NCBI GenBank assembly: GCA_002729695.1 | Contig: PBYQ01000035.1 | Coordinates: forward strand, 65,344 to 129,343 | Length of the DNA stretch: 64,000 nucleotides | From: Citromicrobium sp. | GTDB lineage: Bacteria > Pseudomonadota > Alphaproteobacteria > Sphingomonadales > Sphingomonadaceae | Reading direction: 5' to 3' | Made by a program: the position numbers and the translations under genes | Notes under the pieces: generated by a model | The model's input: the letters and a program-made list of their open reading frames with translations, nothing else | Told to the model about the DNA's origin: nothing | Database searches by the model: none | In this document: positions 1 through 64,000 of the stretch, in pieces | Layout of the letters: each line of letters begins with the position of its first letter | Numbering within the stretch: the first letter of the stretch is position 1

Positions 1-1163
1 TACTGGTAGCGGCTTTCGAACCAGCTCGTCACGTCGTCGAAGGATGCCGCGATCAGCTGCTTTCCGTCGGGCCCGACCACGAATTCGAGGGGCGTCTGGC
101 CGGTGAAATTGCCCGGCTGCCCATGGGTGAGAATCCATTCCATCGAGTTGTAGTTGCGACGGTCGTTCTCGAGTTCGGAATGCAACCAGTCGAACGACAG
201 CTCGAGGCCATCGGTCGGCGCGAGCTGGATGGAGCCGGTCAGGCCCAGTCGCTTCTGGTCGTTACCAAAGTAGTCCGCGCGCGGCAGGCGGGGTGCCCAC
301 AGGCAATCGAGCGGGTCGGCTGCGCCGCAGCTGCCATCGACGGTTCCGATGACGGTCGGATTGGTATCCGCCCAGCTGTCGCCGGTTTCGTAAGGCGAGG
401 TATAGCGGACGGTGCCGAAGCCTTCCTGCTGCACCGTGCGTTCCGAATAGGCGGCGGAGAACAGAACCCCGACCATACCATCGGCGAAGGTATCGCTGAC
501 GAGCGCGGTCAGCCGGGGATCGACCTTCTGGCTCAGCGAGTTGTAGCCGGCCTGCGCCGACCCCACCACGGTGAGGCCGGGGTAATCGAAGGGGTGGGCC
601 GTATAGAGGTCGACCGTGCCGGCGATGCCGCCTTCCTCGATCGAGGCGCGCTGCGACTTCTGCACGTCGATCCGGTTGAACAGCTCGGACGCGAAGATGT
701 GGAAGTCGAACGAGCGACCGGAGTTGATCGTGAAGCCACCCGAATCGAGCCCGTCCGAACTGGCGGGCACTTCCATGCCGTTGAGGGTCGTGCGGGTGAA
801 ATCGGGGGCGAAACCGCGCAGGGTGATGTTGCGACCTTCGCCGCCTTCGCGTGAGACCGCGACGCCCGGGATGCGCTGGATCGATTCGGCGATGTTGAGG
901 TCCGGCATCTTGGCGATGTCTTCGGCGACGATGCTGTCGACGACGTTCACCGCATCGCGCTTGATGTCCTGCGCTTCTTTCAGGGACCCGCGAAACCCGG
1001 TGACGACGATGGTGTTGTCGTCCTGCGCGCTCTCGGGCTCGGCCTGGGCTGCAGGATCATCCTGACTGGTTTGAGCCTGAGCTGCGGTGCCGGGGAGCGC
1101 AAAGCCCGCCAGCATGACCACACCCATGGCCGACGACGAAAGCGTACGCGAAACCAAGCTCAT
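1..1163 (-). CDS. TonB-dependent receptor, N-terminal part (3' end runs off the window)
   Basis: Own minus-strand translation from ATG at 1163-1161. It gives signal peptide MSLVSRTLSSSAMGVVMLAGFALPGTAAQA, then DDNTIVVTGFRGSLKEAQDIKRDAVNVVDSIVAEDIAKMPDLNIAESIQRIPGV...GEGRNITLRGF (TonB box/plug signature). The frame is open to position 1. It is absent from the ORF track because no stop lies in the window. Confidence 0.8.
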   Translation of the reverse strand, partial: MSLVSRTLSSSAMGVVMLAGFALPGTAAQAQTSQDDPAAQAEPESAQDDNTIVVTGFRGSLKEAQDIKRDAVNVVDSIVAEDIAKMPDLNIAESIQRIPGVAVSREGGEGRNITLRGFAPDFTRTTLNGMEVPASSDGLDSGGFTINSGRSFDFHIFASELFNRIDVQKSQRASIEEGGIAGTVDLYTAHPFDYPGLTVVGSAQAGYNSLSQKVDPRLTALVSDTFADGMVGVLFSAAYSERTVQQEGFGTVRYTSPYETGDSWADTNPTVIGTVDGSCGAADPLDCLWAPRLPRADYFGNDQKRLGLTGSIQLAPTDGLELSFDWLHSELENDRRNYNSMEWILTHGQPGNFTGQTPLEFVVGPDGKQLIAASFDDVTSWFESRYQ

Positions 1164-1223
1164 CCGACTTTTTAGCATTCCTCTCTCCCATTTCCCACAG
1201 CTCACGTCGTTCTGATGCGACGA

Positions 1224-1275
1224 TGATACCGGTGTCAACAAAGCGACGGGTTAAGTAGGTTTGATACCGGTGTCA
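1224..1275. promoter_or_regulatory. Two exact copies of a LacI/GalR-type 14-bp box, TGATACCGGTGTCA, upstream of the TonB-dependent receptor
   Basis: The 16-mer TGATACCGGTGTCAAC occurs at 1224-1239 and 1262-1277. Its core fits TG-NN-A-N-CG-N-T-NN-CA, and on the receptor strand each copy contains TTGACA. Confidence 0.4.
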
Positions 1276-1385
1276 ACCATCTGGCTCGACCGCTTTCATA
1301 AGACAGTGATCTCCGCTTTCCTTCTGAAGGATCGCCGAGGCAGTGTGTTGCGCGCCTTCATCGACTGGCTTGGTCTGACCAGACC

Positions 1386-1423
1386 TTGACGTGGAGGCGA
1401 CATATATTAGATAATACTGATAT
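1386..1423 (+). promoter_or_regulatory. Candidate promoter with overlapping inverted-repeat operator upstream of the YeeE-like operon
   Basis: TTGACG lies at 1386-1391 and TAGATA about 16 nt downstream. The inverted repeat ATATTAG-ATAATA-CTGATAT (1404-1423, 6/7 arms) sits in an unusually AT-rich patch about 50 bp before the 1472 start. Confidence 0.4.
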
Positions 1424-1471
1424 GAAAATACTCGCCCTCTCTCCTGTCGCTGTCGCCGGATCGTTCGCACC

Positions 1472-1918
1472 ATGATCCTGCCAGGATTTCCCGATGCGCA
1501 ACCGGTCGAAGGACTGGTCGGCGGCCTCATGATCGGCGCTTCTGCCGCGATCATGCTGCTCGGCCTGGGCCGAATCGCGGGTGTCTCGGGCCTGTTCGCC
1601 CGCGCCATCCGGATCGAGGCGAGCGCGACCCCGTGGGCGATCGCGGCGCTGTTCGTTGCCGGGCTGGTCCTTGGCGGTGCGGTATTTGCCGGGATCGCCG
1701 GGCCGATAAAGGCACACTATCCGCCGGGCTTCGGCTGGCTGATCGCGGGCGGGCTTCTGGTGGGCTTCGGGACGCGGTTCGGTTCGGGCTGCACCAGCGG
1801 CCACGGCGTCTGCGGCATGTCCCGCCTTTCGCCGCGCTCGCTCGCAGCGGTCGCGACCTTCATCGCGTCCGGCATGGTCACGGTCGCGATCGTCAACGCG
1901 ATGGGAGGCGGCTGGTGA
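1472..1918 (+). CDS. YeeE/YedE family sulfur-compound transporter half-protein
   Basis: 148-aa polytopic membrane protein with SGCTSGHGVCG-type motif (GSGCTSGHGVCGMSRLS). ATGA overlap with the next gene. Confidence 0.8.
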   Translation: MILPGFPDAQPVEGLVGGLMIGASAAIMLLGLGRIAGVSGLFARAIRIEASATPWAIAALFVAGLVLGGAVFAGIAGPIKAHYPPGFGWLIAGGLLVGFGTRFGSGCTSGHGVCGMSRLSPRSLAAVATFIASGMVTVAIVNAMGGGW

Positions 1919-2337
1919 TGCGCTGGTTCGTCGCACTTCTCTCGGGCACGCTGTTCGGCGCGGGGCTCGCTCTGTCGGGCATGATGGACCCGGCGCGCGT
2001 GCGCGGCTTCCTCGACATCTTCGGAGCGTGGGACCCGACTCTCGCCTTCGTGATGGGCGGGGCGGTGATCGTGATGGCGGGCGCCTGGGCGATCCAGCGC
2101 AGGATGGCAGGCCCTGCGCTCGACACGACCTTCCAGCTGCCGGGCACGAAGAAACTGGACGCGCGCCTGATCGGCGGATCGGCGCTGTTCGGGGCGGGCT
2201 GGGGGCTGGCGGGCCTGTGCCCCGGGCCGGGGATCGCCTCGCTCACCACCTCGCCGCTCCCCGCCGCCACCTTTGTGGTCGCGATGATTGCCGGTATGGC
2301 GCTCTACGCGGCTCTCCCGTCGAACAGGAAGGACTAG
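1918..2337 (+). CDS. YeeE/YedE-like membrane protein (second half-protein)
   Basis: Internal ATG of track ORF 1633..2337 at 1918 (MRWFVALLSGTLFGAGLALSGMMDP...), with a GLCPGPG motif. Translationally coupled to 1472..1918. Confidence 0.8.
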   Translation: MRWFVALLSGTLFGAGLALSGMMDPARVRGFLDIFGAWDPTLAFVMGGAVIVMAGAWAIQRRMAGPALDTTFQLPGTKKLDARLIGGSALFGAGWGLAGLCPGPGIASLTTSPLPAATFVVAMIAGMALYAALPSNRKD

Positions 2338-2344
2338 GTTCACC

Positions 2345-2752
2345 ATGCAGGCCAACCGGCTCACCAAAAAGCACTCCGTCAGCGGCCAGATCGAGCCCTC
2401 CGACGTCGAGGCGATCAAGGCGGCGGGTTTCACCGCGATCATCTGCAACCGTCCCGATGGCGAGGCTCCGGGACAGCCGACGATAGCTCAGGTTGCGGCT
2501 GCGGCAGAGGCGGCGGGCATTGCCTTTCATGCCAACCCGATGGTCGGCGGAACGCTTCCGGGCGACATCGTCGAGAAGCAGGGCGAAATCCTGCGCGGCG
2601 CCGATGCTCCGGTGCTCGCCTATTGCGCATCGGGCCGCCGCAGCACCGCGCTGTGGATGCTTTCCAATCCCGATCAACTCGACGCGGACGAGCGCCTTCG
2701 CCGCGCGGAGGAAGCCGGGTACGATCTGGAGATGCTGCGCCCGCAATTGTGA
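2345..2752 (+). CDS. DUF442/TIGR01244-type sulfurtransferase-phosphatase-like protein (Blh N-domain-like)
   Basis: MQANRLTKKHSVSGQIEPSDVEAIKAAGFTAIICNRPDGE...YCASGRRS. The start is taken at the ATG at 2345 inside track ORF 2288..2752. Confidence 0.7.
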   Translation: MQANRLTKKHSVSGQIEPSDVEAIKAAGFTAIICNRPDGEAPGQPTIAQVAAAAEAAGIAFHANPMVGGTLPGDIVEKQGEILRGADAPVLAYCASGRRSTALWMLSNPDQLDADERLRRAEEAGYDLEMLRPQL

Positions 2753-2762
2753 GCGGGGTGTG

Positions 2763-3089
2763 TCAGCCCTCGGCGTGGTCCGTCGGCGGCACACCGCAAT
2801 AAAGCTGGTAGAGCGCAGCCATGACCGCCTGCGCTTCCTTGCCTTCGAGCGCGTACCAGATGAACCGCGAATCGCGCCGCGTGCGAACCAGTCCGCTGCG
2901 CCGGAGCACGCCGAGGTGCTGCGACAGCGCCGATTGCGACAGGGGCACCCGCTCGCCCAGTTCGGCGACGTGCATCTCGCGCTCTGCCAGCAGGCACAGG
3001 ATCATCAGCCGATGCTCGTTCGCCATCGACTTCAGCAGCTCTGTGGCCTGCCGGGCGTTCTCCGCAAGGACGTCGGTGGGCAAATCCAT
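2763..3089 (-). CDS. ArsR/SmtB-family regulator, BigR/SqrR-like persulfide sensor
   Basis: 108 aa with winged helix (HVAELGERVPLSQSALSQHLGVLRRSGLV). It has only two Cys, C32 and C98, 66 residues apart. Confidence 0.85.
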   Translation of the reverse strand: MDLPTDVLAENARQATELLKSMANEHRLMILCLLAEREMHVAELGERVPLSQSALSQHLGVLRRSGLVRTRRDSRFIWYALEGKEAQAVMAALYQLYCGVPPTDHAEG

Positions 3090-3135
3090 GGCGCTTCGTA
3101 CCTGATTGTTCGCAGGAATGCATCAACCCCTGCCT

Positions 3136-3162
3136 GCGCGACGCAGCACCTCTGCGTCGCGC
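3136..3162. promoter_or_regulatory. Perfect 11-bp inverted repeat in the arsR-apbC divergent region
   Basis: GCGCGACGCAG-cacct-CTGCGTCGCGC. It could be an operator or a 5'-UTR hairpin; function unknown. Confidence 0.3.
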
Positions 3163-3198
3163 TGTACTCGTGCGCAAGCCCCCACTAGGAGGCACACC

Positions 3199-4290
3199 AT
3201 GCTTCGCCCCCTATCCGAAAAGCGCGTGCGCCGGGCCCTCGGCGCGATTCCCAATCCCGTGACCGGCAAGGACCTGGTTTCTTCCGGCAATGTCGAGGGG
3301 ATCGCGATCAGGGATGGCGCGGTCACCGTGATCCTCGCCATCGATGCGTCCGCGCGCGGAGCGATGGAGGCAGTCGCCAAGGAGTGCGAGCAGGCCATCG
3401 GCAAGCTCTCGGGCGTAAAATCGGTGCGAGTCGCACTGACCGCGCAGCGCGAAGCGCCGCCGAGCGAACCCGCCCATGCCCGTCGCGCGGCCCCCACTCC
3501 CAAACCGCCTTCGCCCGTGGCGCTGCCGGGTGTCGCCAAGATAGTCGCGGTCGCCAGCGGCAAGGGCGGCGTGGGCAAGTCGACCACCTCGACCAACCTT
3601 GCCCTCGCGCTCGCCGCCCGCGGGCTCAAGGTTGCGCTGCTCGATGCCGACATCTTCGGGCCCAGCATCCCGCGTATGCTGGGTGCGGGCGAGGGCCCGA
3701 AGTTTGCCGAGGACGATCGCATCCGTCCGGTGGTCCGCCACGGGATCAAGACGATATCGATGGGGCATCTGGTGCCCGAAGAACGCGCGACCGTGTGGCG
3801 CGGCCCCAAGGTGATGGGCGCGATGAAGCAGCTGCTCCACGGGGTTGCGTGGGACGATGGCGGCCCGGTCGACGTGCTGGTGGTCGACCTGCCGCCGGGC
3901 ACGGGTGACGTCCAGCTCAGCCTGATGCAGGGCGTGCCGGTCGATGGCGCAGTGCTGGTCTCCACCCCGCAGGACATCGCGCTGATCGACGCGCGCAAGG
4001 CGCAGGACCTGTTCGACCAGATCAAGGTGCCCGTGCTCGGCATGATCGAGAACATGAGCCAGTTCATCTGCCCCGACTGCGGCAGTGCACATGATATCTT
4101 CGGCCATGGCGGCGCGGTCGATGCGGCGCGCGAGCGGGGGCTCGACGTGCTCGGCCAGATCCCGCTCGACCCCGCGATCATGCGGCAGGCGGAGGAAGGC
4201 GTGCCGATCGTGATCGCCGCGCCCGACAGCGGCGCGGCAGACGCCTATCGTTCGATTGCCGAGCAGGTGGCGGGCAAGCTTTCGCTCTAG
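3199..4290 (+). CDS. apbC: Mrp/NBP35 (ApbC) iron-sulfur cluster carrier ATPase
   Basis: ATG at 3199 preceded by AGGAGG. It has an N-terminal DUF59-like region, the deviant Walker A SGKGGVGKST and the motif CPDCG. Confidence 0.9.
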   Translation: MLRPLSEKRVRRALGAIPNPVTGKDLVSSGNVEGIAIRDGAVTVILAIDASARGAMEAVAKECEQAIGKLSGVKSVRVALTAQREAPPSEPAHARRAAPTPKPPSPVALPGVAKIVAVASGKGGVGKSTTSTNLALALAARGLKVALLDADIFGPSIPRMLGAGEGPKFAEDDRIRPVVRHGIKTISMGHLVPEERATVWRGPKVMGAMKQLLHGVAWDDGGPVDVLVVDLPPGTGDVQLSLMQGVPVDGAVLVSTPQDIALIDARKAQDLFDQIKVPVLGMIENMSQFICPDCGSAHDIFGHGGAVDAARERGLDVLGQIPLDPAIMRQAEEGVPIVIAAPDSGAADAYRSIAEQVAGKLSL

Positions 4291-4422
4291 CGCCCCCGTC
4301 CGGCGCGAGAATTAGCGCCGGTGCCGTCCACTCCCCGACTGTCAGTTCTACCAGTTCTCATCCGGTCCGTCCGCGTTACCTGAGGGTGGCCGGATCTGCA
4401 CCGGCGACGGCAATTTTGAGGG

Positions 4423-4902
4423 ATGGGAATAATGGGCGGATTCTTGGGAACGGGTATGAAGTCGGCGCGCGGCTTCGCGATGGCACTGGCTCTCCTTTCG
4501 GGGACGGCGGCGCTGGCCGGAGCGACGGAGGATTACAACGCGGCCTATGCTGCTCTCGAGCAGAAAAATTATGTTACTGCAGGCCAGCTATTTCAGAAAT
4601 TCGCGCAGAATTATCCCACCGACAGCCGGGCCGGTACCGCCGTCTACTGGTGGGGCGAAACGGCCTATGTGCAGCTGGATTTCACCTCCGCCGCGACGAT
4701 CTATATGAATGGCTACCAGAAGTATCCCCAGTCCCCCAAGGCAGCGAACATGCTGCTCGGGGCGGGCCTGTCGCTTGCCAAGCTCGGCAAGACGAAGGAA
4801 GCGTGCACCGCCTTTGCCATGCTGTCGAGCCAATACCCGAATGCGACGGGGCTGGTAACGCGCCTCGCCGCAGCGGAGAAGAGCCGCCTCAACTGCAGAT
4901 AG
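4423..4902 (+). CDS. TPR protein resembling the YbgF/CpoB C-terminal domain
   Basis: Signal peptide MKSARGFAMALALLSGTAALAGA, followed by TPR-like YbgF motifs (YPTDSRAGTAVYWWGETAY, YPQSPKAANMLLGAGLSLAKLGK). The start is ambiguous (4423, 4432 or 4456). Confidence 0.6.
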   Translation: MGIMGGFLGTGMKSARGFAMALALLSGTAALAGATEDYNAAYAALEQKNYVTAGQLFQKFAQNYPTDSRAGTAVYWWGETAYVQLDFTSAATIYMNGYQKYPQSPKAANMLLGAGLSLAKLGKTKEACTAFAMLSSQYPNATGLVTRLAAAEKSRLNCR

Positions 4903-5019
4903 TGGGCCTGAAGCCCAGCACCACGCGGTGACGCTATCCCTTATGGTGCGTCGCCGCTTGACCCTTCGCGTGCGTTTCTCCAGCATCGGTTTCAAAGCGA
5001 TACCTATGGGAGAGACACT

Positions 5020-5781
5020 GTGAGCGAAGACCTGCTGACCGAGGTGAAGGACGGCGTGCTCGTCATCACCATCAACCGCCCCGAAGCCAAAAATGCGATG
5101 AACAAGGCGGCGGCCGAAGGCATCGCCGCCGCGCTCGACCGGCTCGACGCCGAGGACGACCTGCGCGTGGCGGTGCTCACCGGGGCGGGCGGCACCTTCT
5201 GTTCTGGGATGGACCTCAAGGGCTTCCTGCGCGGCGAAAGCCCGGTGGTCGAAGGGCGCGGTTTCGGCGGGCTGACCCAGAAAAGCTCCGCAAAGCCGAT
5301 CATCGCGGCGGTCGAGGGCTATGCGCTGGCCGGCGGGCTAGAACTGATGATCGCGTGCGACCTGGTCGTCGCCAACAAGGATTCCAAGTTCGGTATTCCC
5401 GAGGCGAAGCGCGGGCTCGTCGCGGCGGGTGGCGGCTTGCTGCGCCTGCCCGACCAGATCCCGCACAAGGTCGCGATGGAGCTGGCGCTGACCGGCGATT
5501 TCATCGACGCGGCCCGGGCCTACGACCTCGGTCTGATCAATCGGGTGACCGACGGCTCGGCGATCGACGGCGCGATGGAGCTGGCGAAGAGCATTTCCGC
5601 CAACGGTCCGCTGGCGGTGAAGGTCTCCAAGAAGATCATCGAGGAATCGCGCGGGTGGAGCCTCGACACGCGGTGGGAAGAACAGGGCAAGCTGATGCCC
5701 CAGATCTTCATGAGCGAGGACGCGCGCGAAGGCGCGGCGGCCTTCGCCGAGAAGCGTGCGCCGAACTGGAAGGGCAAGTAA
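5020..5781 (+). CDS. Enoyl-CoA hydratase/isomerase (crotonase) family protein
   Basis: GTG start after GGAGAG. Crotonase motifs are present: ITINRPEAKNAM, GAGGTFCSGMDLK, AAVEGYALAGGLEL. Confidence 0.9.
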   Translation: MSEDLLTEVKDGVLVITINRPEAKNAMNKAAAEGIAAALDRLDAEDDLRVAVLTGAGGTFCSGMDLKGFLRGESPVVEGRGFGGLTQKSSAKPIIAAVEGYALAGGLELMIACDLVVANKDSKFGIPEAKRGLVAAGGGLLRLPDQIPHKVAMELALTGDFIDAARAYDLGLINRVTDGSAIDGAMELAKSISANGPLAVKVSKKIIEESRGWSLDTRWEEQGKLMPQIFMSEDAREGAAAFAEKRAPNWKGK

Positions 5782-6929
5782 TGGCGGGCCCGCTGGCGGG
5801 CCTGCGCATCGTCGAATTCGCAGGGATCGGCCCGGGGCCGTTCTGCGGGATGATGCTGGCGGACCACGGCGCGGAAGTGATCCGCATCGACCGCGCCAGC
5901 GGCGGGCGCGGCGGTTCGCAGCCAATCTCGAACAAGGATGTCCTCGCACGGGGGCGCAAGTCGATCGCGCTCAACCTCAAGAGCGAAGAGGGCATCGCGC
6001 TCGCGCGCAAGCTGTGCGCCAGCGCCGACGGGCTGATCGAAGGCTTCCGCCCCGGCGTGATGGAGCGGCTGGGGCTGGGTCCGGAGGTGCTGCTCGCCGA
6101 TAACCCAAAGCTCGTCTACGGGCGGATGACCGGGTGGGGCCAGACCGGGCCTTATGCTCCTCACGCCGGGCACGACATCAACTATATCGCACTCGCCGGG
6201 GCGCTCGCCCATTTCGGACGCGCGGGAGAGAAGCCCACGCCGCCGATCAATATGGTTGGCGATTTCGGGGGCGGCGGGATGATGCTCGCTTTCGGGATGG
6301 TCTCCGCGCTGCTGAACGTCGCGCGCGGCGGTAAGGGGCAGGTGATCGACGCCGCGATGACCGATGGCACGGCGGTGCTGATGGCGATGATCCACGGCAT
6401 GGCGAACCAGGGCATCTGGCGTGAGGATCTGGGCGCCAACCTGCTCGATACCGGCGCGCATTTCTACGACACCTACGAGACGGCGGACGGCAAGTTCGTC
6501 AGCATCGGCAGCATCGAGCCGCAATTCTATGCCGAGCTGCGCGCGCGGCTGGGCCTTGCCGAAGACCTGGAGTTCGACGTGCAGATGAACCCGGCGCAGT
6601 GGCCCGCGCTGAAGGAAAAACTCGCCGCGATCTTCAAGACCAAGACCCGCGCCGAGTGGGATGCGCTGCTGGAGCACTCCGACGTCTGTTACGCACCGGT
6701 GCTCACCATGAGCGAGGCGCGCGAGCATCCGCACATGGCCGCGCGCGAGACCTTCATCGATGTCGCCGACGGCCCGCAGCCTGCGCCCGCTCCGCGCTAT
6801 TCGGTCACGGCCACCGCAACGCCCTCACCCGCGCCGATGCCGGGGGACGATAGTGACGCGATCCTCAGCGCGTTGGGTCTCGCCGAGGCCGACATCGCAG
6901 CCTTGCGGGAAGCGGGAGCCGTGTCCTGA
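5781..6929 (+). CDS. CaiB/BaiF family CoA-transferase (alpha-methylacyl-CoA racemase-like)
   Basis: Internal ATG at 5781 (TAATG overlap with the previous gene): MAGPLAGLRIVEFAGIGPGPFCGMMLADHGAEVIRIDR. The upstream part of track ORF 5355..6929 overlaps the hydratase gene. Confidence 0.9.
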   Translation: MAGPLAGLRIVEFAGIGPGPFCGMMLADHGAEVIRIDRASGGRGGSQPISNKDVLARGRKSIALNLKSEEGIALARKLCASADGLIEGFRPGVMERLGLGPEVLLADNPKLVYGRMTGWGQTGPYAPHAGHDINYIALAGALAHFGRAGEKPTPPINMVGDFGGGGMMLAFGMVSALLNVARGGKGQVIDAAMTDGTAVLMAMIHGMANQGIWREDLGANLLDTGAHFYDTYETADGKFVSIGSIEPQFYAELRARLGLAEDLEFDVQMNPAQWPALKEKLAAIFKTKTRAEWDALLEHSDVCYAPVLTMSEAREHPHMAARETFIDVADGPQPAPAPRYSVTATATPSPAPMPGDDSDAILSALGLAEADIAALREAGAVS

Positions 6930-6942
6930 AACGGACCCGCGC

Positions 6943-7452
6943 TCAGGCCGCCGTGCGACAGGCGTCCATCTGCTCCCTCGCGCTCTCGGCGTTCGCTAGC
7001 GGGATCGTGACTCGCTGCGGTCCGCCGAGGGTGTCGCCGTCGATCACCACGTCGATGGACCGTTCAAGGTCGCCGAAGGGCAAAAAGCCTCTTTCCACTG
7101 ACGTTATCAGCACGCCGTTGCCCGCGTTCGGATCGAACTGCGCAAATTGATCGTAGATCGGCCGGAGCATCCCGTATCCCTTGTCGAACCAGATCTTGAT
7201 CGTCCCGCGTTCCTCCGGAAGCGCCCAACCGCTTCGCGAGAGGGTCATCCCAAGCAGCCCGTCGGGGCGGTCGAACAGCGCCAATGCGCCCTCCGGCTCG
7301 CCCGATCCCTCCGGCCCCAGCGGCAAGATCAACACGCAGGTCTCCCCCTCGCGACTGACCTGCCATTCGCCCAAGGCGACAGGCTGCCAGGAAGAAGGGA
7401 TCGTCGCTGCGCTCGCCGCAGCGGCCATCGCGATCATTTGCACCAACCCCAT
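6943..7452 (-). CDS. Hypothetical secreted protein
   Basis: 169-aa ORF with an Ala-rich N-terminal signal-like segment. Convergent with the CoA-transferase gene. No recognisable domain. Confidence 0.5.
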   Translation of the reverse strand: MGLVQMIAMAAAASAATIPSSWQPVALGEWQVSREGETCVLILPLGPEGSGEPEGALALFDRPDGLLGMTLSRSGWALPEERGTIKIWFDKGYGMLRPIYDQFAQFDPNAGNGVLITSVERGFLPFGDLERSIDVVIDGDTLGGPQRVTIPLANAESAREQMDACRTAA

Positions 7453-7610
7453 GACTCGAACTCCCGCTATCTGCCCGATGTAACCTCAGCGCTTGTAAGC
7501 TGGCCAATATGAATGAATGCCCCTGCGAGCGGACACCGCTCGCAACTCCATTGCAGTTCGCAACCGATTTGATAGGTTTCCCCCAAAACAGAACCTTGGA
7601 GAGGATCACC

Positions 7611-8774
7611 ATGCCCGCATTGGACGTGCCGCAGCCCGAATTCATGGATGACGAGGAAATCGCCATCTTCGCCGATGCGGTCGGCAAGTTCTACGAAAAG
7701 CATGCGCCCGAAAAGCGCGTGCTCAAATGGCGCGAGGATGGCCAAGTCGACCGCGAGTTCTGGCGCGAGGCGGGCGAGGCGGGGCTGCTCGGTGCCTCGG
7801 TGCCCGAGGAATATGGCGGCCACGGCGGCGATTTCCGGCACGAGATGGTGGTGATCGACCAGCAGGGTCAGCACGGTGTCGAAGGTTTCGCCGCCAGCCT
7901 GCACAACACGATCATCCTGCCCTACCTGGTGCGCCACGGCACCGAAGAGCAGAAGAAGAAATACCTGCCGCGTCTCGTCTCGGGCGACCTCGTCAGCGCC
8001 ATCGCGATGACCGAGCCGGGCGTGGGATCGGACCTGCAATCGATTACGACGACGGCGATCAAGGACGGCAACGGCTACCGCATCAACGGCGCGAAGACCT
8101 ACATCTCGAACGGCCAGATCGCCGATTTCATCATCGTGGTCGCCAAGACCGACCCGAACGAGCGGGCCAAGGGCATCTCGCTGATGCTGCTGGAGACCGA
8201 CGGGGCGGAAGGGTTCCAGCGTGGCAAGAAGCTCGACAAGATCGGGCTCGAAGCACAGGACACCAGCGAGCTGTTCTTCGACGATGTGTTCGTTCCGGCG
8301 GAAAACGTGCTCGGCGGGGAAGAGGGCAAGGGCTTCTACCAGCTGATGGGCGAGCTGCCGCAGGAACGCCTGATCATCGCGATGGGGGCGATGACCACCA
8401 TCGAGCGCGCGCTGGAGGAAACGCTTGCGTTCACCAAGGAGCGCAAGGCCTTCGGCAAGACGATCTGGGATTTCCAGAACACGCAATTCACCCTCGCCGA
8501 GCTGAAGGCGCGCGCGACCGCCGCCAAGGTCTTCGTCAACCACTGCATCGCGCAGCATCTGGAGGGCAAGCTGGACGTGCCGACCGCGTGCATGGCCAAG
8601 CTGTGGCTGACCGAGCTGCAGGGCGAAGTGGTCGACAAGTGCCTGCAGCTGCACGGCGGCTCGGGCTACATCAACGACTACCCCATCGCGCGGATGTTCC
8701 GCGACAGCCGGGTCACGCGGATCTTCGGCGGGTCGAACGAGATCATGAAGATGGTGATCGCGCGCAGCATGTAG
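7611..8774 (+). CDS. Acyl-CoA dehydrogenase
   Basis: ATG at 7611 after GGAGAGGA. ACAD motifs are present (AIAMTEPGVGSDL, YISNG, GGSGYINDYPIARMFRDSRVTRIFGGSNEI). Confidence 0.9.
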   Translation: MPALDVPQPEFMDDEEIAIFADAVGKFYEKHAPEKRVLKWREDGQVDREFWREAGEAGLLGASVPEEYGGHGGDFRHEMVVIDQQGQHGVEGFAASLHNTIILPYLVRHGTEEQKKKYLPRLVSGDLVSAIAMTEPGVGSDLQSITTTAIKDGNGYRINGAKTYISNGQIADFIIVVAKTDPNERAKGISLMLLETDGAEGFQRGKKLDKIGLEAQDTSELFFDDVFVPAENVLGGEEGKGFYQLMGELPQERLIIAMGAMTTIERALEETLAFTKERKAFGKTIWDFQNTQFTLAELKARATAAKVFVNHCIAQHLEGKLDVPTACMAKLWLTELQGEVVDKCLQLHGGSGYINDYPIARMFRDSRVTRIFGGSNEIMKMVIARSM

Positions 8775-8793
8775 CACGTGATCTTGTAGATTC

Positions 8794-8870
8794 GGCACCG
8801 GCCCGCACCCCCGCCCGGCCAACCCAATAGGATAAAACCAGTGGGTTGGCCGGGCGGAGGTGCGGGCTGG
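8794..8870. repeat. REP-like long palindromic element, family A, copy 1
   Basis: Arms of ~29 bp, CCGGCCCGCACCCCCGCCCGGCCAACCCA / TGGGTTGGCCGGGCGGAGGTGCGGGCTGG (27/29 complementary), 20 bp after the acyl-CoA dehydrogenase stop. A second copy lies at 57821-57900. Confidence 0.8.
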
Positions 8871-9036
8871 GAGAGCGCACAACAGACCCCTTGCGTTAAC
8901 CTGTTCGCGTAGGCGTGTCCCACCCCGGGTTTGGCGGCATTGTGCGGTTGAATGGGCGGCAGGACAGTGTTTGATTAACGATAGTCAGGCATTTCCGAAA
9001 AACCGATTCGGACCGCACAGCAGGGGGAAAGCGCAC

Positions 9037-9969
9037 ATGGCCGTCATCGCCGTCTACAGCATGAAGGGTGGGGTCGGGAAAACGACCATGGCGGTCGATC
9101 TGGCGTGGCGCTTTGCGCAGGTTGGCGGGCACGAAACCCTGCTCTACGATCTCGATCCGCAGGGCGGGGCGGGTTTCTTGCTCGGCCATGAAGAGCGCAA
9201 GGTGCAGAGGGCGATTTCCGCATTCCACCACGCCCGCGCCCCGCGCGACCTGATCGAGCCTACGAAATTCGACCGCCTCTCGCTGATCGGCGCGGACCAG
9301 AGCCTGCGCGACCTGCCCGTGCAGCTGGCGCGCATCGGCGCGAAGAAGCGGCTGGCGCAGATGCTGTCGTTCATGAAGGGCGAGTACCCGCGCATCGTGC
9401 TCGACTGCCCGCCGATGATCAACGAGGTGAGCGAGCAGATGATGGAAGCGGCCGACCTGATCGTCATCCCGCTGCCCGCTTCGCCGCTGGCCGCGCGCGC
9501 ATTCGGCTTCATCCGCAACGAACTGGCCAAGCGTCCGGGCCATCCGCCCGTGCTGCCGGTGCTTTCGATGTACGACCAGCGGCGCAAGCTGCACCGCTGG
9601 GTGCGCGAGAATGCGGCGGCCAACTGGCCGGTCATCCCGCAAAGCTCGCATGTCGAACAGGTCGCGGTGCGGCGCGAGCCGATTGCCGCCTTCGCCAACT
9701 GGTCGCCCGCTTCCAAGGGGTTCGAGCAGCTGCACGCCGCGCTCGAATCGAAGCTGGCACAACTGGGCCTGGCAGGCCCGCCGCAGGGCGGTGGCCCGCG
9801 CGCTCTCCCGCGTCCGGAGAATAATCCTGCCGAGGCCCGCGCGCACGAGGAATCGCGCGTCGTGCCGATCCGCAACGCCGCTTCGGCGCGGCAGTCCGCG
9901 CCTTCCGCGCCCCTGCGAGCGCCCTCGCCCGCGCATGATGGGCTCGCCCGCCGGGCCTTCAGCTTCTAG
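9037..9969 (+). CDS. Orphan ParA/MinD-family ATPase with Pro/Ala-rich C-terminal tail
   Basis: Internal ATG at 9037: MAVIAVYSMKGGVGKTT (deviant Walker A), DLDPQGG. The last ~70 aa are low complexity. No parB is adjacent. Confidence 0.85.
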   Translation: MAVIAVYSMKGGVGKTTMAVDLAWRFAQVGGHETLLYDLDPQGGAGFLLGHEERKVQRAISAFHHARAPRDLIEPTKFDRLSLIGADQSLRDLPVQLARIGAKKRLAQMLSFMKGEYPRIVLDCPPMINEVSEQMMEAADLIVIPLPASPLAARAFGFIRNELAKRPGHPPVLPVLSMYDQRRKLHRWVRENAAANWPVIPQSSHVEQVAVRREPIAAFANWSPASKGFEQLHAALESKLAQLGLAGPPQGGGPRALPRPENNPAEARAHEESRVVPIRNAASARQSAPSAPLRAPSPAHDGLARRAFSF

Positions 9970-10038
9970 CGCGCGCACGAGGCAACTTGTCATTCATCCT
10001 CCCGCGCTTACATTCCTGCGGGAAAGGACGAATTTTTC

Positions 10039-12024
10039 ATGAGCGACCAGAACACGCCCGACGGGCAGGGGGCGAACGGTACCAACGGCGGCCCCGGCGG
10101 ACCCAACCCCTGGGTGCGCAGCCTGATGATCTGGGGCGGGATTTTCCTCGCCCTGCTGCTGGCTGTGTCGATGTTCGGTGGTTCCTCGCAGAACGCGGGC
10201 GACACGATCAGCTATTCCGATTTCCGGGATCGCGTGGCGACCGGGACGGTCAAGGAAGTGAAGATTTCCGATGACCGGATCACCGGCACGCTCAAGAACG
10301 ACAAGACCTTCTCGACCGTCCCCGTGGGCAGCGATTCGAGCCTGACCAAGCTGCTCGACGAAAACGGCGTGACCTATTCGGGCACCCCCAAGGACGAGCC
10401 CAACCTGCTGCTGTACATCCTGCTGCAGTCGCTGCCCTTCCTGCTACTGCTCGGCATCGCGTTCTTCGCATTGCGGCAGATGCAGAAGAACGGCGGCGCG
10501 GGCGGCGCGATGGGCTTCGGCAAGTCCAAGGCCAAGATGCTGACCGAAAAGCAGGGCCGGGTGACCTTCAACGACGTCGCCGGGATCGACGAAGCGCGCG
10601 AGGAGCTGGAGGAAATCGTCGAGTTCCTCAAGGACCCGCAGCGCTTCTCCAAGCTGGGCGGCACGATCCCCAAGGGCGCGCTGCTGGTCGGCTCGCCGGG
10701 TACGGGTAAGACGCTGCTCGCACGCGCGATCGCGGGCGAGGCGGGCGTTCCGTTCTTCACAATCTCCGGCTCCGACTTCGTCGAGATGTTCGTCGGCGTC
10801 GGTGCTTCTCGTGTGCGCGACATGTTCGAACAGGCGAAGAAGAACGCGCCGTGCATCCTGTTCATCGACGAAATCGACGCCGTGGGTCGCAGCCGTGGCC
10901 ATGGCCTCGGCAATTCGAACGACGAACGCGAACAGACGCTCAACCAGCTGCTGGTCGAGATGGACGGGTTCGAAGCCAACGAAGGCATCATCATCATCGC
11001 GGCGACCAACCGCCCCGACGTGCTCGACCCCGCGCTGCTGCGCCCGGGCCGGTTCGACCGTCAGGTCGTGGTGCCCGTGCCGGACATCGAAGGGCGCGAG
11101 AAGATCCTCGATGTCCACATGAAGAAGGTGCCGCTGGCGCCCGACGTGAACCCGCGCACCATTGCGCGCGGCACGCCCGGCTTCTCGGGCGCGGATCTTG
11201 CCAACCTCGTCAACGAGGCGGCTCTGCTTGCGGCGCGCCGCAACAAGCGGCTGGTCGCGATGCAGGAATTCGAGGACGCGAAGGACAAGGTCATGATGGG
11301 CAGCGAACGCCGCTCCATGGTCATGACCGACGACGAGAAGAAGATGACCGCCTATCACGAAGCGGGCCACGCGCTGGTCTCGCTGAACGAGCCGGCATCG
11401 GACCCGATCCACAAGGCGACGATCATCCCGCGCGGCCGCGCGCTGGGCATGGTGATGCGCCTGCCCGAGCGGGACAATTACTCGTACCACCGCGACAAGA
11501 TGCACGCCGACCTTGCCGTCGCCATGGGTGGCCGCGTGGCGGAAGAGATCATCTTCGGACACGACAAGGTGTCGAGCGGTGCCAGCTCCGACATCCAGTA
11601 CGCCACCTCTCTGGCGCGCAACATGGTGACCAAATGGGGGATGTCCGACAAGCTCGGCCCGCTCCAGTACGAGGAACAGCAGGAAGGCTACCTCGGCATG
11701 GGCCAGTCGGCGCGCACGATGGGCTCGGGCGAGACCAACAAGCTGATCGACGCGGAAATCCGCGCGCTGGTGGAAGGGGCGCACAAGCGTGCGACCGAAA
11801 TCCTCACCACCAAGGAAGACCAGCTGCACCTGCTCGCGCAGACGATGCTCGAGTTCGAGACGCTGACCGGCGACGAGATCGACCAGCTGCTCAAGGACGG
11901 CAAGCTCGACCGGCCCGACGAGCCCCGTGGGCCGAGCAAGCCGCGCAGCGTCAGCGGGTCGGCCGTGCCCAAGGCGGGCAAGCGCTTCGGTGGCGAAGGT
12001 GGTACGAGCCCGCAGGGGGCTTGA
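10039..12024 (+). CDS. ftsH: ATP-dependent zinc metalloprotease FtsH
   Basis: 661 aa, with two N-terminal TM segments, AAA motifs GPPGTGKT... ([22 protein letters not shown]) and the Zn site HEAGHA. Confidence 0.97.
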
Positions 12025-12085
12025 CGGGGAACCCCGCTTGGCTCCTGATGGTTAACCGGATCGAATCATCGAGGGAGTGCCAACA

Positions 12086-12364
12086 ATGAAACGCTCGAAT
12101 GTCGCCATGGTCGTAGCTCTGGCCGCCGCTTCGCTCGGCCTTGCCGCCTGTTCGGAACAGACCCAGGAAAACGGCAAGGCATTTGCCGAAGGCGCCGCCG
12201 CCGACACCGCCGCCAATGCCGAGGTGGTGGGTGAGAAGCTTGAAGAAGCGACCGTTGTTGCCGCCGACAAGGTGAGCGAGGCGTCCGCCGACCTGCGCGA
12301 CGATGTGGCCGAGAAGCGCGAAAAGGCCGAGCCTACCGACGGCAAGCTCGACGGAACCGATTGA
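12086..12364 (+). CDS. Small Ala/Glu-rich lipoprotein
   Basis: ATG at 12086, 9 nt after GAGGGA. Lipobox in MKRSNVAMVVALAAASLGLAAC. Confidence 0.5.
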   Translation: MKRSNVAMVVALAAASLGLAACSEQTQENGKAFAEGAAADTAANAEVVGEKLEEATVVAADKVSEASADLRDDVAEKREKAEPTDGKLDGTD

Positions 12365-12416
12365 CCAGAAGTCCTGGCGCCTGCCCCCTCCCGGTCGAGG
12401 GCTGGGGCAGCGCCGG

Positions 12417-13511
12417 CTAGAACGCGCCCAGGAACAGAAGTATCTGCAGGAACAACGCGATCACCACAAAGATCGCGAACAGCAGCACGACCAACCGCCA
12501 GATCGTCGACCAGGTGGAAAGGCCATAGGCCTGCTTCAGCTGGCGATAGATATGGAGCGGCGCGATGGTCGAGAAGATCGTGAACAGCCACGGCAGGCCC
12601 ACGCCGACCTTGCCCATCAGCGACAGCACGATGAACACCAGCGACATGAAGCTGAGCGAGTAGGTGATGAAGACCGCGTGGTCATACGCCTTGAATTCGC
12701 TTCTCCAGGCGAACAGCAGCCACACAAAGGGGAGCGAGAGCGGGATTAGCAGCCACGAGAATTTGTAGCTGTTGGATTGCAGCTTGTAGAGCATCAGGCC
12801 CGGGTTCTTGCGCCACTTTTCATTGAGGTGCTTCATGAACTCGCTGCCGGTCGGGTTGCCGATCGTGATGTTCAGGTTCGATTTACCGCCCTTTTTATCA
12901 CCCTCGATCACGGATCGACCGGTCTCGATCGACGCGATGTCCTGATCGACTTCGTCGATGGCACTGCGGATCCGGCTGGCCTCGGCCGCGTCGGTGGTCT
13001 CCTCCAGGCTGGCCAGCAGCTCCTGACGTTTGCCCCTTAGCTGCGACTGCTCCTTCTCTAGGACGCTGCCGATCTGCTTCATGTCGGGGGCGGATATGTC
13101 CGTCGGCGTGGTGAAGCCGACCGCTTGAAACACCGCGAACATCAGGAACACGGTGAACAGGAACATCGCCATCGGCGACACGAAATCGGCCCGTTCGCCC
13201 GCGATATATCGCCGGGTCAGATCGCCCGGTCGCCACGCGAGCAGCGGTAGCGTGCGCCACAGCTTGCCGTCGAGGTGCAGCACGCCGTGCACCAGATCGT
13301 GCCCCACGGCAGACAGCGTGCGGTGAAGGTGCGCCTTCTGCCCGCATGCGTGGCAATGGCTGCCGACGAGTTCCGTCCCGCAATTGAGGCAATTGCCTTC
13401 GACAAAATGATCGCTCTCGTCGGTCTTGCCGCTTCCGGTGGCGCGCGAAATGGCGCGTGCGAACAGGCCGCCTTCGCTGGCCGTGCCCAGTGCGTCGCCA
13501 AACTCGCTCAT
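12417..13511 (-). CDS. DUF3667-like membrane protein with N-terminal double CxxC zinc ribbon
   Basis: CLNCGTELVGSHCHACGQK followed by several TM helices. The family assignment is from memory of this architecture. Confidence 0.7.
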   Translation of the reverse strand: MSEFGDALGTASEGGLFARAISRATGSGKTDESDHFVEGNCLNCGTELVGSHCHACGQKAHLHRTLSAVGHDLVHGVLHLDGKLWRTLPLLAWRPGDLTRRYIAGERADFVSPMAMFLFTVFLMFAVFQAVGFTTPTDISAPDMKQIGSVLEKEQSQLRGKRQELLASLEETTDAAEASRIRSAIDEVDQDIASIETGRSVIEGDKKGGKSNLNITIGNPTGSEFMKHLNEKWRKNPGLMLYKLQSNSYKFSWLLIPLSLPFVWLLFAWRSEFKAYDHAVFITYSLSFMSLVFIVLSLMGKVGVGLPWLFTIFSTIAPLHIYRQLKQAYGLSTWSTIWRLVVLLFAIFVVIALFLQILLFLGAF

Positions 13512-13564
13512 CTCACCGGTCCCCCTGGCGCCTTTCTAGCAGGCGCAAATCTTCGGTCGAGCCT

Positions 13565-14314
13565 CTAGGGCAGGATCGCGAGGCTGAGCAACATCTCGCG
13601 ACCCAGCATCAGCGCCACGGTCAGGATCACCAGGATCGGCGCGAGGCGCAGCAGGGTCGCCGCCCTGTCTGTCCGAGCGTATTTGCTCAGCAACCACGCA
13701 TTGAGCACCACGATCGCGCTTACCAGCGGGGCGAGGACCAGTTGCGACGGCGCGCCGAGCGCATGGATGGCGACGGTCAGCGCGATGATGCCGCCCGATC
13801 CGCCAAGCGCGCTGGCTCCGTAGAGCAGCGCCCAGTGCGGGTGGCGCCCCTCGATCCGCGGGCAGGAGAGGCGCGCAGCGAACATGCCGAGCGGCAGCAG
13901 CAGCCAGCCCAACGCCCACAACTTGCCAAGGAAGGCGAGCGCACTTGTGCCGCCCCGCGCAGCCGCCAGCCGATCGGGCGGAGTCCCATCGCCGCGGCGC
14001 CACGCAAGGCTGGCCTGTTCGAGGAAGAAGGTTGCCGACTGCGCGCGCTCGCGCCGTTCGGCCGCTTCGGGCGTCTCTGCCCCGTCAGGCGCGCGGGCCA
14101 CATCGGTCAGCGCGGTGTTTCCCCGCGAGAGGGCGCTGTCGATCGCGCGGTCCTGGCCGATCCGCCCGCGCGGCTCGCTCGCAAGGTCGATCGCCAGCAA
14201 CAGCGCCATCCCTGCAAGAAATATGGCAAGCGCCCGCATGACCGGATCGCGCATCATTCCCCCCGCGGGGCTGGCGATGTCGGATGGTGGGGCGGAGGGG
14301 GAAGGGTCGGGCAT
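13565..14314 (-). CDS. Hypothetical polytopic membrane protein
   Basis: 249-aa ORF with hydrophobic helices at both ends. The start is uncertain (14314 or the internal MMRDP). Confidence 0.5.
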   Translation of the reverse strand: MPDPSPSAPPSDIASPAGGMMRDPVMRALAIFLAGMALLLAIDLASEPRGRIGQDRAIDSALSRGNTALTDVARAPDGAETPEAAERRERAQSATFFLEQASLAWRRGDGTPPDRLAAARGGTSALAFLGKLWALGWLLLPLGMFAARLSCPRIEGRHPHWALLYGASALGGSGGIIALTVAIHALGAPSQLVLAPLVSAIVVLNAWLLSKYARTDRAATLLRLAPILVILTVALMLGREMLLSLAILP

Positions 14315-14408
14315 AGCGGTGATTCATAACGCAGACGCGTTGCTTGGCCACCTCTTCTGTTTGGAACAAACCAAGAACGCGGGGCGTTGGGAAGGAAAGG
14401 AGACAGAC

Positions 14409-14642
14409 ATGGCTACCAATCTCGAACACCCGAAGGCCGACCCGACATCCAATGCCGAGAAGGCCCCCGAAAACTGGACAACGGGCGACGAGGCGATGAC
14501 CGGTGCACAGGCGAGCTACCTCAAGACGCTGGCCGAAGAAGCGGGCGATCGCGATGCGTTCGATCCTTCGCTGACGAAGGCCGAAGCATCGCTGCGGATC
14601 GATGCCTTGCAGGAGAAGACCGGGCGCGGCGCCGATGGATGA
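14409..14642 (+). CDS. DUF3072-like small protein
   Basis: ATG at 14409 after GGAAAGGAG: MATNLEHPKADPTSNAEKAPENWTTGDEAMTGAQASYLKTLAEEAG. Confidence 0.65.
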   Translation: MATNLEHPKADPTSNAEKAPENWTTGDEAMTGAQASYLKTLAEEAGDRDAFDPSLTKAEASLRIDALQEKTGRGADG

Positions 14643-14654
14643 CGCGCCGCCGGG

Positions 14655-15386
14655 CTAGCCCTTGGCCAGCTTGTGCTCGATCTGTGTCCACAGCGTCTTG
14701 AAAGAGCGCGTGGCATCGCTGCGCGGAGCAAAGGCACCGACCGGCGCAAGGTGCGTGGCGCATTGCTCGATCGCGCTCGACGCTGGGACCGCGGGCCAGC
14801 CCTTTTCGCTCGCCACTGAATCGCGGTGCAGCGCCCGCCGCCGGTCGACCATCGAGAACACGGGCATGATCGGCGGGGCCTTCTTGCCTTCCGACTGCAC
14901 CTCGTCGCGCACGGTTTCGAGCGCGCGGGCGGACAGCGGCGAGGGCGGGATCGGCACCAGGATCAGGTCGGCAGCGCGGACGATCTGGCTGGAGAGTTCG
15001 TTCAGGACCGGCGGGCAATCCAGAATCAGCCGGTCGTAGTCTTTTACCAGAGCGGCGGTCAGCTTCGCGATGCGGTTCTTCTTGCCGATCTCGGCCAGCG
15101 TCACGTCCAGCGCGCGGATCGATTCGTCGGCAGGCAACAGGTCGAGCCGGGGGTATTGCGTGTGCCGGATCAGCTTGGCGGCATCGATCTCCTTCGCGAT
15201 CACGCTTTGCGCGCGCCGTTTCTTGCGCGGATCGACCCCCAGCAGAAAGCCTGCGCCACCGGCCGCGTCGAGATCCCACAGCAGCGTGCGGCGGCTGGAT
15301 TGGGTGGCCGCGCACCACGCAAGGTTGGCGGCGAAGGTGGTTTTCCCGACCCCGCCCTTGACGCTGTAGACCGCAACGACCGCCAT
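14655..15386 (-). CDS. Orphan ParA/MinD-family ATPase (paralog of 9037..9969)
   Basis: Internal ATG at 15386: MAVVAVYSVKGGVGKTT...DLDAAGGAGFLLG...LILDCPP. Colinear with the other ParA-like protein. Confidence 0.85.
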   Translation of the reverse strand: MAVVAVYSVKGGVGKTTFAANLAWCAATQSSRRTLLWDLDAAGGAGFLLGVDPRKKRRAQSVIAKEIDAAKLIRHTQYPRLDLLPADESIRALDVTLAEIGKKNRIAKLTAALVKDYDRLILDCPPVLNELSSQIVRAADLILVPIPPSPLSARALETVRDEVQSEGKKAPPIMPVFSMVDRRRALHRDSVASEKGWPAVPASSAIEQCATHLAPVGAFAPRSDATRSFKTLWTQIEHKLAKG

Positions 15387-15487
15387 GCCTTCCCTTCTCC
15401 TCGCGAGAATCTGCGCGTGCCATCTGGCCCGATTGTTACATCGCAAAAACTCGCTGCGGGAAATCCCCCTTTTTTGAGGGAGGCGCT

Positions 15488-15527
15488 CAAAAGGAAACGG
15501 GGCGGCAGCTCCGATGAGCTCCGCCCC
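15488..15527 (-). terminator. Rho-independent terminator downstream of rpoZ
   Basis: Minus-strand hairpin GGGGCGGAGCTC-atcg-GAGCTGCCGCCCC, followed by GTTTCCTTTT. Confidence 0.55.
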
Positions 15528-15557
15528 GCGTTCCGGTGTTCTGTTGGATGAAGAGCG

Positions 15558-15902
15558 TCAGCCCTCGTAGTCGCCACCCACCGAGGTCGAGCGGGTCGGG
15601 GTCGCCGCCGTCACGCGCAGCGCCTCGGCCGACTGGCTGAGCGAGCCGATTTCATCGACCTCGTCATCGTCGTTAGGCAGGATCTTCTGCAGGTTGGTGA
15701 CCATGCTTTCCTGCAGGTCCTTGGGCTTCACGGTCTGTTCGGCGATTTCGCGCAGCGCGACGACCGGGTTCTTGTCCCGGTCGCGGTCGAGCGTGATTTC
15801 CGCACCGCCGGAGATTTCGCGGGCGCGTTCGGCCGCGAGCAGCACGAGATCGAAGCGGTTGGGAATCTTGTCGACGCAATCTTCAACGGTAACGCGCGCC
15901 AT
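15558..15902 (-). CDS. rpoZ: DNA-directed RNA polymerase subunit omega
   Basis: [30 protein letters not shown]. The start is taken at the internal ATG at 15902 of track ORF 15558..15923. Confidence 0.9.
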
Positions 15903-16035
15903 AAGCGAAGGCACTCCATGCACTTAAATTTCGGGATCGACATGACCTATAGGTGTGTGCGCCGGAATTTTCAACGTGAATCCGCGCGCCGATCCTTGCT
16001 CGGGCGGACTACTGGAAAGCATTCCAAAAACACAG

Positions 16036-16130
16036 CTCCTCCCCCTTGAGGGGGAGGCTGGGTGGGGGTGTACCCCGGCCGCTGGCCCGGTACACCCACC
16101 CCAGACCCCTCCCCCAAGGGAGGGGAGAAC
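16036..16130. repeat. Structured G/C-rich REP-like element, family B, copy 1 (inverted relative to copies 2 and 3)
   Basis: CCCCCTTGAGGGGGAGG hairpin, then a central GGGTGGGGGTGTACC...GGTACACCCACCCC stem, then a CCCCTCCCCCAAGGGAGGGG hairpin. It abuts the dnaB stop. Confidence 0.75.
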
Positions 16131-16136
16131 TGGAGG

Positions 16137-17666
16137 CTACTCCTCGCCGAAGTCCGAATAGTCGCGATAGTTCGGCGAGCTGAACTTGGTGTATTCGCTC
16201 TGGAAGATCAGCGGCACGTTGCCGGTGGAGCCGTGGCGCTGCTTGGCGACGATCAGCAGCGCCTTGTTCACCAGTTTCTGGTGCTCCTCCATCCAGTCCT
16301 GGTATTTCTGCGCGTCGTCGGGCGATTCGGAGCCGTCGGGCACGTTGGGCATCTGCGCCTTGTGATAATATTCGGCGCGGTAGATGAACCACACCATGTC
16401 GGCGTCCTGCTCGATCGAGCCCGATTCGCGAAGGTCGGCCAGCTGGGGCTTCTTGTCCTCGCGCTGCTCCACCGCACGGCTGAGCTGCGAGAGCGCGATC
16501 ACCGGCAGCTCCAGCTCCTTCGCCATGGTCTTGAGACCACGGCTGATCTCCGAAATCTCGTTCACGCGGTTGTCGTTGGCGCGGCCCGAACCCTGCAGCA
16601 GCTGCAGGTAGTCGACCACGACGAGGCCGATCTTGTTCTTCCGCTTCAGCCGCCGCGCGCGCATCCGCAGCGCATCAATGGTGAGCGCAGGCGTGTCGTC
16701 GATATAGAGCGGCAGGTCGGCGAGGCGCTGGCTGGCTTCGGAAAGGCGGGTAAACTCGTCGCGCCCGATATCGCCCGAACGCAGCTTTTCCGAACTGATC
16801 TCTGCCTGTTCGGCAAGGATACGCGTGGCGAGCTGGTCCGCGCTCATTTCGAGGCTGAAGAACGCGACCGGCGCGCCGCCGCTATCGGGCCCGCCGTCGC
16901 GCATCTGCTTGAGATATTCGTAAGCGGTGTTGAACGCGATATTGGTCGCGAGCGAGGTTTTGCCCATGCCCGGACGTCCGGCGAGGATCACGAGGTCCGA
17001 ATTGTGCAGGCCGGCGGTCTTGTCGTCGATCGTGGCGAGGCCGGTGGTCCGGCCCGACAGGCCGCGATCCGAATTCATCGCCTTCTGCGCCAGCTTCAGC
17101 GCGGCGATCGAGGCATCTTTGAAGGTGCTCGCGTCGCTGCCGATGTTGGTCCCCTCGGCAATCTCGTACAGCGCGGCTTCCGCGGTCTCGATCTGCCGGA
17201 GCGGTTCGACCCGCTCCGACGTGTCGAGGGCGTCGTTCACCAGCGTGCGGCCCACGGTCACCAGTTCGCGCAGCAGCGCGAGGTCGTAGATCTGTTCGGC
17301 CAGCTGCCGGGTCGCGAGCAGGCCGTGCCCATCCGCCGTCAGCCGCGCGAGATAGGTCGTCCCGCCCAGCTGCTCCAGGTGCTCGCTGCCTTCGAAATAG
17401 GGCTTCAGCGTCACCGGGCTCGCGGTCGCGCCGCGCTCCATCATCGTCAGCACCCGCTCCATGATCAGGCGGTGCGCGGGGACGAAGAAATGCTCGGGCC
17501 GCAGCGGGTTGGGCAGTTCCTCGTATACCGAATTGTCGATCAGGATCGCGCCCAGGAAGGCGGCCTCCGCCTCAACGTTGGATGGCAGGGTGCGGCCCTC
17601 TTCGGTCAGGGAACCGGAAGCGGATTCGTTGGCGGACGGATTGAGTATCAGCGGGGCGTCGGACAT
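16137..17666 (-). CDS. dnaB: Replicative DNA helicase DnaB
   Basis: Internal ATG at 17666 (MSDAPLIL...LPSNVEAEAAFLGAIL). Walker A GRPGMGKTS, followed by VVVDYLQLL. The upstream part of track ORF 16137..18344 is antisense to the UPF0262 gene. Confidence 0.95.
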   Translation of the reverse strand: MSDAPLILNPSANESASGSLTEEGRTLPSNVEAEAAFLGAILIDNSVYEELPNPLRPEHFFVPAHRLIMERVLTMMERGATASPVTLKPYFEGSEHLEQLGGTTYLARLTADGHGLLATRQLAEQIYDLALLRELVTVGRTLVNDALDTSERVEPLRQIETAEAALYEIAEGTNIGSDASTFKDASIAALKLAQKAMNSDRGLSGRTTGLATIDDKTAGLHNSDLVILAGRPGMGKTSLATNIAFNTAYEYLKQMRDGGPDSGGAPVAFFSLEMSADQLATRILAEQAEISSEKLRSGDIGRDEFTRLSEASQRLADLPLYIDDTPALTIDALRMRARRLKRKNKIGLVVVDYLQLLQGSGRANDNRVNEISEISRGLKTMAKELELPVIALSQLSRAVEQREDKKPQLADLRESGSIEQDADMVWFIYRAEYYHKAQMPNVPDGSESPDDAQKYQDWMEEHQKLVNKALLIVAKQRHGSTGNVPLIFQSEYTKFSSPNYRDYSDFGEE

Positions 17667-17822
17667 TCGGGGGACAGTGTGCGATGCAGCGAGTCGCATC
17701 AAGCCATCGCCCGCGGCCAATTTTTCAGCCCCCTGTGCAAAAGGCAGACAAGCAGGCGCGGGATCGATGCACGCGAGGTCTTGCCCGAGCCCCCCCGCTT
17801 CTGCGAAGGCAAGCGTGAACCC

Positions 17823-18305
17823 ATGGCTGACCATCGCATCTCGCACATCGATCTCGACGATTCGACGATCCTCTGGCGCAATGCCGATGTCGAGCAGGAG
17901 CGCCGGGTCGCGATCTTCGACCTGATCGAGGAAAACACCTTCAAGCCGCTGCGCGCGGTGGAGAAGGGTGCCGATGGCCCCTACCACCTCGCGCTGTCGG
18001 TGCGCGACGATCGGCTGGCGCTCGATATATTCGACGAACAGGGCACCGAGCTGGAGACGATCCTGCTGGGCCTCGCCCGCTTCCGCCGCCCGATCCGCGA
18101 CTATTTCGCGATCTGCGACAGCTATTACCAGGCGATCCGCAAGGCGACCCCGCAGGAAATCGAAACGATCGATATGGCGCGGCGAGGCGTCCACAACGGC
18201 GCGGCGGAGCTGCTGGTCGAACGGCTGGAAGGCAAGGTCGAAACCGATTTCGCGACCGCGCGGCGGCTGTTCACGCTGATCTGCGTCTTGCACATCCGGG
18301 GCTGA
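17823..18305 (+). CDS. UPF0262 family protein
   Basis: These are the last 160 codons of the 747-aa track ORF 16062..18305: MADHRISHIDLDDSTILWRNADVEQERRVAIFDLIEEN. Confidence 0.8.
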   Translation: MADHRISHIDLDDSTILWRNADVEQERRVAIFDLIEENTFKPLRAVEKGADGPYHLALSVRDDRLALDIFDEQGTELETILLGLARFRRPIRDYFAICDSYYQAIRKATPQEIETIDMARRGVHNGAAELLVERLEGKVETDFATARRLFTLICVLHIRG

Positions 18306-18309
18306 CATC

Positions 18310-19011
18310 ATGGCACGCCGGACCAGACGCCCGCTGTGGCTCAAGCTGTTGCTTGCCGTGCTGATCGTCGCGCCGCTGGGCGTGGCGGCCTGGCTCTATC
18401 TCGACATGCGCGAATGGCGACCGGAGGAACGCGCCTTTCCGGAACAGGGGGTCGATCTTTCGGGCGTCGACGGGGCGATCAATTTCGAAGTGCTCAAGGG
18501 CAACGGCGCGGACTTCGTTTACCTGCCCGCGACCTCGGGCGAGAGCGAGCAGGCGGGCGATTTCACCCGCAACCTCGCCGCCGCGCGCAAGGCGGGGCTG
18601 GAAGTGGGCGCGGTGCATCGGTTCGACCCCTGCGTGCCTGCCGACGGGCAATCCGCGAACTTCGTCACCATCGTGCCGCGCGATGCCAACCTGCTGCCGC
18701 CCGCGATCGAGCTGAGCGATACGGGCGAGGATTGCCTCGAGCCGATCACCAGCGGGCAGGTTCGCAGCGAACTGACGATCCTCGCCAACCAGATCGAGGC
18801 GCACGCGGGTAAGCCCGCGATCCTGAAGGTGACGCGCGATTTCGAGGCTGCGCACGGCGTCGCCGGGCGGATCGAGCGCAACCTGTGGCTGGTCCGCACC
18901 CGGTTCGAACCCGATTACGGCGGTCGCCCGTGGCTGCTGTGGACCGCGAACGAGAGCTATCACGGGCCGGGCAGCGAGGCCCCGTTGGGATGGGTGGTGG
19001 TACGACCATGA
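18310..19011 (+). CDS. Membrane-anchored glycoside hydrolase family 25 (lysozyme)-like protein
   Basis: N-terminal TM helix, then GVDLSGVDGAINFEVLKGNGADFVYLPATSGE...AGLEVGAVHRF, which resembles the GH25 signature. Confidence 0.65.
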   Translation: MARRTRRPLWLKLLLAVLIVAPLGVAAWLYLDMREWRPEERAFPEQGVDLSGVDGAINFEVLKGNGADFVYLPATSGESEQAGDFTRNLAAARKAGLEVGAVHRFDPCVPADGQSANFVTIVPRDANLLPPAIELSDTGEDCLEPITSGQVRSELTILANQIEAHAGKPAILKVTRDFEAAHGVAGRIERNLWLVRTRFEPDYGGRPWLLWTANESYHGPGSEAPLGWVVVRP

Positions 19012-19424
19012 AAGACGAAGAACTGATCGCAGCGGCGCGCGAAGCCGCCGCAAACGCCTACGCGCCTTATTCGGACTACCCGGTCGGCGCGGCCCTGCGC
19101 TTCGCCGACGGGGCGATCGTCACCGGCACAAATATCGAGAACGCGAGCTACGGCCTGTCGCTGTGCGCGGAAACGCTGGCGGTGGCGAAGGCGCTGGCCG
19201 AAGGGCGGCGCGGCGGGCTGGAAGCGGTCGCGGTGACCGGCCCGGCGGGCAAGGGCGGCGACGCGCCGATCACGCCATGCGGGCGCTGCCGCCAGGTGCT
19301 GAACGAAATCGCCCAGCTCGGCGGCACCGACCCCGCGATCCTGTGCGTCGGTGCGAAAGATGTGATGGAACTGCGCCTGTCGGACCTGCTGCCGCACGGC
19401 TTCGGCCCGGCGCATCTGGACTAG
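19008..19424 (+). CDS. cdd: Cytidine deaminase
   Basis: ATG at 19008 (ATGA overlap with the previous gene). Zn motifs CAE (SLCAETLAV) and PCGRCRQ. Confidence 0.9.
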   Translation: MKDEELIAAAREAAANAYAPYSDYPVGAALRFADGAIVTGTNIENASYGLSLCAETLAVAKALAEGRRGGLEAVAVTGPAGKGGDAPITPCGRCRQVLNEIAQLGGTDPAILCVGAKDVMELRLSDLLPHGFGPAHLD

Positions 19425-19432
19425 GTCATTCG

Positions 19433-19530
19433 CTCCCCGCCCCGTGGGGAGGGCTTGGGGGAGGGGGTTCCGGTCCATCGGCCTGAGTACGCCCCCACCC
19501 GGCCTTCCCCTGAAGGGGGAGGAGAAGGTT
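19433..19530. repeat. REP-like element, family B, copy 2
   Basis: CCCCGTGGGGAGGG...GGGGGAGGGGGTTCC...ACGCCCCCACCC...CCCCTGAAGGGGGAGGAGAAGGTTG. Roughly 75-80% identical to copy 3 by eye. Confidence 0.75.
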
Positions 19531-19660
19531 GTGCCAACAGTCTCAGAGCATTTTCCTACTTAAAGCGCACCGGCTAGCGTGGCGGCGGCTCTTTCCTATC
19601 GTCGTTCTCCCCACACACGCCTGCTGCGTCACAGGCTCTCTCGGGGCGAAAAAGCGCGAA

Positions 19661-19743
19661 GTGTCACCCTTCTTGCAAAAAGTGCTTGAGAGACAAAGTA
19701 TTGCTTAGGGTGACACCCGGGTGACACGTGTCACCCGCGTCAC
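19661..19743. promoter_or_regulatory. Cluster of four GGGTGACAC/GTGTCACCC motifs including an 18-bp perfect palindrome
   Basis: GTGTCACCC at 19661-19669, GGGTGACAC at 19708-19716, and GGGTGACACGTGTCACCC at 19719-19736. TTGCAA and AT-rich promoter-like sequence lie between them. Confidence 0.35.
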
Positions 19744-19752
19744 TCCTCTTAT

Positions 19753-19849
19753 CTCCCTTCCCCATGGGGAGGGGCCGGGGGTGGGGGTTCCCAGCCATCG
19801 ACCGGGCACACCCCACCCAAACTCCCCATCAAGGGGGAGGAGAAGGTTG
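19753..19849. repeat. REP-like element, family B, copy 3
   Basis: Same three-hairpin layout and AGGAGAAGGTTG tail as copy 2, in the same orientation. It ends 4 bp before the M14 peptidase stop. Confidence 0.75.
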
Positions 19850-19852
19850 GCC

Positions 19853-20992
19853 CTACCCCTCGTCGCTCTCCAGCCATTCGAGCAGCGCGCCGAGGCATTC
19901 GCGGGCGAGCATCTTGCAGCGGTCCGGGCTCCAGCCCTGCAATTCGTCCGGGTAGTCGGCATTGTCCTTGAACGGCATTTCCAGCGTCATCGCGGTCGCG
20001 GCGTAACGTTCGGCGACCTGGTTGGTGCTGATCGTCAGGTTGGCCTTGCCCGGGCCCGACTTGGGATAGCCCTTCGCGCTCTGGAAATCGGGGCAGCGGC
20101 GTTCGAGGATGCGCTGGTAGCGATAGAAGCGCTCGCCATGCTCGTCGCTCCAGCTCGGGATGCCTTCGTAGCCTGCGAGGAACACCGCATCGATCGCTTC
20201 GTCGCCGTGCACGTCCATCGCGAAGTGCACGCCGGTTTCGTCCATCGCATTGCGGATCGCGAGCACTTCGGGCGAACGCTCGGCGCTGGGATCGGCCCAT
20301 TCGCGGTTGAGATTGACGCCCTTGGCGTTGGTCCGCAGGTGCCCGCGTGCGCTGCCGTCGGGGTTGCAGTTGGGCACGATGTTGAAGCGGCACTTCTGGC
20401 GCAGCGCGCGGCCCAGCGTATCGGACGGATCGCACAGCACCTGCAGCGCGCCTTCCATCCACCATTCGGCCATGCTCTCGCCGGGATGCTGGCGGCCATA
20501 GAGCCACACCTGCGTTTCGCCTTCGCCAAGGCCGAGGCAATCGATCGACTGGCCGTCGAACGTCTCGCCCAGCTTGCGGTGCGAGACACCCTCCGCACTC
20601 GCGCATTCGGCGATCAGATCGTGGTGCCGGTCGGTCGAGAAGGGCGCGAAATAGGCGAACCACACAAGGTCGCCTGTGGGGGTGTAGCGGATCGTCAGCG
20701 TGCCGCCTTCCTCGTCCTTGTCGAAGGTGGAGGTTGCGCGGCCCCAGAAGTCGCGGTCTTCGGAAACGCAGGCGTTATAGTCGGGCCATCCGGCGGGATA
20801 GGCGCTGTCGTTCAGGCCGACGATCTTCAGCACCAGTTCGCGCCCGCCGCAATTGGCGACGCGGAAATGGAACCACTGTTTGAATTCGCTGTCTTTGTCG
20901 TGCTTCAGGCGCAGCATCGCGCTCGCCTGATGGACGGTCATCACGTCGATGCTGCCGCTGTCGAATCGGCTGTCGATGATGATGTTGCTCAA
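19853..20992 (-). CDS. M14 family zinc carboxypeptidase-like protein (no signal peptide)
   Basis: TTG start at 20992 after GGAGG, giving (M)[16 protein letters not shown]. Motifs HPGES, NPDG and HGDE are present. Track ORF 19853..21661 over-extends across the upstream gene. Confidence 0.85.
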
Positions 20993-21600
20993 GGATTGAC
21001 CTCCACTTCGATTGTTTCGCCGCTGTTCCCGGGAAAGCCGGTGAACAGCGCATTGGCCAGCGCGTAGGCGGCGGGGCCGCTTTGCGCGAGTTCTGATTTG
21101 GCGGGCGCCACCAGGCGCGCGCGGCCTTCCCACAGAACCTCGCCGCTGGTCTTGTCGCGCAGGAAGACCGACATGCGGGTCACCACGGTTCTGCCCGAAC
21201 CGCCGCCAAGGTTGATCCCCACGCCCACGCCGACGCTGTTGCCGTAGCGGCTGGTCGATCCGCCGATGCTGCCGGTCACGGGGCTGCGCCGGCCGTTTCG
21301 ATCCAGCTCGGTGCGCTCTACGCTGACGCTGGCGATCTGGTCGGCCGAGGGCCGCGCATTCTCGACATAGCCGAATGCGGCGAGCTCGCGCGCGACGGCT
21401 TCCTTGTATGGCTCCAGCGCAAGGCCCTGTTCGGGCGAGCCGGGTGCGGTTTCGACCATGAGCCGCGCATCGCCGAGTTGTGCGCGCGCCTGGGGTGCGA
21501 CAAAGCGCGTCACCTCGATCGGCTCGGCCGAACGACCGGTGGCGCACGCGGCGAGCGCGAGCGGGAGCGACAGCAGGGCGATTCGTGTGCGGGCCTTCAT
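20989..21600 (-). CDS. DUF4136-like lipoprotein
   Basis: Internal ATG at 21600: [20 protein letters not shown] lipobox. C-terminal [22 protein letters not shown] overlap with the M14 start. Confidence 0.75.
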
Positions 21601-21812
21601 GGGCGGGCCTTTCGGTGGCTGGACAGGGGCTTCTCTTGCGGGCAACGCACGAGCGATGCAATCCGTGCCGCGCGCTCTCGAGGAAGAGGCGCTCGAGCTT
21701 GACTTTCCGCGCGTGCGCAATACATGGGCGTCAATGATGACGGCATCGGATGGCTTGTCCTCCGGTGCCGCTTTGTTTTTTCCGATAAGATCAATTCACT
21801 GCAGGTAGTGCC

Positions 21813-21938
21813 ATGAAGATTCGCAACAGCCTCAAGTCGCTCAAGAACCGTCACCGCGACAACCGCGTGATTCGCCGTCGCGGTCGGACCTATGTGATCA
21901 ACAAGACCAACAAGCGGATGAAGGCGCGTCAGGGCTGA
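21813..21938 (+). CDS. rpmJ: 50S ribosomal protein L36 (Cys-less type)
   Basis: Own translation: [41 protein letters not shown]. It is too short to appear in the ORF track. Confidence 0.9.
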
Positions 21939-21980
21939 TCGCCCTGTGATTGCGACCATCGCACGCTGATTCGATTTAAG

Positions 21981-22012
21981 GGAGCGCGGGGGGAAGCCCC
22001 GGCGCTCCTTTT
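21981..22012 (+). terminator. Rho-independent terminator after rpmJ
   Basis: GGAGCGCGGGG-ggaag-CCCCGGCGCTCC followed by TTTT. Confidence 0.6.
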
Positions 22013-22025
22013 CTCGCGTGCGTAA

Positions 22026-22065
22026 CAAAAAAGCCCTCCGAGCCTGCTGGCCGGAGGGCTTTTTG
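22026..22065. terminator. Bidirectional terminator between rpmJ and the convergent 22155..22496 gene
   Basis: AAAAAA-AGCCCTCCG-agcctgctggc-CGGAGGGCT-TTTT. Confidence 0.6.
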
Positions 22066-22154
22066 TTTGCCGCATCGCCGAGGGGCGTGGCGATGCGGCG
22101 GTGGAGAGCCGGTCATCGGGCCCGGTCGGGCCCGAATCGCGTCGCTTCAAATGT

Positions 22155-22496
22155 TCAGTCGACCTTGCAGCTCGCCAGCGCTTCTGCGTCGAGTTCCTTG
22201 CCGTTGAAGGAGAAGCTGGAGACGGTGCCGAAGGCGCGGCCAAGACGTTCGCATACCAGTTCGGGACGCGAGCGGGCCTTGGTGCCGACGCACACGGTGC
22301 CCGAGCAGATGAAGGTGCCGCCACGGATCACTTCGGTCCGCTTTTCGACCGGCTGGGCCAGCGTCGCGCGGTAGTAAACGCCCGTCTCGGCCTGCGCCGG
22401 GGCGGGGGTGACGACGGTGCCGAAGGCGACGGCGGTGGTGAGCATGGCGACACCGGCAATGGCCGCCTGGCGGAGCGTGTTCTGGAAAAGGGTCAT
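22155..22496 (-). CDS. Small secreted hypothetical protein
   Basis: Signal peptide MTLFQNTLRQAAIAGVAMLTTAVAFGTVVTPAPAQA. The mature part has 4 Cys. Confidence 0.55.
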   Translation of the reverse strand: MTLFQNTLRQAAIAGVAMLTTAVAFGTVVTPAPAQAETGVYYRATLAQPVEKRTEVIRGGTFICSGTVCVGTKARSRPELVCERLGRAFGTVSSFSFNGKELDAEALASCKVD

Positions 22497-22590
22497 CTCT
22501 GAATCCTTGGGCTAACGGGTGGGTTTAGATCTTCAATCGGGCAACCTTCGGACCGCAAAAACGGCCGTTCAGGTTTAGGTTGCGAATCAC

Positions 22591-22621
22591 TACCTATTGA
22601 CTTAGGTATCAAGTTGCAACT
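22591..22621. promoter_or_regulatory. Palindromes in the AT-rich divergent promoter region upstream of the HxlR regulator
   Basis: TACCTA-ttgact-TAGGTA (22591-22608) and the perfect 10-bp palindrome AGTTGCAACT (22612-22621). Confidence 0.35.
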
Positions 22622-22688
22622 GAAAACTGAGTTTCAATTTTGTGACCGTACGGAATTGCGGTAAGCCTGACGGCTGGAGAGGCTAGAA

Positions 22689-23231
22689 ATGGGTACAGAC
22701 GTCCGCGAACCCCTGATGGAACTGAGCGCCTGCGGCCTGCCGGCAGCGCTCGAGGTGATGGGCGAACGGTGGAGTTTCATGATCCTGCGCGCCAGCTTCA
22801 ACGGCGTTCACCACTTCGAGGAATTCCTCAGCGAGCTCGGCATTGCGCGCAACATCCTCTCCAACCGGCTCAGCCGGCTGGTCGAACACGGCATTCTCGA
22901 CCGGGTGCAGGACGAACAGGATCGCCGCCGCGTGGAATATGCCCTGACCGAGAAGGGCTTCGACCTGCTGCCCGCGATGGTCTCGCTGCGGCACTGGGGC
23001 CTCAAATACGGCACCGAAGGGGTCGGGATGGACCCGGTCATCGTCGACGATCGGGACCGGATGCCGATCGGGCCGGTCGCCATGCTGGCGCACGACGGAC
23101 GCATTCTGGGGCCGGCCGATCTCAACATGGTTGCCCGCAAGGACCTGCCCGAAGAAGGGCGCGACCGCCCCGAAGGCACGCCGCCCGGCGGCGGCGTGGC
23201 GATCGACGAGCCTCGCGAAGCGGCCGAGTAA
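22689..23231 (+). CDS. HxlR-family transcriptional regulator with C-terminal extension
   Basis: CGLPAALEVMGERWSFMILRASFNGVHHFEEFLSELGIARNILSNRLSRLVEHGIL...YALTEKG. Confidence 0.85.
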   Translation: MGTDVREPLMELSACGLPAALEVMGERWSFMILRASFNGVHHFEEFLSELGIARNILSNRLSRLVEHGILDRVQDEQDRRRVEYALTEKGFDLLPAMVSLRHWGLKYGTEGVGMDPVIVDDRDRMPIGPVAMLAHDGRILGPADLNMVARKDLPEEGRDRPEGTPPGGGVAIDEPREAAE

Positions 23232-23240
23232 CCGCTCGGA

Positions 23241-23729
23241 TCAGTTCGGCCAGTGTCCGCCCGTCCTGCACTTCGGGATGGCGGCGTCGCGGGTTTTGAC
23301 CAGCAGCGCGTAGAGACCTTCCAGGCCGTTCGGCGCTTGCGGGTCGTAGCCCGCCAGTGCGAGGTCGATCGCTTCGACCGCCTTGCACGCCCGCGCGCTC
23401 ATCACGCCATCCAGCTTGGTATAGCCGCCGGCCACGGTCATCATCGACAGGCCCTTTGCAATGGCGAGGGTGCTGCGCTGTTCGGCGCTCATCGCCTGCA
23501 CCGATCGTTCGAAGGCGACCGTCGCGTCGTACACGGCCTTGCACTGGGCGAGCCTCTCTGCCGAATAATCCCCCTCGGTCGTGGCCTTGTTGCAGTGATA
23601 GGCGGCAATCACCCGCGCATCGTATGGGTCCGAAGGGATGAGGTTCCGCGCTGCGGCCGCCGACGGCAGGCACAGTCCCATCCCCACGACCATCCCCAGC
23701 GCAATCGACGGAACGAGACGCGTGTGCAT
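23241..23729 (-). CDS. Hypothetical secreted protein
   Basis: Internal ATG at 23729: MHTRLVPSIALGMVVGMGLCLPSAAAA. Last gene of a three-gene minus-strand cluster. Confidence 0.5.
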   Translation of the reverse strand: MHTRLVPSIALGMVVGMGLCLPSAAAARNLIPSDPYDARVIAAYHCNKATTEGDYSAERLAQCKAVYDATVAFERSVQAMSAEQRSTLAIAKGLSMMTVAGGYTKLDGVMSARACKAVEAIDLALAGYDPQAPNGLEGLYALLVKTRDAAIPKCRTGGHWPN

Positions 23730-23755
23730 CGCGATAGGTGCTCCCAATCCCCGGT

Positions 23756-24670
23756 TCAGCAGTATTTGTTGACCGGATTGCCCCGGCACAGGTTGTATTC
23801 GTAGCGCTTCCAGTTCGCGATATCGCGTTCCGAGCTGCCGAAGGGGGTGATCGGATCGCGCACCCTGCCGGGCGAGGTATAGCCCGCGCTATATGCCTGC
23901 GATCGCCAGGTCGACGCCTGCCGCGCCGCAGCCTCGCGCTGCCAGCGCGCTTCCTCGGCGGCCTGCTGCTGGCGGTTTTCGTAATCGACCCGCTTCCACA
24001 GCCGCGCGGCGTCAGGGCAGCTTTCCTGCAAGCCGCTGTCGCATGCTTTCTTGTGGAACTGGTAGGCGCGGCGATGATCCCAATTGGCCTCGAGCGCCTG
24101 CGCCCACACCCGGCAGGCGCTGCCCGAGCGATACCGTTCGCACAGCGTTTCGGAGAGGTCGTAGGTGATCGCGTTGTAGAAACCCCGCTCGTCGCGGAAG
24201 AAGGCCAGCGCGCGGTAACAGGTATTGGGCGAGGCGCCCTGCATGCACATGTCCGCCATCACCAGCGCGCGCTTGGCCGGGTCGGTGGTCTCGAAATCGT
24301 CCCACGGGCGGCACAGGTCGTACATCCCGGCATAGCAGGATACGCGCGCGAACATGTGCGATATCGGGTGCTCGTCGCCTTCGAAGCTGGTGTTCTTGAA
24401 CCTGCGATAGCCGATTTCGCACCGGTCCTGGTCGCCAGCCATGCACGCCTTCATCCAGGTGGTGGCGACATCGCGGTCGGTCCGCCCGAACAGCTGCCCG
24501 GCAAGGTCCACCGCCCGGTCGCACGCCGGGCGGTTGTTCGAACTGCACGCCCCGAGGCTGGCCCACCATTCGCCCCTGGCACCCCCGGCATCCGGATCCT
24601 GCGCAGCCAGCGGCCCGGCCAGCGCGGCGATCAGCACGGCGAGCAGCAGCGGGACGAGCCGCGAGCGCAT
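23756..24670 (-). CDS. Secreted Cys-rich repeat protein (Sel1/Hcp-like Cx7-8C pairs) with Gln/Ala/Arg-rich segment
   Basis: MRSRLVPLLLAVLIAALAGPLAAQ signal. Repeated pairs CMAGDQDRC, CYAGMYDLC, CMQGASPNTC, CERYRSGSAC and CDSGLQESC. Confidence 0.55.
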   Translation of the reverse strand: MRSRLVPLLLAVLIAALAGPLAAQDPDAGGARGEWWASLGACSSNNRPACDRAVDLAGQLFGRTDRDVATTWMKACMAGDQDRCEIGYRRFKNTSFEGDEHPISHMFARVSCYAGMYDLCRPWDDFETTDPAKRALVMADMCMQGASPNTCYRALAFFRDERGFYNAITYDLSETLCERYRSGSACRVWAQALEANWDHRRAYQFHKKACDSGLQESCPDAARLWKRVDYENRQQQAAEEARWQREAAARQASTWRSQAYSAGYTSPGRVRDPITPFGSSERDIANWKRYEYNLCRGNPVNKYC

Positions 24671-25203
24671 CAGCTGTTCTCGGTCTCGCAGTCGTCGAGC
24701 GCGGCCCACACCGCGCCCGTGCCGGTCCCAGGTCCACCCCAGGTGAAGGGCCCGTAGGTATAGTCATCCATGCTGACCGTGAACGAGCTTGCACCCCGCA
24801 GCGCGGCGTAGGTCGCATCCGAGGCTTCGCCCGGGCCCCAGCCGCCCCACACCGATTCGCTGAAACCGCCGACATCGTATCCGCCCGAACGCGACGGCGC
24901 GCTGCGGCCGGTATCGAACGCGACCGTGACCGAGTAATTCTCTTCCGGGTCGGCATCGCTGAATTGCTGCATGAACGGCCCGTAGAGCGAGACGCTGAGG
25001 TTGCCGTCGCGCAGGCGCCGCGAGAATTCGGCGCGGATTTTCTCTCCATCGGCGTCCTTGCCGAACACGCTGATCCGGCACACCCCGCTGCCATACTCGG
25101 CGGCCAATCCGTTCGCGTCGGGCTTGGGCCCGTCGACGAGCGTGACGCTCTGCAGGGCAAGGACGGGGGAAAGGGCGAGGCCGATGGCCGTGGCGATGCT
25201 CAT
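24670..25203 (-). CDS. Hypothetical secreted protein
   Basis: MSIATAIGLALSPVLALQ signal-like N-terminus. 1-nt TGATG overlap with the next gene. Confidence 0.5.
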   Translation of the reverse strand: MSIATAIGLALSPVLALQSVTLVDGPKPDANGLAAEYGSGVCRISVFGKDADGEKIRAEFSRRLRDGNLSVSLYGPFMQQFSDADPEENYSVTVAFDTGRSAPSRSGGYDVGGFSESVWGGWGPGEASDATYAALRGASSFTVSMDDYTYGPFTWGGPGTGTGAVWAALDDCETENS

Positions 25204-25534
25204 ACACGAAACTCCCGGTAATCGTGGAGCCGCAAGCCTAGCGAATGGGCGCGCACCCGCCAGTTACAAACGCTGTCAGGTTTGGGTGGGGGCGGTCACC
25301 TCGTCCGAGGCGGAGATTGCGATGTTCGCGTTTAAAGGCGGCAGCCTTTGCCGCTGTCCTACACCGCCCCGTCACGCTAGGTTCGGCGCGCTCTTTCAAA
25401 CCGTCGATCTGCCGCGCCAGTCCTTCCCGGACATCGCGCTCGTATGCCCACTCCAAGGGGACCGGTTTTTCTGCCCCTGGACACTGTGTCAGGTGTGTCA
25501 GGGGCGACCGCGAAGCCGCCCCGTCGCATCTCGC

Positions 25535-27793
25535 CTATTCCTCGATATGCAGCGCTTCGCCTTCCTGCGCCGCCGCGATCTCCGCGGGCGAGAAGGGCAG
25601 GCGGTTCCAGGCTTTGGCCGAATAGGCCTCGGTCTGGTCGGCGTAGTGCGGCGAGGCGGGGTTGGTCGATTCCGAATAGCTCAGGATCGCGTCGGCCACC
25701 GGTCCGTCCTCGTCGAAGCCGACGATCTGGATGTAGCTCGTCCCGTGAACCGGCGTGACGCCGCCCGGGATGGGCTGCGCGATCTGCACGTTGAGCACGC
25801 CTGCGGTGCCCGGTCCGCCGTGGATCGCGATCCGCTCCCCATTACGCAGGGCGACCTGCACTTCGCCCCACGGCGCGTCGAGCGCGATGCCGCGTTCCTC
25901 GATCTCCTTCGCGGAGGCGACCAGCGCGGCGAGCAGCTCGGTGCCCGCCTTGCCAGCCGTGTTCAGGTCGCGCGGGGTGTTGACCGGGTCGGCAGCGTCG
26001 AACGGCGTGGCCCACAGGTCGGGCCGGGTGGCGACCTTTTCCCAGAAAGTGTCGAACAGGTACGCGCCCCGGCTGTCGTTCTCGAAGCGGCGATCCCATC
26101 CGGCCAGCACGCCGCAGGCGGGTGCTGCCGCCGCGTCGCTGCCGCAGATCGAGAGCAGCGGATCGACCGCCATCTCGGCTGCGAGGCTGCGGTTGGAGAA
26201 GGCCAGCGCCTGCGCGCGCTCGCGGGTCATCGGGCCGATCGCCAGCACCGCGCCGGTTTCCTGGAAGTTGGCCCGCGTGCGCAGCGATACCGGCGTGCCC
26301 CACGCGCCGAGAATCGGAGACAGCTGCGCGTGTGGTGCGCTCGCATTGCTCAGCCAGTAGCTGTCGTTGCTGTTGGTCACCGAGTCGCTGCGCTGCTGGA
26401 TCGCCTGATCGCTCGCGGGCATCAGGCCGGGCACGGGCGTGCCCTCGGCGATGGTCCAGTTGCACTGCGACCGCGACCCGTCGAGCAGCGTCAGGCGCGA
26501 GGCGACGAAGGCGGAGAACGGCGTGGCGCACTCTGCGACCTTCTCGGCCGAAACGTTGGGGACCGAGGTGACGTCGGCATGCATAGCGTGGCCGTACCGG
26601 TCGGCAACGATGGTGTTGACCCACGGGATGCCCAGCGTCTCGGTCACCGCCTTGCGCACGTCGTCGACATTGGTTGCCCGCGCGATCCGCACCCAGGTCC
26701 CCAGCGCGCGCTGGTTGGCGCTGTTCGCGTCGCGCATCGCGAAGGCGGTGTCCTTGGTCCAGGCGAGCCCCACCTGCGGCATCGCCACCATCGGACCGTA
26801 GATGGTCGAATAGAGCATGCGCTCCACCGGCGCGGCGCCATCGGGCATCGGCACGCTGATGGTGCGCTGGGTCATCTCCATCGGCTTGCCATCGACGATG
26901 TACCGGGTCGGATGCTCGGCATCGAGCGCGAGCTGGTAGAGCGTGAAGTGCCGCGCGGCGGTGACCGTGTGGGTCCACGCGATGTCGCGGTTGAAGCCCA
27001 GCGTCGGGATCGGGCCGCCCGCAAGCGTGCTGCCCATCACGTCGAGGGTGCCGGGAATGGTGGTGTGGACCTGCCAGAAGCGGTTGGGCCCCTGCCATGG
27101 GAAGTGCGGGTTGCCGATCACGAGGCCGCGCCCATCCTCGGTCGCCTCGCCCCCGAAGGCCCAGCCGTTGGAGCCGACGCCCATGTCCTCGCGCTCGGGC
27201 AGGTCCATCGCGGAAGCCTGCGACGGCATTCCCGGAGGCGCGGCATTGGCGATCGCCGGGAGGAAGGGCATCGCGCTGGCGAGCAGCATCTGCTTCTCGG
27301 TCAGGCGCAGCATGTCATCGGTGGTGATCGGCTTGACCCACGGCTTGCCGCGGCATTCGGCGGGGATGCCATCGGTGCCCGCATCTCGCAGGAAGCGGTT
27401 GTACCCGGCGACGTAGCCCGCCGCTAGCTGGTTCGCCTCGGGCCCCTGCGCGCTCGCCCCGGCACGCAGCCGCGGCAGGTCGATCACCGAGCGCATGAAG
27501 ACGTCGGAGCTGAGGTTGTCGACCTCCTGCGATCCGTGCAGCACCTTGCGCTCGGGCCCGAAATACAGCGAGCGCTCACCCCGGACGGTCGCGAACTCCT
27601 CGGCCAGCAGGCACAGGTTGTCCTGCGCATAGGCATAGGCGACGCCGTAGCCGATCCCCTCCCAGCTATCGGCCGAGACATGCGGGATACCGTAGGTGGT
27701 GCGCACGATGGTCGCGTCGAGATCGCCCTTCGCCTGTGCTGCCGTTCCCGCAAAAGCCGCAGCGGCAAGCGCCGCCCATCCGATCGTCCGCAT
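25535..27793 (-). CDS. Penicillin acylase family Ntn-hydrolase (acyl-homoserine-lactone acylase-like)
   Basis: Internal ATG at 27793: MRTIGWAALAAAAFAGTAAQA signal, IVRTTYGIPHV, and the autoprocessing site GVGSNGWAFGG with the nucleophile Ser. Confidence 0.85.
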   Translation of the reverse strand: MRTIGWAALAAAAFAGTAAQAKGDLDATIVRTTYGIPHVSADSWEGIGYGVAYAYAQDNLCLLAEEFATVRGERSLYFGPERKVLHGSQEVDNLSSDVFMRSVIDLPRLRAGASAQGPEANQLAAGYVAGYNRFLRDAGTDGIPAECRGKPWVKPITTDDMLRLTEKQMLLASAMPFLPAIANAAPPGMPSQASAMDLPEREDMGVGSNGWAFGGEATEDGRGLVIGNPHFPWQGPNRFWQVHTTIPGTLDVMGSTLAGGPIPTLGFNRDIAWTHTVTAARHFTLYQLALDAEHPTRYIVDGKPMEMTQRTISVPMPDGAAPVERMLYSTIYGPMVAMPQVGLAWTKDTAFAMRDANSANQRALGTWVRIARATNVDDVRKAVTETLGIPWVNTIVADRYGHAMHADVTSVPNVSAEKVAECATPFSAFVASRLTLLDGSRSQCNWTIAEGTPVPGLMPASDQAIQQRSDSVTNSNDSYWLSNASAPHAQLSPILGAWGTPVSLRTRANFQETGAVLAIGPMTRERAQALAFSNRSLAAEMAVDPLLSICGSDAAAAPACGVLAGWDRRFENDSRGAYLFDTFWEKVATRPDLWATPFDAADPVNTPRDLNTAGKAGTELLAALVASAKEIEERGIALDAPWGEVQVALRNGERIAIHGGPGTAGVLNVQIAQPIPGGVTPVHGTSYIQIVGFDEDGPVADAILSYSESTNPASPHYADQTEAYSAKAWNRLPFSPAEIAAAQEGEALHIEE

Positions 27794-27871
27794 ATTCAAC
27801 CCTCTCCATTGTCTTTTGCCGACAGGGCTATGGGGCAGGGCAGGACTTTGCAAACACAATCCCCGTGCGGG

Positions 27872-29380
27872 TTACGCGCGCGGTGCCTGCCGCCGGTAGC
27901 TGAGCGCTTCGGCCACATGCACCCGGCCGACCTGCTCGGCTCCCGAAAGGTCGGCGATCGTTCGCGCGACGCGCAGCATGCGGACGTAGCCGCGCGCCGA
28001 GAGCCGCATCGCCTCAGCCGCCTGCATCAGCAGCGCGCGACCTGCCTCGTCGGGCGTGGCGAAGCGTTCGAGCAGGTCGCCGTCGAGCTCGGCATTGGTT
28101 CGCGTGCCGCTCTGCGCGCCGCGCTCGACCTGCACCGCGCGTGCCCGCGCGACCCGCGCGGCCACTTCGGCGCTTCCCTCGGCGGGCGGGGGCAGCGCGA
28201 GGGCGCTCGCGCTGACCGGCTCCACCTCCACATGCAGGTCGATCCGGTCGAGCATCGGCCCGCTGACCTTGCTCTGGTAATCGGCGGCGCACCTGGGCGC
28301 GCGGCTGCAGGCGAGCGAGGGATCGCCGAGGTGCCCGCAACGGCACGGGTTCATCGCCGCGATCAGCTGGACCCGCGCGGGGAAGCTGACATGCGCATTA
28401 GCCCGCGCGACATCGACCTTGCCCGTCTCCAACGGTTGCCGCAGGCTGTCGAGCACCGGGCGCTGGAATTCGGGCAGTTCGTCGAGGAACAGCACGCCCA
28501 GATGCGCGAGGCTGACCTCGCCGGGACGCACCTTCAGCCCGCCGCCGGTCAGTGCCGCCATGCTCGCCGAGTGGTGCGGCGCACGGAAGGGCCGCGCGCG
28601 GCTTATGCGCCCGCCTTCGAGCAGCCCGGCGATCGACTGGACCATGCTTACCTCCAGCGCCTCGGCTGGGGTAAGCGGTGGGAGAATGCCGGGAAGGCAC
28701 GCGGCGAGCAGGCTCTTGCCCGCACCCGGCGGTCCGCTCATCAGCAGGTTGTGACCGCCTGCGGCCGCGATCTCGAGCGCGCGCTTGGCGGTCTCCTGAC
28801 CTTTCACCTGTTTGAGATCGGGGCCGGGCGCACTCTCCTCGACGCTGCCGGGCTGCGGCGGGGCGAGTTGCTGCGTGCCTTTCAGATGGCCGAGCAGCGC
28901 GACGAGATCGGGTGCGGCCAGCACGGCGATTCCGCTCGCCCAGCGCGCCTCGGCACCCTGCGCGGCGGGGCAGATCAGCCCGCACTCCGCCTCGCTCGCG
29001 TGCATCGCGGCGAGCAGCACGCCGGGCGAGCCGACGATGCGTCCATCGAGCGCGAGTTCGCCCACCGCAACGAAGTCTGCCAGCTGTTCGCGGTCGGCCA
29101 CTCCCATCGCGGCGAGCAGCGCCAGCGCGATCGGCAGGTCGTAATGCGATCCTTCCTTGGGCAGGTCGGCGGGCGAGAGGTTGACCGTGATCCGCTTTGG
29201 CGGGAGCGCCAGCCCCATCGAGGCAAGCGCGGCCTGCACCCGCTCGCGGCTTTCGGCGACCGCCTTGTCGGGCAGGCCGACAACGGAAAAACGCGGGAGC
29301 CCGGCGGCAAGCTGGCACTGCACTTCGACGCTGCGCGCCTCGAGCCCGAGATAGGCGACCGTGCGGATCGTTGCGACCAA
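27872..29380 (-). CDS. comM: YifB/ComM family Mg-chelatase-like AAA ATPase
   Basis: TTG start at 29380, 7 nt after GGAGGG, giving (M)VATIRTVAYLGLEARSVEVQ. Walker A GPPGAGKS, followed by VLFLDELPEF. Confidence 0.9.
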   Translation of the reverse strand: MVATIRTVAYLGLEARSVEVQCQLAAGLPRFSVVGLPDKAVAESRERVQAALASMGLALPPKRITVNLSPADLPKEGSHYDLPIALALLAAMGVADREQLADFVAVGELALDGRIVGSPGVLLAAMHASEAECGLICPAAQGAEARWASGIAVLAAPDLVALLGHLKGTQQLAPPQPGSVEESAPGPDLKQVKGQETAKRALEIAAAGGHNLLMSGPPGAGKSLLAACLPGILPPLTPAEALEVSMVQSIAGLLEGGRISRARPFRAPHHSASMAALTGGGLKVRPGEVSLAHLGVLFLDELPEFQRPVLDSLRQPLETGKVDVARANAHVSFPARVQLIAAMNPCRCGHLGDPSLACSRAPRCAADYQSKVSGPMLDRIDLHVEVEPVSASALALPPPAEGSAEVAARVARARAVQVERGAQSGTRTNAELDGDLLERFATPDEAGRALLMQAAEAMRLSARGYVRMLRVARTIADLSGAEQVGRVHVAEALSYRRQAPRA

Positions 29381-29540
29381 GTGCAGGCCCTCCCCGTGTG
29401 CCCTCTGGCAAGGGTTTGCCGCCTCGCCCCCGGCTTGTCGAGCCCGCACAATTTCGCATGGCCTGCCCTGCCGCGGCCAGACGTTAGCTTCGCGGCAACC
29501 ATTCTCGCTCTCCGAATGGTAAGCCCTGCGCGGCAAAAGG

Positions 29541-30422
29541 TTGCCGGTGCGATGGCCAACCCCCCTTCTCCCCGCACTGATCGCGGTCCTCGGTCTGGCG
29601 CCTTCCCCCGCCCAGGCCGAGGACTGGGTTGTCCAGATCACCGAGACCGAAGAGTGGATCGACGAGAGCGACCCGCGCTTTTACGAGGAATATCCGGCTG
29701 ACGATTACCTCTACGCCGAGAATCTCGACTACGGCGCCACGCAATCGGACGGCGAGAGCGCAGGGCGTGCGATCACCTCTTTCCGGGCCAACACGCCCAA
29801 TGCGCTCGCCGCTTTCGGCCCCTTCCGCGTCGTCGAGCCCACCCGTGCGGTGCTGGTCGGGACCACCGATGCGGCCACTCCGGCCCAGTTTGCCGCGCTC
29901 CTGCAAACCTACCCGCAATTGCGCACGCTCGATCTGGTCGAGGCTCCGGGGACGGAGAACGATCGCGCGAACCTTGCGGTCGGGCGGATGATCCGCGAGG
30001 CGGGGCTGACCACGCGTGTGCCGCGCGGCGGTTCGGTTCGCTCGGGCGCGGTCGAGCTGTTCCTTGCCGGCGTGCGGCGCGAGGTGGAGGATGGCGCGCA
30101 GTTCGCGGTCCATTCGTGGCGCGACAACCATGGCCACGAGCCGAGCGATTTCGCAGCCGACGCGCCGGAGAACCGCACCTATCTGGATTATTACCGCGAG
30201 ATGGGCATGAGCGAGGGCGGTGCACGCAGCTTTTACGCGATGACCAATGCGGTGCCAAACGCCCGCGCGCGCTGGCTGGACGCGAGCGAGATGCGCAGGT
30301 GGCTAGCCCGAACCCTGCCGCAAGTCGCGAACGACAACGAGCCGCAGGCCGCGCCGCGCATCGCCTATCTCGACGTGACCTCGATTACCGCAGGACTTGA
30401 CGCGAACGGGAGCAACCCGTAA
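29541..30422 (+). CDS. Hypothetical secreted protein
   Basis: 293-aa ORF with signal-like PLLPALIAVLGLAPSPAQA. No recognised domain. The start is TTG 29541 or GTG 29547. Confidence 0.5.
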   Translation: MPVRWPTPLLPALIAVLGLAPSPAQAEDWVVQITETEEWIDESDPRFYEEYPADDYLYAENLDYGATQSDGESAGRAITSFRANTPNALAAFGPFRVVEPTRAVLVGTTDAATPAQFAALLQTYPQLRTLDLVEAPGTENDRANLAVGRMIREAGLTTRVPRGGSVRSGAVELFLAGVRREVEDGAQFAVHSWRDNHGHEPSDFAADAPENRTYLDYYREMGMSEGGARSFYAMTNAVPNARARWLDASEMRRWLARTLPQVANDNEPQAAPRIAYLDVTSITAGLDANGSNP

Positions 30423-30517
30423 TGGCGCGCGCTTGAAGTGCCGGCCCGACGGGTCGGAGATACCTCAGACCGATTCGCGCCGCGCGCGGTTGGTCGATCC
30501 AGTTTTTCGAGGGTAAC

Positions 30518-30652
30518 ATGAAGCGGACTTTCCAGCCCAGCAATCTCGTTCGTGCGCGCCGCCACGGTTTCTTCGCACGCAAGGCGACTACCGGTGGCCG
30601 CAAGGTTCTCGCCGCGCGCCGCAAGCGTGGCCGCAAGAAGCTCTGCGCCTAA
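30518..30652 (+). CDS. rpmH: 50S ribosomal protein L34
   Basis: Own translation: [44 protein letters not shown]. Below the ORF-track size cutoff. Confidence 0.95.
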
Positions 30653-30739
30653 GCCACTCCGGCTGAGATGCGAGCGAGGGCCAACGTGCCTGACGCTCAA
30701 GCTTGCGGGCTCCCATTCGGGGGCCCGTTTGCCTATCTA

Positions 30740-31132
30740 ATGGTCATGACCCAGTCCGTCGGCCCCAGCAACGCGATCACCGCGCGCGGCGATTTTCTCG
30801 CCGCGAATCGCGGTTTGCGTGTGCCCATGCCGGGATTCGTGCTGCTGGTGCATCCCAATAATGGGCGTGGCACGCGCTACGGCATCACCGTGACCAAGAA
30901 GATCGGCAATGCCGTTGTCCGCAACCGGATGAAGCGGCGCTTTCGCGAACTGCTGTGGGCGCACCTGCCTGCCGAGGGACTGCCCGACCACGACCACGTG
31001 CTGATCGGGCGCGAGGGCGGGGTGGAGCGCGATTTCGCGCGACTTTCCGAGGAGCTCGCCAAGGCACTGGGCCGCGCAGCGCGCGGCGAAGGCCAGCGCG
31101 GACGGCCGCCCAGGAAGAGGCGCGCACGATGA
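30740..31132 (+). CDS. rnpA: Ribonuclease P protein component
   Basis: GITVTKKIGNAVVRNRMKRRFRE motif, in the canonical position after rpmH. The start is 30740 or 30746. Confidence 0.85.
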   Translation: MVMTQSVGPSNAITARGDFLAANRGLRVPMPGFVLLVHPNNGRGTRYGITVTKKIGNAVVRNRMKRRFRELLWAHLPAEGLPDHDHVLIGREGGVERDFARLSEELAKALGRAARGEGQRGRPPRKRRAR

Positions 31133-31347
31133 GGCCGGTCAAGCGCCTGATGGTCATCATGATCCGTGGCTGGCAGCTCGGGCCGAGCGTGATTCTGCCC
31201 TCCAGTTGCCGCTTCCAGCCCAGCTGCTCGCAATACGCCATCGAGGCGATCGAGAAATACGGGCCAATCAAGGGTGGATGGCTGGGCTTCAAGCGTATAA
31301 TGCGCTGCCATCCGTGGGGTGGGCACGGCCATGATCCCGTACCCTGA
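31129..31347 (+). CDS. yidD: Membrane protein insertion efficiency factor YidD
   Basis: Internal ATG at 31129 (ATGA overlap with rnpA): CRFQPSCSQYAIEAIEKYG...RCHPW. Confidence 0.9.
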   Translation: MRPVKRLMVIMIRGWQLGPSVILPSSCRFQPSCSQYAIEAIEKYGPIKGGWLGFKRIMRCHPWGGHGHDPVP

Positions 31348-31404
31348 GCCCACGCCCCGATCATCGTTTCCTTTCGCCTGAAGACTAAGCAGGACCGCAT
31401 TTCC

Positions 31405-33189
31405 TTGGACAACCAGCGTAATCTCATCCTCGCCGTGGTGCTGTGCGGCATCCTGATCCTCGGTTACGATGCCGGCATCAGCTATTTCTACCCGACCCCG
31501 CCCGATACCGAGCAGGTCAACCGGGCGACCACGCCCGAGCAGCGGCGCGCGGCGGAAATCCAGGAAAACAGCGATGCGGGACCGGCTGCGACTCGCAACG
31601 CGGTCGCGGTCGATCAGGCAGAGACGGCGGTAGACCTCGAACAGGCGCTTGCTTCGGGCAACCGCGTGCGGATCGATGCGCCGCGGGTCGAAGGGTCGAT
31701 CAATCTTGTCGGCGCACGGATCGACGATATCGAGCTGAAGGATCACCGCGCGACGGTCGACAAGGACAGCGGCCCGGTGCAGCTGTTCGCGCCTGCGGGC
31801 ACTCCGATCCAGTATTTCGCGCAATTCGGGTTCGTCGGCGACGGCACCCAGCTGCCCGACGCGAAGACCGTCTGGAAGGCGAGCGGCGATGTGCTTTCGC
31901 CTGACAGCCCGGTGGAATTGCAATGGGACAATGCGGAGGGCCAGCGCTTTCGCATCCGCCTGTCGATCGACGACAATTACATGATCACCGCCGACCAGAC
32001 CGTGGCCAATATGGGCGACGGTCCGGTCGTGATCTCTCCCTTCGCGACGATCACGCGCACCAGCACCACATCGAGCAAGAGCACCTGGATTTCGCATTCC
32101 GGCCCGATCGGCTCGTTCGGCGGCTCGGTCGATTACGGCCCGGACTACAAGGATGTCGTCGAGGACACGGCGATTTCGGGTGCTGCCGATCCTGCCTGGA
32201 TCGGCTTTACCGACGTATACTGGCTCGGCGCGATGATCCCGCAGAGCGGCGCCGGGCTCAGCACCGGTTTCCGCTCGCTCGGCAATGATCTGTTCCGCGC
32301 GGACATGATCTACAACCCGACCACGCTGCGCCCCGGCCGCCAGATCACCCGCACTTCGCGCGTGTTTGCGGGCGCGAAGGAAAGCGGCGTGCTCGATCTC
32401 TATCAGGATCAGGGCATTTCGCAGTTTGGCCTCGCGATCGACTGGGGCTGGTTCCGCTGGTTCGAAAAGCCGATCCTGTGGCTGCTGCGCCAGATCTTCT
32501 CGGTCGTCGGCAATTTCGGCGTCGCGATCATCCTGCTGACCTGCATCGTGCGCGGGCTGATGTTCCCGATCGCGCAGAAGGGCTTCGCCAGCATGGCGAG
32601 CATGAAGGCGATCCAGCCTGAAATGAAAAAGCTGCAGGAGAAGTACAAGGACGACAAGGTCCAGCAGCAGCAGGAAATGCAGAAGCTGTTCAAGGAGCGG
32701 GGCGTCAATCCTGTCGCCGGCTGCCTGCCGATGCTGCTGCAGATTCCGGTGTTCTTCGCACTGTACAAGGTGCTGATCCTCGCGATCGAGATGCGCCACC
32801 AGCCGTTCGTCTTCTGGATTAAGGACTTGTCCGCTCCCGATCCGGCGCACATCCTCAACCTGTTCGGCATGCTGCCGTTCGAGGTGCCCGGGATGCTTGC
32901 TCTCGGCCCGCTCGCCTTGCTGCTCGGCTGCACGATGTGGCTGACCTTCAAGCTCAACCCGGCGGCGATGGACCCGGTCCAGCAGCAGGTCTTCTCGATC
33001 ATGCCGTGGGTGCTGATGTTCGTGATGTCGCCCTTCGCGGCCGGGCTGCTGCTTTACTGGAACACGTCCAACCTGCTGACGCTGGCACAGCAGAAGTACC
33101 TCTATTCCAAGCATCCGCAGCTGCGTGAGGCGGCGGATCGGGAACGGGCGGAAAAGGCGGCCAAGGCCCAGTCGGAAAGCAAGGCGTGA
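31405..33189 (+). CDS. yidC: Membrane protein insertase YidC
   Basis: 594 aa with a TTG start: N-terminal TM helix, large periplasmic domain and conserved C-terminal 5-TM core. Confidence 0.95.
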   Translation: MDNQRNLILAVVLCGILILGYDAGISYFYPTPPDTEQVNRATTPEQRRAAEIQENSDAGPAATRNAVAVDQAETAVDLEQALASGNRVRIDAPRVEGSINLVGARIDDIELKDHRATVDKDSGPVQLFAPAGTPIQYFAQFGFVGDGTQLPDAKTVWKASGDVLSPDSPVELQWDNAEGQRFRIRLSIDDNYMITADQTVANMGDGPVVISPFATITRTSTTSSKSTWISHSGPIGSFGGSVDYGPDYKDVVEDTAISGAADPAWIGFTDVYWLGAMIPQSGAGLSTGFRSLGNDLFRADMIYNPTTLRPGRQITRTSRVFAGAKESGVLDLYQDQGISQFGLAIDWGWFRWFEKPILWLLRQIFSVVGNFGVAIILLTCIVRGLMFPIAQKGFASMASMKAIQPEMKKLQEKYKDDKVQQQQEMQKLFKERGVNPVAGCLPMLLQIPVFFALYKVLILAIEMRHQPFVFWIKDLSAPDPAHILNLFGMLPFEVPGMLALGPLALLLGCTMWLTFKLNPAAMDPVQQQVFSIMPWVLMFVMSPFAAGLLLYWNTSNLLTLAQQKYLYSKHPQLREAADRERAEKAAKAQSESKA

Positions 33190-33842
33190 GCGCTCCCGGC
33201 CCGGGCCCGCAAACGCCCGACGAAATCGCCGCCGCGCGCATGGTTTCGGGCCGGGTCGAGTTCCTGCTCTCGGCCCCGCAGCTGAAATTTCTGCCCGAGC
33301 CGACGGTGCCCGAAGTCGCCCTCGCCGGGCGCTCCAACGTCGGCAAGAGCTCGCTGCTGAACGCGCTGACGATGCGCCGTGGTATCGCGCGTGCTTCGGT
33401 GACGCCCGGACGGACGCAGGAACTGAACATCTTCGAAGTCGGCGCGCCGACGCAGTTCCGGCTGGTCGACATGCCCGGCTACGGCTTCGCCAAAGCGCCC
33501 AAGAGCGTGGTCGAGAAGTGGCAGGGGCTCGTGCGCACCTACCTGCGCGGGCGGCCCGTGCTGGCGCGCACGCTGGTGCTGGTCGACAGCCGCCATGGGC
33601 TCAAAGACAGCGACCGGGCGATGATGAAGATGCTCGACGAAGCGGCGGTCGGCTATCGCATCGTCCTGACCAAGAGCGACAAGATCAAGGCGAGCGCGCT
33701 GCAAGCGATGCACGAAAAGGTCGCAGCCGAAGCGAAGAAGCATCCTGCGGCCTACCCGGAAATCCACCTCACCAGTGCCGAAAAGGGACAGGGCATTGCT
33801 GCCCTGCGCGCCGCCGTGGTCGCGGACGCGCTGACGCCGTAG
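33186..33842 (+). CDS. engB: Ribosome biogenesis GTPase EngB/YihA
   Basis: G1 motif GRSNVGKSS, followed by DMPGYG and TKSDK. 4-nt overlap with yidC. Confidence 0.9.
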   Translation: MSAPGPGPQTPDEIAAARMVSGRVEFLLSAPQLKFLPEPTVPEVALAGRSNVGKSSLLNALTMRRGIARASVTPGRTQELNIFEVGAPTQFRLVDMPGYGFAKAPKSVVEKWQGLVRTYLRGRPVLARTLVLVDSRHGLKDSDRAMMKMLDEAAVGYRIVLTKSDKIKASALQAMHEKVAAEAKKHPAAYPEIHLTSAEKGQGIAALRAAVVADALTP

Positions 33843-33918
33843 GCTCGGCTTCGCTCGACAGCGCAGGGGCGGCGCTCTACCCGCTTGCCCGATCCAGGAT
33901 TACGCGGCCGGACACGAC

Positions 33919-34587
33919 ATGAAACTGATCATCGGTAACAAGAACTATTCGAGCTGGAGCCTTCGCGGCTGGCTGGCGTGCAAGCAGGCGGGCCTCTCCT
34001 TCGAGGAAATCCTGGTGCCCTTGTTCGGAGAGGACTGGGAAGCGATCAGGCGCGGCGAGGGCGATCTGACGCCGTCATCGGGCAAGGTGCCGATCCTGTG
34101 GGACGACGAGGCGGTCGTGTGGGACAGTCTCGCGATCCTCGAATATCTGGCCGACAAGGTCGGGCGCGACCGATTCTGGCCCAAGGATGACAGCGCCCGG
34201 GCGATGGCGCGCGCCATGGTTGCGGAGATGCACAGTTCGTACCTGTCGCTGCGCCGCGAATGCCCGATGAACATCCGCACGCGCCACCAGAACGTGAAGA
34301 TATCCGAAACCACCCGGCAGGACGTTGTCCGCATCCTCGGCCTGTGGGCAGAGGCGCGCGCGCGTTTCGGCAGCGGCGGGCCGTTCCTGTTCGGCACCTT
34401 CGGGGCGGCGGACATTTTCTACGCCCCCGTTGTCAGCCGCTTCATCACCTATGGCTTCGGCGTGCCGGGATTTGCGGAAAGCTACATGCAGGCGGTCTGG
34501 ACGCACGACTGGCTGCAACAGTGGATCGCCGCGGCCGAGGACGAGCAATGGGTGATCGAGCAGTACGAGAGCGTCGCCGCCAATTGA
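33919..34587 (+). CDS. Glutathione S-transferase family protein
   Basis: MKLIIGNKNYSSWSLRGWLACKQAGLSFEE...VPILWDDEAVVWDSLAILEYL. Confidence 0.85.
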   Translation: MKLIIGNKNYSSWSLRGWLACKQAGLSFEEILVPLFGEDWEAIRRGEGDLTPSSGKVPILWDDEAVVWDSLAILEYLADKVGRDRFWPKDDSARAMARAMVAEMHSSYLSLRRECPMNIRTRHQNVKISETTRQDVVRILGLWAEARARFGSGGPFLFGTFGAADIFYAPVVSRFITYGFGVPGFAESYMQAVWTHDWLQQWIAAAEDEQWVIEQYESVAAN

Positions 34588-35471
34588 TCTTGCGTCCGGT
34601 TACGAGGTTGTGCGCGGCCCTGGCGGCTTTTGCGCTGCTGCTGCCGACGGCGGCTCATGCTTGGGGCTATTACGCGCACGGGATCGCCGCAGAGATCGCG
34701 CAGGCGAACATCCGGCCTGAAACGCGCGCGAAGCTGGAGCAGCTGTTCGCCGCCGAGCCGCTGATCGGCACGCCCGACTGCCCGCTCGGCAATCTGGTGG
34801 AGGCGGCGACATGGCCCGATTGCATCCGACGCGAAGGTTGGCGCTGGGGCTATACCTCGGCGTGGCACTATCAGACCGAGCCGGTGACCGAAGACTACGA
34901 CGCGCGCAAGAACTGCACGGGCGGCAATTGCGTCAGCGCGCAGATAGAGCGGAACTTCCGCATTCTCGCCGACGAGCGCCTGCCTGCCAACGTCCGGCTG
35001 CAGGCGCTCGCCTTCGTGGTCCACTTCACCGGCGACATTCACATGCCGTTGCATTCGGGCGATCTGGACGACCGGGGCGGTAACGACCGCGAGGCCGCCT
35101 ATGGCATCGCGCCGGGGCTCAACCTCCACTGGATCTGGGACGGTCCGCTGGCCGAACGCGCGATCACCAGCGCGCGGCCCTCGCTGGTGCGCCACCACAC
35201 CGCCGCCGAGCGCGCCGAGCTGGCGGGCGGCACGCCTGCCGACTGGGGCCGCGAGAGCTGGGAGACCGCGCGCGATTTCATCTATCCTAACGCCTTCGAT
35301 CGCAGCCCGCTCAACGGACCGCTGCCCGATGAGACCGCGCTGACGCAGGAGGCTATCGAAGCTGCGATTCCGGTATCGCAGCGCCGGGTAACCCAGGCGG
35401 GCCTGCGGATTGCCGACCTGCTTGACCGCGCGATGGAGCCGGGACCGCTGCCTGAGCCCGCGGGCGATTAG
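34584..35471 (+). CDS. S1/P1-family nuclease (secreted)
   Basis: No in-frame ATG, so a TTG start is inferred at 34584 (alternatives 34590, 34608). Signal ...AAFALLLPTAAHAWG. Metal motifs HFTGDIHMPLHSGDLDDRGGN. Confidence 0.8.
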   Translation: MILRPVTRLCAALAAFALLLPTAAHAWGYYAHGIAAEIAQANIRPETRAKLEQLFAAEPLIGTPDCPLGNLVEAATWPDCIRREGWRWGYTSAWHYQTEPVTEDYDARKNCTGGNCVSAQIERNFRILADERLPANVRLQALAFVVHFTGDIHMPLHSGDLDDRGGNDREAAYGIAPGLNLHWIWDGPLAERAITSARPSLVRHHTAAERAELAGGTPADWGRESWETARDFIYPNAFDRSPLNGPLPDETALTQEAIEAAIPVSQRRVTQAGLRIADLLDRAMEPGPLPEPAGD

Positions 35472-35484
35472 GGCGTGCGCTTCG

Positions 35485-35500
35485 CTGCGTAGCGTGTGCC
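35485..35500 (+). repeat. Left direct repeat (candidate attL core) of the genomic island
   Basis: CTGCGTAGCGTGTGCC. This is 15/16 identical to 45967-45982 and in the same orientation. Confidence 0.65.
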
Positions 35501-35913
35501 CGGTCAACCGGGTTTCTGGCTGCGTGTTCGGATCCGGTCTCACTGCGATCAATGGCCTGAGAGTTTTAATCTATTTTCCAGTGGATTGACGCGCCTTCTA
35601 GCGGCATCCGAGCGGAAAAGTTTTCTCAAGATGGTTCCAAAGTCAGGGCTTAAAATCACGCTCTGTTCCGAAATGGGGACCAAATAGCCAACATGCATAT
35701 CCTACCATCCGTCGGACGCACGCAGCCACTTCCAACTGCTTGCTTGACCCTATCGAAGAATTGTTGAACTAGAAGCACATGCTCATAGCGAAACTGCCTG
35801 CACTGAATCGTTCCGCCTTTGGCGACGAGCGGTTTGGCGCGCGCAATTACCGCGCCCTGCTGCCCAATCAAAGCGCTGCGCCCTAGTTCGGTCACCACCC
35901 AGACAAAGGACGC

Positions 35914-35944
35914 AGCCCCGCCGAGAAATCGACGGGGCTTTTTT
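35914..35944 (+). terminator. Rho-independent terminator just upstream of hen1, with no annotated gene in front of it
   Basis: AGCCCCG-ccgagaaatcga-CGGGGCT followed by TTTTT(T). Confidence 0.55.
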
Positions 35945-35961
35945 GTACCCGGATAGAGAAA

Positions 35962-37368
35962 ATGCTTCTGACAATCTCCACCACTCACAGGCCTGCTACC
36001 GACCTCGGCTTCCTCCTGATGAAGCATCCGGAGAACGTCCATTCGGTCGACCTGCCGTTCGGATCAGCGACTCTGTTCTACCCAGAGGCCGGGGAGGATC
36101 GATGCACCGCCGCGATTACTCTGGAGGTCGATCCGGTCGCACTGGTCAGGGGCAAGGCAAGCATTGAGGATCAGTACGTCAACGACCGGCCTTATGCCGC
36201 GTCATCGCTACTGTCGGTCGCCCTTGGCCGCCTTCTCAATACCGCAATGGGCGGTCGATCGAAGCTGCGTCAAGAGCTTGCTGATACCGCGATCCCGCTT
36301 GAATGTTCTCTTACGCCTCTCCCGGCCAGGGGGTCGGCTGACCTTCTGGCGCGCATGTTCGAACCGTTGGGATACTCGGTCGAGGCAGAAGCAATTCTGC
36401 TCGATCCGGCGCATCCAGAGTGGGGGGCTAGCCCATACGTGTCGCTGAACATCAAAGGCACGGTAAGGATTCAGGACCTGCTTACGCACCTCTTCGTACT
36501 CATTCCGGTGCTGGACAATTCCAAGCACTATTACGTGGGCGAGGATGAGGTCAAAAAACTGCTGCAAAAGGGTGGCGAATGGCTTGAGGCTCATCCTGAA
36601 AAGGAACTCATCGTTCGTCGTTACCTGCTCGGGTTCCGGTCGCTCATGCGGTCAGCAACCGAGCAACTAGAGGAGCGGGTTGAAGCGGAAGAACCGGAGG
36701 AACACGCATCGCGCGATGCCGAGGAAGAAAAGATCGAAAAGCCGATCCGGCTCAACACGCAGCGCATGGATTATCTGGCGGACTTGATCCGTAAACTCGG
36801 GGCGTCGAGCGTACTCGATCTTGGTTGCGGAGAAGGCCGGCTGTTGCGCCAGCTTCTCACGATCAAGGGTCTCGACCGCATTGTGGGCGTGGAGGTCGCG
36901 CCGCGCGTTCTGGCAAAAGCAGGTGACCGGCTGAAGCTGGAGCACATGCCGGACATCAAGCGCAAGCGGATTGAGCTGATGCAAGGCTCGCTCGTGTACC
37001 GCGACGATCGACTGAAGGGTTTCGACGCGGCCGCCCTTGTGGAGGTTATCGAGCACATCGATGCAGAGAGGTTGCCAGCACTGGAAGCGGCCTTGTTCGG
37101 TCACGCGCGACCGGCAAACGTGATCGTGACCACTCCCAATAGCGAATACAACGTCCTTTTCGAAGGGATGGAGCCAGGCGCCATGCGGCATTCGGACCAT
37201 CGGTTCGAGTGGTCGCGTTCCGAATTCCACCATTGGGCGGAATCAGTTGCGAAGGCGTACGGCTACGAGGTCCGATACGAAGGCATTGGGAGCGAAGATC
37301 CAACTTATGGTCACCCGACACAGGTCGCCATCTTTTCACGCGTCGATGCGGTGAAGGAGGCGGCATGA
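35962..37368 (+). CDS. hen1: Bacterial Hen1, 3'-terminal RNA ribose 2'-O-methyltransferase
   Basis: N-terminal MLLTISTTHRPATDLGFLLMKHPENVHS...FYPEA (bacterial Hen1 N-domain). C-terminal SAM motif VLDLGCGEGRLL and EVIEHID. Confidence 0.9.
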   Translation: MLLTISTTHRPATDLGFLLMKHPENVHSVDLPFGSATLFYPEAGEDRCTAAITLEVDPVALVRGKASIEDQYVNDRPYAASSLLSVALGRLLNTAMGGRSKLRQELADTAIPLECSLTPLPARGSADLLARMFEPLGYSVEAEAILLDPAHPEWGASPYVSLNIKGTVRIQDLLTHLFVLIPVLDNSKHYYVGEDEVKKLLQKGGEWLEAHPEKELIVRRYLLGFRSLMRSATEQLEERVEAEEPEEHASRDAEEEKIEKPIRLNTQRMDYLADLIRKLGASSVLDLGCGEGRLLRQLLTIKGLDRIVGVEVAPRVLAKAGDRLKLEHMPDIKRKRIELMQGSLVYRDDRLKGFDAAALVEVIEHIDAERLPALEAALFGHARPANVIVTTPNSEYNVLFEGMEPGAMRHSDHRFEWSRSEFHHWAESVAKAYGYEVRYEGIGSEDPTYGHPTQVAIFSRVDAVKEAA

Positions 37369-39908
37369 AGATCGAGATTCCAGAATTCGCGCTTGTCCTT
37401 CTGGTTGGCGCGTCGGGTATGGGCAAGTCTACCTTTGCGTCGAAGCACTTCCTGCCGACTGAGGTCGTATCCTCGGATCGCATGCGTGGTTGGATTGCCG
37501 ATGACGAGACTGACCAGTCCGCCACCGGCGACGCCTTCGACGTGCTCCATTTCATCGTCGAGAAACGGCTCAAGAACCGGCGGTTCACGGTCGTTGATGC
37601 AACCAGTGTACAACCGGAATCCCGCAAGAGCCTGGTCGCGCTTGCCCGCAAATGGCACGCCCTGGTCGTCGCCATTACCTTCGAACTGCCCGAAGAAGTC
37701 GCACTTGCTCGCAACGCCGAGCGTCCCGACCGCCAGTTTGGTGCAGGACCGGTCCGTCGCCAGATGCTCAATCTGAAACGCTCCATCAAAAGCATGGGGC
37801 GCGAAGGCATCCGCTACGTGCATCGCTTGCGCTCCATCGAGCAGGTGGAGGCGGTCGAGATAACGCGGACGCGCCTTTGGACTGACCGTCGCGAAGACTC
37901 CGGACCGTTCGACATTATCGGTGACGTGCACGGTTGTGCCGATGAACTCGAAACCATCTTGGACGAGCTTGGCTATCAAGTTTCGTGGGATGGCAAGGAC
38001 GTCCATGTAACTCCACCTGAAGGTCGCAGGGCGATCTTCGTTGGTGACCTCGTTGATCGTGGACCGCGTTCACCTGACGTCCTGCGTATCGCGAAACACA
38101 TGGTGGACTCCGGCACTGCCTTGGCCGTGGTCGGAAACCACGATGACAAGCTGAAGCGCCATCTGTCTGGCCGCAACGTCAAGCCGACGCACGGCCTTGC
38201 CGAGACCATCGAGCAGCTTGGTAGCGAGCCGCCGGAGTTCTTGGCTGAGATGCGCGAGTGGCTCGACGGTCTTTTGAGTCACTACCTGCTCGACGATGGG
38301 AAGCTCGTCGTCGCCCATGCCGGTCTAAAGGAAGAAATGCAGGGCCGCGCCTCTGGCGCGATCCGCAGCTTCTGCATGTATGGTGAAACGACTGGCGAGG
38401 TCGATGAGTTTGGCCTCCCCGTCAGGTGGGACTGGGCATCCGAATACAAGGGTCGCGCAAAGGTCGTTTACGGGCACACCCCGGTGCTCGAAGCGAACTG
38501 GGTCAACGGCACGATTTGCATCGATACCGGCTGCGTGTTCGGCGGCAAATTGACCGCTCTTCGCTACCCCGAACTTGAGTTGGTATCGGTCGACGCCGAG
38601 CAGACCTACTACGAGCCGATCAGGCCACTTGGTGGTCCCGCAGCCGATACGGGGAGCACGCCTGCACATCAGCTCAACATCGCTGACGTGCTCGGCAAGC
38701 AGGTAATCGAAACTGGCCTCTATGGTCATGTGACGGTGCGTGAAGACAACGCCGCTGCCGCACTAGAGGTAATGACTCGGCACGCAGTCGATCCGCACTG
38801 GCTGATCCATCTGCCGCCGACCATGTCGCCAGCGGAAACGAGCGCACAGGAAGGATGGCTAGAGCGGCCGGAAGAGGCCTTCGCCTATTACGGCTCGAAG
38901 GGCGCACGAAAGCTTGTGCTCGAAGAAAAGCACATGGGCTCGCGCGCGCTCATCGTGCTGTCGAAAACCCAAGAAACCGCGGCAAAGCGCTTTGGCGTTC
39001 ACGATGGTTCTCGAGGAACCATCGTGACCCGAACCGGTCGGCGCTTTTTCAACGATGCCGAATTGGAGGCGTCGGTTCTGCACCGCGTGGACCAGGCGAT
39101 GGAGAGTTCGGGCCTGTGGACTGAGCTCGATACCGATTGGGTCCTGTGGGACTGTGAAATCATGCCTTGGAGCATGAAGGCCGGTGCGCTTGTGCGCGGC
39201 CAATACGCTTCAGTTGGCGCAGCCGCCAACTCTGGATTGTCTGCCCTCGATGCCGCTTTGCAGGCTGCCATCGCACGTGGCGTGGATGTCAAAGATTTGG
39301 GCGCGCGAGTGTCCCAGCGCGTCGAAGACGCGGCGAGCTATCGCGAAGCGTACAATCGGTATGTCCACCCGTTCGAGGGCATAGCAGATCTGAAGATCGC
39401 ACCGTTTCATCTTTTGGCATCTGAGGGTCAGGTACATTCCGATAAGGATCACCTCTGGCACATGGGGATGGCTCACAGGCTATGTGCGGCTGACGCAGAC
39501 CTACTGCTTGCGACCGAATATCGAGCTCTCGATCTCGACGACGCTACTCAGGTTCAAGAGGCAATCGAATGGTGGGAGGCCATGACCGCCAAGGGTGGCG
39601 AGGGCATGGTGGTCAAGCCGCTCGACTTCATCGCTCGCGGTCGGCGCGGCCTTCTGCAACCTGCCATCAAGTGTCGGGGGCGGGAGTATCTGCGGATTAT
39701 CTATGGCCCGCACTACGACCGACCAGGCAACATCGAGCGGCTGAAAAAACGAGGACTTGGCCAGAAGCGGTCAATGGCATTGCGCGAATTCGCGTTGGGG
39801 ATCGAGGCGCTGAAACGGTTCGTCGACCACGCTCCGCTCACACGCGTGCACCAATGCGTGTTCGGAGTGCTGGCGATGGAGAGTGAGCCGGTTGATCCGC
39901 GGCTTTAA
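37365..39908 (+). CDS. pnkp: Polynucleotide kinase-phosphatase (Pnkp), with kinase, phosphoesterase and ligase-like domains
   Basis: ATGA overlap with hen1. P-loop GASGMGKST; calcineurin-type GDVHGC, GDLVDRGP and GNHD; C-terminal nucleotidyltransferase-like region containing EEKHMGSR. Confidence 0.9.
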   Translation: MKIEIPEFALVLLVGASGMGKSTFASKHFLPTEVVSSDRMRGWIADDETDQSATGDAFDVLHFIVEKRLKNRRFTVVDATSVQPESRKSLVALARKWHALVVAITFELPEEVALARNAERPDRQFGAGPVRRQMLNLKRSIKSMGREGIRYVHRLRSIEQVEAVEITRTRLWTDRREDSGPFDIIGDVHGCADELETILDELGYQVSWDGKDVHVTPPEGRRAIFVGDLVDRGPRSPDVLRIAKHMVDSGTALAVVGNHDDKLKRHLSGRNVKPTHGLAETIEQLGSEPPEFLAEMREWLDGLLSHYLLDDGKLVVAHAGLKEEMQGRASGAIRSFCMYGETTGEVDEFGLPVRWDWASEYKGRAKVVYGHTPVLEANWVNGTICIDTGCVFGGKLTALRYPELELVSVDAEQTYYEPIRPLGGPAADTGSTPAHQLNIADVLGKQVIETGLYGHVTVREDNAAAALEVMTRHAVDPHWLIHLPPTMSPAETSAQEGWLERPEEAFAYYGSKGARKLVLEEKHMGSRALIVLSKTQETAAKRFGVHDGSRGTIVTRTGRRFFNDAELEASVLHRVDQAMESSGLWTELDTDWVLWDCEIMPWSMKAGALVRGQYASVGAAANSGLSALDAALQAAIARGVDVKDLGARVSQRVEDAASYREAYNRYVHPFEGIADLKIAPFHLLASEGQVHSDKDHLWHMGMAHRLCAADADLLLATEYRALDLDDATQVQEAIEWWEAMTAKGGEGMVVKPLDFIARGRRGLLQPAIKCRGREYLRIIYGPHYDRPGNIERLKKRGLGQKRSMALREFALGIEALKRFVDHAPLTRVHQCVFGVLAMESEPVDPRL

Positions 39909-42244
39909 GTACGGACCCTGGCCCGCTGCCGGAGGCGTTCATAAAGCTGCACCTCCGCTTCGTGTGACAGTTCGACTGTCACAGCAAAATTCTGGCGACC
40001 AACGTCTCCAGCCCAACCACCCGCGCAGCGGACCACAAGGTAATAGTTGTCGCCGTATTGCTGGATGTCTCTTGAGAAGGTCACAGAAGCAGTTTGAAGA
40101 CTTGATTTCTCGCGGATCGTAGAACTTGGACTCAAATCGCAGTTGTAGCGGTTCTCAACTCGCGGAAACGGCCCTTCCTCTGCGGTTCGCTGGCGAAAAT
40201 GCTCAAAGATCAAGTCAGGCTCACAGCCCCGGATGAGCCGAAATCCCATAGAGACACCATTATAGTCGAGACGACTGTGTCGAACCGGCGGATCATAGGC
40301 TAAACTCACGCGGACCGTGCGGCGGCCGCGCTCCGTTTGAAATGCGTCTGGGATGGGTATCTGGTAAACAGCGAAATGATCGATCTCGAGCTCATCCTCA
40401 GCATAGAGAATGACCCGCGCATCGTCGGAGAACGACGCCCTTTCGGCATCTACTAGCCCATGTCCGCAAAGGTCGAGGGCCGCTCGTCCTCCCAACGGCT
40501 CAAGACGCCTCAGTGCCTCTTCTGGAGGAAGAGCACTGCTTGCTAGAAGTGCGCGAACAAGATTTGCAGATGCATCAGGAAAGCGAGCCAGTATTTGGCT
40601 CGCCTTGAAAGCGACGAGTGGAGCGGCGTACGACGTACCCGAATAGGTCGCAAACAAGCGATCTATTGGCCGATAATGAAGCGAGACAACACCGGCTTCG
40701 GGCCTTGCTTCGCCGCCGCGCAACGCAATTGCTTGCCCGTCATAAATCAGCGTTCCGCCAATGTCTGCGAAATCGGGCTTGATCGATCCCCGCACACCCG
40801 GTCCGGCACGTGAGAACGGAGATGGCTCGTTCAGATCGGCGATGGGACGAATTCCGATATTCTCTTGAGCTTGTCGGCCCAGGCCATTGCTATGCGCAAG
40901 CGAACCGACGGTAACAATGTTCATTCCGCCCGCCGGTTCACAAAGGCGGTTGCTTGGTTCGACCAGATAGCGAGGATATTCCGTAACCGCCTCTTCGATT
41001 CTGTTGCCACCTCGCGGTTGGTGATTTCCGGCGGACACGATGATGACCACGTCCAGCTCACGGACAAGTTCGTCGAGGGTTTGCGTCCAAGGGCCAACCT
41101 TGGATCCTTCGATGAGCTTTTTACGATCACCCAGCGCCACCACAAAAATACGGCAACCAAACTCATCGTGTAAGCGGGTGACAGCCTCGCGCATTAGACG
41201 CGGAGTGAGCCGACTATTCGGAAATCGCCCCCGATCATCCACTACCTTCGCCGAGCAGAGCCTTGCGTAGCGAACCAGCCTCTCCTGCCCAAGCTGAGCC
41301 CGCAAATCGCCAAAGGCGGCTATTCCTCCGACAAAGGTGCCATGGCAAAAATCATCGGCAGTACCGAGCGTGTCCGGAATGGCGATGGATCCCGCGATAA
41401 CGTCTTCAATTAGAGGGTGATCGTTGATCCCGCTATCAATGATGCCAATTAACGGGAGATCGTCGGTCGCGTCCTCGGGGTCTGGCACATCCGCCAACGG
41501 TCGCTCGATTAACTCACTCGTGGTGAGATCGGGCTCAGGCGGAAAGTCGAGTTCGGCGATCTCCTCGATGTTCAGCAGACTGCGGGCCACCGTTCCATCG
41601 GCACGCAATCGAAGCATCGTCAAATTTGGACCAATGTGACGGTCCAACTCTTCTGCCCCGAGGGCCTCTGAGTATGCAGCGATGTCGTCGAGCTTGCGCT
41701 CACGCAAGGCTCGTGGTCCCAAATCCCAAAGTTCGATATCGAGTATATACTCTACACCCGCCTGGAAATCGTCGACCTCAACCAAGCCTTCCTCGCGCGC
41801 GCGCATCCCAATGCGATCACGCGGCGCGACCTCGGCGATCGCATCAACATTTGCGATGAAAGCGGCATAAGCCGGGTTCTGCCGACCCGGCTGCGTTCCT
41901 TGCCCATAGCTGTCTAGCTTGTTCCGGAACTCATCAAGTTCATCACTGTCGGCAAACAAAATGAGTGTGCGATCCTCGTCGCTCGAGAGGACAGTCAGCC
42001 CAACTTTCGCCCACTCATCCTCTTGGAGTGCCCCATGCATCTGGACACGCAAAATAAGTGATGGATCGACGGAATCAGGTCTGCGTCGCCTTCTTTGTGA
42101 CGCTATTGCTTCGTCGAGCTCGTCGCTGAGCTGGCGGCTGTGCCCGCCGGGATTTCGTTGCGGTGGTGGCCCACCGCCGCCGGTTTTGCGGCGAGGGAGG
42201 CGCTCCGGCAGCCTGACAAGCTCAAGGTGATCGTAGCGAGGCAA
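39905..42244 (-). CDS. Cytoplasmic S8 (subtilisin-like) serine peptidase, IetS-like
   Basis: 779 aa, TTG start. Triad D270 (IGIIDSG), H301 (FCHGTFV) and S538 (SGTSYAAP), oxyanion N407 (SAGN). It has a ~265-aa N-terminal and a ~240-aa C-terminal extension. The N-terminus is charged and has no signal peptide. Confidence 0.85.
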   Translation of the reverse strand: MPRYDHLELVRLPERLPRRKTGGGGPPPQRNPGGHSRQLSDELDEAIASQRRRRRPDSVDPSLILRVQMHGALQEDEWAKVGLTVLSSDEDRTLILFADSDELDEFRNKLDSYGQGTQPGRQNPAYAAFIANVDAIAEVAPRDRIGMRAREEGLVEVDDFQAGVEYILDIELWDLGPRALRERKLDDIAAYSEALGAEELDRHIGPNLTMLRLRADGTVARSLLNIEEIAELDFPPEPDLTTSELIERPLADVPDPEDATDDLPLIGIIDSGINDHPLIEDVIAGSIAIPDTLGTADDFCHGTFVGGIAAFGDLRAQLGQERLVRYARLCSAKVVDDRGRFPNSRLTPRLMREAVTRLHDEFGCRIFVVALGDRKKLIEGSKVGPWTQTLDELVRELDVVIIVSAGNHQPRGGNRIEEAVTEYPRYLVEPSNRLCEPAGGMNIVTVGSLAHSNGLGRQAQENIGIRPIADLNEPSPFSRAGPGVRGSIKPDFADIGGTLIYDGQAIALRGGEARPEAGVVSLHYRPIDRLFATYSGTSYAAPLVAFKASQILARFPDASANLVRALLASSALPPEEALRRLEPLGGRAALDLCGHGLVDAERASFSDDARVILYAEDELEIDHFAVYQIPIPDAFQTERGRRTVRVSLAYDPPVRHSRLDYNGVSMGFRLIRGCEPDLIFEHFRQRTAEEGPFPRVENRYNCDLSPSSTIREKSSLQTASVTFSRDIQQYGDNYYLVVRCAGGWAGDVGRQNFAVTVELSHEAEVQLYERLRQRARVRT

Positions 42245-42251
42245 TGACAGC

Positions 42252-43238
42252 TCATGCTTCAGCTATACGCGCTGTGCGTCTACGCCGCCGCCGCTCATCA
42301 GCCAATGCATCGAGGAAGTCCTTTTCCGAAACCTGCTTTCGCTGATCGATGATCGATGCCTTGATCGCCTGAACACAGATCCTTTCCAGTTCAGCGTAGG
42401 AGTATCCATCTAACCCATCCAAATGAGCCTCGGGATCGAACTGCAATGGAACGTTCTTAAATTTCATTCGAAGGAAGCGAGCGGCCATTCGTCGATCAGG
42501 ACGGTCAAACCATATTACTTCGTCAAAACGCCGCCATATCGCGGAATCCAGAGATTGGTCGAAGTTGGTCGCAGCTACCAAAAAGCCTTTCGGTTGGATC
42601 CGATCAATGAATATCAGGAGGCTATTCACTACCCGGCGCAACTCGCTGTGCTCGCCATCTTCGCTCCGTGCACGGGCTAGCGCATCAAACTCATCGAAAA
42701 AGAGGACAGTAGGTTGCTTGCGAGCAAACTCGAAGATTTTGCGGATATTTGTCGCTGTTTCGCCAAGGTATGACGAGATTAGCCGGTCAATCTTAACGAT
42801 ATAGAGCGGCAAACCGAGTTCTGCAGCGAACACTTCAGCACACAATGTCTTGCCGCAGCCTGGCGGCCCGCAGAAAAGCAATTTGGAGCGCACAGGCAGG
42901 CCGCGCCGACGGATTTCGTCGCCGCGACGATATTCTCGCAGCAACGACAAGAAGATTCGCACATTCTCGGAGGACAGTACGATGTCCTGTTTGTTGTGTG
43001 ACGGCTCGACCAGCTCGATGAAATCACCAGCTGACTCTGGGAATGGAATTAATGGCGCAAGGCCTCTCGGCTTTGATCGCGGCGAAGGGCCGGCCTCCAA
43101 GGATTTGCGCAGCGAACGAGCCAGAACGCGGTTATTTTTCTTCTCCTCTTCGCCGATGATCTGCTCGGCCACAGCGCGGAACTCTTCGTCCCGGCCGTAA
43201 CTTGCCAGCAGCTTTTTCATCAACTCACCGCGCGCCAT
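42252..43238 (-). CDS. Classic-clade AAA+ ATPase, IetA-like
   Basis: Walker A GPPGCGKT, Walker B VLFFDEFD, sensor-1 ATN, and RRFD. It ends 7 nt upstream of the S8 gene. The start is uncertain (TTG 43271, ATG 43238 or ATG 43220). Confidence 0.85.
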   Translation of the reverse strand: MARGELMKKLLASYGRDEEFRAVAEQIIGEEEKKNNRVLARSLRKSLEAGPSPRSKPRGLAPLIPFPESAGDFIELVEPSHNKQDIVLSSENVRIFLSLLREYRRGDEIRRRGLPVRSKLLFCGPPGCGKTLCAEVFAAELGLPLYIVKIDRLISSYLGETATNIRKIFEFARKQPTVLFFDEFDALARARSEDGEHSELRRVVNSLLIFIDRIQPKGFLVAATNFDQSLDSAIWRRFDEVIWFDRPDRRMAARFLRMKFKNVPLQFDPEAHLDGLDGYSYAELERICVQAIKASIIDQRKQVSEKDFLDALADERRRRRRTARIAEA

Positions 43239-43423
43239 TCTCTTCCATTCAACCGAAGTCGCCCCAGACAACTATAGCGATTGTTCTCTAAATCGCCAGC
43301 AATGACGCGCAAGCGGATCACCGAACCTTTCGGAGCTATCTCGCTCTGGCGAAAGGATTCCTCTGGCGAAGAATCACAATCCGTATGCGCACCTTGTGCT
43401 TGTCCACATTTCGTCCACAAGGA

Positions 43424-44641
43424 TCAATTCCAAAGCGACTGATTTCCCCCGCACATTCGTTCGACTGCGTCGCCAATCTGCTGCGTCGCATCTAGCAAGT
43501 GGTCATCATCCAAATGCGCATACCGGGCCGTCGACTGGTGGTTCGCATGGCCAAGCAATCGACCGATCATGGGCAGCGTTTCCTTGTTCATGGCGGCATG
43601 GCTGGCGAAGGTGTGTCGCAGGTCATGGATGCGGACGTGACCAAGTCCGGCACGTTCGCGGATGCCTTTCCATGCCCAGGCCACATCGCGCATTTGCCGC
43701 CGGTACCGGTAGTTCCAGAACAGCCAAGGCAGTTTCCGATGGCGTGGAATGCCAGCAATGACCTCTCGTGCGGCGGAGCCGAGCCAGACGGTGCGCGGTC
43801 CTGTCTTGCTGTCGCGAAGGTTCAGCCGATTTCCCTTCACTTCGCCCCAGTGCAGATTGAGTATCTCGCCTCGTCGACAGCCGGTCAGCAGCAGCAAGGT
43901 GATTGCCGCGCCTTCACAGCGGGCGGTCAGATCGTCGCTCTCCCGTAGCTTCGCAAGCTCGATGCCGACGCGCCCCAGCTCTTCAACCGTCAAAAACCGC
44001 TCGCACTGGCGTTTGCGGTTTGGTCGGATCGACCGGCACGGGTTGGTATTCTCCAGCCGATACCCCCACGCCTCAGCCTTGTTGAGCATGTGCTTGAGGA
44101 TTTCGAGGGTCCGATTGGCAGCACCCGGACCGGTGCGGTTGTTGAGCTCGGCAAACCACTTGGTCACATGCTCTTCGTTGACCTCGTCGATGAAGACGCC
44201 CTTGAAGGCGTCATCGAGGTAGAGCCGCCGGTAGCGTGTGTGTGAATCGAGCGTCGAGGCTTTCCAACGCGGCGACCAGCGGGTCCAATATTCCTCAAGG
44301 AAATCGTCAAACCTCGGCGCGGATCGAATGCGCTTGCGATCGGTGGCCGGATCGCGCCCCACCTGCGCGTAGGCAATGACGCGGCGCGCGACCATTTGCG
44401 CCTGATGGCGCGTGAGGACCGAAGCCGGGCCGATAGTCACGGTGCGGAGCCTGCCGCCCATCCGGGTCTGTACGATGTAGACGTTCCGTCCGCTGGGATA
44501 GTGACGGATGCCGAAGCCGTGCTCGATCCCGAGCCAGGTAGTCGTCCGTGCCTTGCCCTTGGGAACGAGCCTGAAGTTTACCGATGCTCCAACCTCGGCC
44601 AGTGCCTCTTCGACGATGCGCTTGAGGCTGGCAGCGGTCAT
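43424..44641 (-). CDS. Tyrosine-type site-specific integrase (second of a tandem pair)
   Basis: 405 aa, with a DUF4102-like N-terminus. C-terminal catalytic motifs: LTGCRRGE, HDLRHTFAS, LLGH and ARYAHL. Confidence 0.9.
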   Translation of the reverse strand: MTAASLKRIVEEALAEVGASVNFRLVPKGKARTTTWLGIEHGFGIRHYPSGRNVYIVQTRMGGRLRTVTIGPASVLTRHQAQMVARRVIAYAQVGRDPATDRKRIRSAPRFDDFLEEYWTRWSPRWKASTLDSHTRYRRLYLDDAFKGVFIDEVNEEHVTKWFAELNNRTGPGAANRTLEILKHMLNKAEAWGYRLENTNPCRSIRPNRKRQCERFLTVEELGRVGIELAKLRESDDLTARCEGAAITLLLLTGCRRGEILNLHWGEVKGNRLNLRDSKTGPRTVWLGSAAREVIAGIPRHRKLPWLFWNYRYRRQMRDVAWAWKGIRERAGLGHVRIHDLRHTFASHAAMNKETLPMIGRLLGHANHQSTARYAHLDDDHLLDATQQIGDAVERMCGGNQSLWN

Positions 44642-45810
44642 GACCGCAGTCCAATCGCCTGTGCCAGCGAGCCTGAAATACGTTCGGCGGCATCGCCGAT
44701 CACGTCATCGGACAGATGCGCGTACTTCGCCGTCGTCTCCGGCAAGACGTGACCGAGCAGCTTGCCGATAGTGGCGAGCGGCACGTTGTCCATGATCGCG
44801 GTCGAAGCGAAGCTGTGCCGCAGATCGTGGACGCGCAGGTCGGGCATCGCGCAGCGTCGCCGCAGATTGTACCACCACGGCTCGATGTTGACCGGGTGCT
44901 TGCCCCGTGAGTTTACGAACACCAGCGCGTCATCTTCACCGCGCTCAAATCCGGCCAGCACCTCCAGCGCCTGTGAATTGAGCCAGATCACCTTCGGGCC
45001 GGTCTTGCTGTCGGGCAGCACGAGCCGGGGCGGTTTAACCATTCCCCATCGAAGAAACCTGATCTCGCCCAACCGGGCTCCGGTGAACATCAGCAGCCGC
45101 ACTATTGCGACCGGGATGGGATGCTCGGCTTCGGCCTCACGCAAAGCCGCGCCCAAGCGGCGATACTCTGCAGGTGTGAGGTACCGCTCCATCTTCGGGC
45201 GCTTGAAGCGCGGCATTCCCCGGCAAGGGTTCGATCCCTTGCGCCGCATCCGCAGCGCCTCGGCGTATTTCATGAGCGAGGCGAGTACGGGCACGGCGCG
45301 GTTGAAGCTTGTTTCGCCTGCCCCAGAGCAGCCGTCGCGCCAGCGGTGGATGTCGGCGGGCATGATGTCCGCCACCCGCATAGCGCCAAATTCCGGCTCG
45401 ATGGAAAGCCGCCACGCATTGCGATTGCGCTTGATCGTCGAAGGCTTCCAGACCCGCGAAAGGTCATCCCAATACGTCTCGACGAAATCGGAAAGCGTTG
45501 GCGTGGCTTTGACCACGGCACGCTTGGGCAGACCGTCCAGCGCCACCTCAGCCAGAATGCGCCGCGCTTGTGCCCTTGCTACGCCAGCGTCCAGTTCATC
45601 GGTTCGGCCAAGCGAAATCCGGCGATGCTTGCCGCGATGTCGTACGCGGACAAACCAGAAGTAATTGCCGCTCGGCCTGACACGCAGGCCGAACCCGGCA
45701 AGCTCAGTATCCCAGATGCAATATTCGGTCTCGCGAAGCGGCAGCTTGCGCCGCGCGAAATTACCATCGAGCAGTGCCCGGCGCCCGGGCTTTCGCCGCC
45801 TGGGGACCAT
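44638..45810 (-). CDS. Tyrosine-type site-specific integrase (first of the tandem pair, next to the right repeat)
   Basis: FTGARLGE, HDLRHSFAS, LLGH and AKYAHL. The start is chosen at the internal ATG 45810 (MVPRRRKPG...) because the 45951 start would overlap the cupin gene. ATGA overlap with the next integrase. Confidence 0.85.
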   Translation of the reverse strand: MVPRRRKPGRRALLDGNFARRKLPLRETEYCIWDTELAGFGLRVRPSGNYFWFVRVRHRGKHRRISLGRTDELDAGVARAQARRILAEVALDGLPKRAVVKATPTLSDFVETYWDDLSRVWKPSTIKRNRNAWRLSIEPEFGAMRVADIMPADIHRWRDGCSGAGETSFNRAVPVLASLMKYAEALRMRRKGSNPCRGMPRFKRPKMERYLTPAEYRRLGAALREAEAEHPIPVAIVRLLMFTGARLGEIRFLRWGMVKPPRLVLPDSKTGPKVIWLNSQALEVLAGFERGEDDALVFVNSRGKHPVNIEPWWYNLRRRCAMPDLRVHDLRHSFASTAIMDNVPLATIGKLLGHVLPETTAKYAHLSDDVIGDAAERISGSLAQAIGLRS

Positions 45811-45919
45811 ATGGCAATCGTCACTAGCAAAACTGCCCCCAAAAGTCGCGGAATTACCGTCATTTGCGGGGACCGGATGGCCTTCAACAGCATGCCTGCT
45901 GTCGAGCACTTCCAGCATC

Positions 45920-46417
45920 TCACGCACTGATTTTACGGCATTTTTTCCCATACCATGGCAGTCTTACTGCGTAGGGTGTGCCGTCCTTGCGTGCGTAGCC
46001 TTCGGCATCGAACACCATGTCGATATCGGGGTACTCGCCCGAGTCCTTGTCCTTCGCCCCCGCGCTGATCGCGACGAATACGCAATCGGCATTGCTGCAG
46101 TTCTGAAGGTGATGGCCGTTTTGAACGCCCGCTGCCCAAGCGACGACATCGCCGGGGCGGATCACGGTTTCACCTTCATCTTCCACCAGTACCGCTTCGC
46201 CCGAGAGCATCACCAGCAGCTCGTCTTCTTCGCTGTGCCAGTGTCGCTGGCTCGACCAAGCGCCCGGCTTCAGCGTCACATGGCTCGCGCCCATGCGCGT
46301 CAGCCCGGCAACGGGCGCGAGGCGGCGATACCAGCGGCCCTGCACCTCGGCATCGAACGGGGTGGGGTAGCCGGTCGCGTTGGTCTGTGGGATCGCGTCG
46401 AGATCGAGCTTGGGCAT
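45920..46417 (-). CDS. Cupin domain protein whose last 13 codons are island-derived
   Basis: Cupin core: HWHSEEDELLVMLSGEAVLVEDEGETVIRPGDVVAW. After ...KDGTPYA the C-terminus reads VRLPWYGKKCRKISA, encoded left of the attR repeat. Confidence 0.75.
   Translation of the reverse strand: MPKLDLDAIPQTNATGYPTPFDAEVQGRWYRRLAPVAGLTRMGASHVTLKPGAWSSQRHWHSEEDELLVMLSGEAVLVEDEGETVIRPGDVVAWAAGVQNGHHLQNCSNADCVFVAISAGAKDKDSGEYPDIDMVFDAEGYARKDGTPYAVRLPWYGKKCRKISA
45967..45982 (+). repeat. Right direct repeat (candidate attR core) of the genomic island
   Basis: CTGCGTAGGGTGTGCC. It lies inside the 3' end of the cupin ORF, where it encodes GTPYA. Confidence 0.65.
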
Positions 46418-46446
46418 TGGCGAAGTCTCCTGCTAGCGCAAAGGAC

Positions 46447-47580
46447 ATGACTGATGTTCTCGACCTCGCCAAGCGGCTGATCGCCGCACCCAGCGTCACC
46501 CCCGCAACCGGCGCGGTGTTCGACGAGATGCAGGCGATGCTGGAGCCGCTCGGCTTCGTGGTGAACCGATTTACCCGTGGCGCGGGCGCTGCCGGCAGTG
46601 ACGAGGCCCCGGTCGAAAACCTGTTCGCGATCCGCACCGGGGCAGGGCCGAAGCACTTCGCCTTTGCCGGGCATCTCGACGTGGTCCCGCCGGGGGAGGG
46701 CTGGGAAAGCGGAGCGTTCGAGCCCGAAATCAGGGGCGACCTGCTCTACGGGCGCGGCGCGGTCGACATGAAGGGCGCGATCGCCTGCATGGTCGCCGCC
46801 GTCGCCGACGTACCCGCCGATGCCGGGACGATAAGCTTCATCATCACCGGCGACGAGGAGGGGCCTGCGCTCCACGGCACGCGCGCGCTGATCGATTTCA
46901 TGCACGCGAACGGCCACGCGCCCGACCTGTGCCTTGTCGGCGAACCCACCAGCGTCAACCGGCTGGGCGACATGATGAAGATCGGCCGTCGCGGCTCGGT
47001 CAACATGTGGCTGACCGCCAGGGGCACGCAGGGGCACGTCGCCTACCCGCACCTCGCGGACAATCCGATCCCGCGCCTCGTCGCCGCGATGGCGGAGCTG
47101 GAAGCGCTCGAGCTGGACGAGGGCACCGACTGGTTTCAGCCGAGCAATCTGGAGATTACCGATATCGAGGTCGGCAATCCGGCGCACAACGTGATTCCCG
47201 GTGAAGCGCGGGCGCGCCTCTCGATCCGGTTCAACGACCTGCATTCGGGCGCTTCGCTGAGCGAGAAGGTCACCGCGATCTGCGCGCGGCATCAGGTGGA
47301 TGTGCGTCCCGTGATCTCGGGCGAGCCGTTCCTGACCCCGCCGGGCGATTTCTCCGCAATGGTCAGCGCGGCGGTGGAGGCCGAGACCGGCGTATCTCCC
47401 GAGCCATCCACCACCGGCGGCACCTCCGATGCACGCTTCCTTCGCGCTGTGTGCCCGGTGATCGAATTCGGTCTGCTCAACGCAACCATGCACAAGCGCG
47501 ACGAGGCTGTTGCGGTGGCCGACCTCGCCGTGCTCACGCGCATCTATACGCGGATAGCGCGCGCCGCCTTGGCATCGTAG
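46447..47580 (+). CDS. dapE: Succinyl-diaminopimelate desuccinylase
   Basis: Internal ATG at 46447: MTDVLDLAKRLIAAPSVTP, HLDVVPPG, GRGAVDMKG, ITGDEEG. Confidence 0.9.
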   Translation: MTDVLDLAKRLIAAPSVTPATGAVFDEMQAMLEPLGFVVNRFTRGAGAAGSDEAPVENLFAIRTGAGPKHFAFAGHLDVVPPGEGWESGAFEPEIRGDLLYGRGAVDMKGAIACMVAAVADVPADAGTISFIITGDEEGPALHGTRALIDFMHANGHAPDLCLVGEPTSVNRLGDMMKIGRRGSVNMWLTARGTQGHVAYPHLADNPIPRLVAAMAELEALELDEGTDWFQPSNLEITDIEVGNPAHNVIPGEARARLSIRFNDLHSGASLSEKVTAICARHQVDVRPVISGEPFLTPPGDFSAMVSAAVEAETGVSPEPSTTGGTSDARFLRAVCPVIEFGLLNATMHKRDEAVAVADLAVLTRIYTRIARAALAS

Positions 47581-47709
47581 AACCCGGCATCGCGAGGGCT
47601 CGCAGGCTCTGCGGCGATTCATGGCGAAGCGTTCTGCGCACGTGCGCTCTATCGGTCCGTGGATTGCTTCGCTACGCTCGCCATGACGAAGGATAAGGGG
47701 GAAGAAGAC

Positions 47710-48948
47710 TTGTTCGCCAAATGGTTCGCCATTCCGCTGTGGCAGCGGGTGATCGCCGCTCTGGTGCTCGGCATCATCACCGGCCGCCTGTGGGGCCCGG
47801 ATGCGGAGAGCATCAAGATCATCGGCGACGTCTTCATCGCCTTCATCAAGATGCTGGTCGTCCCGCTGATCTTCTTCAGCCTCGTTTCCGGCGTCGCTGC
47901 GATCGGCGACCTGCGCAAGCTCGGCGCTGTGGGCGGCCGCGCGATGCTGCTGTTCGTGGTCACCGGCCAGATCGCGGTGTGGCTCGGCCTGCTGCTCGGC
48001 ACGCTGATCCAGCCGGGGATCGGCGTCGACACCGCGGGGCTCGACCTCGGGCCGACGCCCGCGCCCAACGAGACGACTTGGCGCGAGATGATCCTCGGCA
48101 TCGTCCCGCAAAGCCCGGTGCAGGTGATGGCGGATGTCAACGTGCTGCCGCTGATCGTCTTCTCCCTGCTGATCGGCATCGGCATCCTGATGTCGAAGGA
48201 AGAGGGATCGCCGGTCCAGAAGATTTTCGATTCGGGCGCGGTGGTGATGCAGAACGTCACAATGGTGGTGATGGAGCTGACCCCGTTCGGCGTCTTTGCG
48301 CTAATGGCGTGGGTTGCGGGCACGCTCGGCTTCGATGCGCTGATCGCGCTCGGCAAGCTGGTTGGGCTCAACTACCTCGGCTGCCTGCTGATCATCTTCG
48401 TGATGTATTCGGCGATGATAAAGCTGATCGCGCGGTTGCCGGTGATCGGCTTCTTCCGCGGGATCGTGGACGCGATGGCGGTGAGCTATTCCACCGCCAG
48501 CTCCAACGCGACGCTGCCGGTGACGCTGCGCTGTGCGGAGCGCAACCTCGGCGTCTCCAACTCGGTTGCCAGCTTCGTGATCGCGCTGGGTGCGACGATC
48601 AACATGAACGGCACCGCGATGTACCTTGGCCTCGCGACGCTGTTCGGTGCGCAGGTGTTCGGCGTGGACCTGAGCTGGGGCCAGTACTTCCTGATCTCGA
48701 TCCTCGCGACTTTGGGCGCAGTCGGTGCCGCGGGCATTCCCGGTGCGGGGCTGATCATGATGGCGCTGGTGTTCGGCGCGGTCGGCGTGCCGCTCGAAAC
48801 GATCGCCTTCGTCGCCGGCGTGGACCGGATCATGGACATGATGCGCACCACCACCAATGTCAGCGGAGACGCGGCGGTGGCGGTGACCGTGGCCAACATG
48901 ACCGGCGAACTCGATCGCGAAGAACTGATCAGCGCGGACGACGTTTAG
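47710..48948 (+). CDS. Dicarboxylate/amino acid:cation symporter (DAACS family)
   Basis: TTG at 47710, 7 nt after AAGGGGGAAG, giving (M)FAKWFAIPLWQRVIAALVLGI. DAACS motifs are present (SSNATLPV, AGIPGAGL). The alternative ATG at 47683 lacks a Shine-Dalgarno sequence. Confidence 0.85.
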   Translation: MFAKWFAIPLWQRVIAALVLGIITGRLWGPDAESIKIIGDVFIAFIKMLVVPLIFFSLVSGVAAIGDLRKLGAVGGRAMLLFVVTGQIAVWLGLLLGTLIQPGIGVDTAGLDLGPTPAPNETTWREMILGIVPQSPVQVMADVNVLPLIVFSLLIGIGILMSKEEGSPVQKIFDSGAVVMQNVTMVVMELTPFGVFALMAWVAGTLGFDALIALGKLVGLNYLGCLLIIFVMYSAMIKLIARLPVIGFFRGIVDAMAVSYSTASSNATLPVTLRCAERNLGVSNSVASFVIALGATINMNGTAMYLGLATLFGAQVFGVDLSWGQYFLISILATLGAVGAAGIPGAGLIMMALVFGAVGVPLETIAFVAGVDRIMDMMRTTTNVSGDAAVAVTVANMTGELDREELISADDV

Positions 48949-49047
48949 CGAAGGGCGCAGCTACTCGGCGGGCGAGAAAGCATGGCGGATGGCCGTCTGC
49001 TTCTTGCTCCTCGGGGCTGCTACTGCTGCGGCGGCTGCCTCTAGCGG

Positions 49048-49470
49048 TTACTCGCCCATGATCATCGGCGCGTCGCTTACCTTGTCGGCATATTCGACCG
49101 GCACGAAGTCGCCGAGCCCGCACGCGGGTCCGCGGTCGAAACCGCCGCTGTAATTATCCAGCTCGTAGACGATTTCGCCGCTGCACAGCGTGCCACCCTT
49201 GACCTCGTAGGTGATGGCGTCGCCATTGCGCAGAACCGGGCAGCCGTTGGCGAGGTAGTTGCGGTACACCTTGCCGCCGGTGACGGTGAAATCGATCACG
49301 CCATCACCGCGCACCTGAGTGTTCTGGATGCTCCCGGCGGAAAGGCAACCCCTGGCCTCTCCGATAACCTTCACGGCCGGTTCGACGGCGGCGACGGACT
49401 TGCTCGGTTCGTCGACCGGGGCGCACGAGACAAGGACGATGGCGCCTGCGAATGCTGCTGCCTTTTTCAT
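49048..49470 (-). CDS. Hypothetical lipoprotein
   Basis: Lipobox in MKKAAAFAGAIVLVSCA. 4-nt overlap with nth. Confidence 0.6.
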   Translation of the reverse strand: MKKAAAFAGAIVLVSCAPVDEPSKSVAAVEPAVKVIGEARGCLSAGSIQNTQVRGDGVIDFTVTGGKVYRNYLANGCPVLRNGDAITYEVKGGTLCSGEIVYELDNYSGGFDRGPACGLGDFVPVEYADKVSDAPMIMGE

Positions 49471-50150
49471 GATCCAATCTCCTTCGGGGTGGCCTTAACG
49501 CGTTGCGATTTGGGCGGTTCTAGCACCTTTTTGCGAAAACTGCACAAATCGACGAGCTCGCAGCGCCAGCATTCGGGCGTGCGCGCCTTGCACACGTAGC
49601 GGCCGTGCAGGATCAGCCAGTGATGTGCGTGGAAGCGAAAGGGGCCGGGCACGCGCTTTTCCAGCTTGGCCTCGACCGCCTCGGGCGTCTTGCCCTTGGC
49701 GAGGCCGGTTCGGTTGCCGACGCGGAAGATATGCGTGTCGACTGCAAACGTCTCCTGCCCGAAGGCGCAGTTGAGCACGACATTGGCGGTCTTGCGGCCC
49801 ACACCGGGCAGCGTGACCAGCTCCTCGCGCGTCTGCGGTACTTCGCCGCCATGCTCGTCCACCAGCAGCCGCGCCATCGCGATCACGTTTTTCGCCTTCG
49901 AGTTGAACAGGCCGATCGTCTTGATGTGATCCTTCAGCCCGTCCTCGCCCAGATCGAGCATCTGCTGCGGCGTCTCGACCCTGGCAAACAGCGCGCGGGT
50001 CGCCTTGTTGACGCCCACATCGGTCGCCTGCGCGCTCAGCGTCACCGCGACCAGCAGCTGGTAGGGATTGCCATACTCCAGCTCTGTCTCCGGCGAAGGA
50101 TTGCCCTCCGCCAGGCGGCGGAAGAATTCGAAGATCTGGTCCTTGGTCAT
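49467..50150 (-). CDS. nth: Endonuclease III
   Basis: HhH-GPD motif LVTLPGVGRKTANVVL, and a C-terminal 4Fe-4S cluster motif CKARTPECWRCELVDLC. Confidence 0.93.
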   Translation of the reverse strand: MTKDQIFEFFRRLAEGNPSPETELEYGNPYQLLVAVTLSAQATDVGVNKATRALFARVETPQQMLDLGEDGLKDHIKTIGLFNSKAKNVIAMARLLVDEHGGEVPQTREELVTLPGVGRKTANVVLNCAFGQETFAVDTHIFRVGNRTGLAKGKTPEAVEAKLEKRVPGPFRFHAHHWLILHGRYVCKARTPECWRCELVDLCSFRKKVLEPPKSQRVKATPKEIGS

Positions 50151-50171
50151 AGTCTCGAGGTCACGCCATCT

Positions 50172-50714
50172 TTACCGCAGCCAGCGGATCATGTTGGGGA
50201 AAGAGGCCGTGCCCTGAGCCATCGCCGTCTGCATATCGGCGCACATGCCATAATAGCCGAGCATCGGCGCGCCGATGTAGTGGCCGGTGGCGAAGGACTG
50301 GATCAGCTTGGCGCTGTCATCGCGATAGCCGCCAGAATGGAACAGGTGTTTGAGCGGCATGCCGACCTGGCGCGAAGCGGCGAAGGACCACGCGATCGCC
50401 ATCATCTCGTCGGTCGGGTCGGCTTCGATCGGCCCCAGCGTCGGGCGATCCTCGGGCGCGGCGGCGGCGATATGGCCGCCTTCGTGCAGCAGGTCGCTCG
50501 GCCAGATCGGCGTTTCGGGGTCGACCAGCAGGCGCCCGCCAATGATCGCCAGACCATCGAGCAACTGCGCTTCATCGTCCGGCCCGATCCAGTCGACCTC
50601 TATCCCGACCTCTTCGAGGAAAGCGAGGCACCGCGCGGCTGCCTCCGCCCCGCCGCCTTCCTCGCGCCACAGACACTTTTCGGCGGTCACACGGGTGCTC
50701 GCACTGCCGCTCAT
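50172..50714 (-). CDS. Conserved hypothetical protein
   Basis: Internal ATG at 50714 (ATGA overlap with dapB). No recognised domain. Confidence 0.5.
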   Translation of the reverse strand: MSGSASTRVTAEKCLWREEGGGAEAAARCLAFLEEVGIEVDWIGPDDEAQLLDGLAIIGGRLLVDPETPIWPSDLLHEGGHIAAAAPEDRPTLGPIEADPTDEMMAIAWSFAASRQVGMPLKHLFHSGGYRDDSAKLIQSFATGHYIGAPMLGYYGMCADMQTAMAQGTASFPNMIRWLR

Positions 50715-51439
50715 ATGCCGAGCACGTCCTCCATCGTGTAGCGGCTCGGCTGCTTGCCGATCAGCCACGCCGCGCCGGTCAGCGCACCTCGTGCGAAGAG
50801 GGCGCGGTCTTCTGCAACGTGGCTCAGCACGATCCGTTCGTTCTCGCCTGCGAGGATCACCGAATGCTCACCCGCGACCGTGCCGCCGCGCAAGGATGCA
50901 AAGCCGATGGCACCGTCTCCGCGTTCCCCGGTGTGCCCGTCGCGACCGCGCTCGCTGTTTTCTGCCAGATCGATCCCGCGCCCTTGCGCAGCCGCCTCGC
51001 CCAGCAGCAGCGCGGTACCGGATGGGGCGTCGACCTTCCTGCGATGGTGCATCTCGACGATTTCGATATCCCAGCCCGCGTCCAGCTTGCCCGCCGCCTC
51101 GCGTACCAGCTTGGCAAGCATCGTCACGCCGAGCGAGGTGTTGCCCGTCTGGAGCACCGGGACCGCGCGCGCGGCATTGTCGATGGCGGTGTGATGCTGC
51201 GCTTCCAGACCGGTGGTGCCGATCAGGATCGGAACCCCGGCCCCGACTGCGGCGTGCAGATTGGTATGCAGCGCGCCGGGTGCGGAAAAGTCGATCAGCA
51301 CATCGCTGCGGTCGGCCAGCCCGGCGACGTCCTCGCCCTTGTCCACTCCGCCGACGAGCGTGTGCGCACCGCCCTCTATCGCCGCCGCGATTGCCTGCCC
51401 CATGCGCCCGTCGCGCCCGATAATTCCGATTGCCGCCAT
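50711..51439 (-). CDS. dapB: 4-hydroxy-tetrahydrodipicolinate reductase
   Basis: Internal ATG at 51439: MAAIGIIGRDGRMGQAI...EIVEMHHRRKVDAPSGTA. Confidence 0.9.
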   Translation of the reverse strand: MAAIGIIGRDGRMGQAIAAAIEGGAHTLVGGVDKGEDVAGLADRSDVLIDFSAPGALHTNLHAAVGAGVPILIGTTGLEAQHHTAIDNAARAVPVLQTGNTSLGVTMLAKLVREAAGKLDAGWDIEIVEMHHRRKVDAPSGTALLLGEAAAQGRGIDLAENSERGRDGHTGERGDGAIGFASLRGGTVAGEHSVILAGENERIVLSHVAEDRALFARGALTGAAWLIGKQPSRYTMEDVLGI

Positions 51440-51473
51440 TGCGCTCCCGCCTTGCCAGTGTTTGATGCGTGCA

Positions 51474-52184
51474 ATGGCAGACATTCGCAACATCGTCATC
51501 CTGACCGGCGCAGGAATTTCCGCAGAGAGCGGGATCGACACCTTCCGCGATGCAGGCGGCTTGTGGGAGAAGCACCGGATCGAGGATGTCGCGACGCCGG
51601 AGGCCTTCGCGCGCAATCCCGCGCTGGTGCAGGGCTTCTACGATGCGCGACGAGCGGCGCTCGAAACGGTCGAGCCCAACGCGGCGCACGACGCACTGGC
51701 GCGGCTCGATGCGCGGTGGCCCGACGATGAGACGCACGGTCTGCTGATAGTCACCCAGAATGTCGACGACCTGCACGAGCGTGCGGGGGCCAATCGCGTG
51801 CTCCATATGCATGGACGCCTGCGCAGCGCGTTGTGTGCAGCGTGCGGCGCGCGCACCGAGTGGCACGGTCCGCTCACCAATGCGCCGCCCTGCGAGGTCT
51901 GCGGCGTGTCTGCGTTGCGGCCCGATATCGTGTGGTTCGGTGAGATGCCTTATGAGATGGAACGCGTCTACGCCGCGCTCGCCAAGGCCGACCTGTTCGT
52001 CAGCATCGGCACCAGCGGTGCGGTCTATCCGGCGGCGGGCTTCGTGCAGGAGGCGGCGGCTTACGGCGCGCGCACGCTCGAACTCAATCTGGAACGCAGC
52101 GAAGGATCGCACTGGTTCGACGAATCGCGACAGGGCAGGGCAGGCGAGCTGGTACCCGCATGGGTGGACGAGGTGCTGGGATGA
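51474..52184 (+). CDS. cobB: NAD-dependent protein deacylase (Sir2/CobB)
   Basis: Internal ATG at 51474: ILTGAGISAESGIDTFRD, QNVDDLHERAG, and a CxxC...CxxC zinc module. Confidence 0.88.
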   Translation: MADIRNIVILTGAGISAESGIDTFRDAGGLWEKHRIEDVATPEAFARNPALVQGFYDARRAALETVEPNAAHDALARLDARWPDDETHGLLIVTQNVDDLHERAGANRVLHMHGRLRSALCAACGARTEWHGPLTNAPPCEVCGVSALRPDIVWFGEMPYEMERVYAALAKADLFVSIGTSGAVYPAAGFVQEAAAYGARTLELNLERSEGSHWFDESRQGRAGELVPAWVDEVLG

Positions 52185-52519
52185 GCGAACACCATGGAAG
52201 CTGTCACTGCGGCAAGATCAGGCTCACGCTGCGCGACGATCCGGTCGAGGCGACCGAGTGCAACTGCTCGATCTGCCGCCGCACCGCGGGGCTGTGGCAC
52301 TACCCGTCGCCCAAGCTCGTCACGGTCGAAGGCGAGGCGACCGGCTACCAGCAGGGCGATCGCATGATCACCACCTGGCATTGCGACACATGTGCGTGCA
52401 CGACTCACTGGATCGCCGTCGATCCCGAGTACGACCGGATGGGCGTCAACCTGCGCATGTTCGATCCCGCCCTTTGGGAGAGCCTGCCGCGCAAGTTCGT
52501 AGACGGCGCGAGCTTCTAG
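52181..52519 (+). CDS. GFA (glutathione-dependent formaldehyde-activating/CENP-V-like) family protein
   Basis: MSEHHGSCHCGKIRL...CNCSIC...CDTCAC. ATGA overlap with cobB. Confidence 0.8.
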   Translation: MSEHHGSCHCGKIRLTLRDDPVEATECNCSICRRTAGLWHYPSPKLVTVEGEATGYQQGDRMITTWHCDTCACTTHWIAVDPEYDRMGVNLRMFDPALWESLPRKFVDGASF

Positions 52520-52528
52520 GGCGCGTTT

Positions 52529-53299
52529 CTAGCGCGCGCCGCACCCTTGACACGCCGGGTCCTTGGCGATCCGGAAGCTGCGGGTCTCCGGAGTAAGGCC
52601 GTCGAGCAGGTGCAATTGCCCCCATTGCGGGTCGCCGAAGCTGCTTGCCCCAGCCAGCAGCACGCGAATGGCCTGCATCGCCGCAAAGCTGCCGACCCAG
52701 CCGACCATTGCTCCCAGCACGCCGTCTTCGGCGCAGGTGTCGCAATCCTCTGCATCGAAAGCGTCGCCGACGAAGCAGCGGTAGCAGGCGTGCTCGGGCA
52801 GGTGCCCCGCGAATGCGCCGACCTGACCCTGGAAGCGGCCCACCGCAGCGGAGAGCAGCGGGATACCCGCCGCCACGCAGGCGTCGGAGACCGCGAGCCG
52901 GGTCGCGAAATTATCCGTCCCGTCGAGCACGAGGTCTGCGCCCGCAATCAGCCTGGCCGCGTTGTCCGGATCGATCCGGTCGTCGCGGACGTCTGCCGTC
53001 AGTCCACCGTCGAAGTTCGCCAGCCAGCGGCGCGCGGCGACCGCCTTGGCGTGGCCGATATCGCGGGTGGTGTAGATCGTCTGCCGCTGGAGGTTGGAGA
53101 GCTCGACATCGCCCGAATCGATCAATGTGAAACCACCCACGCCTGCGCCGGCGAGATATTGCAGCACGGGGCTGCCGATCCCGCCGAGCCCGATCAGCGC
53201 GACATGCTTGACTGCCAACGCCGCCTGCCCCGCGCCGCCGACTTCGGGTAGCACGATGTGGCGGGCGAACCGTTCGAGGCGTTCGGCGGGCAGGGTCAC
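52529..53299 (-). CDS. HesA/MoeB/ThiF family adenylyltransferase
   Basis: RFARHIVLPEVGGAGQAAL...IGLGGIGSP nucleotide-binding motif, with CYRC...CxxC. Confidence 0.85.
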   Translation of the reverse strand: MTLPAERLERFARHIVLPEVGGAGQAALAVKHVALIGLGGIGSPVLQYLAGAGVGGFTLIDSGDVELSNLQRQTIYTTRDIGHAKAVAARRWLANFDGGLTADVRDDRIDPDNAARLIAGADLVLDGTDNFATRLAVSDACVAAGIPLLSAAVGRFQGQVGAFAGHLPEHACYRCFVGDAFDAEDCDTCAEDGVLGAMVGWVGSFAAMQAIRVLLAGASSFGDPQWGQLHLLDGLTPETRSFRIAKDPACQGCGAR

Positions 53300-53730
53300 T
53301 CGGGGTCCTGCCGATCAGGTGCGGCCGATCGGCGTTCCTGCCGGAATGCGCCGATGCCGTTCCACCACAGGAACGCGATGACCCCGCCTTTGACAGGCTG
53401 GAGCATCGCCAGCAGCATCGCCACGGCAACCGGCAGGATGATCGCCAGCGTCAGCCAGGCGGACAGGCCGTAGCTGCCGATCATCGCGATCACCACGGGC
53501 GCGAGCAGGTGGCCGGTAACGATGATGCCGATGTAGGCCGGAAAATCGTCGGCCTGCTGGATCGACCAATCCTGCGCGCAATACGGGCAGCGGTCGACCG
53601 GCTTGAGCCAGGCCCGAAACAGCCGCGCGCCATCGCATCGCGGGCATTTCCCGCGCAGGCCGCGCAACAGTGCCGCTCCCATCGTGGCGGGGAGATCGGG
53701 CTTAAGACCGGGAGTGTGTGGATCGACCAT
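53296..53730 (-). CDS. DUF983-like zinc-ribbon membrane protein
   Basis: Internal ATG at 53730: GKCPRCDGARLF...DRCPYC followed by TM helices. 4-nt overlap with the ThiF-like gene. Confidence 0.75.
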   Translation of the reverse strand: MVDPHTPGLKPDLPATMGAALLRGLRGKCPRCDGARLFRAWLKPVDRCPYCAQDWSIQQADDFPAYIGIIVTGHLLAPVVIAMIGSYGLSAWLTLAIILPVAVAMLLAMLQPVKGGVIAFLWWNGIGAFRQERRSAAPDRQDPE

Positions 53731-53772
53731 CGACAAGCCTGTTGGCAGTGCGTGGACCGCCTGTCGACAACT

Positions 53773-53808
53773 CTGTTCAAGGCGCTGTTCAAGGCCCTGT
53801 TCAAAGAA
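53773..53808. repeat. Three tandem 12-bp repeats (CTGTTCAAGGCG / CTGTTCAAGGCC / CTGTTCAAAGAA)
   Basis: Read directly from the sequence. It lies 43-78 bp upstream of the DUF983 start and just downstream of the dnaA stop. Confidence 0.7.
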
Positions 53809-53853
53809 TGTCGGCAGGCAGTGGCACACAGTGTCGATCGGTTGTGGGCGAGA

Positions 53854-55311
53854 TCAGCTTTCGAGCTGGCGCAGCAGGCTGCGCACGTCGCCGTCCATAT
53901 CGGCATCGCGGGTGCGCAGGTCCTCGATCAGCTTGACCGCGTGGATCACCGTCGAGTGATCGCGCCCGCCGAACTTGCGCCCGATCTCGGGGTAGCTGCG
54001 CGGGGTGAGCACCTTGGACAGGTACATCGCCACCTGACGCGGGCGGACCACCACGCGCGTGCGGCGCTTGCTGCTCATCTCGCTGCGGTCGAGGCGATAG
54101 AACTGGCACACCGTGCGCTGGATCTCGTCGATCGTGATCCGGCGGCGGTTGGCCGAAAGGATATCGGTCAGCTGTTCTTCGGCCAGTTGCAGCGAGACCG
54201 GCTGGCCGGTCAGCTGGGCATAGGCGATCAGCTTGTTGAGACCGCCGACCAGCTCGCGCACGTTGCGGGTAATCGTGCGGGCGAGGAAATCGATCACGTC
54301 GTCGGGCACGCTGAGCGGTGCAAAGCGGGTCAGCTTCGATTCGAGAATAGCGCGGCGAAGTTCCAGATCGGCGGGCTGGATGTCCGCGACCAGACCCATC
54401 GAGAGGCGGCTGAGCAGACGTGGCTCCACGCTGTCGAGTGCCTGCGGCGCACGGTCGGCGGCAAACACCAGTCGCTTGCCCTCCGAAAGCAGGTGATCGA
54501 TCGTGTAAAGCAGCTCTTCCTGCGCGCTCGCCTTGCCGATGATGAACTGCAGATCGTCGACCAGCAGCAGGTCGAACCCACGCAGGCGCGTCTTGAACTC
54601 GATCATCCGGTTCTGCTTCAGCGCCTGGACGAACTCGACCATGAAGCGCTCTGCCGAACAGTAGAAAATCCGGGCGCGCGGGTGCTGGCCAAGGAATTGG
54701 TGGCCGATCGCGTGCAGCAGGTGCGTCTTGCCCTGTCCGGTCGCCGCCTTGATGTAGAGCGGCGAGAATTGCGGCTTGTCGGTCGCCGCCATGCGCTGCG
54801 CGGCATTGCGGGCGAGCACGTTGGCATCGCCGGTGACGAAGGCGGCAAAGGTCAGCGAAGCGTCGAGCCCGACCGAACTGAAGCCCGGATCGCCGAACCC
54901 GCCATCCGAAACCACGCGCAGGTCGGGGCCGTCGCTGGAACCGCCGCGCGAATCGCCCAGCGCGATGTCGGCCATGCGCTTGCGGCTCGGGTGAACCTCG
55001 ATCGCGACTTTCTTGATCTCGGACCGCATGATCTTCCACGCGAGCGAAAGACGATCGGCAAAGTGCTTGCGGACCCATTCGGCGGCGAATTCGGAGGGGA
55101 GGTAGAGCGCCAGGGTGCCGGTGTCGGCATCGAAATCGCCCAGCTGGACCGGCTTGATCCACTGGCTGTGAAGCTGGTGCCCAAGATCCTTTCGCAGGCC
55201 GGCGCTAATATCGTCCCAGTCGGCGGCCAGCGCCACGCGCTCCATGTCGTCTTCGTTGTCGCGCTTGGCGGACTTGCGCGCCGCCCCTGTCGTGTCCGGG
55301 ATTCTCGCCAT
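53854..55311 (-). CDS. dnaA: Chromosomal replication initiator protein DnaA
   Basis: 485 aa. Walker A ATGQGKTHLLHAIG, LLVDDLQF, and the C-terminal DNA-binding domain GGRDHSTVIHA. Confidence 0.97.
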   Translation of the reverse strand: MARIPDTTGAARKSAKRDNEDDMERVALAADWDDISAGLRKDLGHQLHSQWIKPVQLGDFDADTGTLALYLPSEFAAEWVRKHFADRLSLAWKIMRSEIKKVAIEVHPSRKRMADIALGDSRGGSSDGPDLRVVSDGGFGDPGFSSVGLDASLTFAAFVTGDANVLARNAAQRMAATDKPQFSPLYIKAATGQGKTHLLHAIGHQFLGQHPRARIFYCSAERFMVEFVQALKQNRMIEFKTRLRGFDLLLVDDLQFIIGKASAQEELLYTIDHLLSEGKRLVFAADRAPQALDSVEPRLLSRLSMGLVADIQPADLELRRAILESKLTRFAPLSVPDDVIDFLARTITRNVRELVGGLNKLIAYAQLTGQPVSLQLAEEQLTDILSANRRRITIDEIQRTVCQFYRLDRSEMSSKRRTRVVVRPRQVAMYLSKVLTPRSYPEIGRKFGGRDHSTVIHAVKLIEDLRTRDADMDGDVRSLLRQLES

Positions 55312-55467
55312 GATCTGCTAATACGCCTCCGCTTCCGGAAGCGCTGCTGCGCAACCGGACTTTCCCCTTCAAGAACGATGAGTACAGTCGGCCCGTCACC
55401 GCAATCGCGATCGTCGCGCGCGGATTGAACAGGGCCCCCATCGGCTGTCTGCAATTTAAATCCGGAG

Positions 55468-55658
55468 GAGTCCCTTCCCCCGGTGGTGACGATCAATAAG
55501 CAGGTCTGTGACAGAGTCGGCAAGCCGTAAAATCGTAGCAGAACTGAAATAAACCATGTTGACTCTGCGCGGGCCCGCAGGCCCCCGTTTAACTGTCTGT
55601 AAACGCTTAATTTTAGCTATCCGGACCGCTCGAATCGGCGGGTTTCCTTGCTCGAATC
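55468..55658. promoter_or_regulatory. Cluster of five GANTC (CcrM-type) motifs and a 10-bp direct repeat upstream of dnaA
   Basis: GAGTC at 55468 and 55514, GACTC at 55561, GAATC at 55632 and 55654. GCTCGAATCG is repeated at 55628-55637 and 55650-55659. Confidence 0.45.
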
Positions 55659-55691
55659 GCAAGCCGCGCCCTTGGGTTGCAAGGCGCAACG

Positions 55692-55723
55692 AAAAAGGGG
55701 CCGTCGCATGGTGCGACGGCCCC
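55692..55723 (-). terminator. Rho-independent terminator after rpsT
   Basis: Minus strand: GGGGCCGTCGCA-cca-TGCGACGGCCCC followed by TTTTT. Confidence 0.7.
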
Positions 55724-55758
55724 GAAAACGCGGTGCAGCTACCTGCTGGAAAGCAGGA

Positions 55759-56019
55759 TTAGAGAGCGGCGACCCTCTTGGAAAGGCGGCTCATCTTACG
55801 CGACGCAGTGTTCTTGTGGAGAACGCCGCGGGCGACGCCACGGGCCAGTTCGGGCTGGGCGGCACGAAGCGCGTTCTGTGCGGTTTCCTTGTCGCCGCCT
55901 TCGATCGCCTGCTCGACCTTCTTCACGAAGGTGCGGATGCGGCTCATGCGCGAACCGTTGATTTCGGCGCGGCGCGCGTTGCGACGGATGCGTTTGCGGG
56001 CTTGCGGCGTATTGGCCAT
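55759..56019 (-). CDS. rpsT: 30S ribosomal protein S20
   Basis: [36 protein letters not shown]. Confidence 0.93.
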
Positions 56020-56155
56020 GGTCGTCCTTGTCTCGGGCCGCGAAGTGCGCGGCCAACTGCTCTAAAAATCAATGCCTGAAAGCGGCGATTGTTCGCCGTG
56101 AAGGGCGCGCACATAGTGCCCGGCGCCCGGCTCGTCAAGGAAATTGGCCGGAAGC

Positions 56156-56971
56156 CTACCTCTGGCAGACCGGGCAATACCAGGTGCTGCGTCCGCCCTG
56201 TTCGATCCGCGCGATCCGGCCGTCATCCGCGCGGCGGCAATCCTCGCCGGTGCGGCCATACACCTCGAACCGGGTCGCGAAATAGCCCAGCTCTCCATCG
56301 GGCCGCGCATAGTCGCGCAAGCTCGACCCGCCATCGCGTATCGACTGCTCCAGCACCTCGCGAATCGCGGCAACCAGCCGTTCCAGCGCTGCGAGAGAGA
56401 TTCGTCCGCCGGCACGGCGCGGGCTGATCCGCGCGCGCCACAGCGCCTCGCACACGTAGATATTGCCGAGCCCTGCGACGATTCGCTGATCGAGCAGCAG
56501 CAGCTTGATCGCCTGCCTGCGCCCCGCCAGCGCGGCCTTGAGATAGGCGGCGGTAAGGTCGGGGCCGAGTGGCTCGGGACCAATGCTGACGAAGCTGGGC
56601 CACGAATCGAGCGCGATCGTGTCGACCAGATCGACCCAGCCGAAGCGGCGCGGGTCGTTGAGCGCGAAGCGATTCGTTTCGGTCTCGATCGTCAGGTGGT
56701 CGTGCTGGTCGGGCGAATCGGGATCGATCCGCCACCGCCCGCTCATGCCCAGATGGAAGATCAGCGTCTGGTCGCGGTTCGTATGGATCAGCCCGAACTT
56801 GGCGCGTCGGCCAAGCCCGGTGACCCGCGCGCCGACCAGCGCCTGGCCGAGTCCTTCGGGGAACGGGCGGCGCATGTCGGGCCGCGCGATGCGGACCCCG
56901 GTGAGGATGCGATTTTCGAGATGCAGGGCGAGTCCGCGCACAGTGGTCTCGACCTCGGGTAATTCGGGCAT
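56156..56971 (-). CDS. mutM: Formamidopyrimidine-DNA glycosylase
   Basis: Internal ATG at 56971: MPELPEVETTVRGL, and the C-terminal zinc finger CRRADDGRIARIEQGGRSTWYCPVCQ. Confidence 0.92.
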   Translation of the reverse strand: MPELPEVETTVRGLALHLENRILTGVRIARPDMRRPFPEGLGQALVGARVTGLGRRAKFGLIHTNRDQTLIFHLGMSGRWRIDPDSPDQHDHLTIETETNRFALNDPRRFGWVDLVDTIALDSWPSFVSIGPEPLGPDLTAAYLKAALAGRRQAIKLLLLDQRIVAGLGNIYVCEALWRARISPRRAGGRISLAALERLVAAIREVLEQSIRDGGSSLRDYARPDGELGYFATRFEVYGRTGEDCRRADDGRIARIEQGGRSTWYCPVCQR

Positions 56972-57027
56972 GAATCTGCGGCTATCAGCCTTTGCGCCTC
57001 CGGCAAATCCTCCTAAGGCCCAAACCC

Positions 57028-57783
57028 ATGAGCGATCCTGCACGAAGCCCCTCGGGCGAAACCGTTTCCTTCGGCTACGAAGATGTCGACCCGACCGAGA
57101 AGACAGCCCGCGTCGGCGCGGTGTTCTCCAGTGTCGCGAGCAAGTACGACATCATGAACGATGCGATGTCGGGCGGGATGCACCGGCTGTGGAAGGATCG
57201 CTTCGTGCGCCGGGTCAAGCCGCAACCGGGCGAGTCGATTCTCGACATGGCGGGCGGCACGGGCGACATCGCGTTCCGGATGGCCGATTGCGGCGCTGAC
57301 GTGATCGTATCGGACATCAACCAGGACATGCTCGACGTGGGTGTCGAGCGGGCGATGGAGCGCGGGATCGACGGCCTCGTATGGTCGTGCCAGAACGCCG
57401 AGGAACTGACCTTCACCGACAGGCAGTTCGATGCCTACACGATCGTGTTCGGCATCCGGAACGTGACCCACATCGACAAGGCACTGGCCGAGGCGCATCG
57501 GGTGCTGAAATATGGCGGGCGGTTCTACTGCATGGAGTTTTCCGGCACCGACTGGCCCGGCTTCAGGGAAGTCTACGACGTCTACTCGCACCGGCTTATG
57601 CCCTTGATGGGCAAGCTGATCGCCAATGACGAGGAGAGCTACCGCTACCTCGCCGAATCGATCCGCCGCTTCCCGCGTCCGGTGGAATTCGAGGCGATGA
57701 TCAAGGCGGCAGGCTTCGCCCAGACCCGGGTCGAGATGATCCTTGGCGGGGCGGTGAACATTCATTCGGGGTGGAAGGTCTGA
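57028..57783 (+). CDS. ubiE: Ubiquinone/menaquinone biosynthesis C-methyltransferase UbiE
   Basis: Internal ATG at 57028: VFSSVASKYDIMNDAMSGGMHRLWK, ILDMAGGTGDIA. Confidence 0.92.
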   Translation: MSDPARSPSGETVSFGYEDVDPTEKTARVGAVFSSVASKYDIMNDAMSGGMHRLWKDRFVRRVKPQPGESILDMAGGTGDIAFRMADCGADVIVSDINQDMLDVGVERAMERGIDGLVWSCQNAEELTFTDRQFDAYTIVFGIRNVTHIDKALAEAHRVLKYGGRFYCMEFSGTDWPGFREVYDVYSHRLMPLMGKLIANDEESYRYLAESIRRFPRPVEFEAMIKAAGFAQTRVEMILGGAVNIHSGWKV

Positions 57784-57820
57784 TTTTGTCTCGCTGTGCA
57801 TTTCATGCTTCGCTGATTAC

Positions 57821-57900
57821 GGCACCAGCCCGCACCCCCGCGCGGCCAACCCAACAGGATAATGCCATGGGTTGGTCGGGCGGGGGTGCGGGCCGGCACC
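57821..57900. repeat. REP-like long palindromic element, family A, copy 2
   Basis: CCAGCCCGCACCCCCGCGCGGCCAACCCA...TGGGTTGGTCGGGCGGGGGTGCGGGCCGG. It fills the ubiE-ubiB intergenic gap. Confidence 0.8.
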
Positions 57901-57910
57901 GCCTCGCCCA

Positions 57911-59470
57911 ATGACCCGCCCCGCAACGCATATCTGGCGTCTCCTCAAATGGGGGCGGACCGCCGCACGGCACGGCGCGCTGCGCGGGATCGAGGAAGAC
58001 CCGAACACGCCCGGCCCGGTCAAGCGGCTGGTGAAGCTGGCGCGGTTCGGCACGCGGCAGCCGCCTACCCCTGACTATGCGGGTGCCTTCCGCGCGATCG
58101 GTCCGGCGGCGATCAAGTTGGGCCAGACGCTGGCGACGCGCCCCGATCTGGTCGGCGATGAGGCAGCGCTCAACCTGCTGAGCCTGCAGGACAACCTGCC
58201 GCCGGTCTCGTTCGACCGCCTGCGTCCGGTGATCGAATCGACCTTCGTCCAGCCGGTCGATGCGATGTTCGAATATATCGACCCGAACCCAGTGGGGGCG
58301 GCGTCGATCGCGCAGGTCCATCGCGCGGTGACGACCGACGGACGGCAGGTGGCGGTGAAGATGCTGCGCCCGGGCATCCGCGAACAGTTCGCGCGCGATA
58401 TCGCGACCTATGAATGGGCAGCCGCGCATGTCGAGGCGATGGGCGGGGAAGCGGCCCGGCTGCGCCCCGCGCTGACCATCGCCAATTTCAAGCGCTGGAC
58501 CAATTCGGAACTCGACCTGCGACGCGAAGCCGCCGCCGCGAGCGAGCTGGCCGAGGCGATGAAGGGTTTCCAGGGGTACCGTATCCCGTCGATCGACTGG
58601 GACCGGACCAATGGCCGCGTGCTGACGATCGAATGGATCGACGGCATCAAGATGAGCGATCGCGAAGGGCTGATCGCGGCGGGGCACGATCTGGAGCAAC
58701 TGGCCGAGCGGCTGGTGCTCGCCTTCCTTACTCAGGCGATCAGCTACGGCTATTTCCATGCCGACATGCACCAGGGGAACCTGTTCGTCGAACCCGATGG
58801 GACGATCGCGGCGATCGACTTCGGCATCATGGGCCGGATCGACCGGCGCGCCCGCCAATGGCTCGCGGAAATTCTCTACGGTCTCACGACAGGCAATTAT
58901 CGCCGCGTCGCCGAAATCCATTTCGAGGCGCAATACGTGCCCAGCTATCACTCGGTCGGCGAGTTCGCGACGGCGCTGCGCGCGGTGGGTGAACCGATGC
59001 GCGGCAAGCCGGTCAGCGAACTGAGCGTCGGTCAGATGCTCGACGGGCTGTTCGCGATCACCCGCGACTTCGACATGCAGACCCAGCCGCATCTGCTGCT
59101 GCTGCAAAAGACGATGGTGATGGTCGAAGGCATCGCGACCCAGCTCAATCCGCAGATCAACATGTGGGACGTCTCCGCGCCCTTCGTGCGCAGCTGGATC
59201 CGCGACGAGCTGGGGCCCGAAGCCGCGATCGCCAACCGCTTGCGTGAAGACATCGACACGATCCAGCGCATCCCCGCGCTGATCCGCCGTCTGGAAGAGC
59301 AATACCCGCCGCGCGGCGGTGCGCCCGACCCGCCGCCGCTGCCCGAGATCGAGCTGATGTGGGAGCGCAGGGAGCGCGAGCCCAAGCCCGATCGCATTGG
59401 ACAGCTCGCGCTGCTGCTCGCCGGGGCGGGCGCGATGGCGGCGTTGTTCGCATTCGGAGTGATCGGGTGA
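57911..59470 (+). CDS. ubiB: Ubiquinone biosynthesis regulatory kinase-like protein UbiB (ABC1/ADCK family)
   Basis: Internal ATG at 57911: GPAAIKLGQTLATRPDLVG, AAASIAQVHRA, HADMHQGN, DFGIMG, and a C-terminal TM helix. Confidence 0.9.
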   Translation: MTRPATHIWRLLKWGRTAARHGALRGIEEDPNTPGPVKRLVKLARFGTRQPPTPDYAGAFRAIGPAAIKLGQTLATRPDLVGDEAALNLLSLQDNLPPVSFDRLRPVIESTFVQPVDAMFEYIDPNPVGAASIAQVHRAVTTDGRQVAVKMLRPGIREQFARDIATYEWAAAHVEAMGGEAARLRPALTIANFKRWTNSELDLRREAAAASELAEAMKGFQGYRIPSIDWDRTNGRVLTIEWIDGIKMSDREGLIAAGHDLEQLAERLVLAFLTQAISYGYFHADMHQGNLFVEPDGTIAAIDFGIMGRIDRRARQWLAEILYGLTTGNYRRVAEIHFEAQYVPSYHSVGEFATALRAVGEPMRGKPVSELSVGQMLDGLFAITRDFDMQTQPHLLLLQKTMVMVEGIATQLNPQINMWDVSAPFVRSWIRDELGPEAAIANRLREDIDTIQRIPALIRRLEEQYPPRGGAPDPPPLPEIELMWERREREPKPDRIGQLALLLAGAGAMAALFAFGVIG

Positions 59471-60738
59471 TGGAAAGCGCGGCAGGCCTCAAGATCCTGC
59501 TGATTATCGGCGGCGGGATTGCCGCGTACAAATCGTGCGAACTGGTCCGCCTGATCCGCAAGAACGGCGGCGATGTGACCTGCGTGCTGACCGAGGGCGG
59601 ATCGCATTTCGTCACCCCGATGACGCTCGCCGCGCTCAGCGAAAACCCCGTCCACCAGACGCTGTGGGACCTCAGGAACGAGGTCGAGATGGGGCACATC
59701 CAGCTCAGCCGCGAGGCGGACCTGATCGTGGTCTGCCCGGCGACCGCGAACATGCTCGCCAAGATGGCGGCGGGGATCGCGGACGATCTGGCGACCACGT
59801 TGCTCCTCGCGACCGATACGCCGGTGATGGCGGTGCCCGCAATGAACGTGCGCATGTGGAGCCACGCGGCGACGCAGGCCAATGTCGCCACGCTGCGCGA
59901 AGCCGGCGTGATGGTGCTGCAGCCCGACGAAGGCCCGATGGCTTGCGGCGAATACGGCGCGGGTCGCCTGCCGGAGCCCGAGGCGATCTGGGATGCGATA
60001 ACCCGGTGGGTGGGCGGCGGTGCAGGTCTGGCCCCATATCCTGAACCAACAACGCAGGACGGTTACCAGCCGGGTCCACTCGGGGGCCGCCACGTGCTCG
60101 TCACCGCAGGGCCGACCCACGAACCGATCGATCCTGTGCGCTACATCGCCAACCGGTCGAGCGGGAAGCAGGGCTTTGCGATTGCCGCCGCCGCCGCTGG
60201 TGCCGGTGCGCGGGTCACGCTGATCGCCGGGCCGGTGGAGTTGACGACCCCCGCGGGTGTCTCGCGGATCGACGTGCAGACCGCGCGCGAGATGCATCAG
60301 GCGGTGCAATCCGCGCTTCCGGCAGATGTTGCGGTGATGACTGCTGCCGTCGCCGACTGGCGCGCAAGCGATGTTATCGATCAGAAACTCAAGAAAAGCG
60401 CGGCGGCTCCGCCCGCGCTGCGGCTGGAAGAAAACCCCGATATCCTCGCCTCGCTGGGCGCTTCGGATATGCGGCCGACGCTGCTAATCGGCTTCGCGGC
60501 GGAGACGGAGAATGTCCTCGACAACGCGCAGGCCAAGCGGATGCGCAAGAATGCCGACTGGATCGTCGCCAACGATGTGTCGGGCGGGGTCGGCCAGAGC
60601 GTGATGGGCGGCGCGGACAACCGCGTCCATCTCGTCACCGAACGCGGGATCGAGGACTGGCCCGAGATGCCGAAGGATCGAGTCGCGGCGCGGCTGGTCG
60701 AAAGGATCGCCGCGGCGATGGAGAACGGGAATGACTGA
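59470..60738 (+). CDS. coaBC: Bifunctional phosphopantothenoylcysteine decarboxylase / phosphopantothenate-cysteine ligase
   Basis: Internal ATG at 59470 (overlaps the ubiB stop): [25 protein letters not shown]-like [10 protein letters not shown]. Confidence 0.92.
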
Positions 60739-61189
60739 TACGGTGGGCGTGGCGATCAAGCGGCTGGAGCATGGCGAGGGCTTGCCGCTGCCCGTCTATG
60801 CCACCGAAGGCGCTGCCGGGATGGACGTGTGCGCGGCAGAGGACGTCGAGCTGGCTCCGGGCGCGCGCCATGCGGTCGCGACGGGCTTCGCGGTCGCGAT
60901 CCCCGATGGCTACGAAATTCAGGTGCGCCCGCGATCCGGTCTGGCGTTCAAGCACGGGATCACCGTGCCCAATACGCCGGGTACGATCGATTCGGATTAT
61001 CGCGGCGAGCTGAAAGTCTTGCTGATCAATCATGGGAGCGAGAGCTTCCCGGTCCACCGGGGCGAGCGGATCGGTCAGCTGGTGCTGGCGCCCGTTACCC
61101 GCGCCGCATTCACCGAAGTGGACGATCTGGATGAAACCGAGCGCGGCAGCGGCGGCTTCGGGTCGACCGGCGGCCACGCCAAGCTTTAG
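60731..61189 (+). CDS. dut: dUTP diphosphatase
   Basis: [35 protein letters not shown]. Confidence 0.93.
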
Positions 61190-61212
61190 GGCGAAAACCC
61201 GCGCTCTCGACG

Positions 61213-61252
61213 CAAACGAAAATGGCCGGCCCGAGATGATCGGACCGGCCAT
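61213..61252 (-). terminator. Rho-independent terminator after the 61276..61941 lipoprotein gene
   Basis: Minus strand: ATGGCCGGTCCGA-tcatc-TCGGGCCGGCCAT followed by TTTCGTTTG. Confidence 0.55.
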
Positions 61253-61275
61253 CGGAAACGTGGTGAGTGTGCGCC

Positions 61276-61941
61276 CTACTGATCTTCGGGCTTGATCGAA
61301 ATCCGCACGGTTTCGCCCGAGTTGCCGGGGAAGCCGGTGAACATCGCGTCGACCAGGTTCGGCACCAGGTATTGCAGGTGGTTGCTGCGCGACATGGCTT
61401 CCGCCGTGCCTTCGAACACGCGCTCCCCGGTCCGGCGATCGTCGATCTTCAGGTCGATATCGCTGGTATAGACCGTGTAGCTGCGGACGTCGGAATCGCT
61501 GAACCACGGATCGTAGAAGCCGTAGCCCCAGTCGCGGTTGCGAACCGCGATGACCCGTCCGTCGCGCGTGCGATACAGCGTCGGGCGATACCGATACCAG
61601 GGATCGTAGAACGGATCGCGGAAGCCGGTGCTGACAACGCGCTCGCGCCCGTTGTCGACGTTGTAGTCGAAGCTCACCAGCAGGTCGGCTGTCTCGGGAT
61701 TGCCGGGCACGTAGCCGACTTCGGCCATCTTCTGCGCGACGAGATCGGCATAGTGGCCGAATTCGATTCCGCCTGCCAGTTCCGGATTATCAGCCACGAC
61801 GGCGAAAGTCTGGCCCTGCGGTGCAGGCAACTGCGCCTGGAAGCGCGAGACATCGGCCTGGAAGCCGGTCGTGCAAGCGGCGACACCGCCGCCGAGCAGA
61901 CCCAGCGCGCCCAAGGCCGCGAGAAATTTGCGTTTTTTCAT
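61276..61941 (-). CDS. DUF4136-like lipoprotein (paralog of 20989..21600)
   Basis: Lipobox in MKKRKFLAALGALGLLGGGVAAC. C-terminal [18 protein letters not shown] is shared with the other copy. Confidence 0.75.
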   Translation of the reverse strand: MKKRKFLAALGALGLLGGGVAACTTGFQADVSRFQAQLPAPQGQTFAVVADNPELAGGIEFGHYADLVAQKMAEVGYVPGNPETADLLVSFDYNVDNGRERVVSTGFRDPFYDPWYRYRPTLYRTRDGRVIAVRNRDWGYGFYDPWFSDSDVRSYTVYTSDIDLKIDDRRTGERVFEGTAEAMSRSNHLQYLVPNLVDAMFTGFPGNSGETVRISIKPEDQ

Positions 61942-62079
61942 AGTTTCGCCCCTTGCGAAGGGGATGCGCCCGGTTGGGGTGCTCCCCGATCCATCAGACC
62001 TGAACTACTATAACAATCCGCCTGAACCACCCTTTAACTAACTGAGGTCCTTTCGGTTTCCGCTGACAAGGCAGGCAGG

Positions 62080-63096
62080 TTACCCCCTTACCAGACCCAG
62101 CGCGTCATAGGTCGCTGCAAGCGTGGGTACGGCCCGCTCTCGCGCCAGCGCCGCACCGCGCGCCAGAATGGCGTCGAGCGCCTCGCGGTCGCCAACCAGT
62201 TCGCGAAACCGCGAAGAGATCGGGGCGAGGGTTTCCACCATCAGTTCGGCCAGCGAGGGCTTCAACGCGCCGAAGCCCTGCCCGCCGAAAGTGGCCAGAA
62301 CCTGATCGGCGGTTTCTCCCGCAAGCGCGGCGTAGATCGTCACGAGGTTGAGCGCCTCCGGACGGTCTTCCAGCCCCGCGACTTCGGAAGGGAGGGCGTC
62401 GGCGTCCGACTTCGCCTTCTTGACCTTCTTCATGATCGTGTCGGCATCGTCAGCCAGTTCGATCCGGCTCATGTCTGAGGGATCGGACTTGCTCATCTTC
62501 TTCGAACCGTCGCGCAAGCTCATGATCCGCGCGGCCTGCGGCGGGATGTAGGGATCGGGCAGGGTGAATAGCGGTGCATCCGCCGCGCAGAAATCGTTGT
62601 TGAACTTCTGCGCGATGTCGCGGGCCAGCTCCAGGTGCTGCTTCTGGTCCTCGCCCACCGGAACGTGGGTCGCCTGGTACAGCAGCACGTCGGCGGCCTG
62701 CAGGACCGGGTAGGAAAACAGCGCGACCGAGGCGCCTTCACGGTTCTTGCCCGCCTTGTCCTTCCACTGCGTCATCCGGTTCAACCAACCCATCCGGGCG
62801 GTGCCGTTGAGCAGCCATTGCAGTTCCACGTGTTGCGGAACCTGCGCCTGGTTGAACAGGATCGAACGCGCCGGATCGATTCCGCACGCGATCAGTGCCG
62901 CCGCCATTTCCAGCGTTCCCCGGCGCAGCTCCGCCGGGTCGTGCGGCATGGAGATCGCGTGCATGTCGGCGAGGAAGAACAGGCATTCGCTGCCTTCGTC
63001 GAGCTCGTCCTGCATCCGCACCCAGTTGCGGATCGCGCCGAGGTAATTGCCAAGGTGGAGGTTGCCGGTGGGCTGAATGCCCGAAACGATGCGCAT
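62080..63096 (-). CDS. trpS: Tryptophan--tRNA ligase
   Basis: [21 protein letters not shown] (HIGH-type motif) and KMSKS. Confidence 0.95.
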
Positions 63097-63297
63097 GGCT
63101 ATGGCTCTTTTTTGATAATTCGAACGGAAAACGGGCGTGGTGCCGGGTTGTCCCGGCAGGTCAGGTCAGGCGTGCGCAAGCCATCGCCAGGCCGCCCGCC
63201 CGCCGATCGCGAAACGGCGCGGGGCCGCAGTGCTGGGGGCATGGTGTCCGTTCATCGCCGCGAGCATTATCACACGCGGGCTTTTCGGCAAGGTCGC

Positions 63298-64000
63298 CTA
63301 TTCCGAAAGATCGACGACCTTCTTTGCGGGGCGACGGCGCACTTGTGCGATCAGGTCCTTGTCGAGCGCGCCGAGCAGGAAGGCCGCGCCGAAAAACACG
63401 ATTGCGCCTGCCAGCGTGATCGCGAGGAGCGACCAGACGCGTTCGAAGGCATTGCCCGTCCAGAAGGGCATCAGCGCAGGGGTCAGGTACCAGAGCATCG
63501 CTCCCATGACCGCGGTCGCCGCAATCTGGCGGGCGATGCGGCTTGCCAGCTTGGCGGTGAAGCGGAACCAGCCGCGCAGCTGCAGGATGATGCACAGGGT
63601 AATGACGTTGAGCGAGGCGCTGATCGCGGTCGCCGCCGCCAGCCCGACGATGCCGTAGCGCGGCACGACGTAGAAGTTGAGCGAGATGTTGAATGCCAGC
63701 GCGCCCGCCGCCACGAACACCGGCGTGCGGGTATCCTCGCGGCTGAAGAACGCGGGCTGGAACACCTTGATCAGCACGTAGGCGGGCAATCCCGCGACCA
63801 GCGCGATCACGATCTGGCCCATCAGCAGCGTATCGTCGAGCGTCATCTTGCCGCCCTGGAACAGGCCGGTCGAAAAGGCCTCGGCGCAGATCGACAGCGC
63901 CACCGCGCAAGGCAGCGTCAGAAGCGTGCCGATCTCGACCGCGTTTGCCTGCAGGCGCTGCGCTTCGCTCCGGTTGTCGCTCTGGATATGGCGTGCCAGC
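63298..64000 (-). CDS. murJ: Lipid II flippase MurJ, C-terminal part (5' end beyond the window)
   Basis: The frame stays open upstream of the track start at 63903, through to position 64000 (own translation ...LARHIQSDNRSEAQRLQANAVEIGTLLTLPCAV-ALSICAEAF...). Polytopic MviN/MurJ-like C-terminus. Confidence 0.85.
   Translation of the reverse strand, partial: LARHIQSDNRSEAQRLQANAVEIGTLLTLPCAVALSICAEAFSTGLFQGGKMTLDDTLLMGQIVIALVAGLPAYVLIKVFQPAFFSREDTRTPVFVAAGALAFNISLNFYVVPRYGIVGLAAATAISASLNVITLCIILQLRGWFRFTAKLASRIARQIAATAVMGAMLWYLTPALMPFWTGNAFERVWSLLAITLAGAIVFFGAAFLLGALDKDLIAQVRRRPAKKVVDLSE

Follow-up and report, generated by a model that had tools for sequence, protein, structure and literature searches.

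The locus described here lies on a chromosome that is probably from Citromicrobium (Erythrobacteraceae) and was analysed in a 64-kb window, by which we mean the whole stretch of DNA under study. Positions 35485-45982 of the window are occupied by a real, discrete 10.5 kb site-specific mobile island which is bounded by 16-bp direct repeats (referred to as cores) and is located about 8 kb from dnaA. The features of the island and of the adjoining host DNA are as follows.

34260-35471, + strand: S1/P1 nuclease gene of the host left flank (Pfam S1-P1_nuclease, E 9e-44)
35468-35500, - strand: orphaned original 3' end of the cupin gene, severed by the insertion; translates as GTRYAAKRTP and a stop
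35485-35500, + strand: left (int-distal) core CTGCGTAGCGTGTGCC, host-type base at position 9
35501-35961, no strand: non-coding distal arm of 460 bp, no ORF with a Pfam match
35962-37368, + strand: Hen1, RNA 3'-terminal 2'-O-methyltransferase (NCBIfam TIGR04074, 670.7 bits, cut-off 340; Pfam Hen1_L)
37365-39908, + strand: Pnkp, polynucleotide kinase-phosphatase-ligase (NCBIfam TIGR04075, 1360.5 bits, cut-off 750; Pfam PNKP_ligase, AAA_33, Metallophos)
39905-42244, - strand: IetS-like S8 peptidase (PADLOC IetS, E 1e-117, residues 3-777; Pfam Peptidase_S8)
42252-43271, - strand: IetA-like AAA+ ATPase (PADLOC IetA, E 1e-84; Pfam AAA)
43424-44641, - strand: int2, tyrosine recombinase of 405 aa (Pfam Phage_integrase, Arm-DNA-bind_3, SAM-like)
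44638-45951, - strand: int1, tyrosine recombinase of 437 aa (R, HxxR, H and Y present)
45920-46417, - strand: hybrid cupin gene of 165 aa, residues 1-150 native and the last 15 (VRLPWYGKKCRKISA) from island DNA
45958-45970, + strand: island-borne hairpin GCAGT-ctt-ACTGC, directly 5' of GTAGGGTGT
45967-45982, + strand: right (int-proximal) core CTGCGTAGGGTGTGCC, element-type base at position 9

The two repeats are 15/16 identical and in the same orientation, as the first-pass annotation of this DNA had described, and no other match to the core with up to two mismatches was found in the 64-kb window (shuffle mean 0.16). The hand counts of G+C given in that annotation (27/60 at 40081-40140 and 38/60 at 33001-33060) were both right. 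The drop in composition that it placed between the repeats is also borne out, with a G+C content of 0.585 there and 0.658 in the remaining window, where no other 10.5 kb stretch falls under 0.647. Its estimate that a chance match of this quality would be well below 1% was somewhat optimistic: a match of 15/16 or better between two 500-bp zones arose in 5 of 1000 dinucleotide shuffles, and 4 of 201 real zone pairs taken from other parts of the window showed one as well. Because comparable matches arise in both, the repeat by itself is suggestive and not decisive.

The decisive evidence for the island is the empty site in a close relative. Contig L001 matches window positions 56417-45967 at 98.2% and 35500-28743 at 99.3%, and these two matches overlap by exactly the 16-bp core, which is present there once. 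The site reads ...GGGCGTGCGCTTCG-CTGCGTAGCG[C]GTGCC-GTCCTTGCGTGC..., as had been predicted. In both L001 and L002 the flanks are 98-99% identical to the window and the island is absent, so that the locus shows a presence/absence polymorphism with breakpoints at the repeats. The situation that the annotation had named as counting against an island, relatives with the same genes at this site and no repeats, was excluded. In addition, the same island was observed at the same site in three marine metagenome contigs.

The island entered the cupin gene at its 3' end, within the last codons. The uninterrupted orthologues of the same extent (92-93% query coverage, most of those listed) were all 155 aa long, and the C-terminus of the 155-aa orthologues read, ...KDGTRYAAKRTP, equals the tail that is now orphaned at the left core. 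The S1/P1 nuclease gene converges on the cupin gene and adjoins it in L001 and L002 as well, and the two genes overlap by 4 bp in the empty site. At the other border, the end of the hybrid cupin gene overlaps the start of int1. That no tRNA serves as target, as proposed earlier, agrees with the lack of any tRNA or tmRNA in the 64-kb window; there were also no Rfam matches in 34000-47500.

The conflict-type cargo recognised in the first-pass annotation consists of two gene pairs. The stop of Hen1 is overlapped by Pnkp by 4 nt, where the start of Pnkp was fixed by the 847-aa gene call in L003-L005. Since both equivalog models score above their cut-offs, the adjacent genes are assigned to the bacterial Pnkp-Hen1 RNA repair systems. 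The IetA-like and IetS-like genes are 7 nt apart and are assigned to the IetAS anti-phage systems, with a putative role in defence. The NCBIfam IetA model gave 240 bits against a cut-off of 510 and the NCBIfam anti-phage IetS model was also below its cut-off, and therefore the pair is a divergent member. Upstream of Hen1, an ORF that begins in the distal arm (35656-36042, 128 aa) belongs to no family and overlaps the Hen1 start. About 200 bp of this arm are conserved with islands of other cargo.

Two integrases adjoin the right repeat, as was noted previously, and both were observed to be tyrosine recombinases with the R, HxxR, H and Y residues; those of int2 align to the P2 and HP1 integrases. 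They are paralogues of 35% identity, each with P4-type arm-binding, SAM-like and catalytic domains, and int1 overlaps the start of int2 by 4 nt. From the start codon of int1 it is 6 nt to the hairpin and 15 nt to the right core. The earlier statement that excisionase, replication and transfer genes are lacking also holds, as none was found among the island ORFs, all of which were either assigned or without family; furthermore, no genes for a MobF relaxase (TrwC), a T4CP or a T4SS were found in the 64-kb window.

The right core and its hairpin, which lie beside int1, were found to resemble the nic regions of plasmid transfer origins. The attachment site is laid out as a short hairpin followed by GCGTA-N-GGTGT-GC, and the + strand of the window reads GCAGT ctt ACTGC GTAGGGTGT GCC. 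The corresponding sequences are GCAAAAAC tt GTTTTTGC GTGGGGTGT GG in the oriT of F (PMC3074121) and GCACC gaaa GGTGC GTATTGTCT AT in that of R388, where the site consists of a hairpin and a single-stranded stretch ahead of nic (PMC4176350). In all three the 3' arm of the hairpin ends in GC and is followed by GT(A/G) and six bases (GTAGGGTGT in the window, GTGGGGTGT in F and GTATTGTCT in R388). The position of the window hairpin corresponds to that of IR2 of R388 and of the F oriT hairpin. As in MOBF nic regions, the motif begins with an inverted repeat, and directly 3' of this comes a conserved segment of about 9 nt that ends at the predicted nic. On the window motif this nic would fall between GCAGTCTTACTGCGTAGGGTGT and GCC, and the nic-equivalent positions are predicted at 45979/45980 in the right core and at 35497/35498 in the left core, which has no hairpin on its 5' side. 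In sequence, the core and hairpin beside int1 have the architecture of an F/R388-type (MOBF) oriT nic region. They differ from the MOBF oriTs in being chromosomal and in lying beside integrase genes rather than relaxosome genes. The motif owes the name oriT solely to its position and its likeness to F and R388, and both nicking at this site and its function as an oriT are putative.

About 58 related loci in Sphingomonadales share the integrase pair and the motif, and int2 directly follows int1 in about 55 of the 58. A perfect hairpin stem of 4-7 bp occurs at the same position in 54 of the 58 loci, and the stems covary among them. Eleven different stem sequences were listed, with a twelfth (GCATGC) in the two unanchored loci L052 and L063, and shuffles reached a stem of at least 5 bp in 0.6% of trials. 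The folding energy of the hairpin, which is short, was unexceptional (z = -0.44 in the window). In the window, L008, L033 and L040, all differences between the two cores of an island lie on the hairpin side of GCACAC, which supports a crossover within that segment.

In at least 16 of the approximately 58 loci, the island occupies the place where MobF plasmids or ICEs carry the motif, with leading-region genes on one side and the RHH-T4CP-MobF relaxase genes on the other. The island in L014, L015, L019 and L024 is located between leading-region genes (ParB-like, YAcAr/DUF2493, DUF6437 and orf117) and genes for an RHH protein and a TrwB-type T4CP, and L015 and L024 additionally show the start of the MobF relaxase. 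In about 15 of the 58 genome loci, the leading-region gene orf117 precedes int1 by no more than about 1 kb; the plasmid locus L069 shares this context, as does contig L066 by its flank motif. Four uninterrupted MobF plasmids (pSWIT01, C. marinus plas2, the Sphingopyxis 113P3 plasmid and pNXO2) each carry one intact motif 236-525 bp upstream of RHH/T4CP/MobF, and no motif was found in pCAR3 at up to one mismatch. In the plasmid and ICE copies the hairpin is on the operon side, an orientation as in R388. We know of no mapped oriT in these sphingomonad plasmids.

In L006, from the related Citromicrobium genome of C. bathyomarinum, a copy of the island that is 96% identical over 10.25 kb was observed at a different site, beside leading-region genes typical of MobF plasmids and ICEs. 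The int module shows 92-94% DNA identity (97-98% in protein) in Novosphingobium, Sphingobium and Qipengyuania, and decayed remnants with 90-97% identity occur in Altericroceibacterium. Near-identical int modules are present in five genera, in islands with no transfer genes of their own, which points to recent horizontal spread, and the cargo of the members at oriT-typical positions is variable. The cupin 3' end of the window is a secondary site, where 15 of the 16 core bases are matched and the hairpin is absent. The protein-gene target, the MOBF-nic-like core and the sizeable Sphingomonadales family, usually in plasmid or ICE oriTs, go beyond what the first-pass annotation had described.

We consider it likely, with a probability of roughly 70%, that this is a relaxase-less mobilisable island which normally inserts in plasmid oriTs and is found here in a chromosomal look-alike site. 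Int1 and int2 would recombine attP with a nic-like attB, and strand exchange would fall within GCACAC(C), a segment of the core on which the predicted nic also lies; we infer that both proteins act in catalysis and share the labour as a heteromer. A co-resident MobF relaxase and T4SS may then recognise the island's own hairpin-plus-nic sequence, either once the island is excised or when it is flanked by two oriT copies in a plasmid, and the island, which has no relaxase or pore genes, would be transferred in trans. An oriT-like attachment site is a possible explanation for the spread of an island that lacks transfer genes, and it turns the earlier wording "possibly mobilisable" into a specific and testable prediction.

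In the circular form the distal arm would sit directly upstream of int1, and a promoter that spans the junction may switch on int1 and int2. The putative elements are a TTGACC from the distal arm, a spacer of 17 nt and the TA of the hairpin loop. In the window TTGACC lies on the - strand at 35502-35507, at a distance of 2 nt from the core. Of the 10 islands first compared, 9 have a TTGAC(C/A) (in one island TTGCC) that stops 1-2 nt short of the core, and the later-added L015 and L019 also have TTGACC. The proposed -10 element (TAAGAC) is poor, and a simple sigma-70 scan gave no promoter in the distal arm. The attP junction pattern had 0 matches in JGI metagenome contigs and the pattern of the int-proximal end had 0 matches in IMG/VR, which weighs against excision to a circular form, although excision is compatible with absence from assemblies.

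It is unlikely, by our estimate, that we are dealing with an ordinary integrase island, a passenger of plasmids and ICEs, whose core is oriT-like only because it usually targets plasmid oriTs. In that case hairpin and core would be integrase binding sites and no transfer origin, and the island would not be mobilised from its own site. As attP and attB need shared sequence, an oriT-targeting element must in any case carry an oriT-like sequence; the arms of a palindrome can also covary when they co-evolve with a protein bound to the two of them, and the unremarkable folding energy suits this explanation as well. However, the whole hairpin is kept, even the arm beyond the stretch that island and target have in common, and its spacing to GTA-N-GGTGT is exactly as in F and R388. 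In L015 and L019 the target hairpins accept a G.T-type mismatch, consistent with single-strand folding, and the near-identical int modules without own transfer genes in five genera likewise speak against this explanation.

That the cupin insertion was made by a MobF relaxase and not by the integrases, with the incoming island strand transferred into a chromosomal pseudo-nic site, is improbable. The model for such an event is integration by TrwC, which resembles the island in its nic-like target of about 17 bp, with no full hairpin needed, and in a product with a nic-region copy on each side (Agundez et al. 2012, PMC3264647). With 13 nt 5' and 3 nt 3' of the predicted nic, the repeat comes close to the minimal TrwC target of 14+3, and TrwC accepts less stringent sequence at the acceptor site (PMC3264647). 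An acceptor site needs no hairpin, and none is present in the cupin target. The polymorphism between the cores also fits, with the host-type base on the left and the element-type base on the right, both 5' of the nic, but it fits an integrase crossover in GCACAC too. Furthermore, the TrwC reaction is relaxase-catalysed, involves no integrase and is known from laboratory constructs only, and oriT-oriT recombination is reported not to be catalysed by F TraI (PMC3264647), to which these relaxases are more closely related. All of the approximately 58 islands keep an intact pair of recombinase genes within a few bases of the site, which would be hard to explain if the genes were unused.

We give very little credence to a reading in which one of the two "integrases" is a tyrosine-recombinase-like MOB_M relaxase of the TcpM, MpsA or MobK type acting on the adjacent hairpin and the other is the integrase: such relaxases are indeed annotated as integrases and usually lie beside an integrase with an oriT nearby (preprint; SGI1 MpsA, PMC6414798), but int1 and int2 are paralogues that both have the full P4-type layout, neither shows significant similarity to TcpM by BLASTP (E 0.24 and 0.41), and the site beside them, which is of HUH/MOBF type, occurs upstream of genuine MobF relaxases.

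The preferred reading, a relaxase-less mobilisable island that inserts in oriTs, places the element near several known systems. The SXT/R391 mobilisable islands and other oriT-mimicking islands likewise have an integrase, no conjugation genes and a protein-gene 3' end as target, and they carry a copy of the helper oriT. In those islands, oriT and att are separate loci, there is a single integrase and the MOB family is different. RIT trios, GInt and Tn554 have a fixed array of at least three recombinase genes, or else a TnpA/B/C set; a multi-recombinase element of this kind was considered and rejected, as the island has only two recombinases, 35% identical and both of P4-type layout.

OriT-only islands are common according to a recent preprint (Ares-Arroyo et al., bioRxiv 10.64898/2026.01.13.699239). 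Like these iOriT islands, the present island combines an integrase and an oriT-like site with no relaxase, T4CP or mating-pore genes and would need co-resident conjugative elements. In iOriT islands defence genes cluster near oriT. They are known from six nosocomial species and most encode a single recombinase, and the part of the description available does not mention an oriT that serves as att site or insertion in the oriT of a helper (10.64898/2026.01.13.699239).

The IME_oriTs of streptococci and staphylococci (Libante et al. 2020, PMC7563843) are also small, integrative and mobilisable with variable cargo. They integrate in oriTs via a tyrosine integrase, with the conjugative element as both host and helper, and a few copies occur in target-like secondary chromosomal sites (PMC7563843). 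They are Firmicutes elements that use MobT (Rep_trans) oriTs and have one integrase and their own relaxase (PMC7563843), whereas the present island is from Alphaproteobacteria, with MOBF-type sites, two tandem recombinases and no relaxase; no Rep_trans (MobT-like) relaxase domain was found in any island ORF. An IME_oriT lies inside the oriT of an ICE, whereas the window copy sits in a chromosomal cupin gene. Its relatives L014, L015, L019, L024 and L069 were observed at the oriT-typical position of MobF, not MobT, elements.

Two copies of a 16-bp core, CTGCGTAGCGTGTGCC at 35485-35500 and CTGCGTAGGGTGTGCC at 45967-45982, were found to bound the island in direct orientation with 15/16 identity, as the first-pass annotation had reported, and they are the only core copies in the window at ≤2 mismatches. 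The drop in composition between them, deduced earlier from two lines counted correctly by hand (27/60 and 38/60), was also observed, with a G+C content of 0.585 between the repeats against 0.658 outside and at least 0.647 in every other 10.5 kb stretch. Of 1000 shuffles, 5 gave a match of ≥15/16 between two 500-bp zones, as did 4 of 201 real zone pairs. The earlier estimate of a chance match, well below 1%, was somewhat optimistic, and the repeat by itself is weaker evidence than had been believed. The genes concerned are listed here.

Genes of the island, its flanks and the origin region (window coordinates)
about 30518-30652, rpmH
31405-33189, yidC
34260-35471, + strand, S1/P1 nuclease (left flank)
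35962-37368, + strand, Hen1, above the NCBIfam equivalog cut-off
37365-39908, + strand, Pnkp, above the NCBIfam equivalog cut-off
39905-42244, - strand, IetS-like S8 peptidase (PADLOC E 1e-117)
42252-43271, - strand, IetA-like AAA+ ATPase (PADLOC E 1e-84)
43424-44641, - strand, int2
44638-45951, - strand, int1
45920-46417, - strand, cupin gene (right flank)
about 53854-55311, - strand, dnaA

Two integrases, int1 and int2, adjoin the right repeat, in agreement with the first-pass annotation. They are 35% identical to each other, both possess arm-binding, SAM-like and catalytic domains, and alignment to the P2 and HP1 integrases shows R, HxxR, H and Y to be retained in both. The excisionase that had been reported missing was not found, as none of the six ORFs of 35472-36050, one of them of 128 aa, has a Pfam match at E ≤1; a small protein of any kind is unsupported there, and no ORF of the 460-bp left arm was assigned to any family. 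The sigma-70 and terminator scan gave no promoter or terminator in 35400-36100. The window contains no tRNA or tmRNA, which bears out the claim that such a target is absent; none adjoins 36 related loci and there is no Rfam match at the island, and this class of target was rejected.

The cupin ORF, which in the window encodes 165 aa with the C-terminus ...KDGTPYAVRLPWYGKKCRKISA, has the right repeat within its 3' end. Nearly all cupin orthologues found are of 155 aa, the exception being one 165-aa cluster, and ...KDGTRYAAKRTP is the C-terminus in all ten orthologues with sequence examined. Translated on the minus strand, the left repeat together with the next 17 bases gives GTRYAAKRTP and then a stop codon. 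In L001 and L002, two contigs with the 155-aa cupin, the cupin and S1/P1 nuclease genes converge with a 4-bp overlap and the neighbours are those of the window. This is the empty site that had been proposed as a test of the island: in BLASTN, L001 1-10451 matches window 56417-45967 (98.2%) and L001 10436-17193 matches window 35500-28743 (99.3%). The two matches overlap by exactly the 16-bp core, which sets the breakpoints at the repeats, and the empty site rules out a chance repeat. The 165-aa form was observed on three marine metagenome contigs which also have this island, its proteins matching those of the window at 100% identity; an exact look-up of the nuclease protein gave no match.

A scan with int1, at one genome per species, gave 60 loci, all of them in Sphingomonadales, and the cupin gene is a neighbour in none. 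An int2 homologue begins where int1 ends in about 55 of 58 informative loci. A composite of two tandem islands, considered for the two integrases and for the G+C rise to 0.62 in the int module, was rejected because of this co-occurrence, the int1/int2 overlap and the absence of a third core copy. The cargo varies from locus to locus, nothing but the int pair and both ends being constant. Islands with both ends in the fetched DNA (n=12) are of about 5 to 11 kb, and all twelve have the core as a direct repeat. The int-proximal end pattern matched only two further integrated copies in metagenomes (L066 and L067) and had 0 matches in IMG/VR. A copy 96% identical over 10.25 kb occupies another site in Citromicrobium bathyomarinum MCCC1A09709 (L006), while the int modules of Novosphingobium, Sphingobium and Qipengyuania are 92-94% identical in DNA and 97-98% in protein. 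In Altericroceibacterium indicum (L056) Pnkp-Hen1 is accompanied by decayed integrases, present as DNA remnants of 90-97% identity. This level of identity across genera indicates that horizontal transfer was recent.

Several members were observed to have features of their own. The L006 copy (9971-20219) adjoins leading-region genes of the kind usual in MobF plasmids and ICEs; at its far end ArsR-type regulator genes occur from the equivalent of window 35733 onward and the second core copy is absent, so it looks rearranged or stranded. In L056 (9971-17567) int1 and int2 are in fragments and IetAS is missing, with Pnkp-Hen1 and both core copies retained. The cargo of L014 (12529-18105) is a Z1-domain protein and a 398-aa ORF which, by eye only, looked like a C5 DNA methyltransferase, and that of L069, an Aurantiacibacter plasmid (10320-14202), is sorbosone dehydrogenase and exopolysaccharide genes. 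Furthermore, a second int1/int2-like pair, of about 50% identity and opposite orientation, lies 3.6 kb from the main pair in a Sphingobium MAG contig (L010 1-3513); possibly two islands of one family are nested or lie side by side there.

In every locus the int1 start is preceded, at about 30 nt, by GCACACC-N-TACGC, which is followed by a short palindrome whose first arm starts at the final GC. The int1 start codon is 6-10 nt from this hairpin in all loci, with a conserved MGK N-terminus. A perfect stem of 4-7 bp was found in 54 of 58 loci, with 11 different stem sequences listed, including GCAGT, GCGGT, GCGGCT, GCACC, GCACCAT, GCACCTT, GCAAGC and GCGAT; a twelfth, GCATGC, is present in L052 and L063, both missed by the anchor search. 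Stems of ≥5 bp arose in 0.6% of shuffle trials and folding energies are not significant for stems so short. The putative hairpin is supported by covariation, not by folding energy.

On the opposite strand, window 45958-45982 reads GCAGT-ctt-ACTGC-GTAGGGTGT-GCC. The oriT of R388 (NC_028464) reads GCACC-gaaa-GGTGC-GTATTGTCT-AT and that of F reads GCAAAAAC-tt-GTTTTTGC-GTGGGGTGT-GG (PMC3074121). In R388 the relaxase recognition element is the IR2 hairpin together with the single-stranded stretch to nic (PMC4176350). Judged by sequence, the attachment site resembles a MOBF oriT nic region in its layout, and oriT function is predicted. A MobF relaxase such as Swit_5159 of pSWIT01 would be expected to cut after GGTGT, in the island sequence GCAGTCTTACTGCGTAGGGTGTGCCGTCC and in the plasmid's own GCACCGAGGTGCGTTCGGTGTGCTTC. 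To our knowledge, no oriT has been mapped in these sphingomonad MobF plasmids.

Islands of this family were also found where such plasmids and ICEs would have their oriT. In L014, L015, L019 and L024 the outer flank at the int1 side has ParB-like, YAcAr/DUF2493, DUF6437 and orf117 genes (orf117 being a leading-region gene of MobF elements), while on the far side a second hairpin precedes genes for an RHH protein and a TrwB-type coupling protein, after which a MobF relaxase starts in L015 and L024. R388 has this order too (trwA-trwB-trwC), and its hairpin is likewise on that side. About 15 of 58 loci have orf117 upstream of int1, within roughly 1 kb, and it occurs with SSB in the same place in the MOBF-typed plasmid L069; contig L066 has the same flank motif adjoining its core. 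The orf117 gene is kept on 27 sphingomonad plasmids, 20 of them typed conjugative, and the orf117 match led to four island-free plasmids with one intact motif each (pSWIT01, Croceicoccus marinus plas2, the Sphingopyxis 113P3 plasmid and pNXO2). There the motif is intergenic, 236-525 bp upstream of RHH/T4CP/MobF, and in pSWIT01 it reads GCACACCGAAC-GCACC-tc-GGTGC with a stem identical to R388 IR2. It was not matched in pCAR3 at ≤1 mismatch. The intergenic DNA of plasmids was too diverged for an empty oriT rebuilt from L014 to align over the junction, and the sole match was to the adjacent orf117.

A perfect hairpin was present in 7 of the 10 target flanks first compared, the cupin site and two others being without one. 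The later-added L015 and L019 have target-side hairpins GCAGC...GCCGC (17859-17895 and 18963-19000 respectively) with a single G.T-type mismatch, which a folded single strand can accommodate but a double-stranded palindrome cannot. As most other targets have a hairpin and the cupin site has none, we read the cupin 3' end as a likely secondary site matching the core by chance.

Differences between paired cores were always observed on the hairpin side of GCACAC (window, L008, L033 and L040), and at position 9 of the window core the host-type base is in the left copy and the element-type base in the right. Their position places the crossover within GCACAC(C), 6-7 bp spanning the predicted nic (GTGT|GC). 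The best-supported reading is that int1 and int2 would recombine attP, the junction of the circular form, with nic-like attB sites; the predicted junction reads ...CCGGTTGACCGG-GCACAC[C/G]CTACGCAG-TAAGACTGCC..., and a pattern for the attP junction had 0 matches in JGI metagenomes. The site is asymmetric, with TACGC and a hairpin arm on one side and TTGAC(C/A) on the other in attP. Two distinct recombinases would suit such a site, as with XerC/XerD, and by this analogy the asymmetry may be the reason for having two.

In addition, 9 of the 10 distal arms first compared have TTGAC(C/A) (TTGCC in one island) at 1-2 nt from the core, and those of the later-added L015 and L019 have TTGACC too. Across the circular junction this element would be 16-17 nt from the TA of the hairpin loop, and a promoter assembled solely in the circular form is suggested with low confidence. 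In the integrated state the cupin ORF continues past the hairpin and shares 32 nt with int1, and therefore read-through transcription from the cupin gene into int1 is possible.

Genes for a relaxase, a coupling protein or a pore are absent from the island, which nevertheless keeps the full hairpin-plus-nic sequence; its mobilisation in trans by MobF elements is therefore predicted. Our joint reading, tentative at a probability of roughly 0.4, is that in this alphaproteobacterial family one short sequence serves as both attachment site and oriT and that the recombinases target the island to the exact nic position of MobF plasmids and ICEs. An island in a plasmid oriT would have an oriT-like copy at each end, both in the same orientation; being at nic, it would be the first DNA into the recipient. 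We infer that initiation at one copy and termination at the other would release the island, the helper relaxase cutting it out from between two working oriTs, and transfer it alone. Chromosomal look-alike copies, as in the window, would place a plasmid-type oriT in the chromosome, here about 8 kb from dnaA and pointing into the origin region. If true, Hfr-like chromosome transfer could follow whenever a compatible plasmid is present.

That the hairpin-core is an integrase site alone, with no working oriT, we consider unlikely. Insertion into the cupin gene by a MobF relaxase is more doubtful still: the 16-bp repeat is 13+3 nt around the predicted nic, near the 14+3 minimal TrwC target (PMC3264647), but two intact recombinases are universally linked to the site. 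It is most improbable that one 'integrase' is a MOB_M-type relaxase, an identity unsupported on comparison with TcpM, to which neither protein has similarity, and both have the P4-type layout.

The means of transfer of most genomic islands are unknown. This island offers a concrete testable mechanism with two recombinases only and an attachment site shaped like a plasmid transfer origin. The closest described systems are the IME_oriTs of Firmicutes and the iOriT islands. IME_oriTs likewise use a tyrosine integrase, target oriTs (of MobT type) and have some copies in secondary chromosomal sites, but they encode their own relaxase (PMC7563843); iOriT islands have an integrase and oriT without a relaxase (preprint 10.64898/2026.01.13.699239). 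The present family differs in phylum, targeted MOB class, its two recombinases and the merging of the att site with an oriT-like sequence. No description of such a family was found in full-text literature, whose incomplete coverage makes this absence of evidence only. If confirmed, the strategy of integrating into the helper's oriT would extend from Firmicutes (MobT) to Proteobacteria (MOBF), with att site and oriT merged in one element and the asymmetric site giving a reason for paired recombinases. It would also explain how defence and RNA-repair cargo moves among sphingomonad genera and reaches plasmid leading regions. An int pair adjoining GCACACC-N-TACGC and a hairpin can serve as an annotation signature for such islands.

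By synteny with L001, window 28743-56417 is the chromosomal origin region, with fpg, rpsT and dnaA on one side and rpmH, rnpA, yidD, yidC and engB on the other. At the empty site, the cupin/nuclease junction (window 35470-35500) is an imperfect 10-bp palindrome (GGCGTGCGCT ... AGCG[C/T]GTGCC) which includes the core and may be a shared terminator, with a folding energy that is not significant (z = -1.1). Homology with L001 stops at window 28743, within a ComM/YifB-like Mg-chelatase gene (27872-29641, - strand). The gene is complete in the window but truncated in L001 (16556-18872), where a large serine recombinase comes next. L001 thus has comM occupied by an element and the cupin site empty, and the window the reverse.

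Follow-up and report, generated by a model that had tools for sequence, protein, structure and literature searches.

Where an AAA+ ATPase gene directly precedes a gene for an intracellular subtilase on a mobile element, the question is whether the two encode an IetAS system and, if so, whether they serve phage defense or retention of the element. We examined such a pair in a 64,000-nucleotide stretch of a Citromicrobium sp. contig (here called the window), for which a first-pass annotation had proposed IetAS identity from architecture and gene order. Profile searches upheld that proposal, with both proteins matching PADLOC models over their full length. The ATPase matched the IetA model PDLC02196 (E=1.4e-84, 283 bits) and, at E<=1e-43, three other IetA models; the protease matched the IetS model PDLC02198 (E=1.1e-117, 392 bits; residues 3-777 aligned with profile positions 3-781 of 795) and seven other IetS models. 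As a calibration, the founding pair of pTiC58 scored lower than the window pair against the same models (IetA, 239 bits; IetS, 86 bits). The two genes sit side by side on the same strand, that of the ATPase first, and both the Walker A/B motifs and the Asp-His-Ser triad are intact. However, the best NCBIfam matches were NF042959 (IteA) at 240.5 bits (cut-off, 510) and NF042956 (IteS) at 89.4 bits (cut-off, 900). Because these scores fall far below the equivalog cut-offs, the window pair is not close to the sequences behind the IteA/IteS models and represents a distinct subfamily rather than equivalogs. Together, these data make it likely that the pair is a canonical two-gene IetAS module of an alphaproteobacterial Y4kK/Y4kL-like subfamily that travels as cargo of a site-specific integrative island of 10.5 kb. 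The IetAS family has already been described, and the window pair is an ordinary member of it.

The subfamily to which the pair actually belongs comprises the Y4kK-type pairs of Rhizobium, Bradyrhizobium, and Sphingomonadales, at 60-85% identity, with IetS of 777-779 aa, IetA of 322-329 aa, and the same Pfam Y4kK_N/Y4kK_2nd/S8 architecture. It is very large and length-invariant (568 clusters at 50% identity, E<=1e-30), and its members are labeled in databases just "S8 family peptidase" and "ATP-binding protein." Phage genomes rarely carried relatives (four weak matches). The literature searched yielded no experimentally characterized Y4kK-type pair and nothing on y4kK/y4kL. Conservation of the two genes as neighbors, the lack of which the first-pass annotation had named as grounds for abandoning its proposal, was borne out: ietA lies immediately upstream of ietS in 17/17 related Sphingomonadales genome loci and on the Rhizobium phaseoli plasmid that we inspected (pRphaR744c), and in 23 of the 25 plasmid records listed, the annotations under the match included an S8 peptidase together with an ATP-binding protein. 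With neighbors that are unrelated from locus to locus, the pair moves as a self-contained cassette.

Both genes lie on the minus strand, with ietA upstream of ietS (Table 1). The spacer from the ietA TGA to the ietS TTG is exactly 7 nt (42245-42251), in agreement with the gap first reported. Across the window and 14 related loci (15 sequences), the ietA stop always fell in the 40 nt preceding the ietS start, and ietS began with GTG in nine, TTG in two, and ATG in four. Scans of the operon detected 0 promoter-like sites and terminator-like sites at chance level only. The operon had been drawn as 39905-43271, and its two reading frames and strand hold, but the ietA start at 43271 does not. The frame from the first in-frame TTG (42252..43271) encodes 339 aa; translation almost certainly begins at the ATG at 43238 instead, because the N-terminal MARGELMKKLL is conserved (28/30 aligned IetA homologues) and public gene calls give a 328-aa product. 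The 33 nt in between (43239..43271) are probably an untranslated leader.

Table 1. Features of the ietAS operon and of the island that carries it (window positions)
Feature	Coordinates	Strand	Description and evidence
Island end repeat (att core)	35485..35500		CTGCGTAGCGTGTGCC; junction with empty-site contig L024
Hen1 RNA 2'-O-methyltransferase	35962..37368	+	Pfam Hen1_L, E=1.6e-102; island co-cargo, outside IetAS
Pnkp polynucleotide kinase-phosphatase-ligase	37365..39908	+	Pfam PNKP_ligase (E=2e-172), AAA_33, Metallophos; island co-cargo
ietS	39905..42244	-	779-aa cytoplasmic (predicted) S8 subtilase, putative toxin/effector; TTG start; stop codon included; PADLOC IetS, 392 bits
ietS C-terminal region (aa 597-779)	39908..40456	-	Predicted all-beta sandwich; AF2 and Foldseek
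ietS S8 catalytic domain (aa 264-596)	40457..41455	-	Pfam PF00082; D270, H301, N407, S538
ietS N-terminal region (aa 1-263)	41456..42244	-	Precomputed Pfam Y4kK_N and Y4kK_2nd; AF2; Foldseek
ietA	42252..43238	-	328-aa classic-clade AAA+ ATPase, putative antitoxin/regulator; PADLOC IetA, 283 bits; Pfam AAA
5' extension of ietA ORF	43239..43271	-	Upstream in-frame TTG at 43271; holds the ietA ribosome-binding site (GGAAGAGA)
Tyrosine integrase 1	43424..44641	-	405 aa; Pfam Phage_integrase and Arm-DNA-bind_3
Tyrosine integrase 2	44638..45918	-	426 aa or 390 aa (two public gene calls); Pfam
Island end repeat (att core)	45967..45982		CTGCGTAGGGTGTGCC; inside last codons of flanking cupin gene

To judge what the pair may do, we compared it with characterized relatives. 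Later papers present the founding pair, ietAS of pTiC58 (Yamamoto et al. 2009, J Bacteriol 191:4656), as a plasmid-stabilizing toxin-antitoxin in which the protease is the toxin and the AAA ATPase its antitoxin (PMC13069673, PMC8562856, PMC5006074). Taken from pMP90, the pTiC58 pair resembled that of the window in being a two-gene operon in which the AAA ATPase gene precedes that of the S8 protease, and both pairs match the same PADLOC models. The pTiC58 IetA has the same length (328 aa) and is 33% identical end to end, N-domain included. The two proteases have an N-terminal Gly-rich motif in common and align across the S8 core and into the C-terminal region; however, pTiC58 IetS is 57 aa shorter and only 24% identical, over aa 262-670, and most of the N-terminal region could not be aligned by BLAST. 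The founding pair resides on a plasmid, whereas the window pair occupies a chromosomal integrative island. In this respect, its closest ecological analogue is SgiAT (SgiA/SgiT) of Salmonella Genomic Island 1, which promotes maintenance of that island and is 50% (antitoxin) and 36% (toxin) identical to pTiC58 IetA and IetS (PMC5006074). SgiAT is likewise an IetAS homologue on an integrase-bearing chromosomal island, although in another host clade and on another island family. In Mycoplasma mycoides, the protease of TA132/133 is toxic and lethal without the ATPase, which is essential when the protease is present (PMC8562856); this chromosomal pair has the same gene order and domain pair and similar sizes (353 and 757 aa) but comes from the Mollicutes.

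Other relatives act against phages. Anti-phage activity of ietAS in E. coli (Gao et al. 2020) is relayed in PMC13069673, and protection from phage is on record for both E. coli and B. cereus homologues (PMC13069673; 10.1101/2022.08.27.505566; 10.1101/2022.08.21.504612). The B. cereus m1293 system acts by abortive infection, and one trigger, SPbeta yosG, has been reported (bioRxiv 10.1101/2022.08.27.505566). A three-gene variant, ietHAS, adds an SNF2 helicase, ietH (PMC13069673). All three belong to the same PADLOC family and have the same two core components as the window pair, which, in contrast to ietHAS, is accompanied by integrases and Pnkp rather than an SNF2 helicase. Those systems depend on protease activity, work by abortive infection, and have an ATPase with antitoxin behavior; phage resistance is known only for the E. 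coli and B. cereus homologues. The first-pass annotation had described the trigger, substrate, and mechanism of IetAS as not established. For trigger and phenotype, the yosG and abortive infection reports partly supersede that statement (bioRxiv 10.1101/2022.08.27.505566); for the molecular mechanism, it still stands (PMC13069673, 2026), and our literature search found no recent mechanistic study of AAA-subtilase defense. By analogy with these homologues, the window pair would be expected to behave as a toxin-antitoxin, and the E. coli and B. cereus systems suggest that it may also confer phage resistance.

The ATPase matched Pfam AAA (PF00004, E=5.8e-34), and the motifs GPPGCGKT, VLFFDEFD, ATN, and RRFD quoted in the first reading are all present (positions 135, 189, 234, and 247 in the 339-aa numbering). 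In the 328-aa numbering used hereafter, these and neighboring elements comprise Walker A (G124-T131), pore loop-1 (Y157-L158-G159), Walker B (D182-E183), sensor-1 (N225), and the Arg fingers (R236-R237). In the family alignment, Y157 was nearly invariant, and L158-G159, D182-E183, N225, and R236-R237 were invariant. Judged by these residues, IetA retains all the elements of a working polypeptide translocase. The AF2 model (pLDDT 79) places a three-helix bundle (aa 3-48) and a disordered linker (aa 50-68) before the AAA module and lid, replacing the helical N-domain of about 125 aa described earlier with a bundle of about 48 aa. The N-terminal segment of IetA had no match in Pfam-A (2025 copy) or PDB sequences, and a PDB sequence search with the whole protein returned generic AAA unfoldases only. 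The best Foldseek matches were the substrate-threading unfoldases Rpt, PAN, p97-D2, and FtsH.

An intact pore loop and a nearest kinship, in sequence and fold, with proteasomal ATPases, p97, and FtsH are also what one would see if IetA unfolded substrates for IetS and so activated rather than restrained it, as in the two-component AAA+ proteases ClpXP and the proteasome. Both activities are moreover reported to be necessary for defense in homologues (PMC13069673). Yet in three distant homologues the ATPase counters the toxicity of the protease, which is toxic alone, and mutation or deletion of the ATPase is lethal (PMC13069673, PMC8562856, PMC5006074). S8 subtilases are also monomeric, open-cleft enzymes rather than unfoldase-dependent chambered proteases. 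We consider an activating role improbable, and IetA is treated below as a candidate antitoxin.

In IetS, Pfam Peptidase_S8 spans residues 264-596 (E=2.2e-28). The catalytic residues D270 (IIDSG), H301 (CHGTF), N407 (AGNH), and S538 (GTSYAAP) occupy the positions originally given, and none of them varied among 46 family members with identities as low as 26%. The majority of S8 subtilases are secreted, and the Foldseek matches of IetS include secreted enzymes with propeptides, so we weighed whether it is an exported subtilase of the usual kind, accompanied by an accessory ATPase. Against export, and in line with the initial claim, hydropathy analysis found neither a signal peptide, cryptic or otherwise, nor a transmembrane segment (best 19-aa Kyte-Doolittle window, 1.06), and the first 60 aa, with 13 K/R and 9 D/E, carry a high density of charge. 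The IetS N-terminus is conserved family-wide, and the IetS profile matched the full-length protein. Export is therefore close to negligible as an explanation, and IetS is predicted, from hydropathy, to be an intracellular protease.

The regions on either side of the catalytic core, at first considered unassigned, are conserved family domains: PF27160 (Y4kK_N) and PF27210 (Y4kK_2nd) precede it, and a predicted beta-sandwich follows. Neither terminal segment had a match in our Pfam-A search (2025 copy), nor did the N-terminal segment match PDB sequences; a PDB search with whole IetS returned generic subtilisins only, with no solved IetS relative. The N-terminal region opens with the motif H6-L-x-L-x-R ... 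RRK-x-GGGG-x3-x-R-x5-H, made up of residues near-invariant in the family alignment, and ends in a poorly conserved linker (aa 234-262). AF2 predicted two beta-alpha-beta-beta-alpha(-beta) modules in it (about aa 64-115 and 165-233), the second of which may tentatively be assigned the topology of a subtilase propeptide, and the top Foldseek match was the propeptide-bearing ProN-Tk-SP (3afg). In the C-terminal region, strands were predicted between aa 610 and 762, and Foldseek returned Kex2, furin, PCSK9, Tk-SP, and jelly-roll folds; the model thus suggests a resemblance to the P-domain or jelly-roll located C-terminal to the catalytic domain in kexin, furin, and Tk-SP. Because the IetS model is poor (40-sequence alignment, pLDDT 63, pTM 0.40, catalytic core partly below 50), both the prodomain-like and the P-domain-like readings are tentative; sequence methods lend them no support.

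The element carrying the operon is a 10,498-bp island (35485-45982) with two tyrosine integrases, a Hen1-Pnkp RNA-repair operon, and ietAS. Its host is a marine Erythrobacteraceae genome. The integrases are 35% identical to each other, and their genes overlap by 4 nt. The 16-bp repeat at the island ends had only two matches in the 64 kb, where chance would give 0.03. Of 80 related metagenome contigs, 60 contained both the flanking S1-P1 nuclease gene and the cupin gene with no island gene detected, and the two mostly abut. A 96%-identical copy of the island was found in a different context in Citromicrobium, flanked by the same att core. GC content is 58.7% in the island versus 65.5-66.6% in the flanks. 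The mobile island of the first-pass annotation is thus real and exactly delimited by the 16-bp repeats, the empty sites, and the second genomic location; with its integrases, it is a site-specific integrative island. A tRNA gene was rejected as the integration site: ARAGORN detected no tRNA or tmRNA in the window, and the att site lies within the 3' end of the cupin gene. A blind repeat search for att returned chance-level pairs only, and the repeats emerged from the empty-site comparison. An Rfam scan of the island gave nothing at E<=0.1.

The two cargo operons are convergent, the 3' ends of the Pnkp gene and ietS sharing 4 nt, and both are also present together in the 96%-identical Citromicrobium copy. 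This arrangement would fit a single four-gene functional unit in which, for example, RNA repair resets or protects the cell after activation. However, Hen1-Pnkp adjoins ietAS only in copies of the same island and is missing at the other 16 genome loci and the plasmid locus. PADLOC gave no match for Pnkp and only a generic methyltransferase match for Hen1, and a literature search for Pnkp or Hen1 tied to defense islands found nothing. A four-gene system, very improbable on these grounds, was rejected on synteny.

The surroundings of the pair bear on which function was selected. With the same biochemistry, IetAS could be mainly an addiction module that retains the island by post-segregational killing rather than an anti-phage system. 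The founding member is reported in later papers to stabilize pTiC58 (PMC13069673, PMC8562856), and its SGI1 homologue SgiAT maintains an integrative mobilizable island (PMC5006074). The window pair sits inside a small excisable element beside its integrases, an integrase lies within 8 kb of ietAS in 6/17 loci, and 33 of the 43 DNA-level matches were on conjugative alphaproteobacterial plasmids. On the other hand, the two roles are not mutually exclusive, the E. coli and B. cereus homologues do protect against phage, and sequence alone cannot separate the functions. We regard addiction as the main role as plausible, at rather less than even confidence.

For the canonical IetAS module that we favor, we propose a working mechanism. 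In the homologues, IetS is toxic alone and neutralized by active IetA, and cloning of an ietA mutant failed (PMC13069673); the pair stabilizes plasmids and islands and defends against phages by abortive infection, for which protease activity is needed (PMC13069673, PMC5006074, 10.1101/2022.08.27.505566). In the window, IetA would be produced in excess over IetS because the ietS start is weak (TTG/GTG) and translationally coupled. An IetA hexamer would then spend ATP to hold IetS inactive, perhaps by gripping its prodomain-like modules or the conserved handle at its N-terminus and thereby holding or remodeling a zymogen-like IetS. Neutralization would stop when a phage protein blocks or titrates IetA, when the element is lost, or when ATP collapses. 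Once freed, IetS would cut host (or phage) proteins in the cytoplasm and bring the cell to arrest, so that infection is aborted and loss of the island is penalized as well.

A more specific version, to which we attach a limited chance of being right, is that IetS is a zymogen like a eukaryotic proprotein convertase, in which propeptide-like modules in tandem lead into an S8 core that is followed by a P-domain-like beta-sandwich. The IetA pore would keep a continuous hold on the conserved N-terminal Gly-rich handle of IetS, the small, MIT-like three-helix bundle of IetA would serve as a sensor or adaptor, and immunity or addiction would be set off once threading stops. If true, this would amount to an ATP-dependent "dead-man switch" on a protease; to our knowledge, such logic has not been demonstrated for any toxin-antitoxin or defense system.

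The IetAS label by itself adds little, since any PADLOC or DefenseFinder run would name the pair IetAS. What the locus offers lies instead in a subfamily of 568 clusters that is only distantly related to the characterized IetAS systems. The island is a clean test bed for telling island addiction from phage defense, because this small element is fully delimited by its att repeats, holds two integrases and two cargo operons, and comes with natural empty sites as well as a second insertion site. The anatomy of the pair, with a competent translocase pore, a weak and coupled toxin start, an N-terminal motif common to pTiC58 IetS, and putative propeptide-like and P-domain-like modules, gives concrete targets for learning how a protease toxin is kept in check by an AAA+ ATPase.

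The two genes are co-oriented on the minus strand, with the ATPase gene (ietA) upstream, the protease gene (ietS) downstream, and exactly 7 nt between the ATPase TGA and the protease TTG. This spacing and every ATPase and protease motif quoted in the first-pass annotation were recovered as that annotation had reported them. The ATPase matched Pfam AAA (PF00004, E=5.8e-34), and protease residues 264-596 matched Peptidase_S8 (PF00082, E=2.2e-28). The two-gene pair is real, but the 5′ end assigned to the ATPase gene (43271) needs correcting: because 28 of the 30 homologues aligned keep the N-terminus MARGELMKKLL and the protein is 328 aa long in public gene calls, the true start is almost certainly the ATG at 43238. 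The protease had been described as a subtilase without a signal peptide, and its hydropathy and charged N-terminus bear this out: no N-terminal hydrophobic stretch was found, the best 19-residue Kyte-Doolittle window reached 1.06, and the first 60 residues contain 13 K/R and 9 D/E. A secreted subtilase is contradicted by this sequence, and its probability is close to nil.

Features of the ietAS pair, its proteins, and its island (window positions unless given as residues)
Feature	Position	Strand	Detail
ATPase ORF from first in-frame TTG	42252..43271	-	339 aa
ietS protease ORF	39905..42244	-	779 aa, TTG start
ietS start codon	42242-42244	-	TTG
ATPase GPPGCGKT	135		339-aa numbering
ATPase VLFFDEFD	189		339-aa numbering
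ATPase ATN	234		339-aa numbering
ATPase RRFD	247		339-aa numbering
IetA N-terminal three-helix bundle	aa 3-48		AF2 model
IetA disordered linker	aa 50-68		AF2 model
IetA classic AAA module with lid	after linker		AF2 model
IetS conserved N-terminal motif, aa 1-30	42155-42244	-	pTiC58 IetS: 2637-2760 of the pMP90 locus (L023)
IetS conserved N-terminal hairpin and Gly-rich loop	first element		model layout
IetS long helix	after Gly-rich loop		model layout
IetS beta-alpha-beta-beta-alpha(-beta) module 1	about aa 64-115		model layout
IetS beta-alpha-beta-beta-alpha(-beta) module 2	about aa 165-233		model layout; subtilase-propeptide topology
IetS variable linker	aa 234-262		model layout
IetS S8 core	after linker		model layout
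Protease residues	D270, H301, N407, S538		canonical subtilase contexts
IetS all-beta C-terminal domain	aa 610-762		model layout
Island end repeat	35485-35500		CTGCGTAGCGTGTGCC; empty-site junction
Island end repeat	45967-45982		CTGCGTAGGGTGTGCC; empty-site junction
Non-coding AT-richer stretch, ~460 nt	35501-35961		between left att repeat and Hen1
Hen1-Pnkp RNA-repair operon	35962-39908	+	Hen1 468 aa, Pnkp 847 aa
Tandem tyrosine integrase genes	43424-45918	-	4-nt overlap; 35% mutual identity
Cupin gene	45920-46417	-	island inserted in last codons, 45920-45982

Both proteins matched profiles of the IetAS family to which the first-pass annotation had tentatively assigned them. The ATPase scored 283 bits against PADLOC IetA (PDLC02196, E=1.4e-84) and the protease 392 bits against PADLOC IetS (PDLC02198, E=1.1e-117), the latter near full length (residues 3-777 on profile positions 3-781 of 795); several more PADLOC IetA and IetS models also matched. 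As controls, we used the founding IetA and IetS of the Agrobacterium Ti plasmid pTiC58, with the sequence taken from pMP90. These scored lower on the same models (239 and 86 bits, respectively), placing the window pair more centrally in the PADLOC definition. The best NCBIfam matches were the anti-phage IteA and IteS models, both far under the equivalog cutoffs (240 versus 510 bits and 89 versus 900 bits, respectively). pTiC58 IetA is 33% identical to window IetA over the entire length (328 aa each), and the two IetS proteins are 24% identical over residues 262-670 only. Judged from the profile scores and the pTiC58 comparison, the window pair is a genuine IetAS module whose subfamily lies far from those characterized.

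NCBI lists a protein identical to the window IetS under the name "S8 family serine peptidase [Altererythrobacter oceanensis]," and Tara Oceans scaffolds and marine MAGs encode it as well. For IetA, identical or 99%-identical proteins are present in Qipengyuania oceanensis, Citromicrobium sp., and Altererythrobacter atlanticus. An exhaustive search over 50%-identity cluster representatives returned 2,777 relatives at E<=1e-3, 568 of them at E<=1e-30. Homologue lengths are very uniform (IetS mostly 777-779 aa, IetA mostly 322-329 aa), all listed IetS homologues carry precomputed Pfam Y4kK_N, Y4kK_2nd, and Peptidase_S8 domains, and the full-length architecture is kept down to ~28% identity. D270, H301, N407, and S538 were invariant in a 46-sequence alignment extending to 26% identity. 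The genes are conserved as neighbors: ietA lay directly upstream of ietS in 17/17 Sphingomonadales genome loci recovered, and Rhizobium phaseoli plasmid pRphaR744c has the same order amid otherwise unrelated genes. DNA-level matches were found in 43 alphaproteobacterial plasmids; among the 25 of these records listed, 23 have both "S8 family peptidase" and "ATP-binding protein" annotated under the match. Neither of the two outcomes that the first-pass annotation had named as fatal to its proposal, a pair lacking profile matches and conserved adjacency or an ordinary exported subtilase, is therefore borne out. By homology, from which IetAS function is assigned here, the pair is a further member of a large alphaproteobacterial subfamily.

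Gao et al. reported anti-phage activity of IetAS in 2020. The earliest description of IetAS was on pTiC58, as a plasmid-stabilizing toxin-antitoxin system in which the protease is the toxin and the ATPase its antitoxin (Yamamoto 2009, via PMC13069673, PMC8562856, PMC5006074). An SGI1 homologue aids maintenance of that integrative island (PMC5006074), and in Mycoplasma a homologous pair functions as a toxin-antitoxin system in which loss of the ATPase alone is lethal (PMC8562856). For a three-gene variant in E. coli, protease activity is needed, and cloning of an ietA mutant failed (PMC13069673). A ClpXP-like machine, in which the unfoldase IetA feeds the protease IetS, is contradicted by homologue genetics and is improbable. 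B. cereus IetAS acts by abortive infection, with SPbeta yosG as the reported trigger (10.1101/2022.08.27.505566). The earlier statement that no IetAS trigger was established is thus superseded, and the record now includes a toxin-antitoxin origin, an abortive-infection phenotype, and one known trigger.

GC content is 58.7% across the region carrying ietAS, versus 65.5-66.6% in the flanks; the neighbors are an RNA-repair operon, Hen1-Pnkp, on the plus strand and a pair of tyrosine integrase genes on the minus strand. Window 35733-45981 was 96% identical over 10,252 bp to a region of Citromicrobium bathyomarinum MCCC1A09709, where the flanks differ. To look for empty sites, metagenomes were scanned with the S1-P1 nuclease that flanks the island. 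Of 80 related contigs, 60 carried both the nuclease and the cupin gene with no island gene detected; the two genes abut convergently in most of those 60. The closest empty-site contig (L024; 98% and 94% amino acid identity) gave the exact junctions. The stop codons of the convergent nuclease and cupin genes overlap in the empty site, which holds a single copy of the 16-bp repeat core; the window has just two matches to this core in its 64 kb, versus 0.03 expected by chance. The same core borders the Citromicrobium copy, which is 13.2 kb because of ~2.8 kb of extra cargo. Together, the empty sites, repeats, and second copy identify the ietAS carrier, at the sequence level, as a 10,498-bp site-specific integrative island, giving exact borders to what had been called a mobile island. 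The cupin C-terminus is rewritten from the native ...DGTRYAAKRTP (stop) of L024 to the island-encoded ...DGTPYAVRLPWYGKKCRKISA (stop).

No excisionase-like ORF was recognized alongside the two integrases of the element. The outer part of the non-coding stretch (35484-35690) is 72% conserved with the matching Citromicrobium element end, and an Rfam scan gave no match in 35501-35961; this stretch may contain integrase arm sites or a promoter. In the Citromicrobium locus (L018), the extra cargo lies between Hen1 and the island end (14512-17488) and comprises two ORFs, one fatty-acid-desaturase-like and the other with a weak polyketide-cyclase/SRPBCC match. Another integrase gene and a gene with a YspA/SLOG domain adjoin that copy, suggesting that the site is a hotspot for elements or holds a tandem array of them. 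An rpmH-rnpA-yidD-yidC-engB cluster, a neighborhood often near the replication origin, lies a few kilobases from the window island (about 30000-35500, L002 gene calls).

Hen1 precedes Pnkp, its stop codon overlapping the Pnkp start as ATGA at 37365-37368, and the convergent 3′ ends of Pnkp and ietS overlap by 4 nt at 39905-39908. Hen1-Pnkp occurs beside ietAS only in copies of the window island; neither the other 16 genome loci nor the plasmid locus has it. This synteny contradicts a four-gene unit of IetAS with Hen1-Pnkp, which we consider very improbable, and the operon is therefore treated as co-cargo rather than part of one system. A literature search found no link between Pnkp/Hen1 and defense islands. 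RNA repair carried on a small mobile element beside an abortive-infection module may offer, for example, protection against ribotoxins.

The sequences with solved structures nearest to IetA (AF2 model pLDDT, 79) are p97/Cdc48 D2, VAT, and the AFG2/Rix7 group, to which NCBIfam adds PAN, FtsH, CDC48, and CdvC. The nearest folds to the model are proteasomal Rpt subunits, PAN, p97-D2, and FtsH, all of which are polypeptide translocases. Pore loop-1 L158-G159, Walker B D182-E183, sensor-1 N225, and the R236-R237 fingers are invariant among aligned homologues, and pore loop-1 Y157 is nearly so. From these folds and residues, IetA is predicted to be a working unfoldase.

The IetS model was weak (pLDDT 63, pTM 0.40), so its secondary-structure layout alone was used. 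Its top Foldseek PDB matches were similarly laid-out subtilases, namely ProN-Tk-SP (propeptide, S8, and jelly-roll; E=9.5e-17) and PCSK9, Kex2, and furin (S8 and P domain); the C-terminus matched jelly-roll folds. Since the RMSDs are large, the likeness to a propeptide and P domain is a lead, not a result. By sequence, no IetS relative with a solved structure was found in the PDB. The N-terminal Gly-rich motif, H-x-x-L ... R-x-GGGG(G) ... P-x-R-(D/N) ... H, is common to window and pTiC58 IetS despite their 24% identity and near-invariant in the 46-sequence alignment. It is a candidate recognition handle for IetA. Across the window and 14 related loci (n=15), ietS starts with GTG (9), TTG (2), or ATG (4), and the ietA stop lies <=40 nt upstream in 15/15 sequences. 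The 11 GTG or TTG starts follow the ietA stop closely, and no obvious Shine-Dalgarno sequence was seen there. This arrangement suggests that ietS is translationally coupled and the toxin:antitoxin ratio low; weak start codons fit toxin output below antitoxin output.

Overall, the analysis shows a cytoplasmic protease and an unfoldase, both predicted to be competent, that are tightly coupled on a mobile element. Protease toxicity, neutralization by active ATPase, stabilization, and abortive-infection defense would carry over by analogy with homologues. We propose that hexameric IetA, in excess, would burn ATP to hold zymogen-like IetS inactive, probably acting through the conserved N-terminal handle or propeptide-like modules. 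Neutralization would end when a phage protein blocks IetA, the island is lost, or energy collapses; freed IetS would then cut cytoplasmic proteins and arrest the cell. That the pair was selected mainly as an addiction module is compatible with this IetA-IetS mechanism and is a real if lesser possibility. Standard defense-finding tools would flag the pair automatically, its island now has exact borders with natural empty sites, and the subfamily-level anatomy points to specific mutants.

Follow-up and report, generated by a model that had tools for sequence, protein, structure and literature searches.

The convergent stop codons of a Pnkp/Hen1 RNA-repair operon and an IetAS toxin–antitoxin pair share one TTAA in the 64,000-nt stretch of Citromicrobium sp. 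DNA that we analysed (hereinafter the window). This TTAA likely marks the left-hand limit of an exchangeable cargo slot within an integrative island, at which two known systems that most likely work independently were juxtaposed by a recent exchange. Such a reading corrects a striking four-gene "system" into two known, independently mobile systems joined by cassette exchange.

The sequence at 39900-39909 is cggcTTTAAg, in which the pnkp stop codon TAA occupies 39906-39908 of the forward strand and the ietS stop codon is the reverse complement of 39905-39907. Thus the two open reading frames overlap within one TTAA, as the sequence-only reading had stated (Table 1). Its statement that neither intergenic space nor a terminator separates the operons is borne out, as far as predicted intrinsic terminators go, by the overlapping stops, by a consensus scan of 35000-46500, which lists no terminator-like site at the junction, and by folding of the surrounding 121 nt, which is no better than that of shuffled sequences (z = −0.06 and +0.62 for the two strands). 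A hidden bidirectional terminator was also considered, and neither the scan nor the folding of both strands gave any sign of one. Neither protein is truncated at the junction: the C-terminus of Pnkp, ...EPVDPRL, is like that of its relatives, and the C-terminus of IetS, ...RARVRT, lines up with ...RVRVRx of the family consensus. An assembly artefact or chimera is ruled out, because the isolate genome of Citromicrobium bathyomarinum (locus L018) has an identical junction, as does each of the four places shown for 23 independent contigs that were read. All of these copies belong to one island lineage, so the TTAA itself is without independent replication.

Table 1. Features of the island and its borders (positions in the window; identifications from the sources in the last column)
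Feature	Position	Strand	Description	Source or remark
attL	35485..35500	.	left 16-bp direct repeat, CTGCGTAGCGTGTGCC	one mismatch to the copy at 45967-45982
left arm	35501..35961	+	non-coding, 5' of hen1, presumed promoter region	96% conserved with L171
hen1	35962..37368	+	RNA 3'-terminal ribose 2'-O-methyltransferase, 468 aa	TIGR04074, Pfam
pnkp	37365..39908	+	polynucleotide kinase-phosphatase-ligase, 847 aa	TIGR04075, Pfam
TTAA	39905..39908	.	common to both convergent stops	probable left edge of variable cargo slot
ietS	39905..42244	-	S8 serine peptidase, proposed toxin/effector of IetAS, 779 aa, TTG start	PADLOC, Pfam
ietA	42252..43238	-	AAA+ ATPase, proposed antitoxin/regulator, 328 aa	PADLOC, Pfam
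spacer	43239..43423	-	int1 stop to ietA start, 185 nt, presumed ietAS promoter; right part of variable slot	
int1	43424..44641	-	tyrosine recombinase, 405 aa	Pfam Phage_integrase, Arm-DNA-bind_3
int2	44638..45951	-	tyrosine recombinase, 437 aa (426 or 390 with later starts)	Pfam
attR	45967..45982	.	right 16-bp direct repeat, CTGCGTAGGGTGTGCC	within 3' end of flanking cupin ORF

Upstream of the junction, both proteins of the RNA-repair operon score above the cut-offs of their family models. Specifically, Hen1 reaches 670.7 bits against TIGR04074 (cut-off 340) and Pnkp reaches 1360.5 bits against TIGR04075 (cut-off 750). Hen1 has the N-terminal Pnkp-ligase-associating region and the C-terminal 2'-O-methyltransferase, with Pfam matches to Hen1_L (1.6e-102) and to methyltransferase domains. 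Pnkp contains 5'-kinase, 2',3'-phosphoesterase and adenylyltransferase/ligase domains (Pfam AAA_33, Metallophos and PNKP_ligase), and its P-loop, phosphatase and EEKHMGSR motifs are invariant relative to its relatives. The hen1 stop and the pnkp start overlap as ATGA, and 79 of the 86 related loci contain Hen1 alongside Pnkp. The mechanical open reading frame of pnkp, which begins at a GTG (37209-39908, forward strand, 899 aa), is too long; the true start is the ATG at 37365, which matches public gene calls and all homologues. The left arm upstream of hen1 gave no Rfam match and no match to a sigma-70 consensus over 35501-35961, and L018 carries two additional genes within it, at ~35733-35803. 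Pnkp-Hen1-type complexes are described as repairing ribotoxin-cleaved RNA in a report that deals with the related Pnkp1-Rnl-Hen1 complex (PMC4411300). The operon of the window would likewise heal, seal and 2'-O-methylate RNAs cut by ribotoxins.

On the other side of the junction, ietA and ietS are co-directional, with ietA upstream and its stop 7 nt before the ietS start. IetS matches the PADLOC model PDLC02198 (1.1e-117) over residues 3-777, corresponding to profile positions 3-781 of 795, and matches Pfam Peptidase_S8; its catalytic motifs are all intact, namely Asp270 (DSG270), His301 (HGT301) and Ser538 (GTS(538)YAAP). IetA matches PDLC02196 (1.4e-84) over residues 28-330 and Pfam AAA (5.8e-34), with Walker A GPPGCGKT and Walker B VLFFDE. 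By these matches the AAA-S8 pair is IetAS, a toxin-antitoxin-like anti-phage system that has already been described. The NCBIfam equivalog models score the pair below their cut-offs (89.4 vs 900 bits for IteS_antiphage and 240.5 vs 510 bits for IteA_antiphage), and the profile evidence assigns it to a divergent Y4kK-like subfamily, not to the equivalogs of the experimentally tested enterobacterial pair. One publication describes IetAS as a toxin-antitoxin pair that stabilises plasmids and acts against phages by an unknown mechanism (PMC13069673). The pair of the window would be a self-contained two-gene module, in which a serine-protease toxin is matched with an AAA+ ATPase antitoxin, and would act in both addiction and abortive defence.

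The four genes and two tandem tyrosine integrases constitute, as judged from sequence comparison, an integrative island of ~10.5 kb at 35485-45982. Tyrosine recombinases lie at one end of it, where int1 and int2 are arranged in tandem with a 4-nt overlap (Pfam domains of int2: Phage_integrase, Phage_int_SAM_3 and Arm-DNA-bind_3). The right repeat falls inside the 3' end of a cupin open reading frame (45920-46417, reverse strand). The same 16-bp repeat pair flanks related islands at other sites, in L018, L085 and L171, and the outer flanks differ among them. Homology to the window begins at 35482 for L171 and stops at 45981-45988 for L018, L085 and L171, and for L018 it is confined to 35803-45981, at 96%. 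The GC content is 54-60% across ~36-44 kb, compared with ~65% in the flanks. The island reads, from left to right, attL, hen1-pnkp (forward strand), slot, int1 and int2 (reverse strand), attR, and the claim that the two cassettes are its entire cargo stands for the window, the island being delimited by the 16-bp repeats. Among the five places shown for 23 contigs encoding an identical flanking S1/P1 nuclease, no empty target site was found; all carry the island. A tRNA target for the integrases was discarded, there being no tRNA gene in the window, as was a structured RNA in the island, for which Rfam gave only one sub-threshold chance match. Relatives of Int1 at 81-83% identity flank entirely different cargo. 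The integrase pair, by such comparisons, also moves independently.

Sibling islands define the slot. In islands whose Pnkp is 93-99% identical to that of the window, an HTH-M78 peptidase/DUF4411 (PIN-like) pair takes the position of IetAS. Specifically, L171, with a Pnkp of 99% amino-acid identity, aligns to the window at 96.3% nucleotide identity over 35482-39907 and at 92.6% over 43458-45988, and between these blocks it carries DUF4411, HTH-M78 and small open reading frames. The same alternative cargo is present in L085, L086 and L172 (Pnkp 93% identical) and in L173, L174 and L176 (Int1 97% identical); in L175 and L177 the sequence stops short of the DUF4411 gene or inside it, such that their Pnkp junction lies outside the sequence. 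Wherever the junction of a sibling is visible, DUF4411 is convergent with Pnkp and the two stops are 7 nt apart. On the left, homology to L085, L171 and L172 stops at 39904-39907. On the right, it resumes only at 43454/43458, inside the last codons of int1, and the last ~10 codons of int1 are cargo-specific, with tails after ...QQIGDAVER that differ among the window, L171, L173 and L085. Because homology breaks at the Pnkp stop and in the last codons of int1, the junction is a cassette-exchange boundary. A contig of run X16 diverges after 39906 into a third sequence past the Pnkp stop. The sibling M78 protein has weak matches to PADLOC models of RmrA, the name given to the M78 peptidase in RosmerTA.

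IetAS is seen in the slot only in the lineage that is 96-100% identical to the window, while L171 and L085 are collinear through hen1-pnkp-DUF4411-M78 at 80% nucleotide identity, indicating that the pairing of hen1-pnkp with DUF4411-M78 is old. We infer that IetAS recently replaced an older occupant, namely the HTH-M78 peptidase/DUF4411 pair with its small open reading frames; the direction of the swap is judged from lineage breadth, not from a rooted tree. Following such exchanges, probably only the DNA required by the flanking genes persists, so the variable region would start with the final base of the pnkp stop and reach the C-terminal tail of int1, which is dispensable. The incoming ietS frame would have been set stop-to-stop against pnkp and compacted by deletion as far as both reading frames allow.

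The sequence-only reading had gone further and proposed that the four genes form one co-selected module, in which RNA damage or repair is coupled to a proteolytic abortive response, or the repair operon serves as an antidote. That the four genes are the sole cargo of the island in the window, that all of them moved jointly to a second site in L018, and that their packing is maximally tight are consistent with this proposal. Its expected co-occurrence elsewhere was surveyed in up to 80 loci for each system, with 10 kb to each side. In 78 of 80 species-level loci the gene immediately upstream of IetS is IetA. Of the 78 loci whose downstream sequence is usable (L018 included), 64 extend at least 3.5 kb past the IetS stop. 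Hen1/Pnkp lies within 10 kb of IetS in a single locus, which carries the same island, and in none of the 79 others; conversely, IetAS was found near Pnkp in none of 80 metagenome loci. The S8 match near Pnkp in L111 is a plain subtilase that lacks an AAA partner, and the AAA matches in L127 and L137, at 27-32% identity, sit at a distance of more than 6 kb and lack an S8 partner. The downstream neighbours of Pnkp are heterogeneous, with 102 Pfam families among 100 open reading frames and none in more than three. Across the surveyed loci the combination thus does not recur in independent lineages, an outcome that the sequence-only reading had itself named as refuting, and islands with Pnkp 93-99% identical, L171 at 99% among them, hold a different cassette in place of IetAS. 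Furthermore, the literature has validated IetAS separately as a complete system of two genes, and its toxin is a protease with no evident link to RNA. A joint system is accordingly highly improbable, and the two cassettes most likely function independently.

Could the junction itself have been selected? The cassettes might be biochemically independent and yet retain a terminator-less convergent arrangement, in which interference or antisense RNA makes their expression mutually exclusive or reciprocally tuned. The junction has neither terminator nor stable hairpin, the unrelated sibling cassette also converges on Pnkp, and contigs of X8 and X20 (the type "RNA?" being a guess) extend from Pnkp through the junction of the sibling type. 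Contigs from marine metatranscriptomes (X1, X2, X3 and X11), which are short, unstranded and possibly include DNA, reach into each of the island's genes, on both sides of the junction, and leave 39795-39921 uncovered; with sparse, unstranded coverage this counts weakly against the idea. No further contig for the window junction came from X13 or X16-X18, and the raw reads of X30 gave no mapping. Spacers elsewhere are ordinary (108-670 nt downstream of Pnkp, 390 nt for IetS), so tight coupling is not a property of either system, and the pattern needs no selection for interference, being explained by the compaction of a small mobile element. A count of convergent open reading frames near IetS and Pnkp stops elsewhere was set aside, the heuristic picks looking spurious in high-GC loci. 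Selection for interference is therefore unlikely. The antisense read-through that the sequence-only reading took as a necessity is putative; under the exchange reading it would be a by-product, probably curtailed by Rho and by polymerase collision; Rho-dependent termination of untranslated read-through may operate at the junction.

Another explanation starts from the older occupant of the slot. In three-component toxin-antitoxin systems, DUF4411 is predicted to be a PIN-like toxin (PMC5499597), and Hen1-Pnkp might be an accessory of the neighbouring toxin cassettes that repairs RNA cut by it, IetAS having merely taken the slot. The collinearity of hen1-pnkp with M78/DUF4411 holds from 99% to 93% Pnkp identity and ~80% nucleotide identity, as expected for such a partnership. 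However, DUF4411/M78 is absent from the 84 other Pnkp loci examined (L087-L170), Pnkp/Hen1 persists unchanged beside a protease toxin, and the RNase activity of DUF4411 is only putative. We regard this explanation as most improbable.

M78/DUF4411 has nevertheless stayed beside hen1-pnkp through ~20% nucleotide divergence, which is a point against the exchange of independent cassettes. Both known slot occupants are of toxin type and end no more than 7 nt from the Pnkp stop, and may therefore have a functional or transcriptional link with RNA repair. RNA repair might be tied to whichever toxin fills the slot (DUF4411/M78 or IetAS), for example by reversing collateral RNA damage after the toxin has acted, or a terminator-less convergent-transcription switch might make repair and toxin exclude each other. 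We consider this very unlikely; if true, the island would be a mobile "damage plus repair" unit instead of a carrier of two unrelated passengers.

With the exchange of independent cassettes as the preferred reading, the island family provides an unusually clean natural cargo replacement between fixed flanks, with breakpoints at the pnkp stop and the int1 tail. It is also a concrete case of a Pnkp/Hen1 RNA-repair operon on a small integrative element beside toxin-type modules. Although modest as a discovery, it could guide experiments on the role of Pnkp/Hen1 in vivo, which is still poorly understood.

The bacterial Pnkp/Hen1 RNA repair system was reportedly described by Chan et al. in 2009, in Clostridium thermocellum and Anabaena types. 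The operon of the window resembles it in having all three Pnkp domains (kinase, phosphoesterase and ligase) and, in Hen1, both the ligase-activating N-terminal region and the methyltransferase domain, each protein above its equivalog cut-off, as well as in the overlap between the hen1 stop and the pnkp start. It differs in context: a small integrative island carries the operon of the window, whereas most of the relatives examined lie in ordinary chromosomal contexts with no integrases.

IetAS first became known from an Agrobacterium Ti plasmid, as a toxin-antitoxin pair for plasmid stability/incompatibility; its description as an anti-phage system came later, reportedly from Gao et al. in 2020. 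The pair of the window shares with it the co-directional order in which the ATPase gene precedes the protease gene at a distance of 7 nt, full-length PADLOC matches, and intact Walker motifs and catalytic triad. In contrast, it is of the alphaproteobacterial Y4kK-like subfamily (Pfam Y4kK_N and Y4kK_2nd), it falls far below the cut-offs of the NCBIfam equivalogs, which were built on the enterobacterial type, and its IetS is ~25% identical to the IetS-like proteins of Agrobacterium plasmids. The HTH-M78 (ImmA/IrrE, DUF955) and DUF4411 module is the slot occupant of the sibling islands; it is absent from the window and relevant there only as the cassette that IetAS probably replaced.

Integrase-bounded genomic or defence islands with exchangeable cargo are known, for instance P2/P4-like element hotspots and integrative islands with defence or toxin-antitoxin cassettes. 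The island of the window is similar to these in its terminal tyrosine recombinases, short end repeats, different insertion sites and GC content below that of the host, and in having a slot where unrelated defence or toxin-antitoxin cassettes swap between conserved flanks. Unlike them, it has two tandem, overlapping integrases with no tRNA target found and carries no phage or conjugation genes, and the conserved "backbone" gene beside its slot is an RNA-repair operon.

The window letters at positions 39900-39909 read cggcTTTAAg. Specifically, TAA at 39906-39908 closes the plus-strand pnkp reading frame, and the stop codon of the minus-strand S8 protease gene is the reverse complement of 39905-39907. 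The claim of the sequence-only reading that the two stop codons share one TTAA with zero intergenic DNA is thus borne out by the window sequence and its ORFs, and both proteins are complete as far as the junction. The identical junction is found in L018, the isolate genome of Citromicrobium bathyomarinum, and in the listed places for 23 independently assembled contigs, so the observation is confirmed.

Profile searches identify the genes on both sides. The RNA-repair operon encodes bacterial Hen1 (TIGR04074, 670.7 bits; cut-off 340) and bacterial Pnkp (TIGR04075, 1360.5 bits; cut-off 750). The pnkp ATG sits in the ATGA that ends hen1, and the resulting protein matches public gene calls and all homologues; a mechanically called plus-strand ORF, 37209-39908 (899 aa), is over-extended, the ATG at 37365 being the real start. 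Over its full length the S8 protein matches PADLOC IetS model PDLC02198 (1.1e-117), the AAA+ protein matches PADLOC IetA (1.4e-84), and Walker A, Walker B and the Asp-His-Ser triad of the pair are intact; therefore, the ATPase-protease cassette is IetAS.

Features of the island and its right border (window coordinates)
Feature	Position	Strand	Remark
Left 16-bp direct repeat	35485-35500		CTGCGTAGCGTGTGCC
hen1	35962-37368		
pnkp	37365-39908	+	847 aa
ietS (S8 protease)	39905-42244	-	779 aa
ietA (AAA+ ATPase)	42252-43238		
int1 (tyrosine recombinase)	43424-44641	-	tandem with int2
int2 (tyrosine recombinase)	44638-45951	-	overlaps int1
Flanking cupin ORF	45920-46417	-	
Right 16-bp direct repeat	45967-45982		CTGCGTAGGGTGTGCC

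GC content is 54-60% over about 36-44 kb, against about 65% in the flanks. L018 aligns to the window solely over 35803-45981 (96%), with unrelated flanks, and the alignment of the related locus L171 begins at 35482. The repeat pair also bounds the related islands in L018, L085 and L171. Left copies change in their 5' part with the insertion site, right copies change at their 3' end, and the common core is about GTA[G/C]GGTGTGC; judged by sequence, varying outer ends around a shared core are the pattern expected of attL and attR. The att-like repeats and the alignment limits therefore define a 10.5-kb integrative island, and the two cassettes are, as had been proposed, its exact cargo in the window.

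In L018, attL and hen1 are separated by two further genes: one is fatty-acid desaturase-like, and the other, an ORF of 449 aa, has a weak polyketide-cyclase/START-like match. A second tandem-integrase pair follows directly after that island (L018 16512-21948), and islands of this kind appear to stack in tandem; integrase remnants also lie beside the L175 island. On its left, the window island adjoins an rpmH-rnpA-yidD-yidC-GTPase cluster followed by GST-like and S1/P1 nuclease genes (29900-35471). Every one of the listed places for 23 contigs encoding the identical S1/P1 nuclease carries the island, so no empty site was found in this population. The flanking cupin ORF crosses attR and continues for about 60 nt inside the island, so its last ~20 codons come from island DNA. 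Upstream of hen1 (35733-35803; L018 left flank), TTGCTTGACC...TTGTTGAA.TA.AAGCA.ATG is kept despite falling surrounding identity and may serve the repair operon as a promoter or operator.

The same backbone is present in loci L085, L086 and L172 (Pnkp 93% identical) and L171 (Pnkp 99% identical): they share the att repeats, and hen1-pnkp lies towards one end and the same tandem integrase pair towards the other. Loci L173-L177, found through a 97% identical Int1, carry the same integrase pair and slot cargo, and Hen1-Pnkp is visible in L173 and L174, the two that reach far enough. In these sibling islands ietS-ietA is absent, and the slot between pnkp and int1 is filled by genes for an HTH-M78 peptidase and for DUF4411, together with a few small ORFs. 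DUF4411 is predicted to be a PIN-like toxin and belongs to three-component toxin-antitoxin systems whose other members are HTH and DUF955/M78 proteins (PMC5499597); the sibling M78 protein matches PADLOC RmrA models weakly.

Nucleotide homology between window and siblings ends at 39904-39907, in the pnkp stop codon, and restarts at 43454-43458. Int1 is kept up to ...QQIGDAVER, after which each cargo variant has a different tail of 4 to 20 residues (window 43424-43453; L171, L173 and L085 compared), so the 3' end of int1 has been rewritten repeatedly as cargo was exchanged. A contig from sequencing run X16 matches the pnkp 3' end (window 39770-39906) and diverges right past 39906 (GAGATGCGGTCAAC...); its sequence past the stop resembles neither IetS nor DUF4411, which implies a putative third slot variant. 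On the best-supported reading, a variable cargo slot has its left edge at the TTAA junction. Selection on the flanking genes would set the limits of this slot, on the left at the final base of the pnkp stop and on the right within the dispensable int1 tail, and the incoming ietS ORF would end stop-to-stop against pnkp.

Across hen1-pnkp-DUF4411-M78, L171 and L085 align collinearly with 80% nucleotide identity, and this arrangement is therefore old. IetAS in this island is confined to a 96-100% identical lineage; it is therefore most simply a recent replacement, a probable newcomer in the slot. The long collinearity could be taken to mean that, in this family of islands, Pnkp/Hen1 is functionally tied to the PIN-like DUF4411 toxin, but the association was not seen outside the family, DUF4411/M78 was not found at distant Pnkp loci, and such a tie is very improbable. 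Int1 relatives with 81-83% identity also stand in such a tandem pair, where the cargo is altogether different and hen1-pnkp is missing. Thus, with the slot swapped as well, integrases, RNA-repair operon and slot cassette assort independently.

The island belongs to a Sphingomonadales family of small integrative islands with two overlapping tandem tyrosine recombinases, a 16-bp att repeat and highly variable cargo (window 35485-45982; L018, L085, L086, L171-L182). Cargo comprises hen1-pnkp with IetAS, hen1-pnkp with M78/DUF4411, a TumE-like/HTH set or an SdrD_B-containing set. No tRNA gene was identified as a target. In a Rhodoferax MAG (L037 10909-15340), an IetAS pair is followed closely downstream by DUF4411-like and M78-like genes, so the two cassette types meet in another defence-island-like region.

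The sequence-only reading had further proposed that the four genes form one co-selected functional module, and had named genomic co-occurrence as a way to check it. One genome per GTDB species was scanned for IetS, giving 80 loci with relatives 41-99% identical. IetA lies directly upstream in 78 of the 80 (tblastn), and Hen1/Pnkp occurs within ±10 kb of L018 IetS alone, in the same island as the window; downstream sequence was usable at 78 loci, and in 64 of these, including L018, at least 3.5 kb follow the IetS stop. At 80 metagenome loci with Pnkp relatives 54-79% identical, Hen1 is mostly kept and no IetA-IetS pair was found. The single S8 match near Pnkp, in metagenome locus L111, is an ordinary subtilase beside an esterase and a histidine kinase. 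The 100 ORFs downstream of these Pnkp genes gave 102 Pfam families, each in at most three loci, with scattered toxin-antitoxin and defence matches and no Iet match. Among these loci the combination was found only in this island, and the sibling islands hold another cassette. The structural part of the earlier interpretation, shared stops and island cargo, stands; the IetS loci, Pnkp loci and sibling islands refute the single module on its own terms, and a true four-gene unit of Hen1-Pnkp and IetAS, contradicted by these comparative data, is highly unlikely. Pnkp-Hen1 family proteins repair and 2'-O-methylate ribotoxin-cleaved RNA. We infer that the two systems work independently: Hen1-Pnkp would perform this repair and methylation, and IetAS would act as an addiction and abortive-defence module.

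A scan of the window sequence gave no terminator-like site at the junction, and on neither strand do the 121 nt around it form a stronger fold than shuffled sequence does (z = -0.06 and +0.62). Rho-dependent termination is the expected default for untranslated read-through, and the lack of a hairpin is compatible with it. Marine metatranscriptome contigs, which are sparse, unstranded and possibly DNA-contaminated, touch all island genes, and none covers 39795-39921. Contigs from runs X8 and X20, of uncertain type, span the sibling-type Pnkp/DUF4411 junction. Wherever the sibling islands show this junction, 7 nt separate the stop codons of DUF4411 and pnkp. That two unrelated cassettes each abut pnkp within 7 nt would fit a junction selected as a transcriptional-interference switch. 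However, Pnkp and IetS elsewhere have ordinary downstream spacers of 108-670 nt and compaction accounts for the pattern, which makes a selected switch unlikely. Within int2, a contig from the marine metatranscriptomes X1 and X11, at high depth in X1, joins 45019 to 45334 through about 311 unrelated letters; its ends do not match the window, and its probable source is a related integrase at another place, not a deletion in the window island.

The window element is a small integrative island with two already known systems, and is of modest interest as a very clean cassette replacement and a mobile RNA-repair operon. Repair of ribotoxin-cleaved RNA is established for the Pnkp-Hen1 family (PMC4411300, in part). 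In the literature, IetAS is a plasmid-stabilising toxin-antitoxin system with a protease toxin, an ATPase antitoxin and anti-phage activity (PMC13069673), and its interplay with other defence systems has already been studied (bioRxiv 10.1101/2022.08.21.504612). Close relatives of the window pair are frequent in Alphaproteobacteria and on rhizobial plasmids. Compared with the NCBIfam equivalogs, the window IetAS scores far under the cut-offs and represents a divergent, Y4kK-like subfamily.
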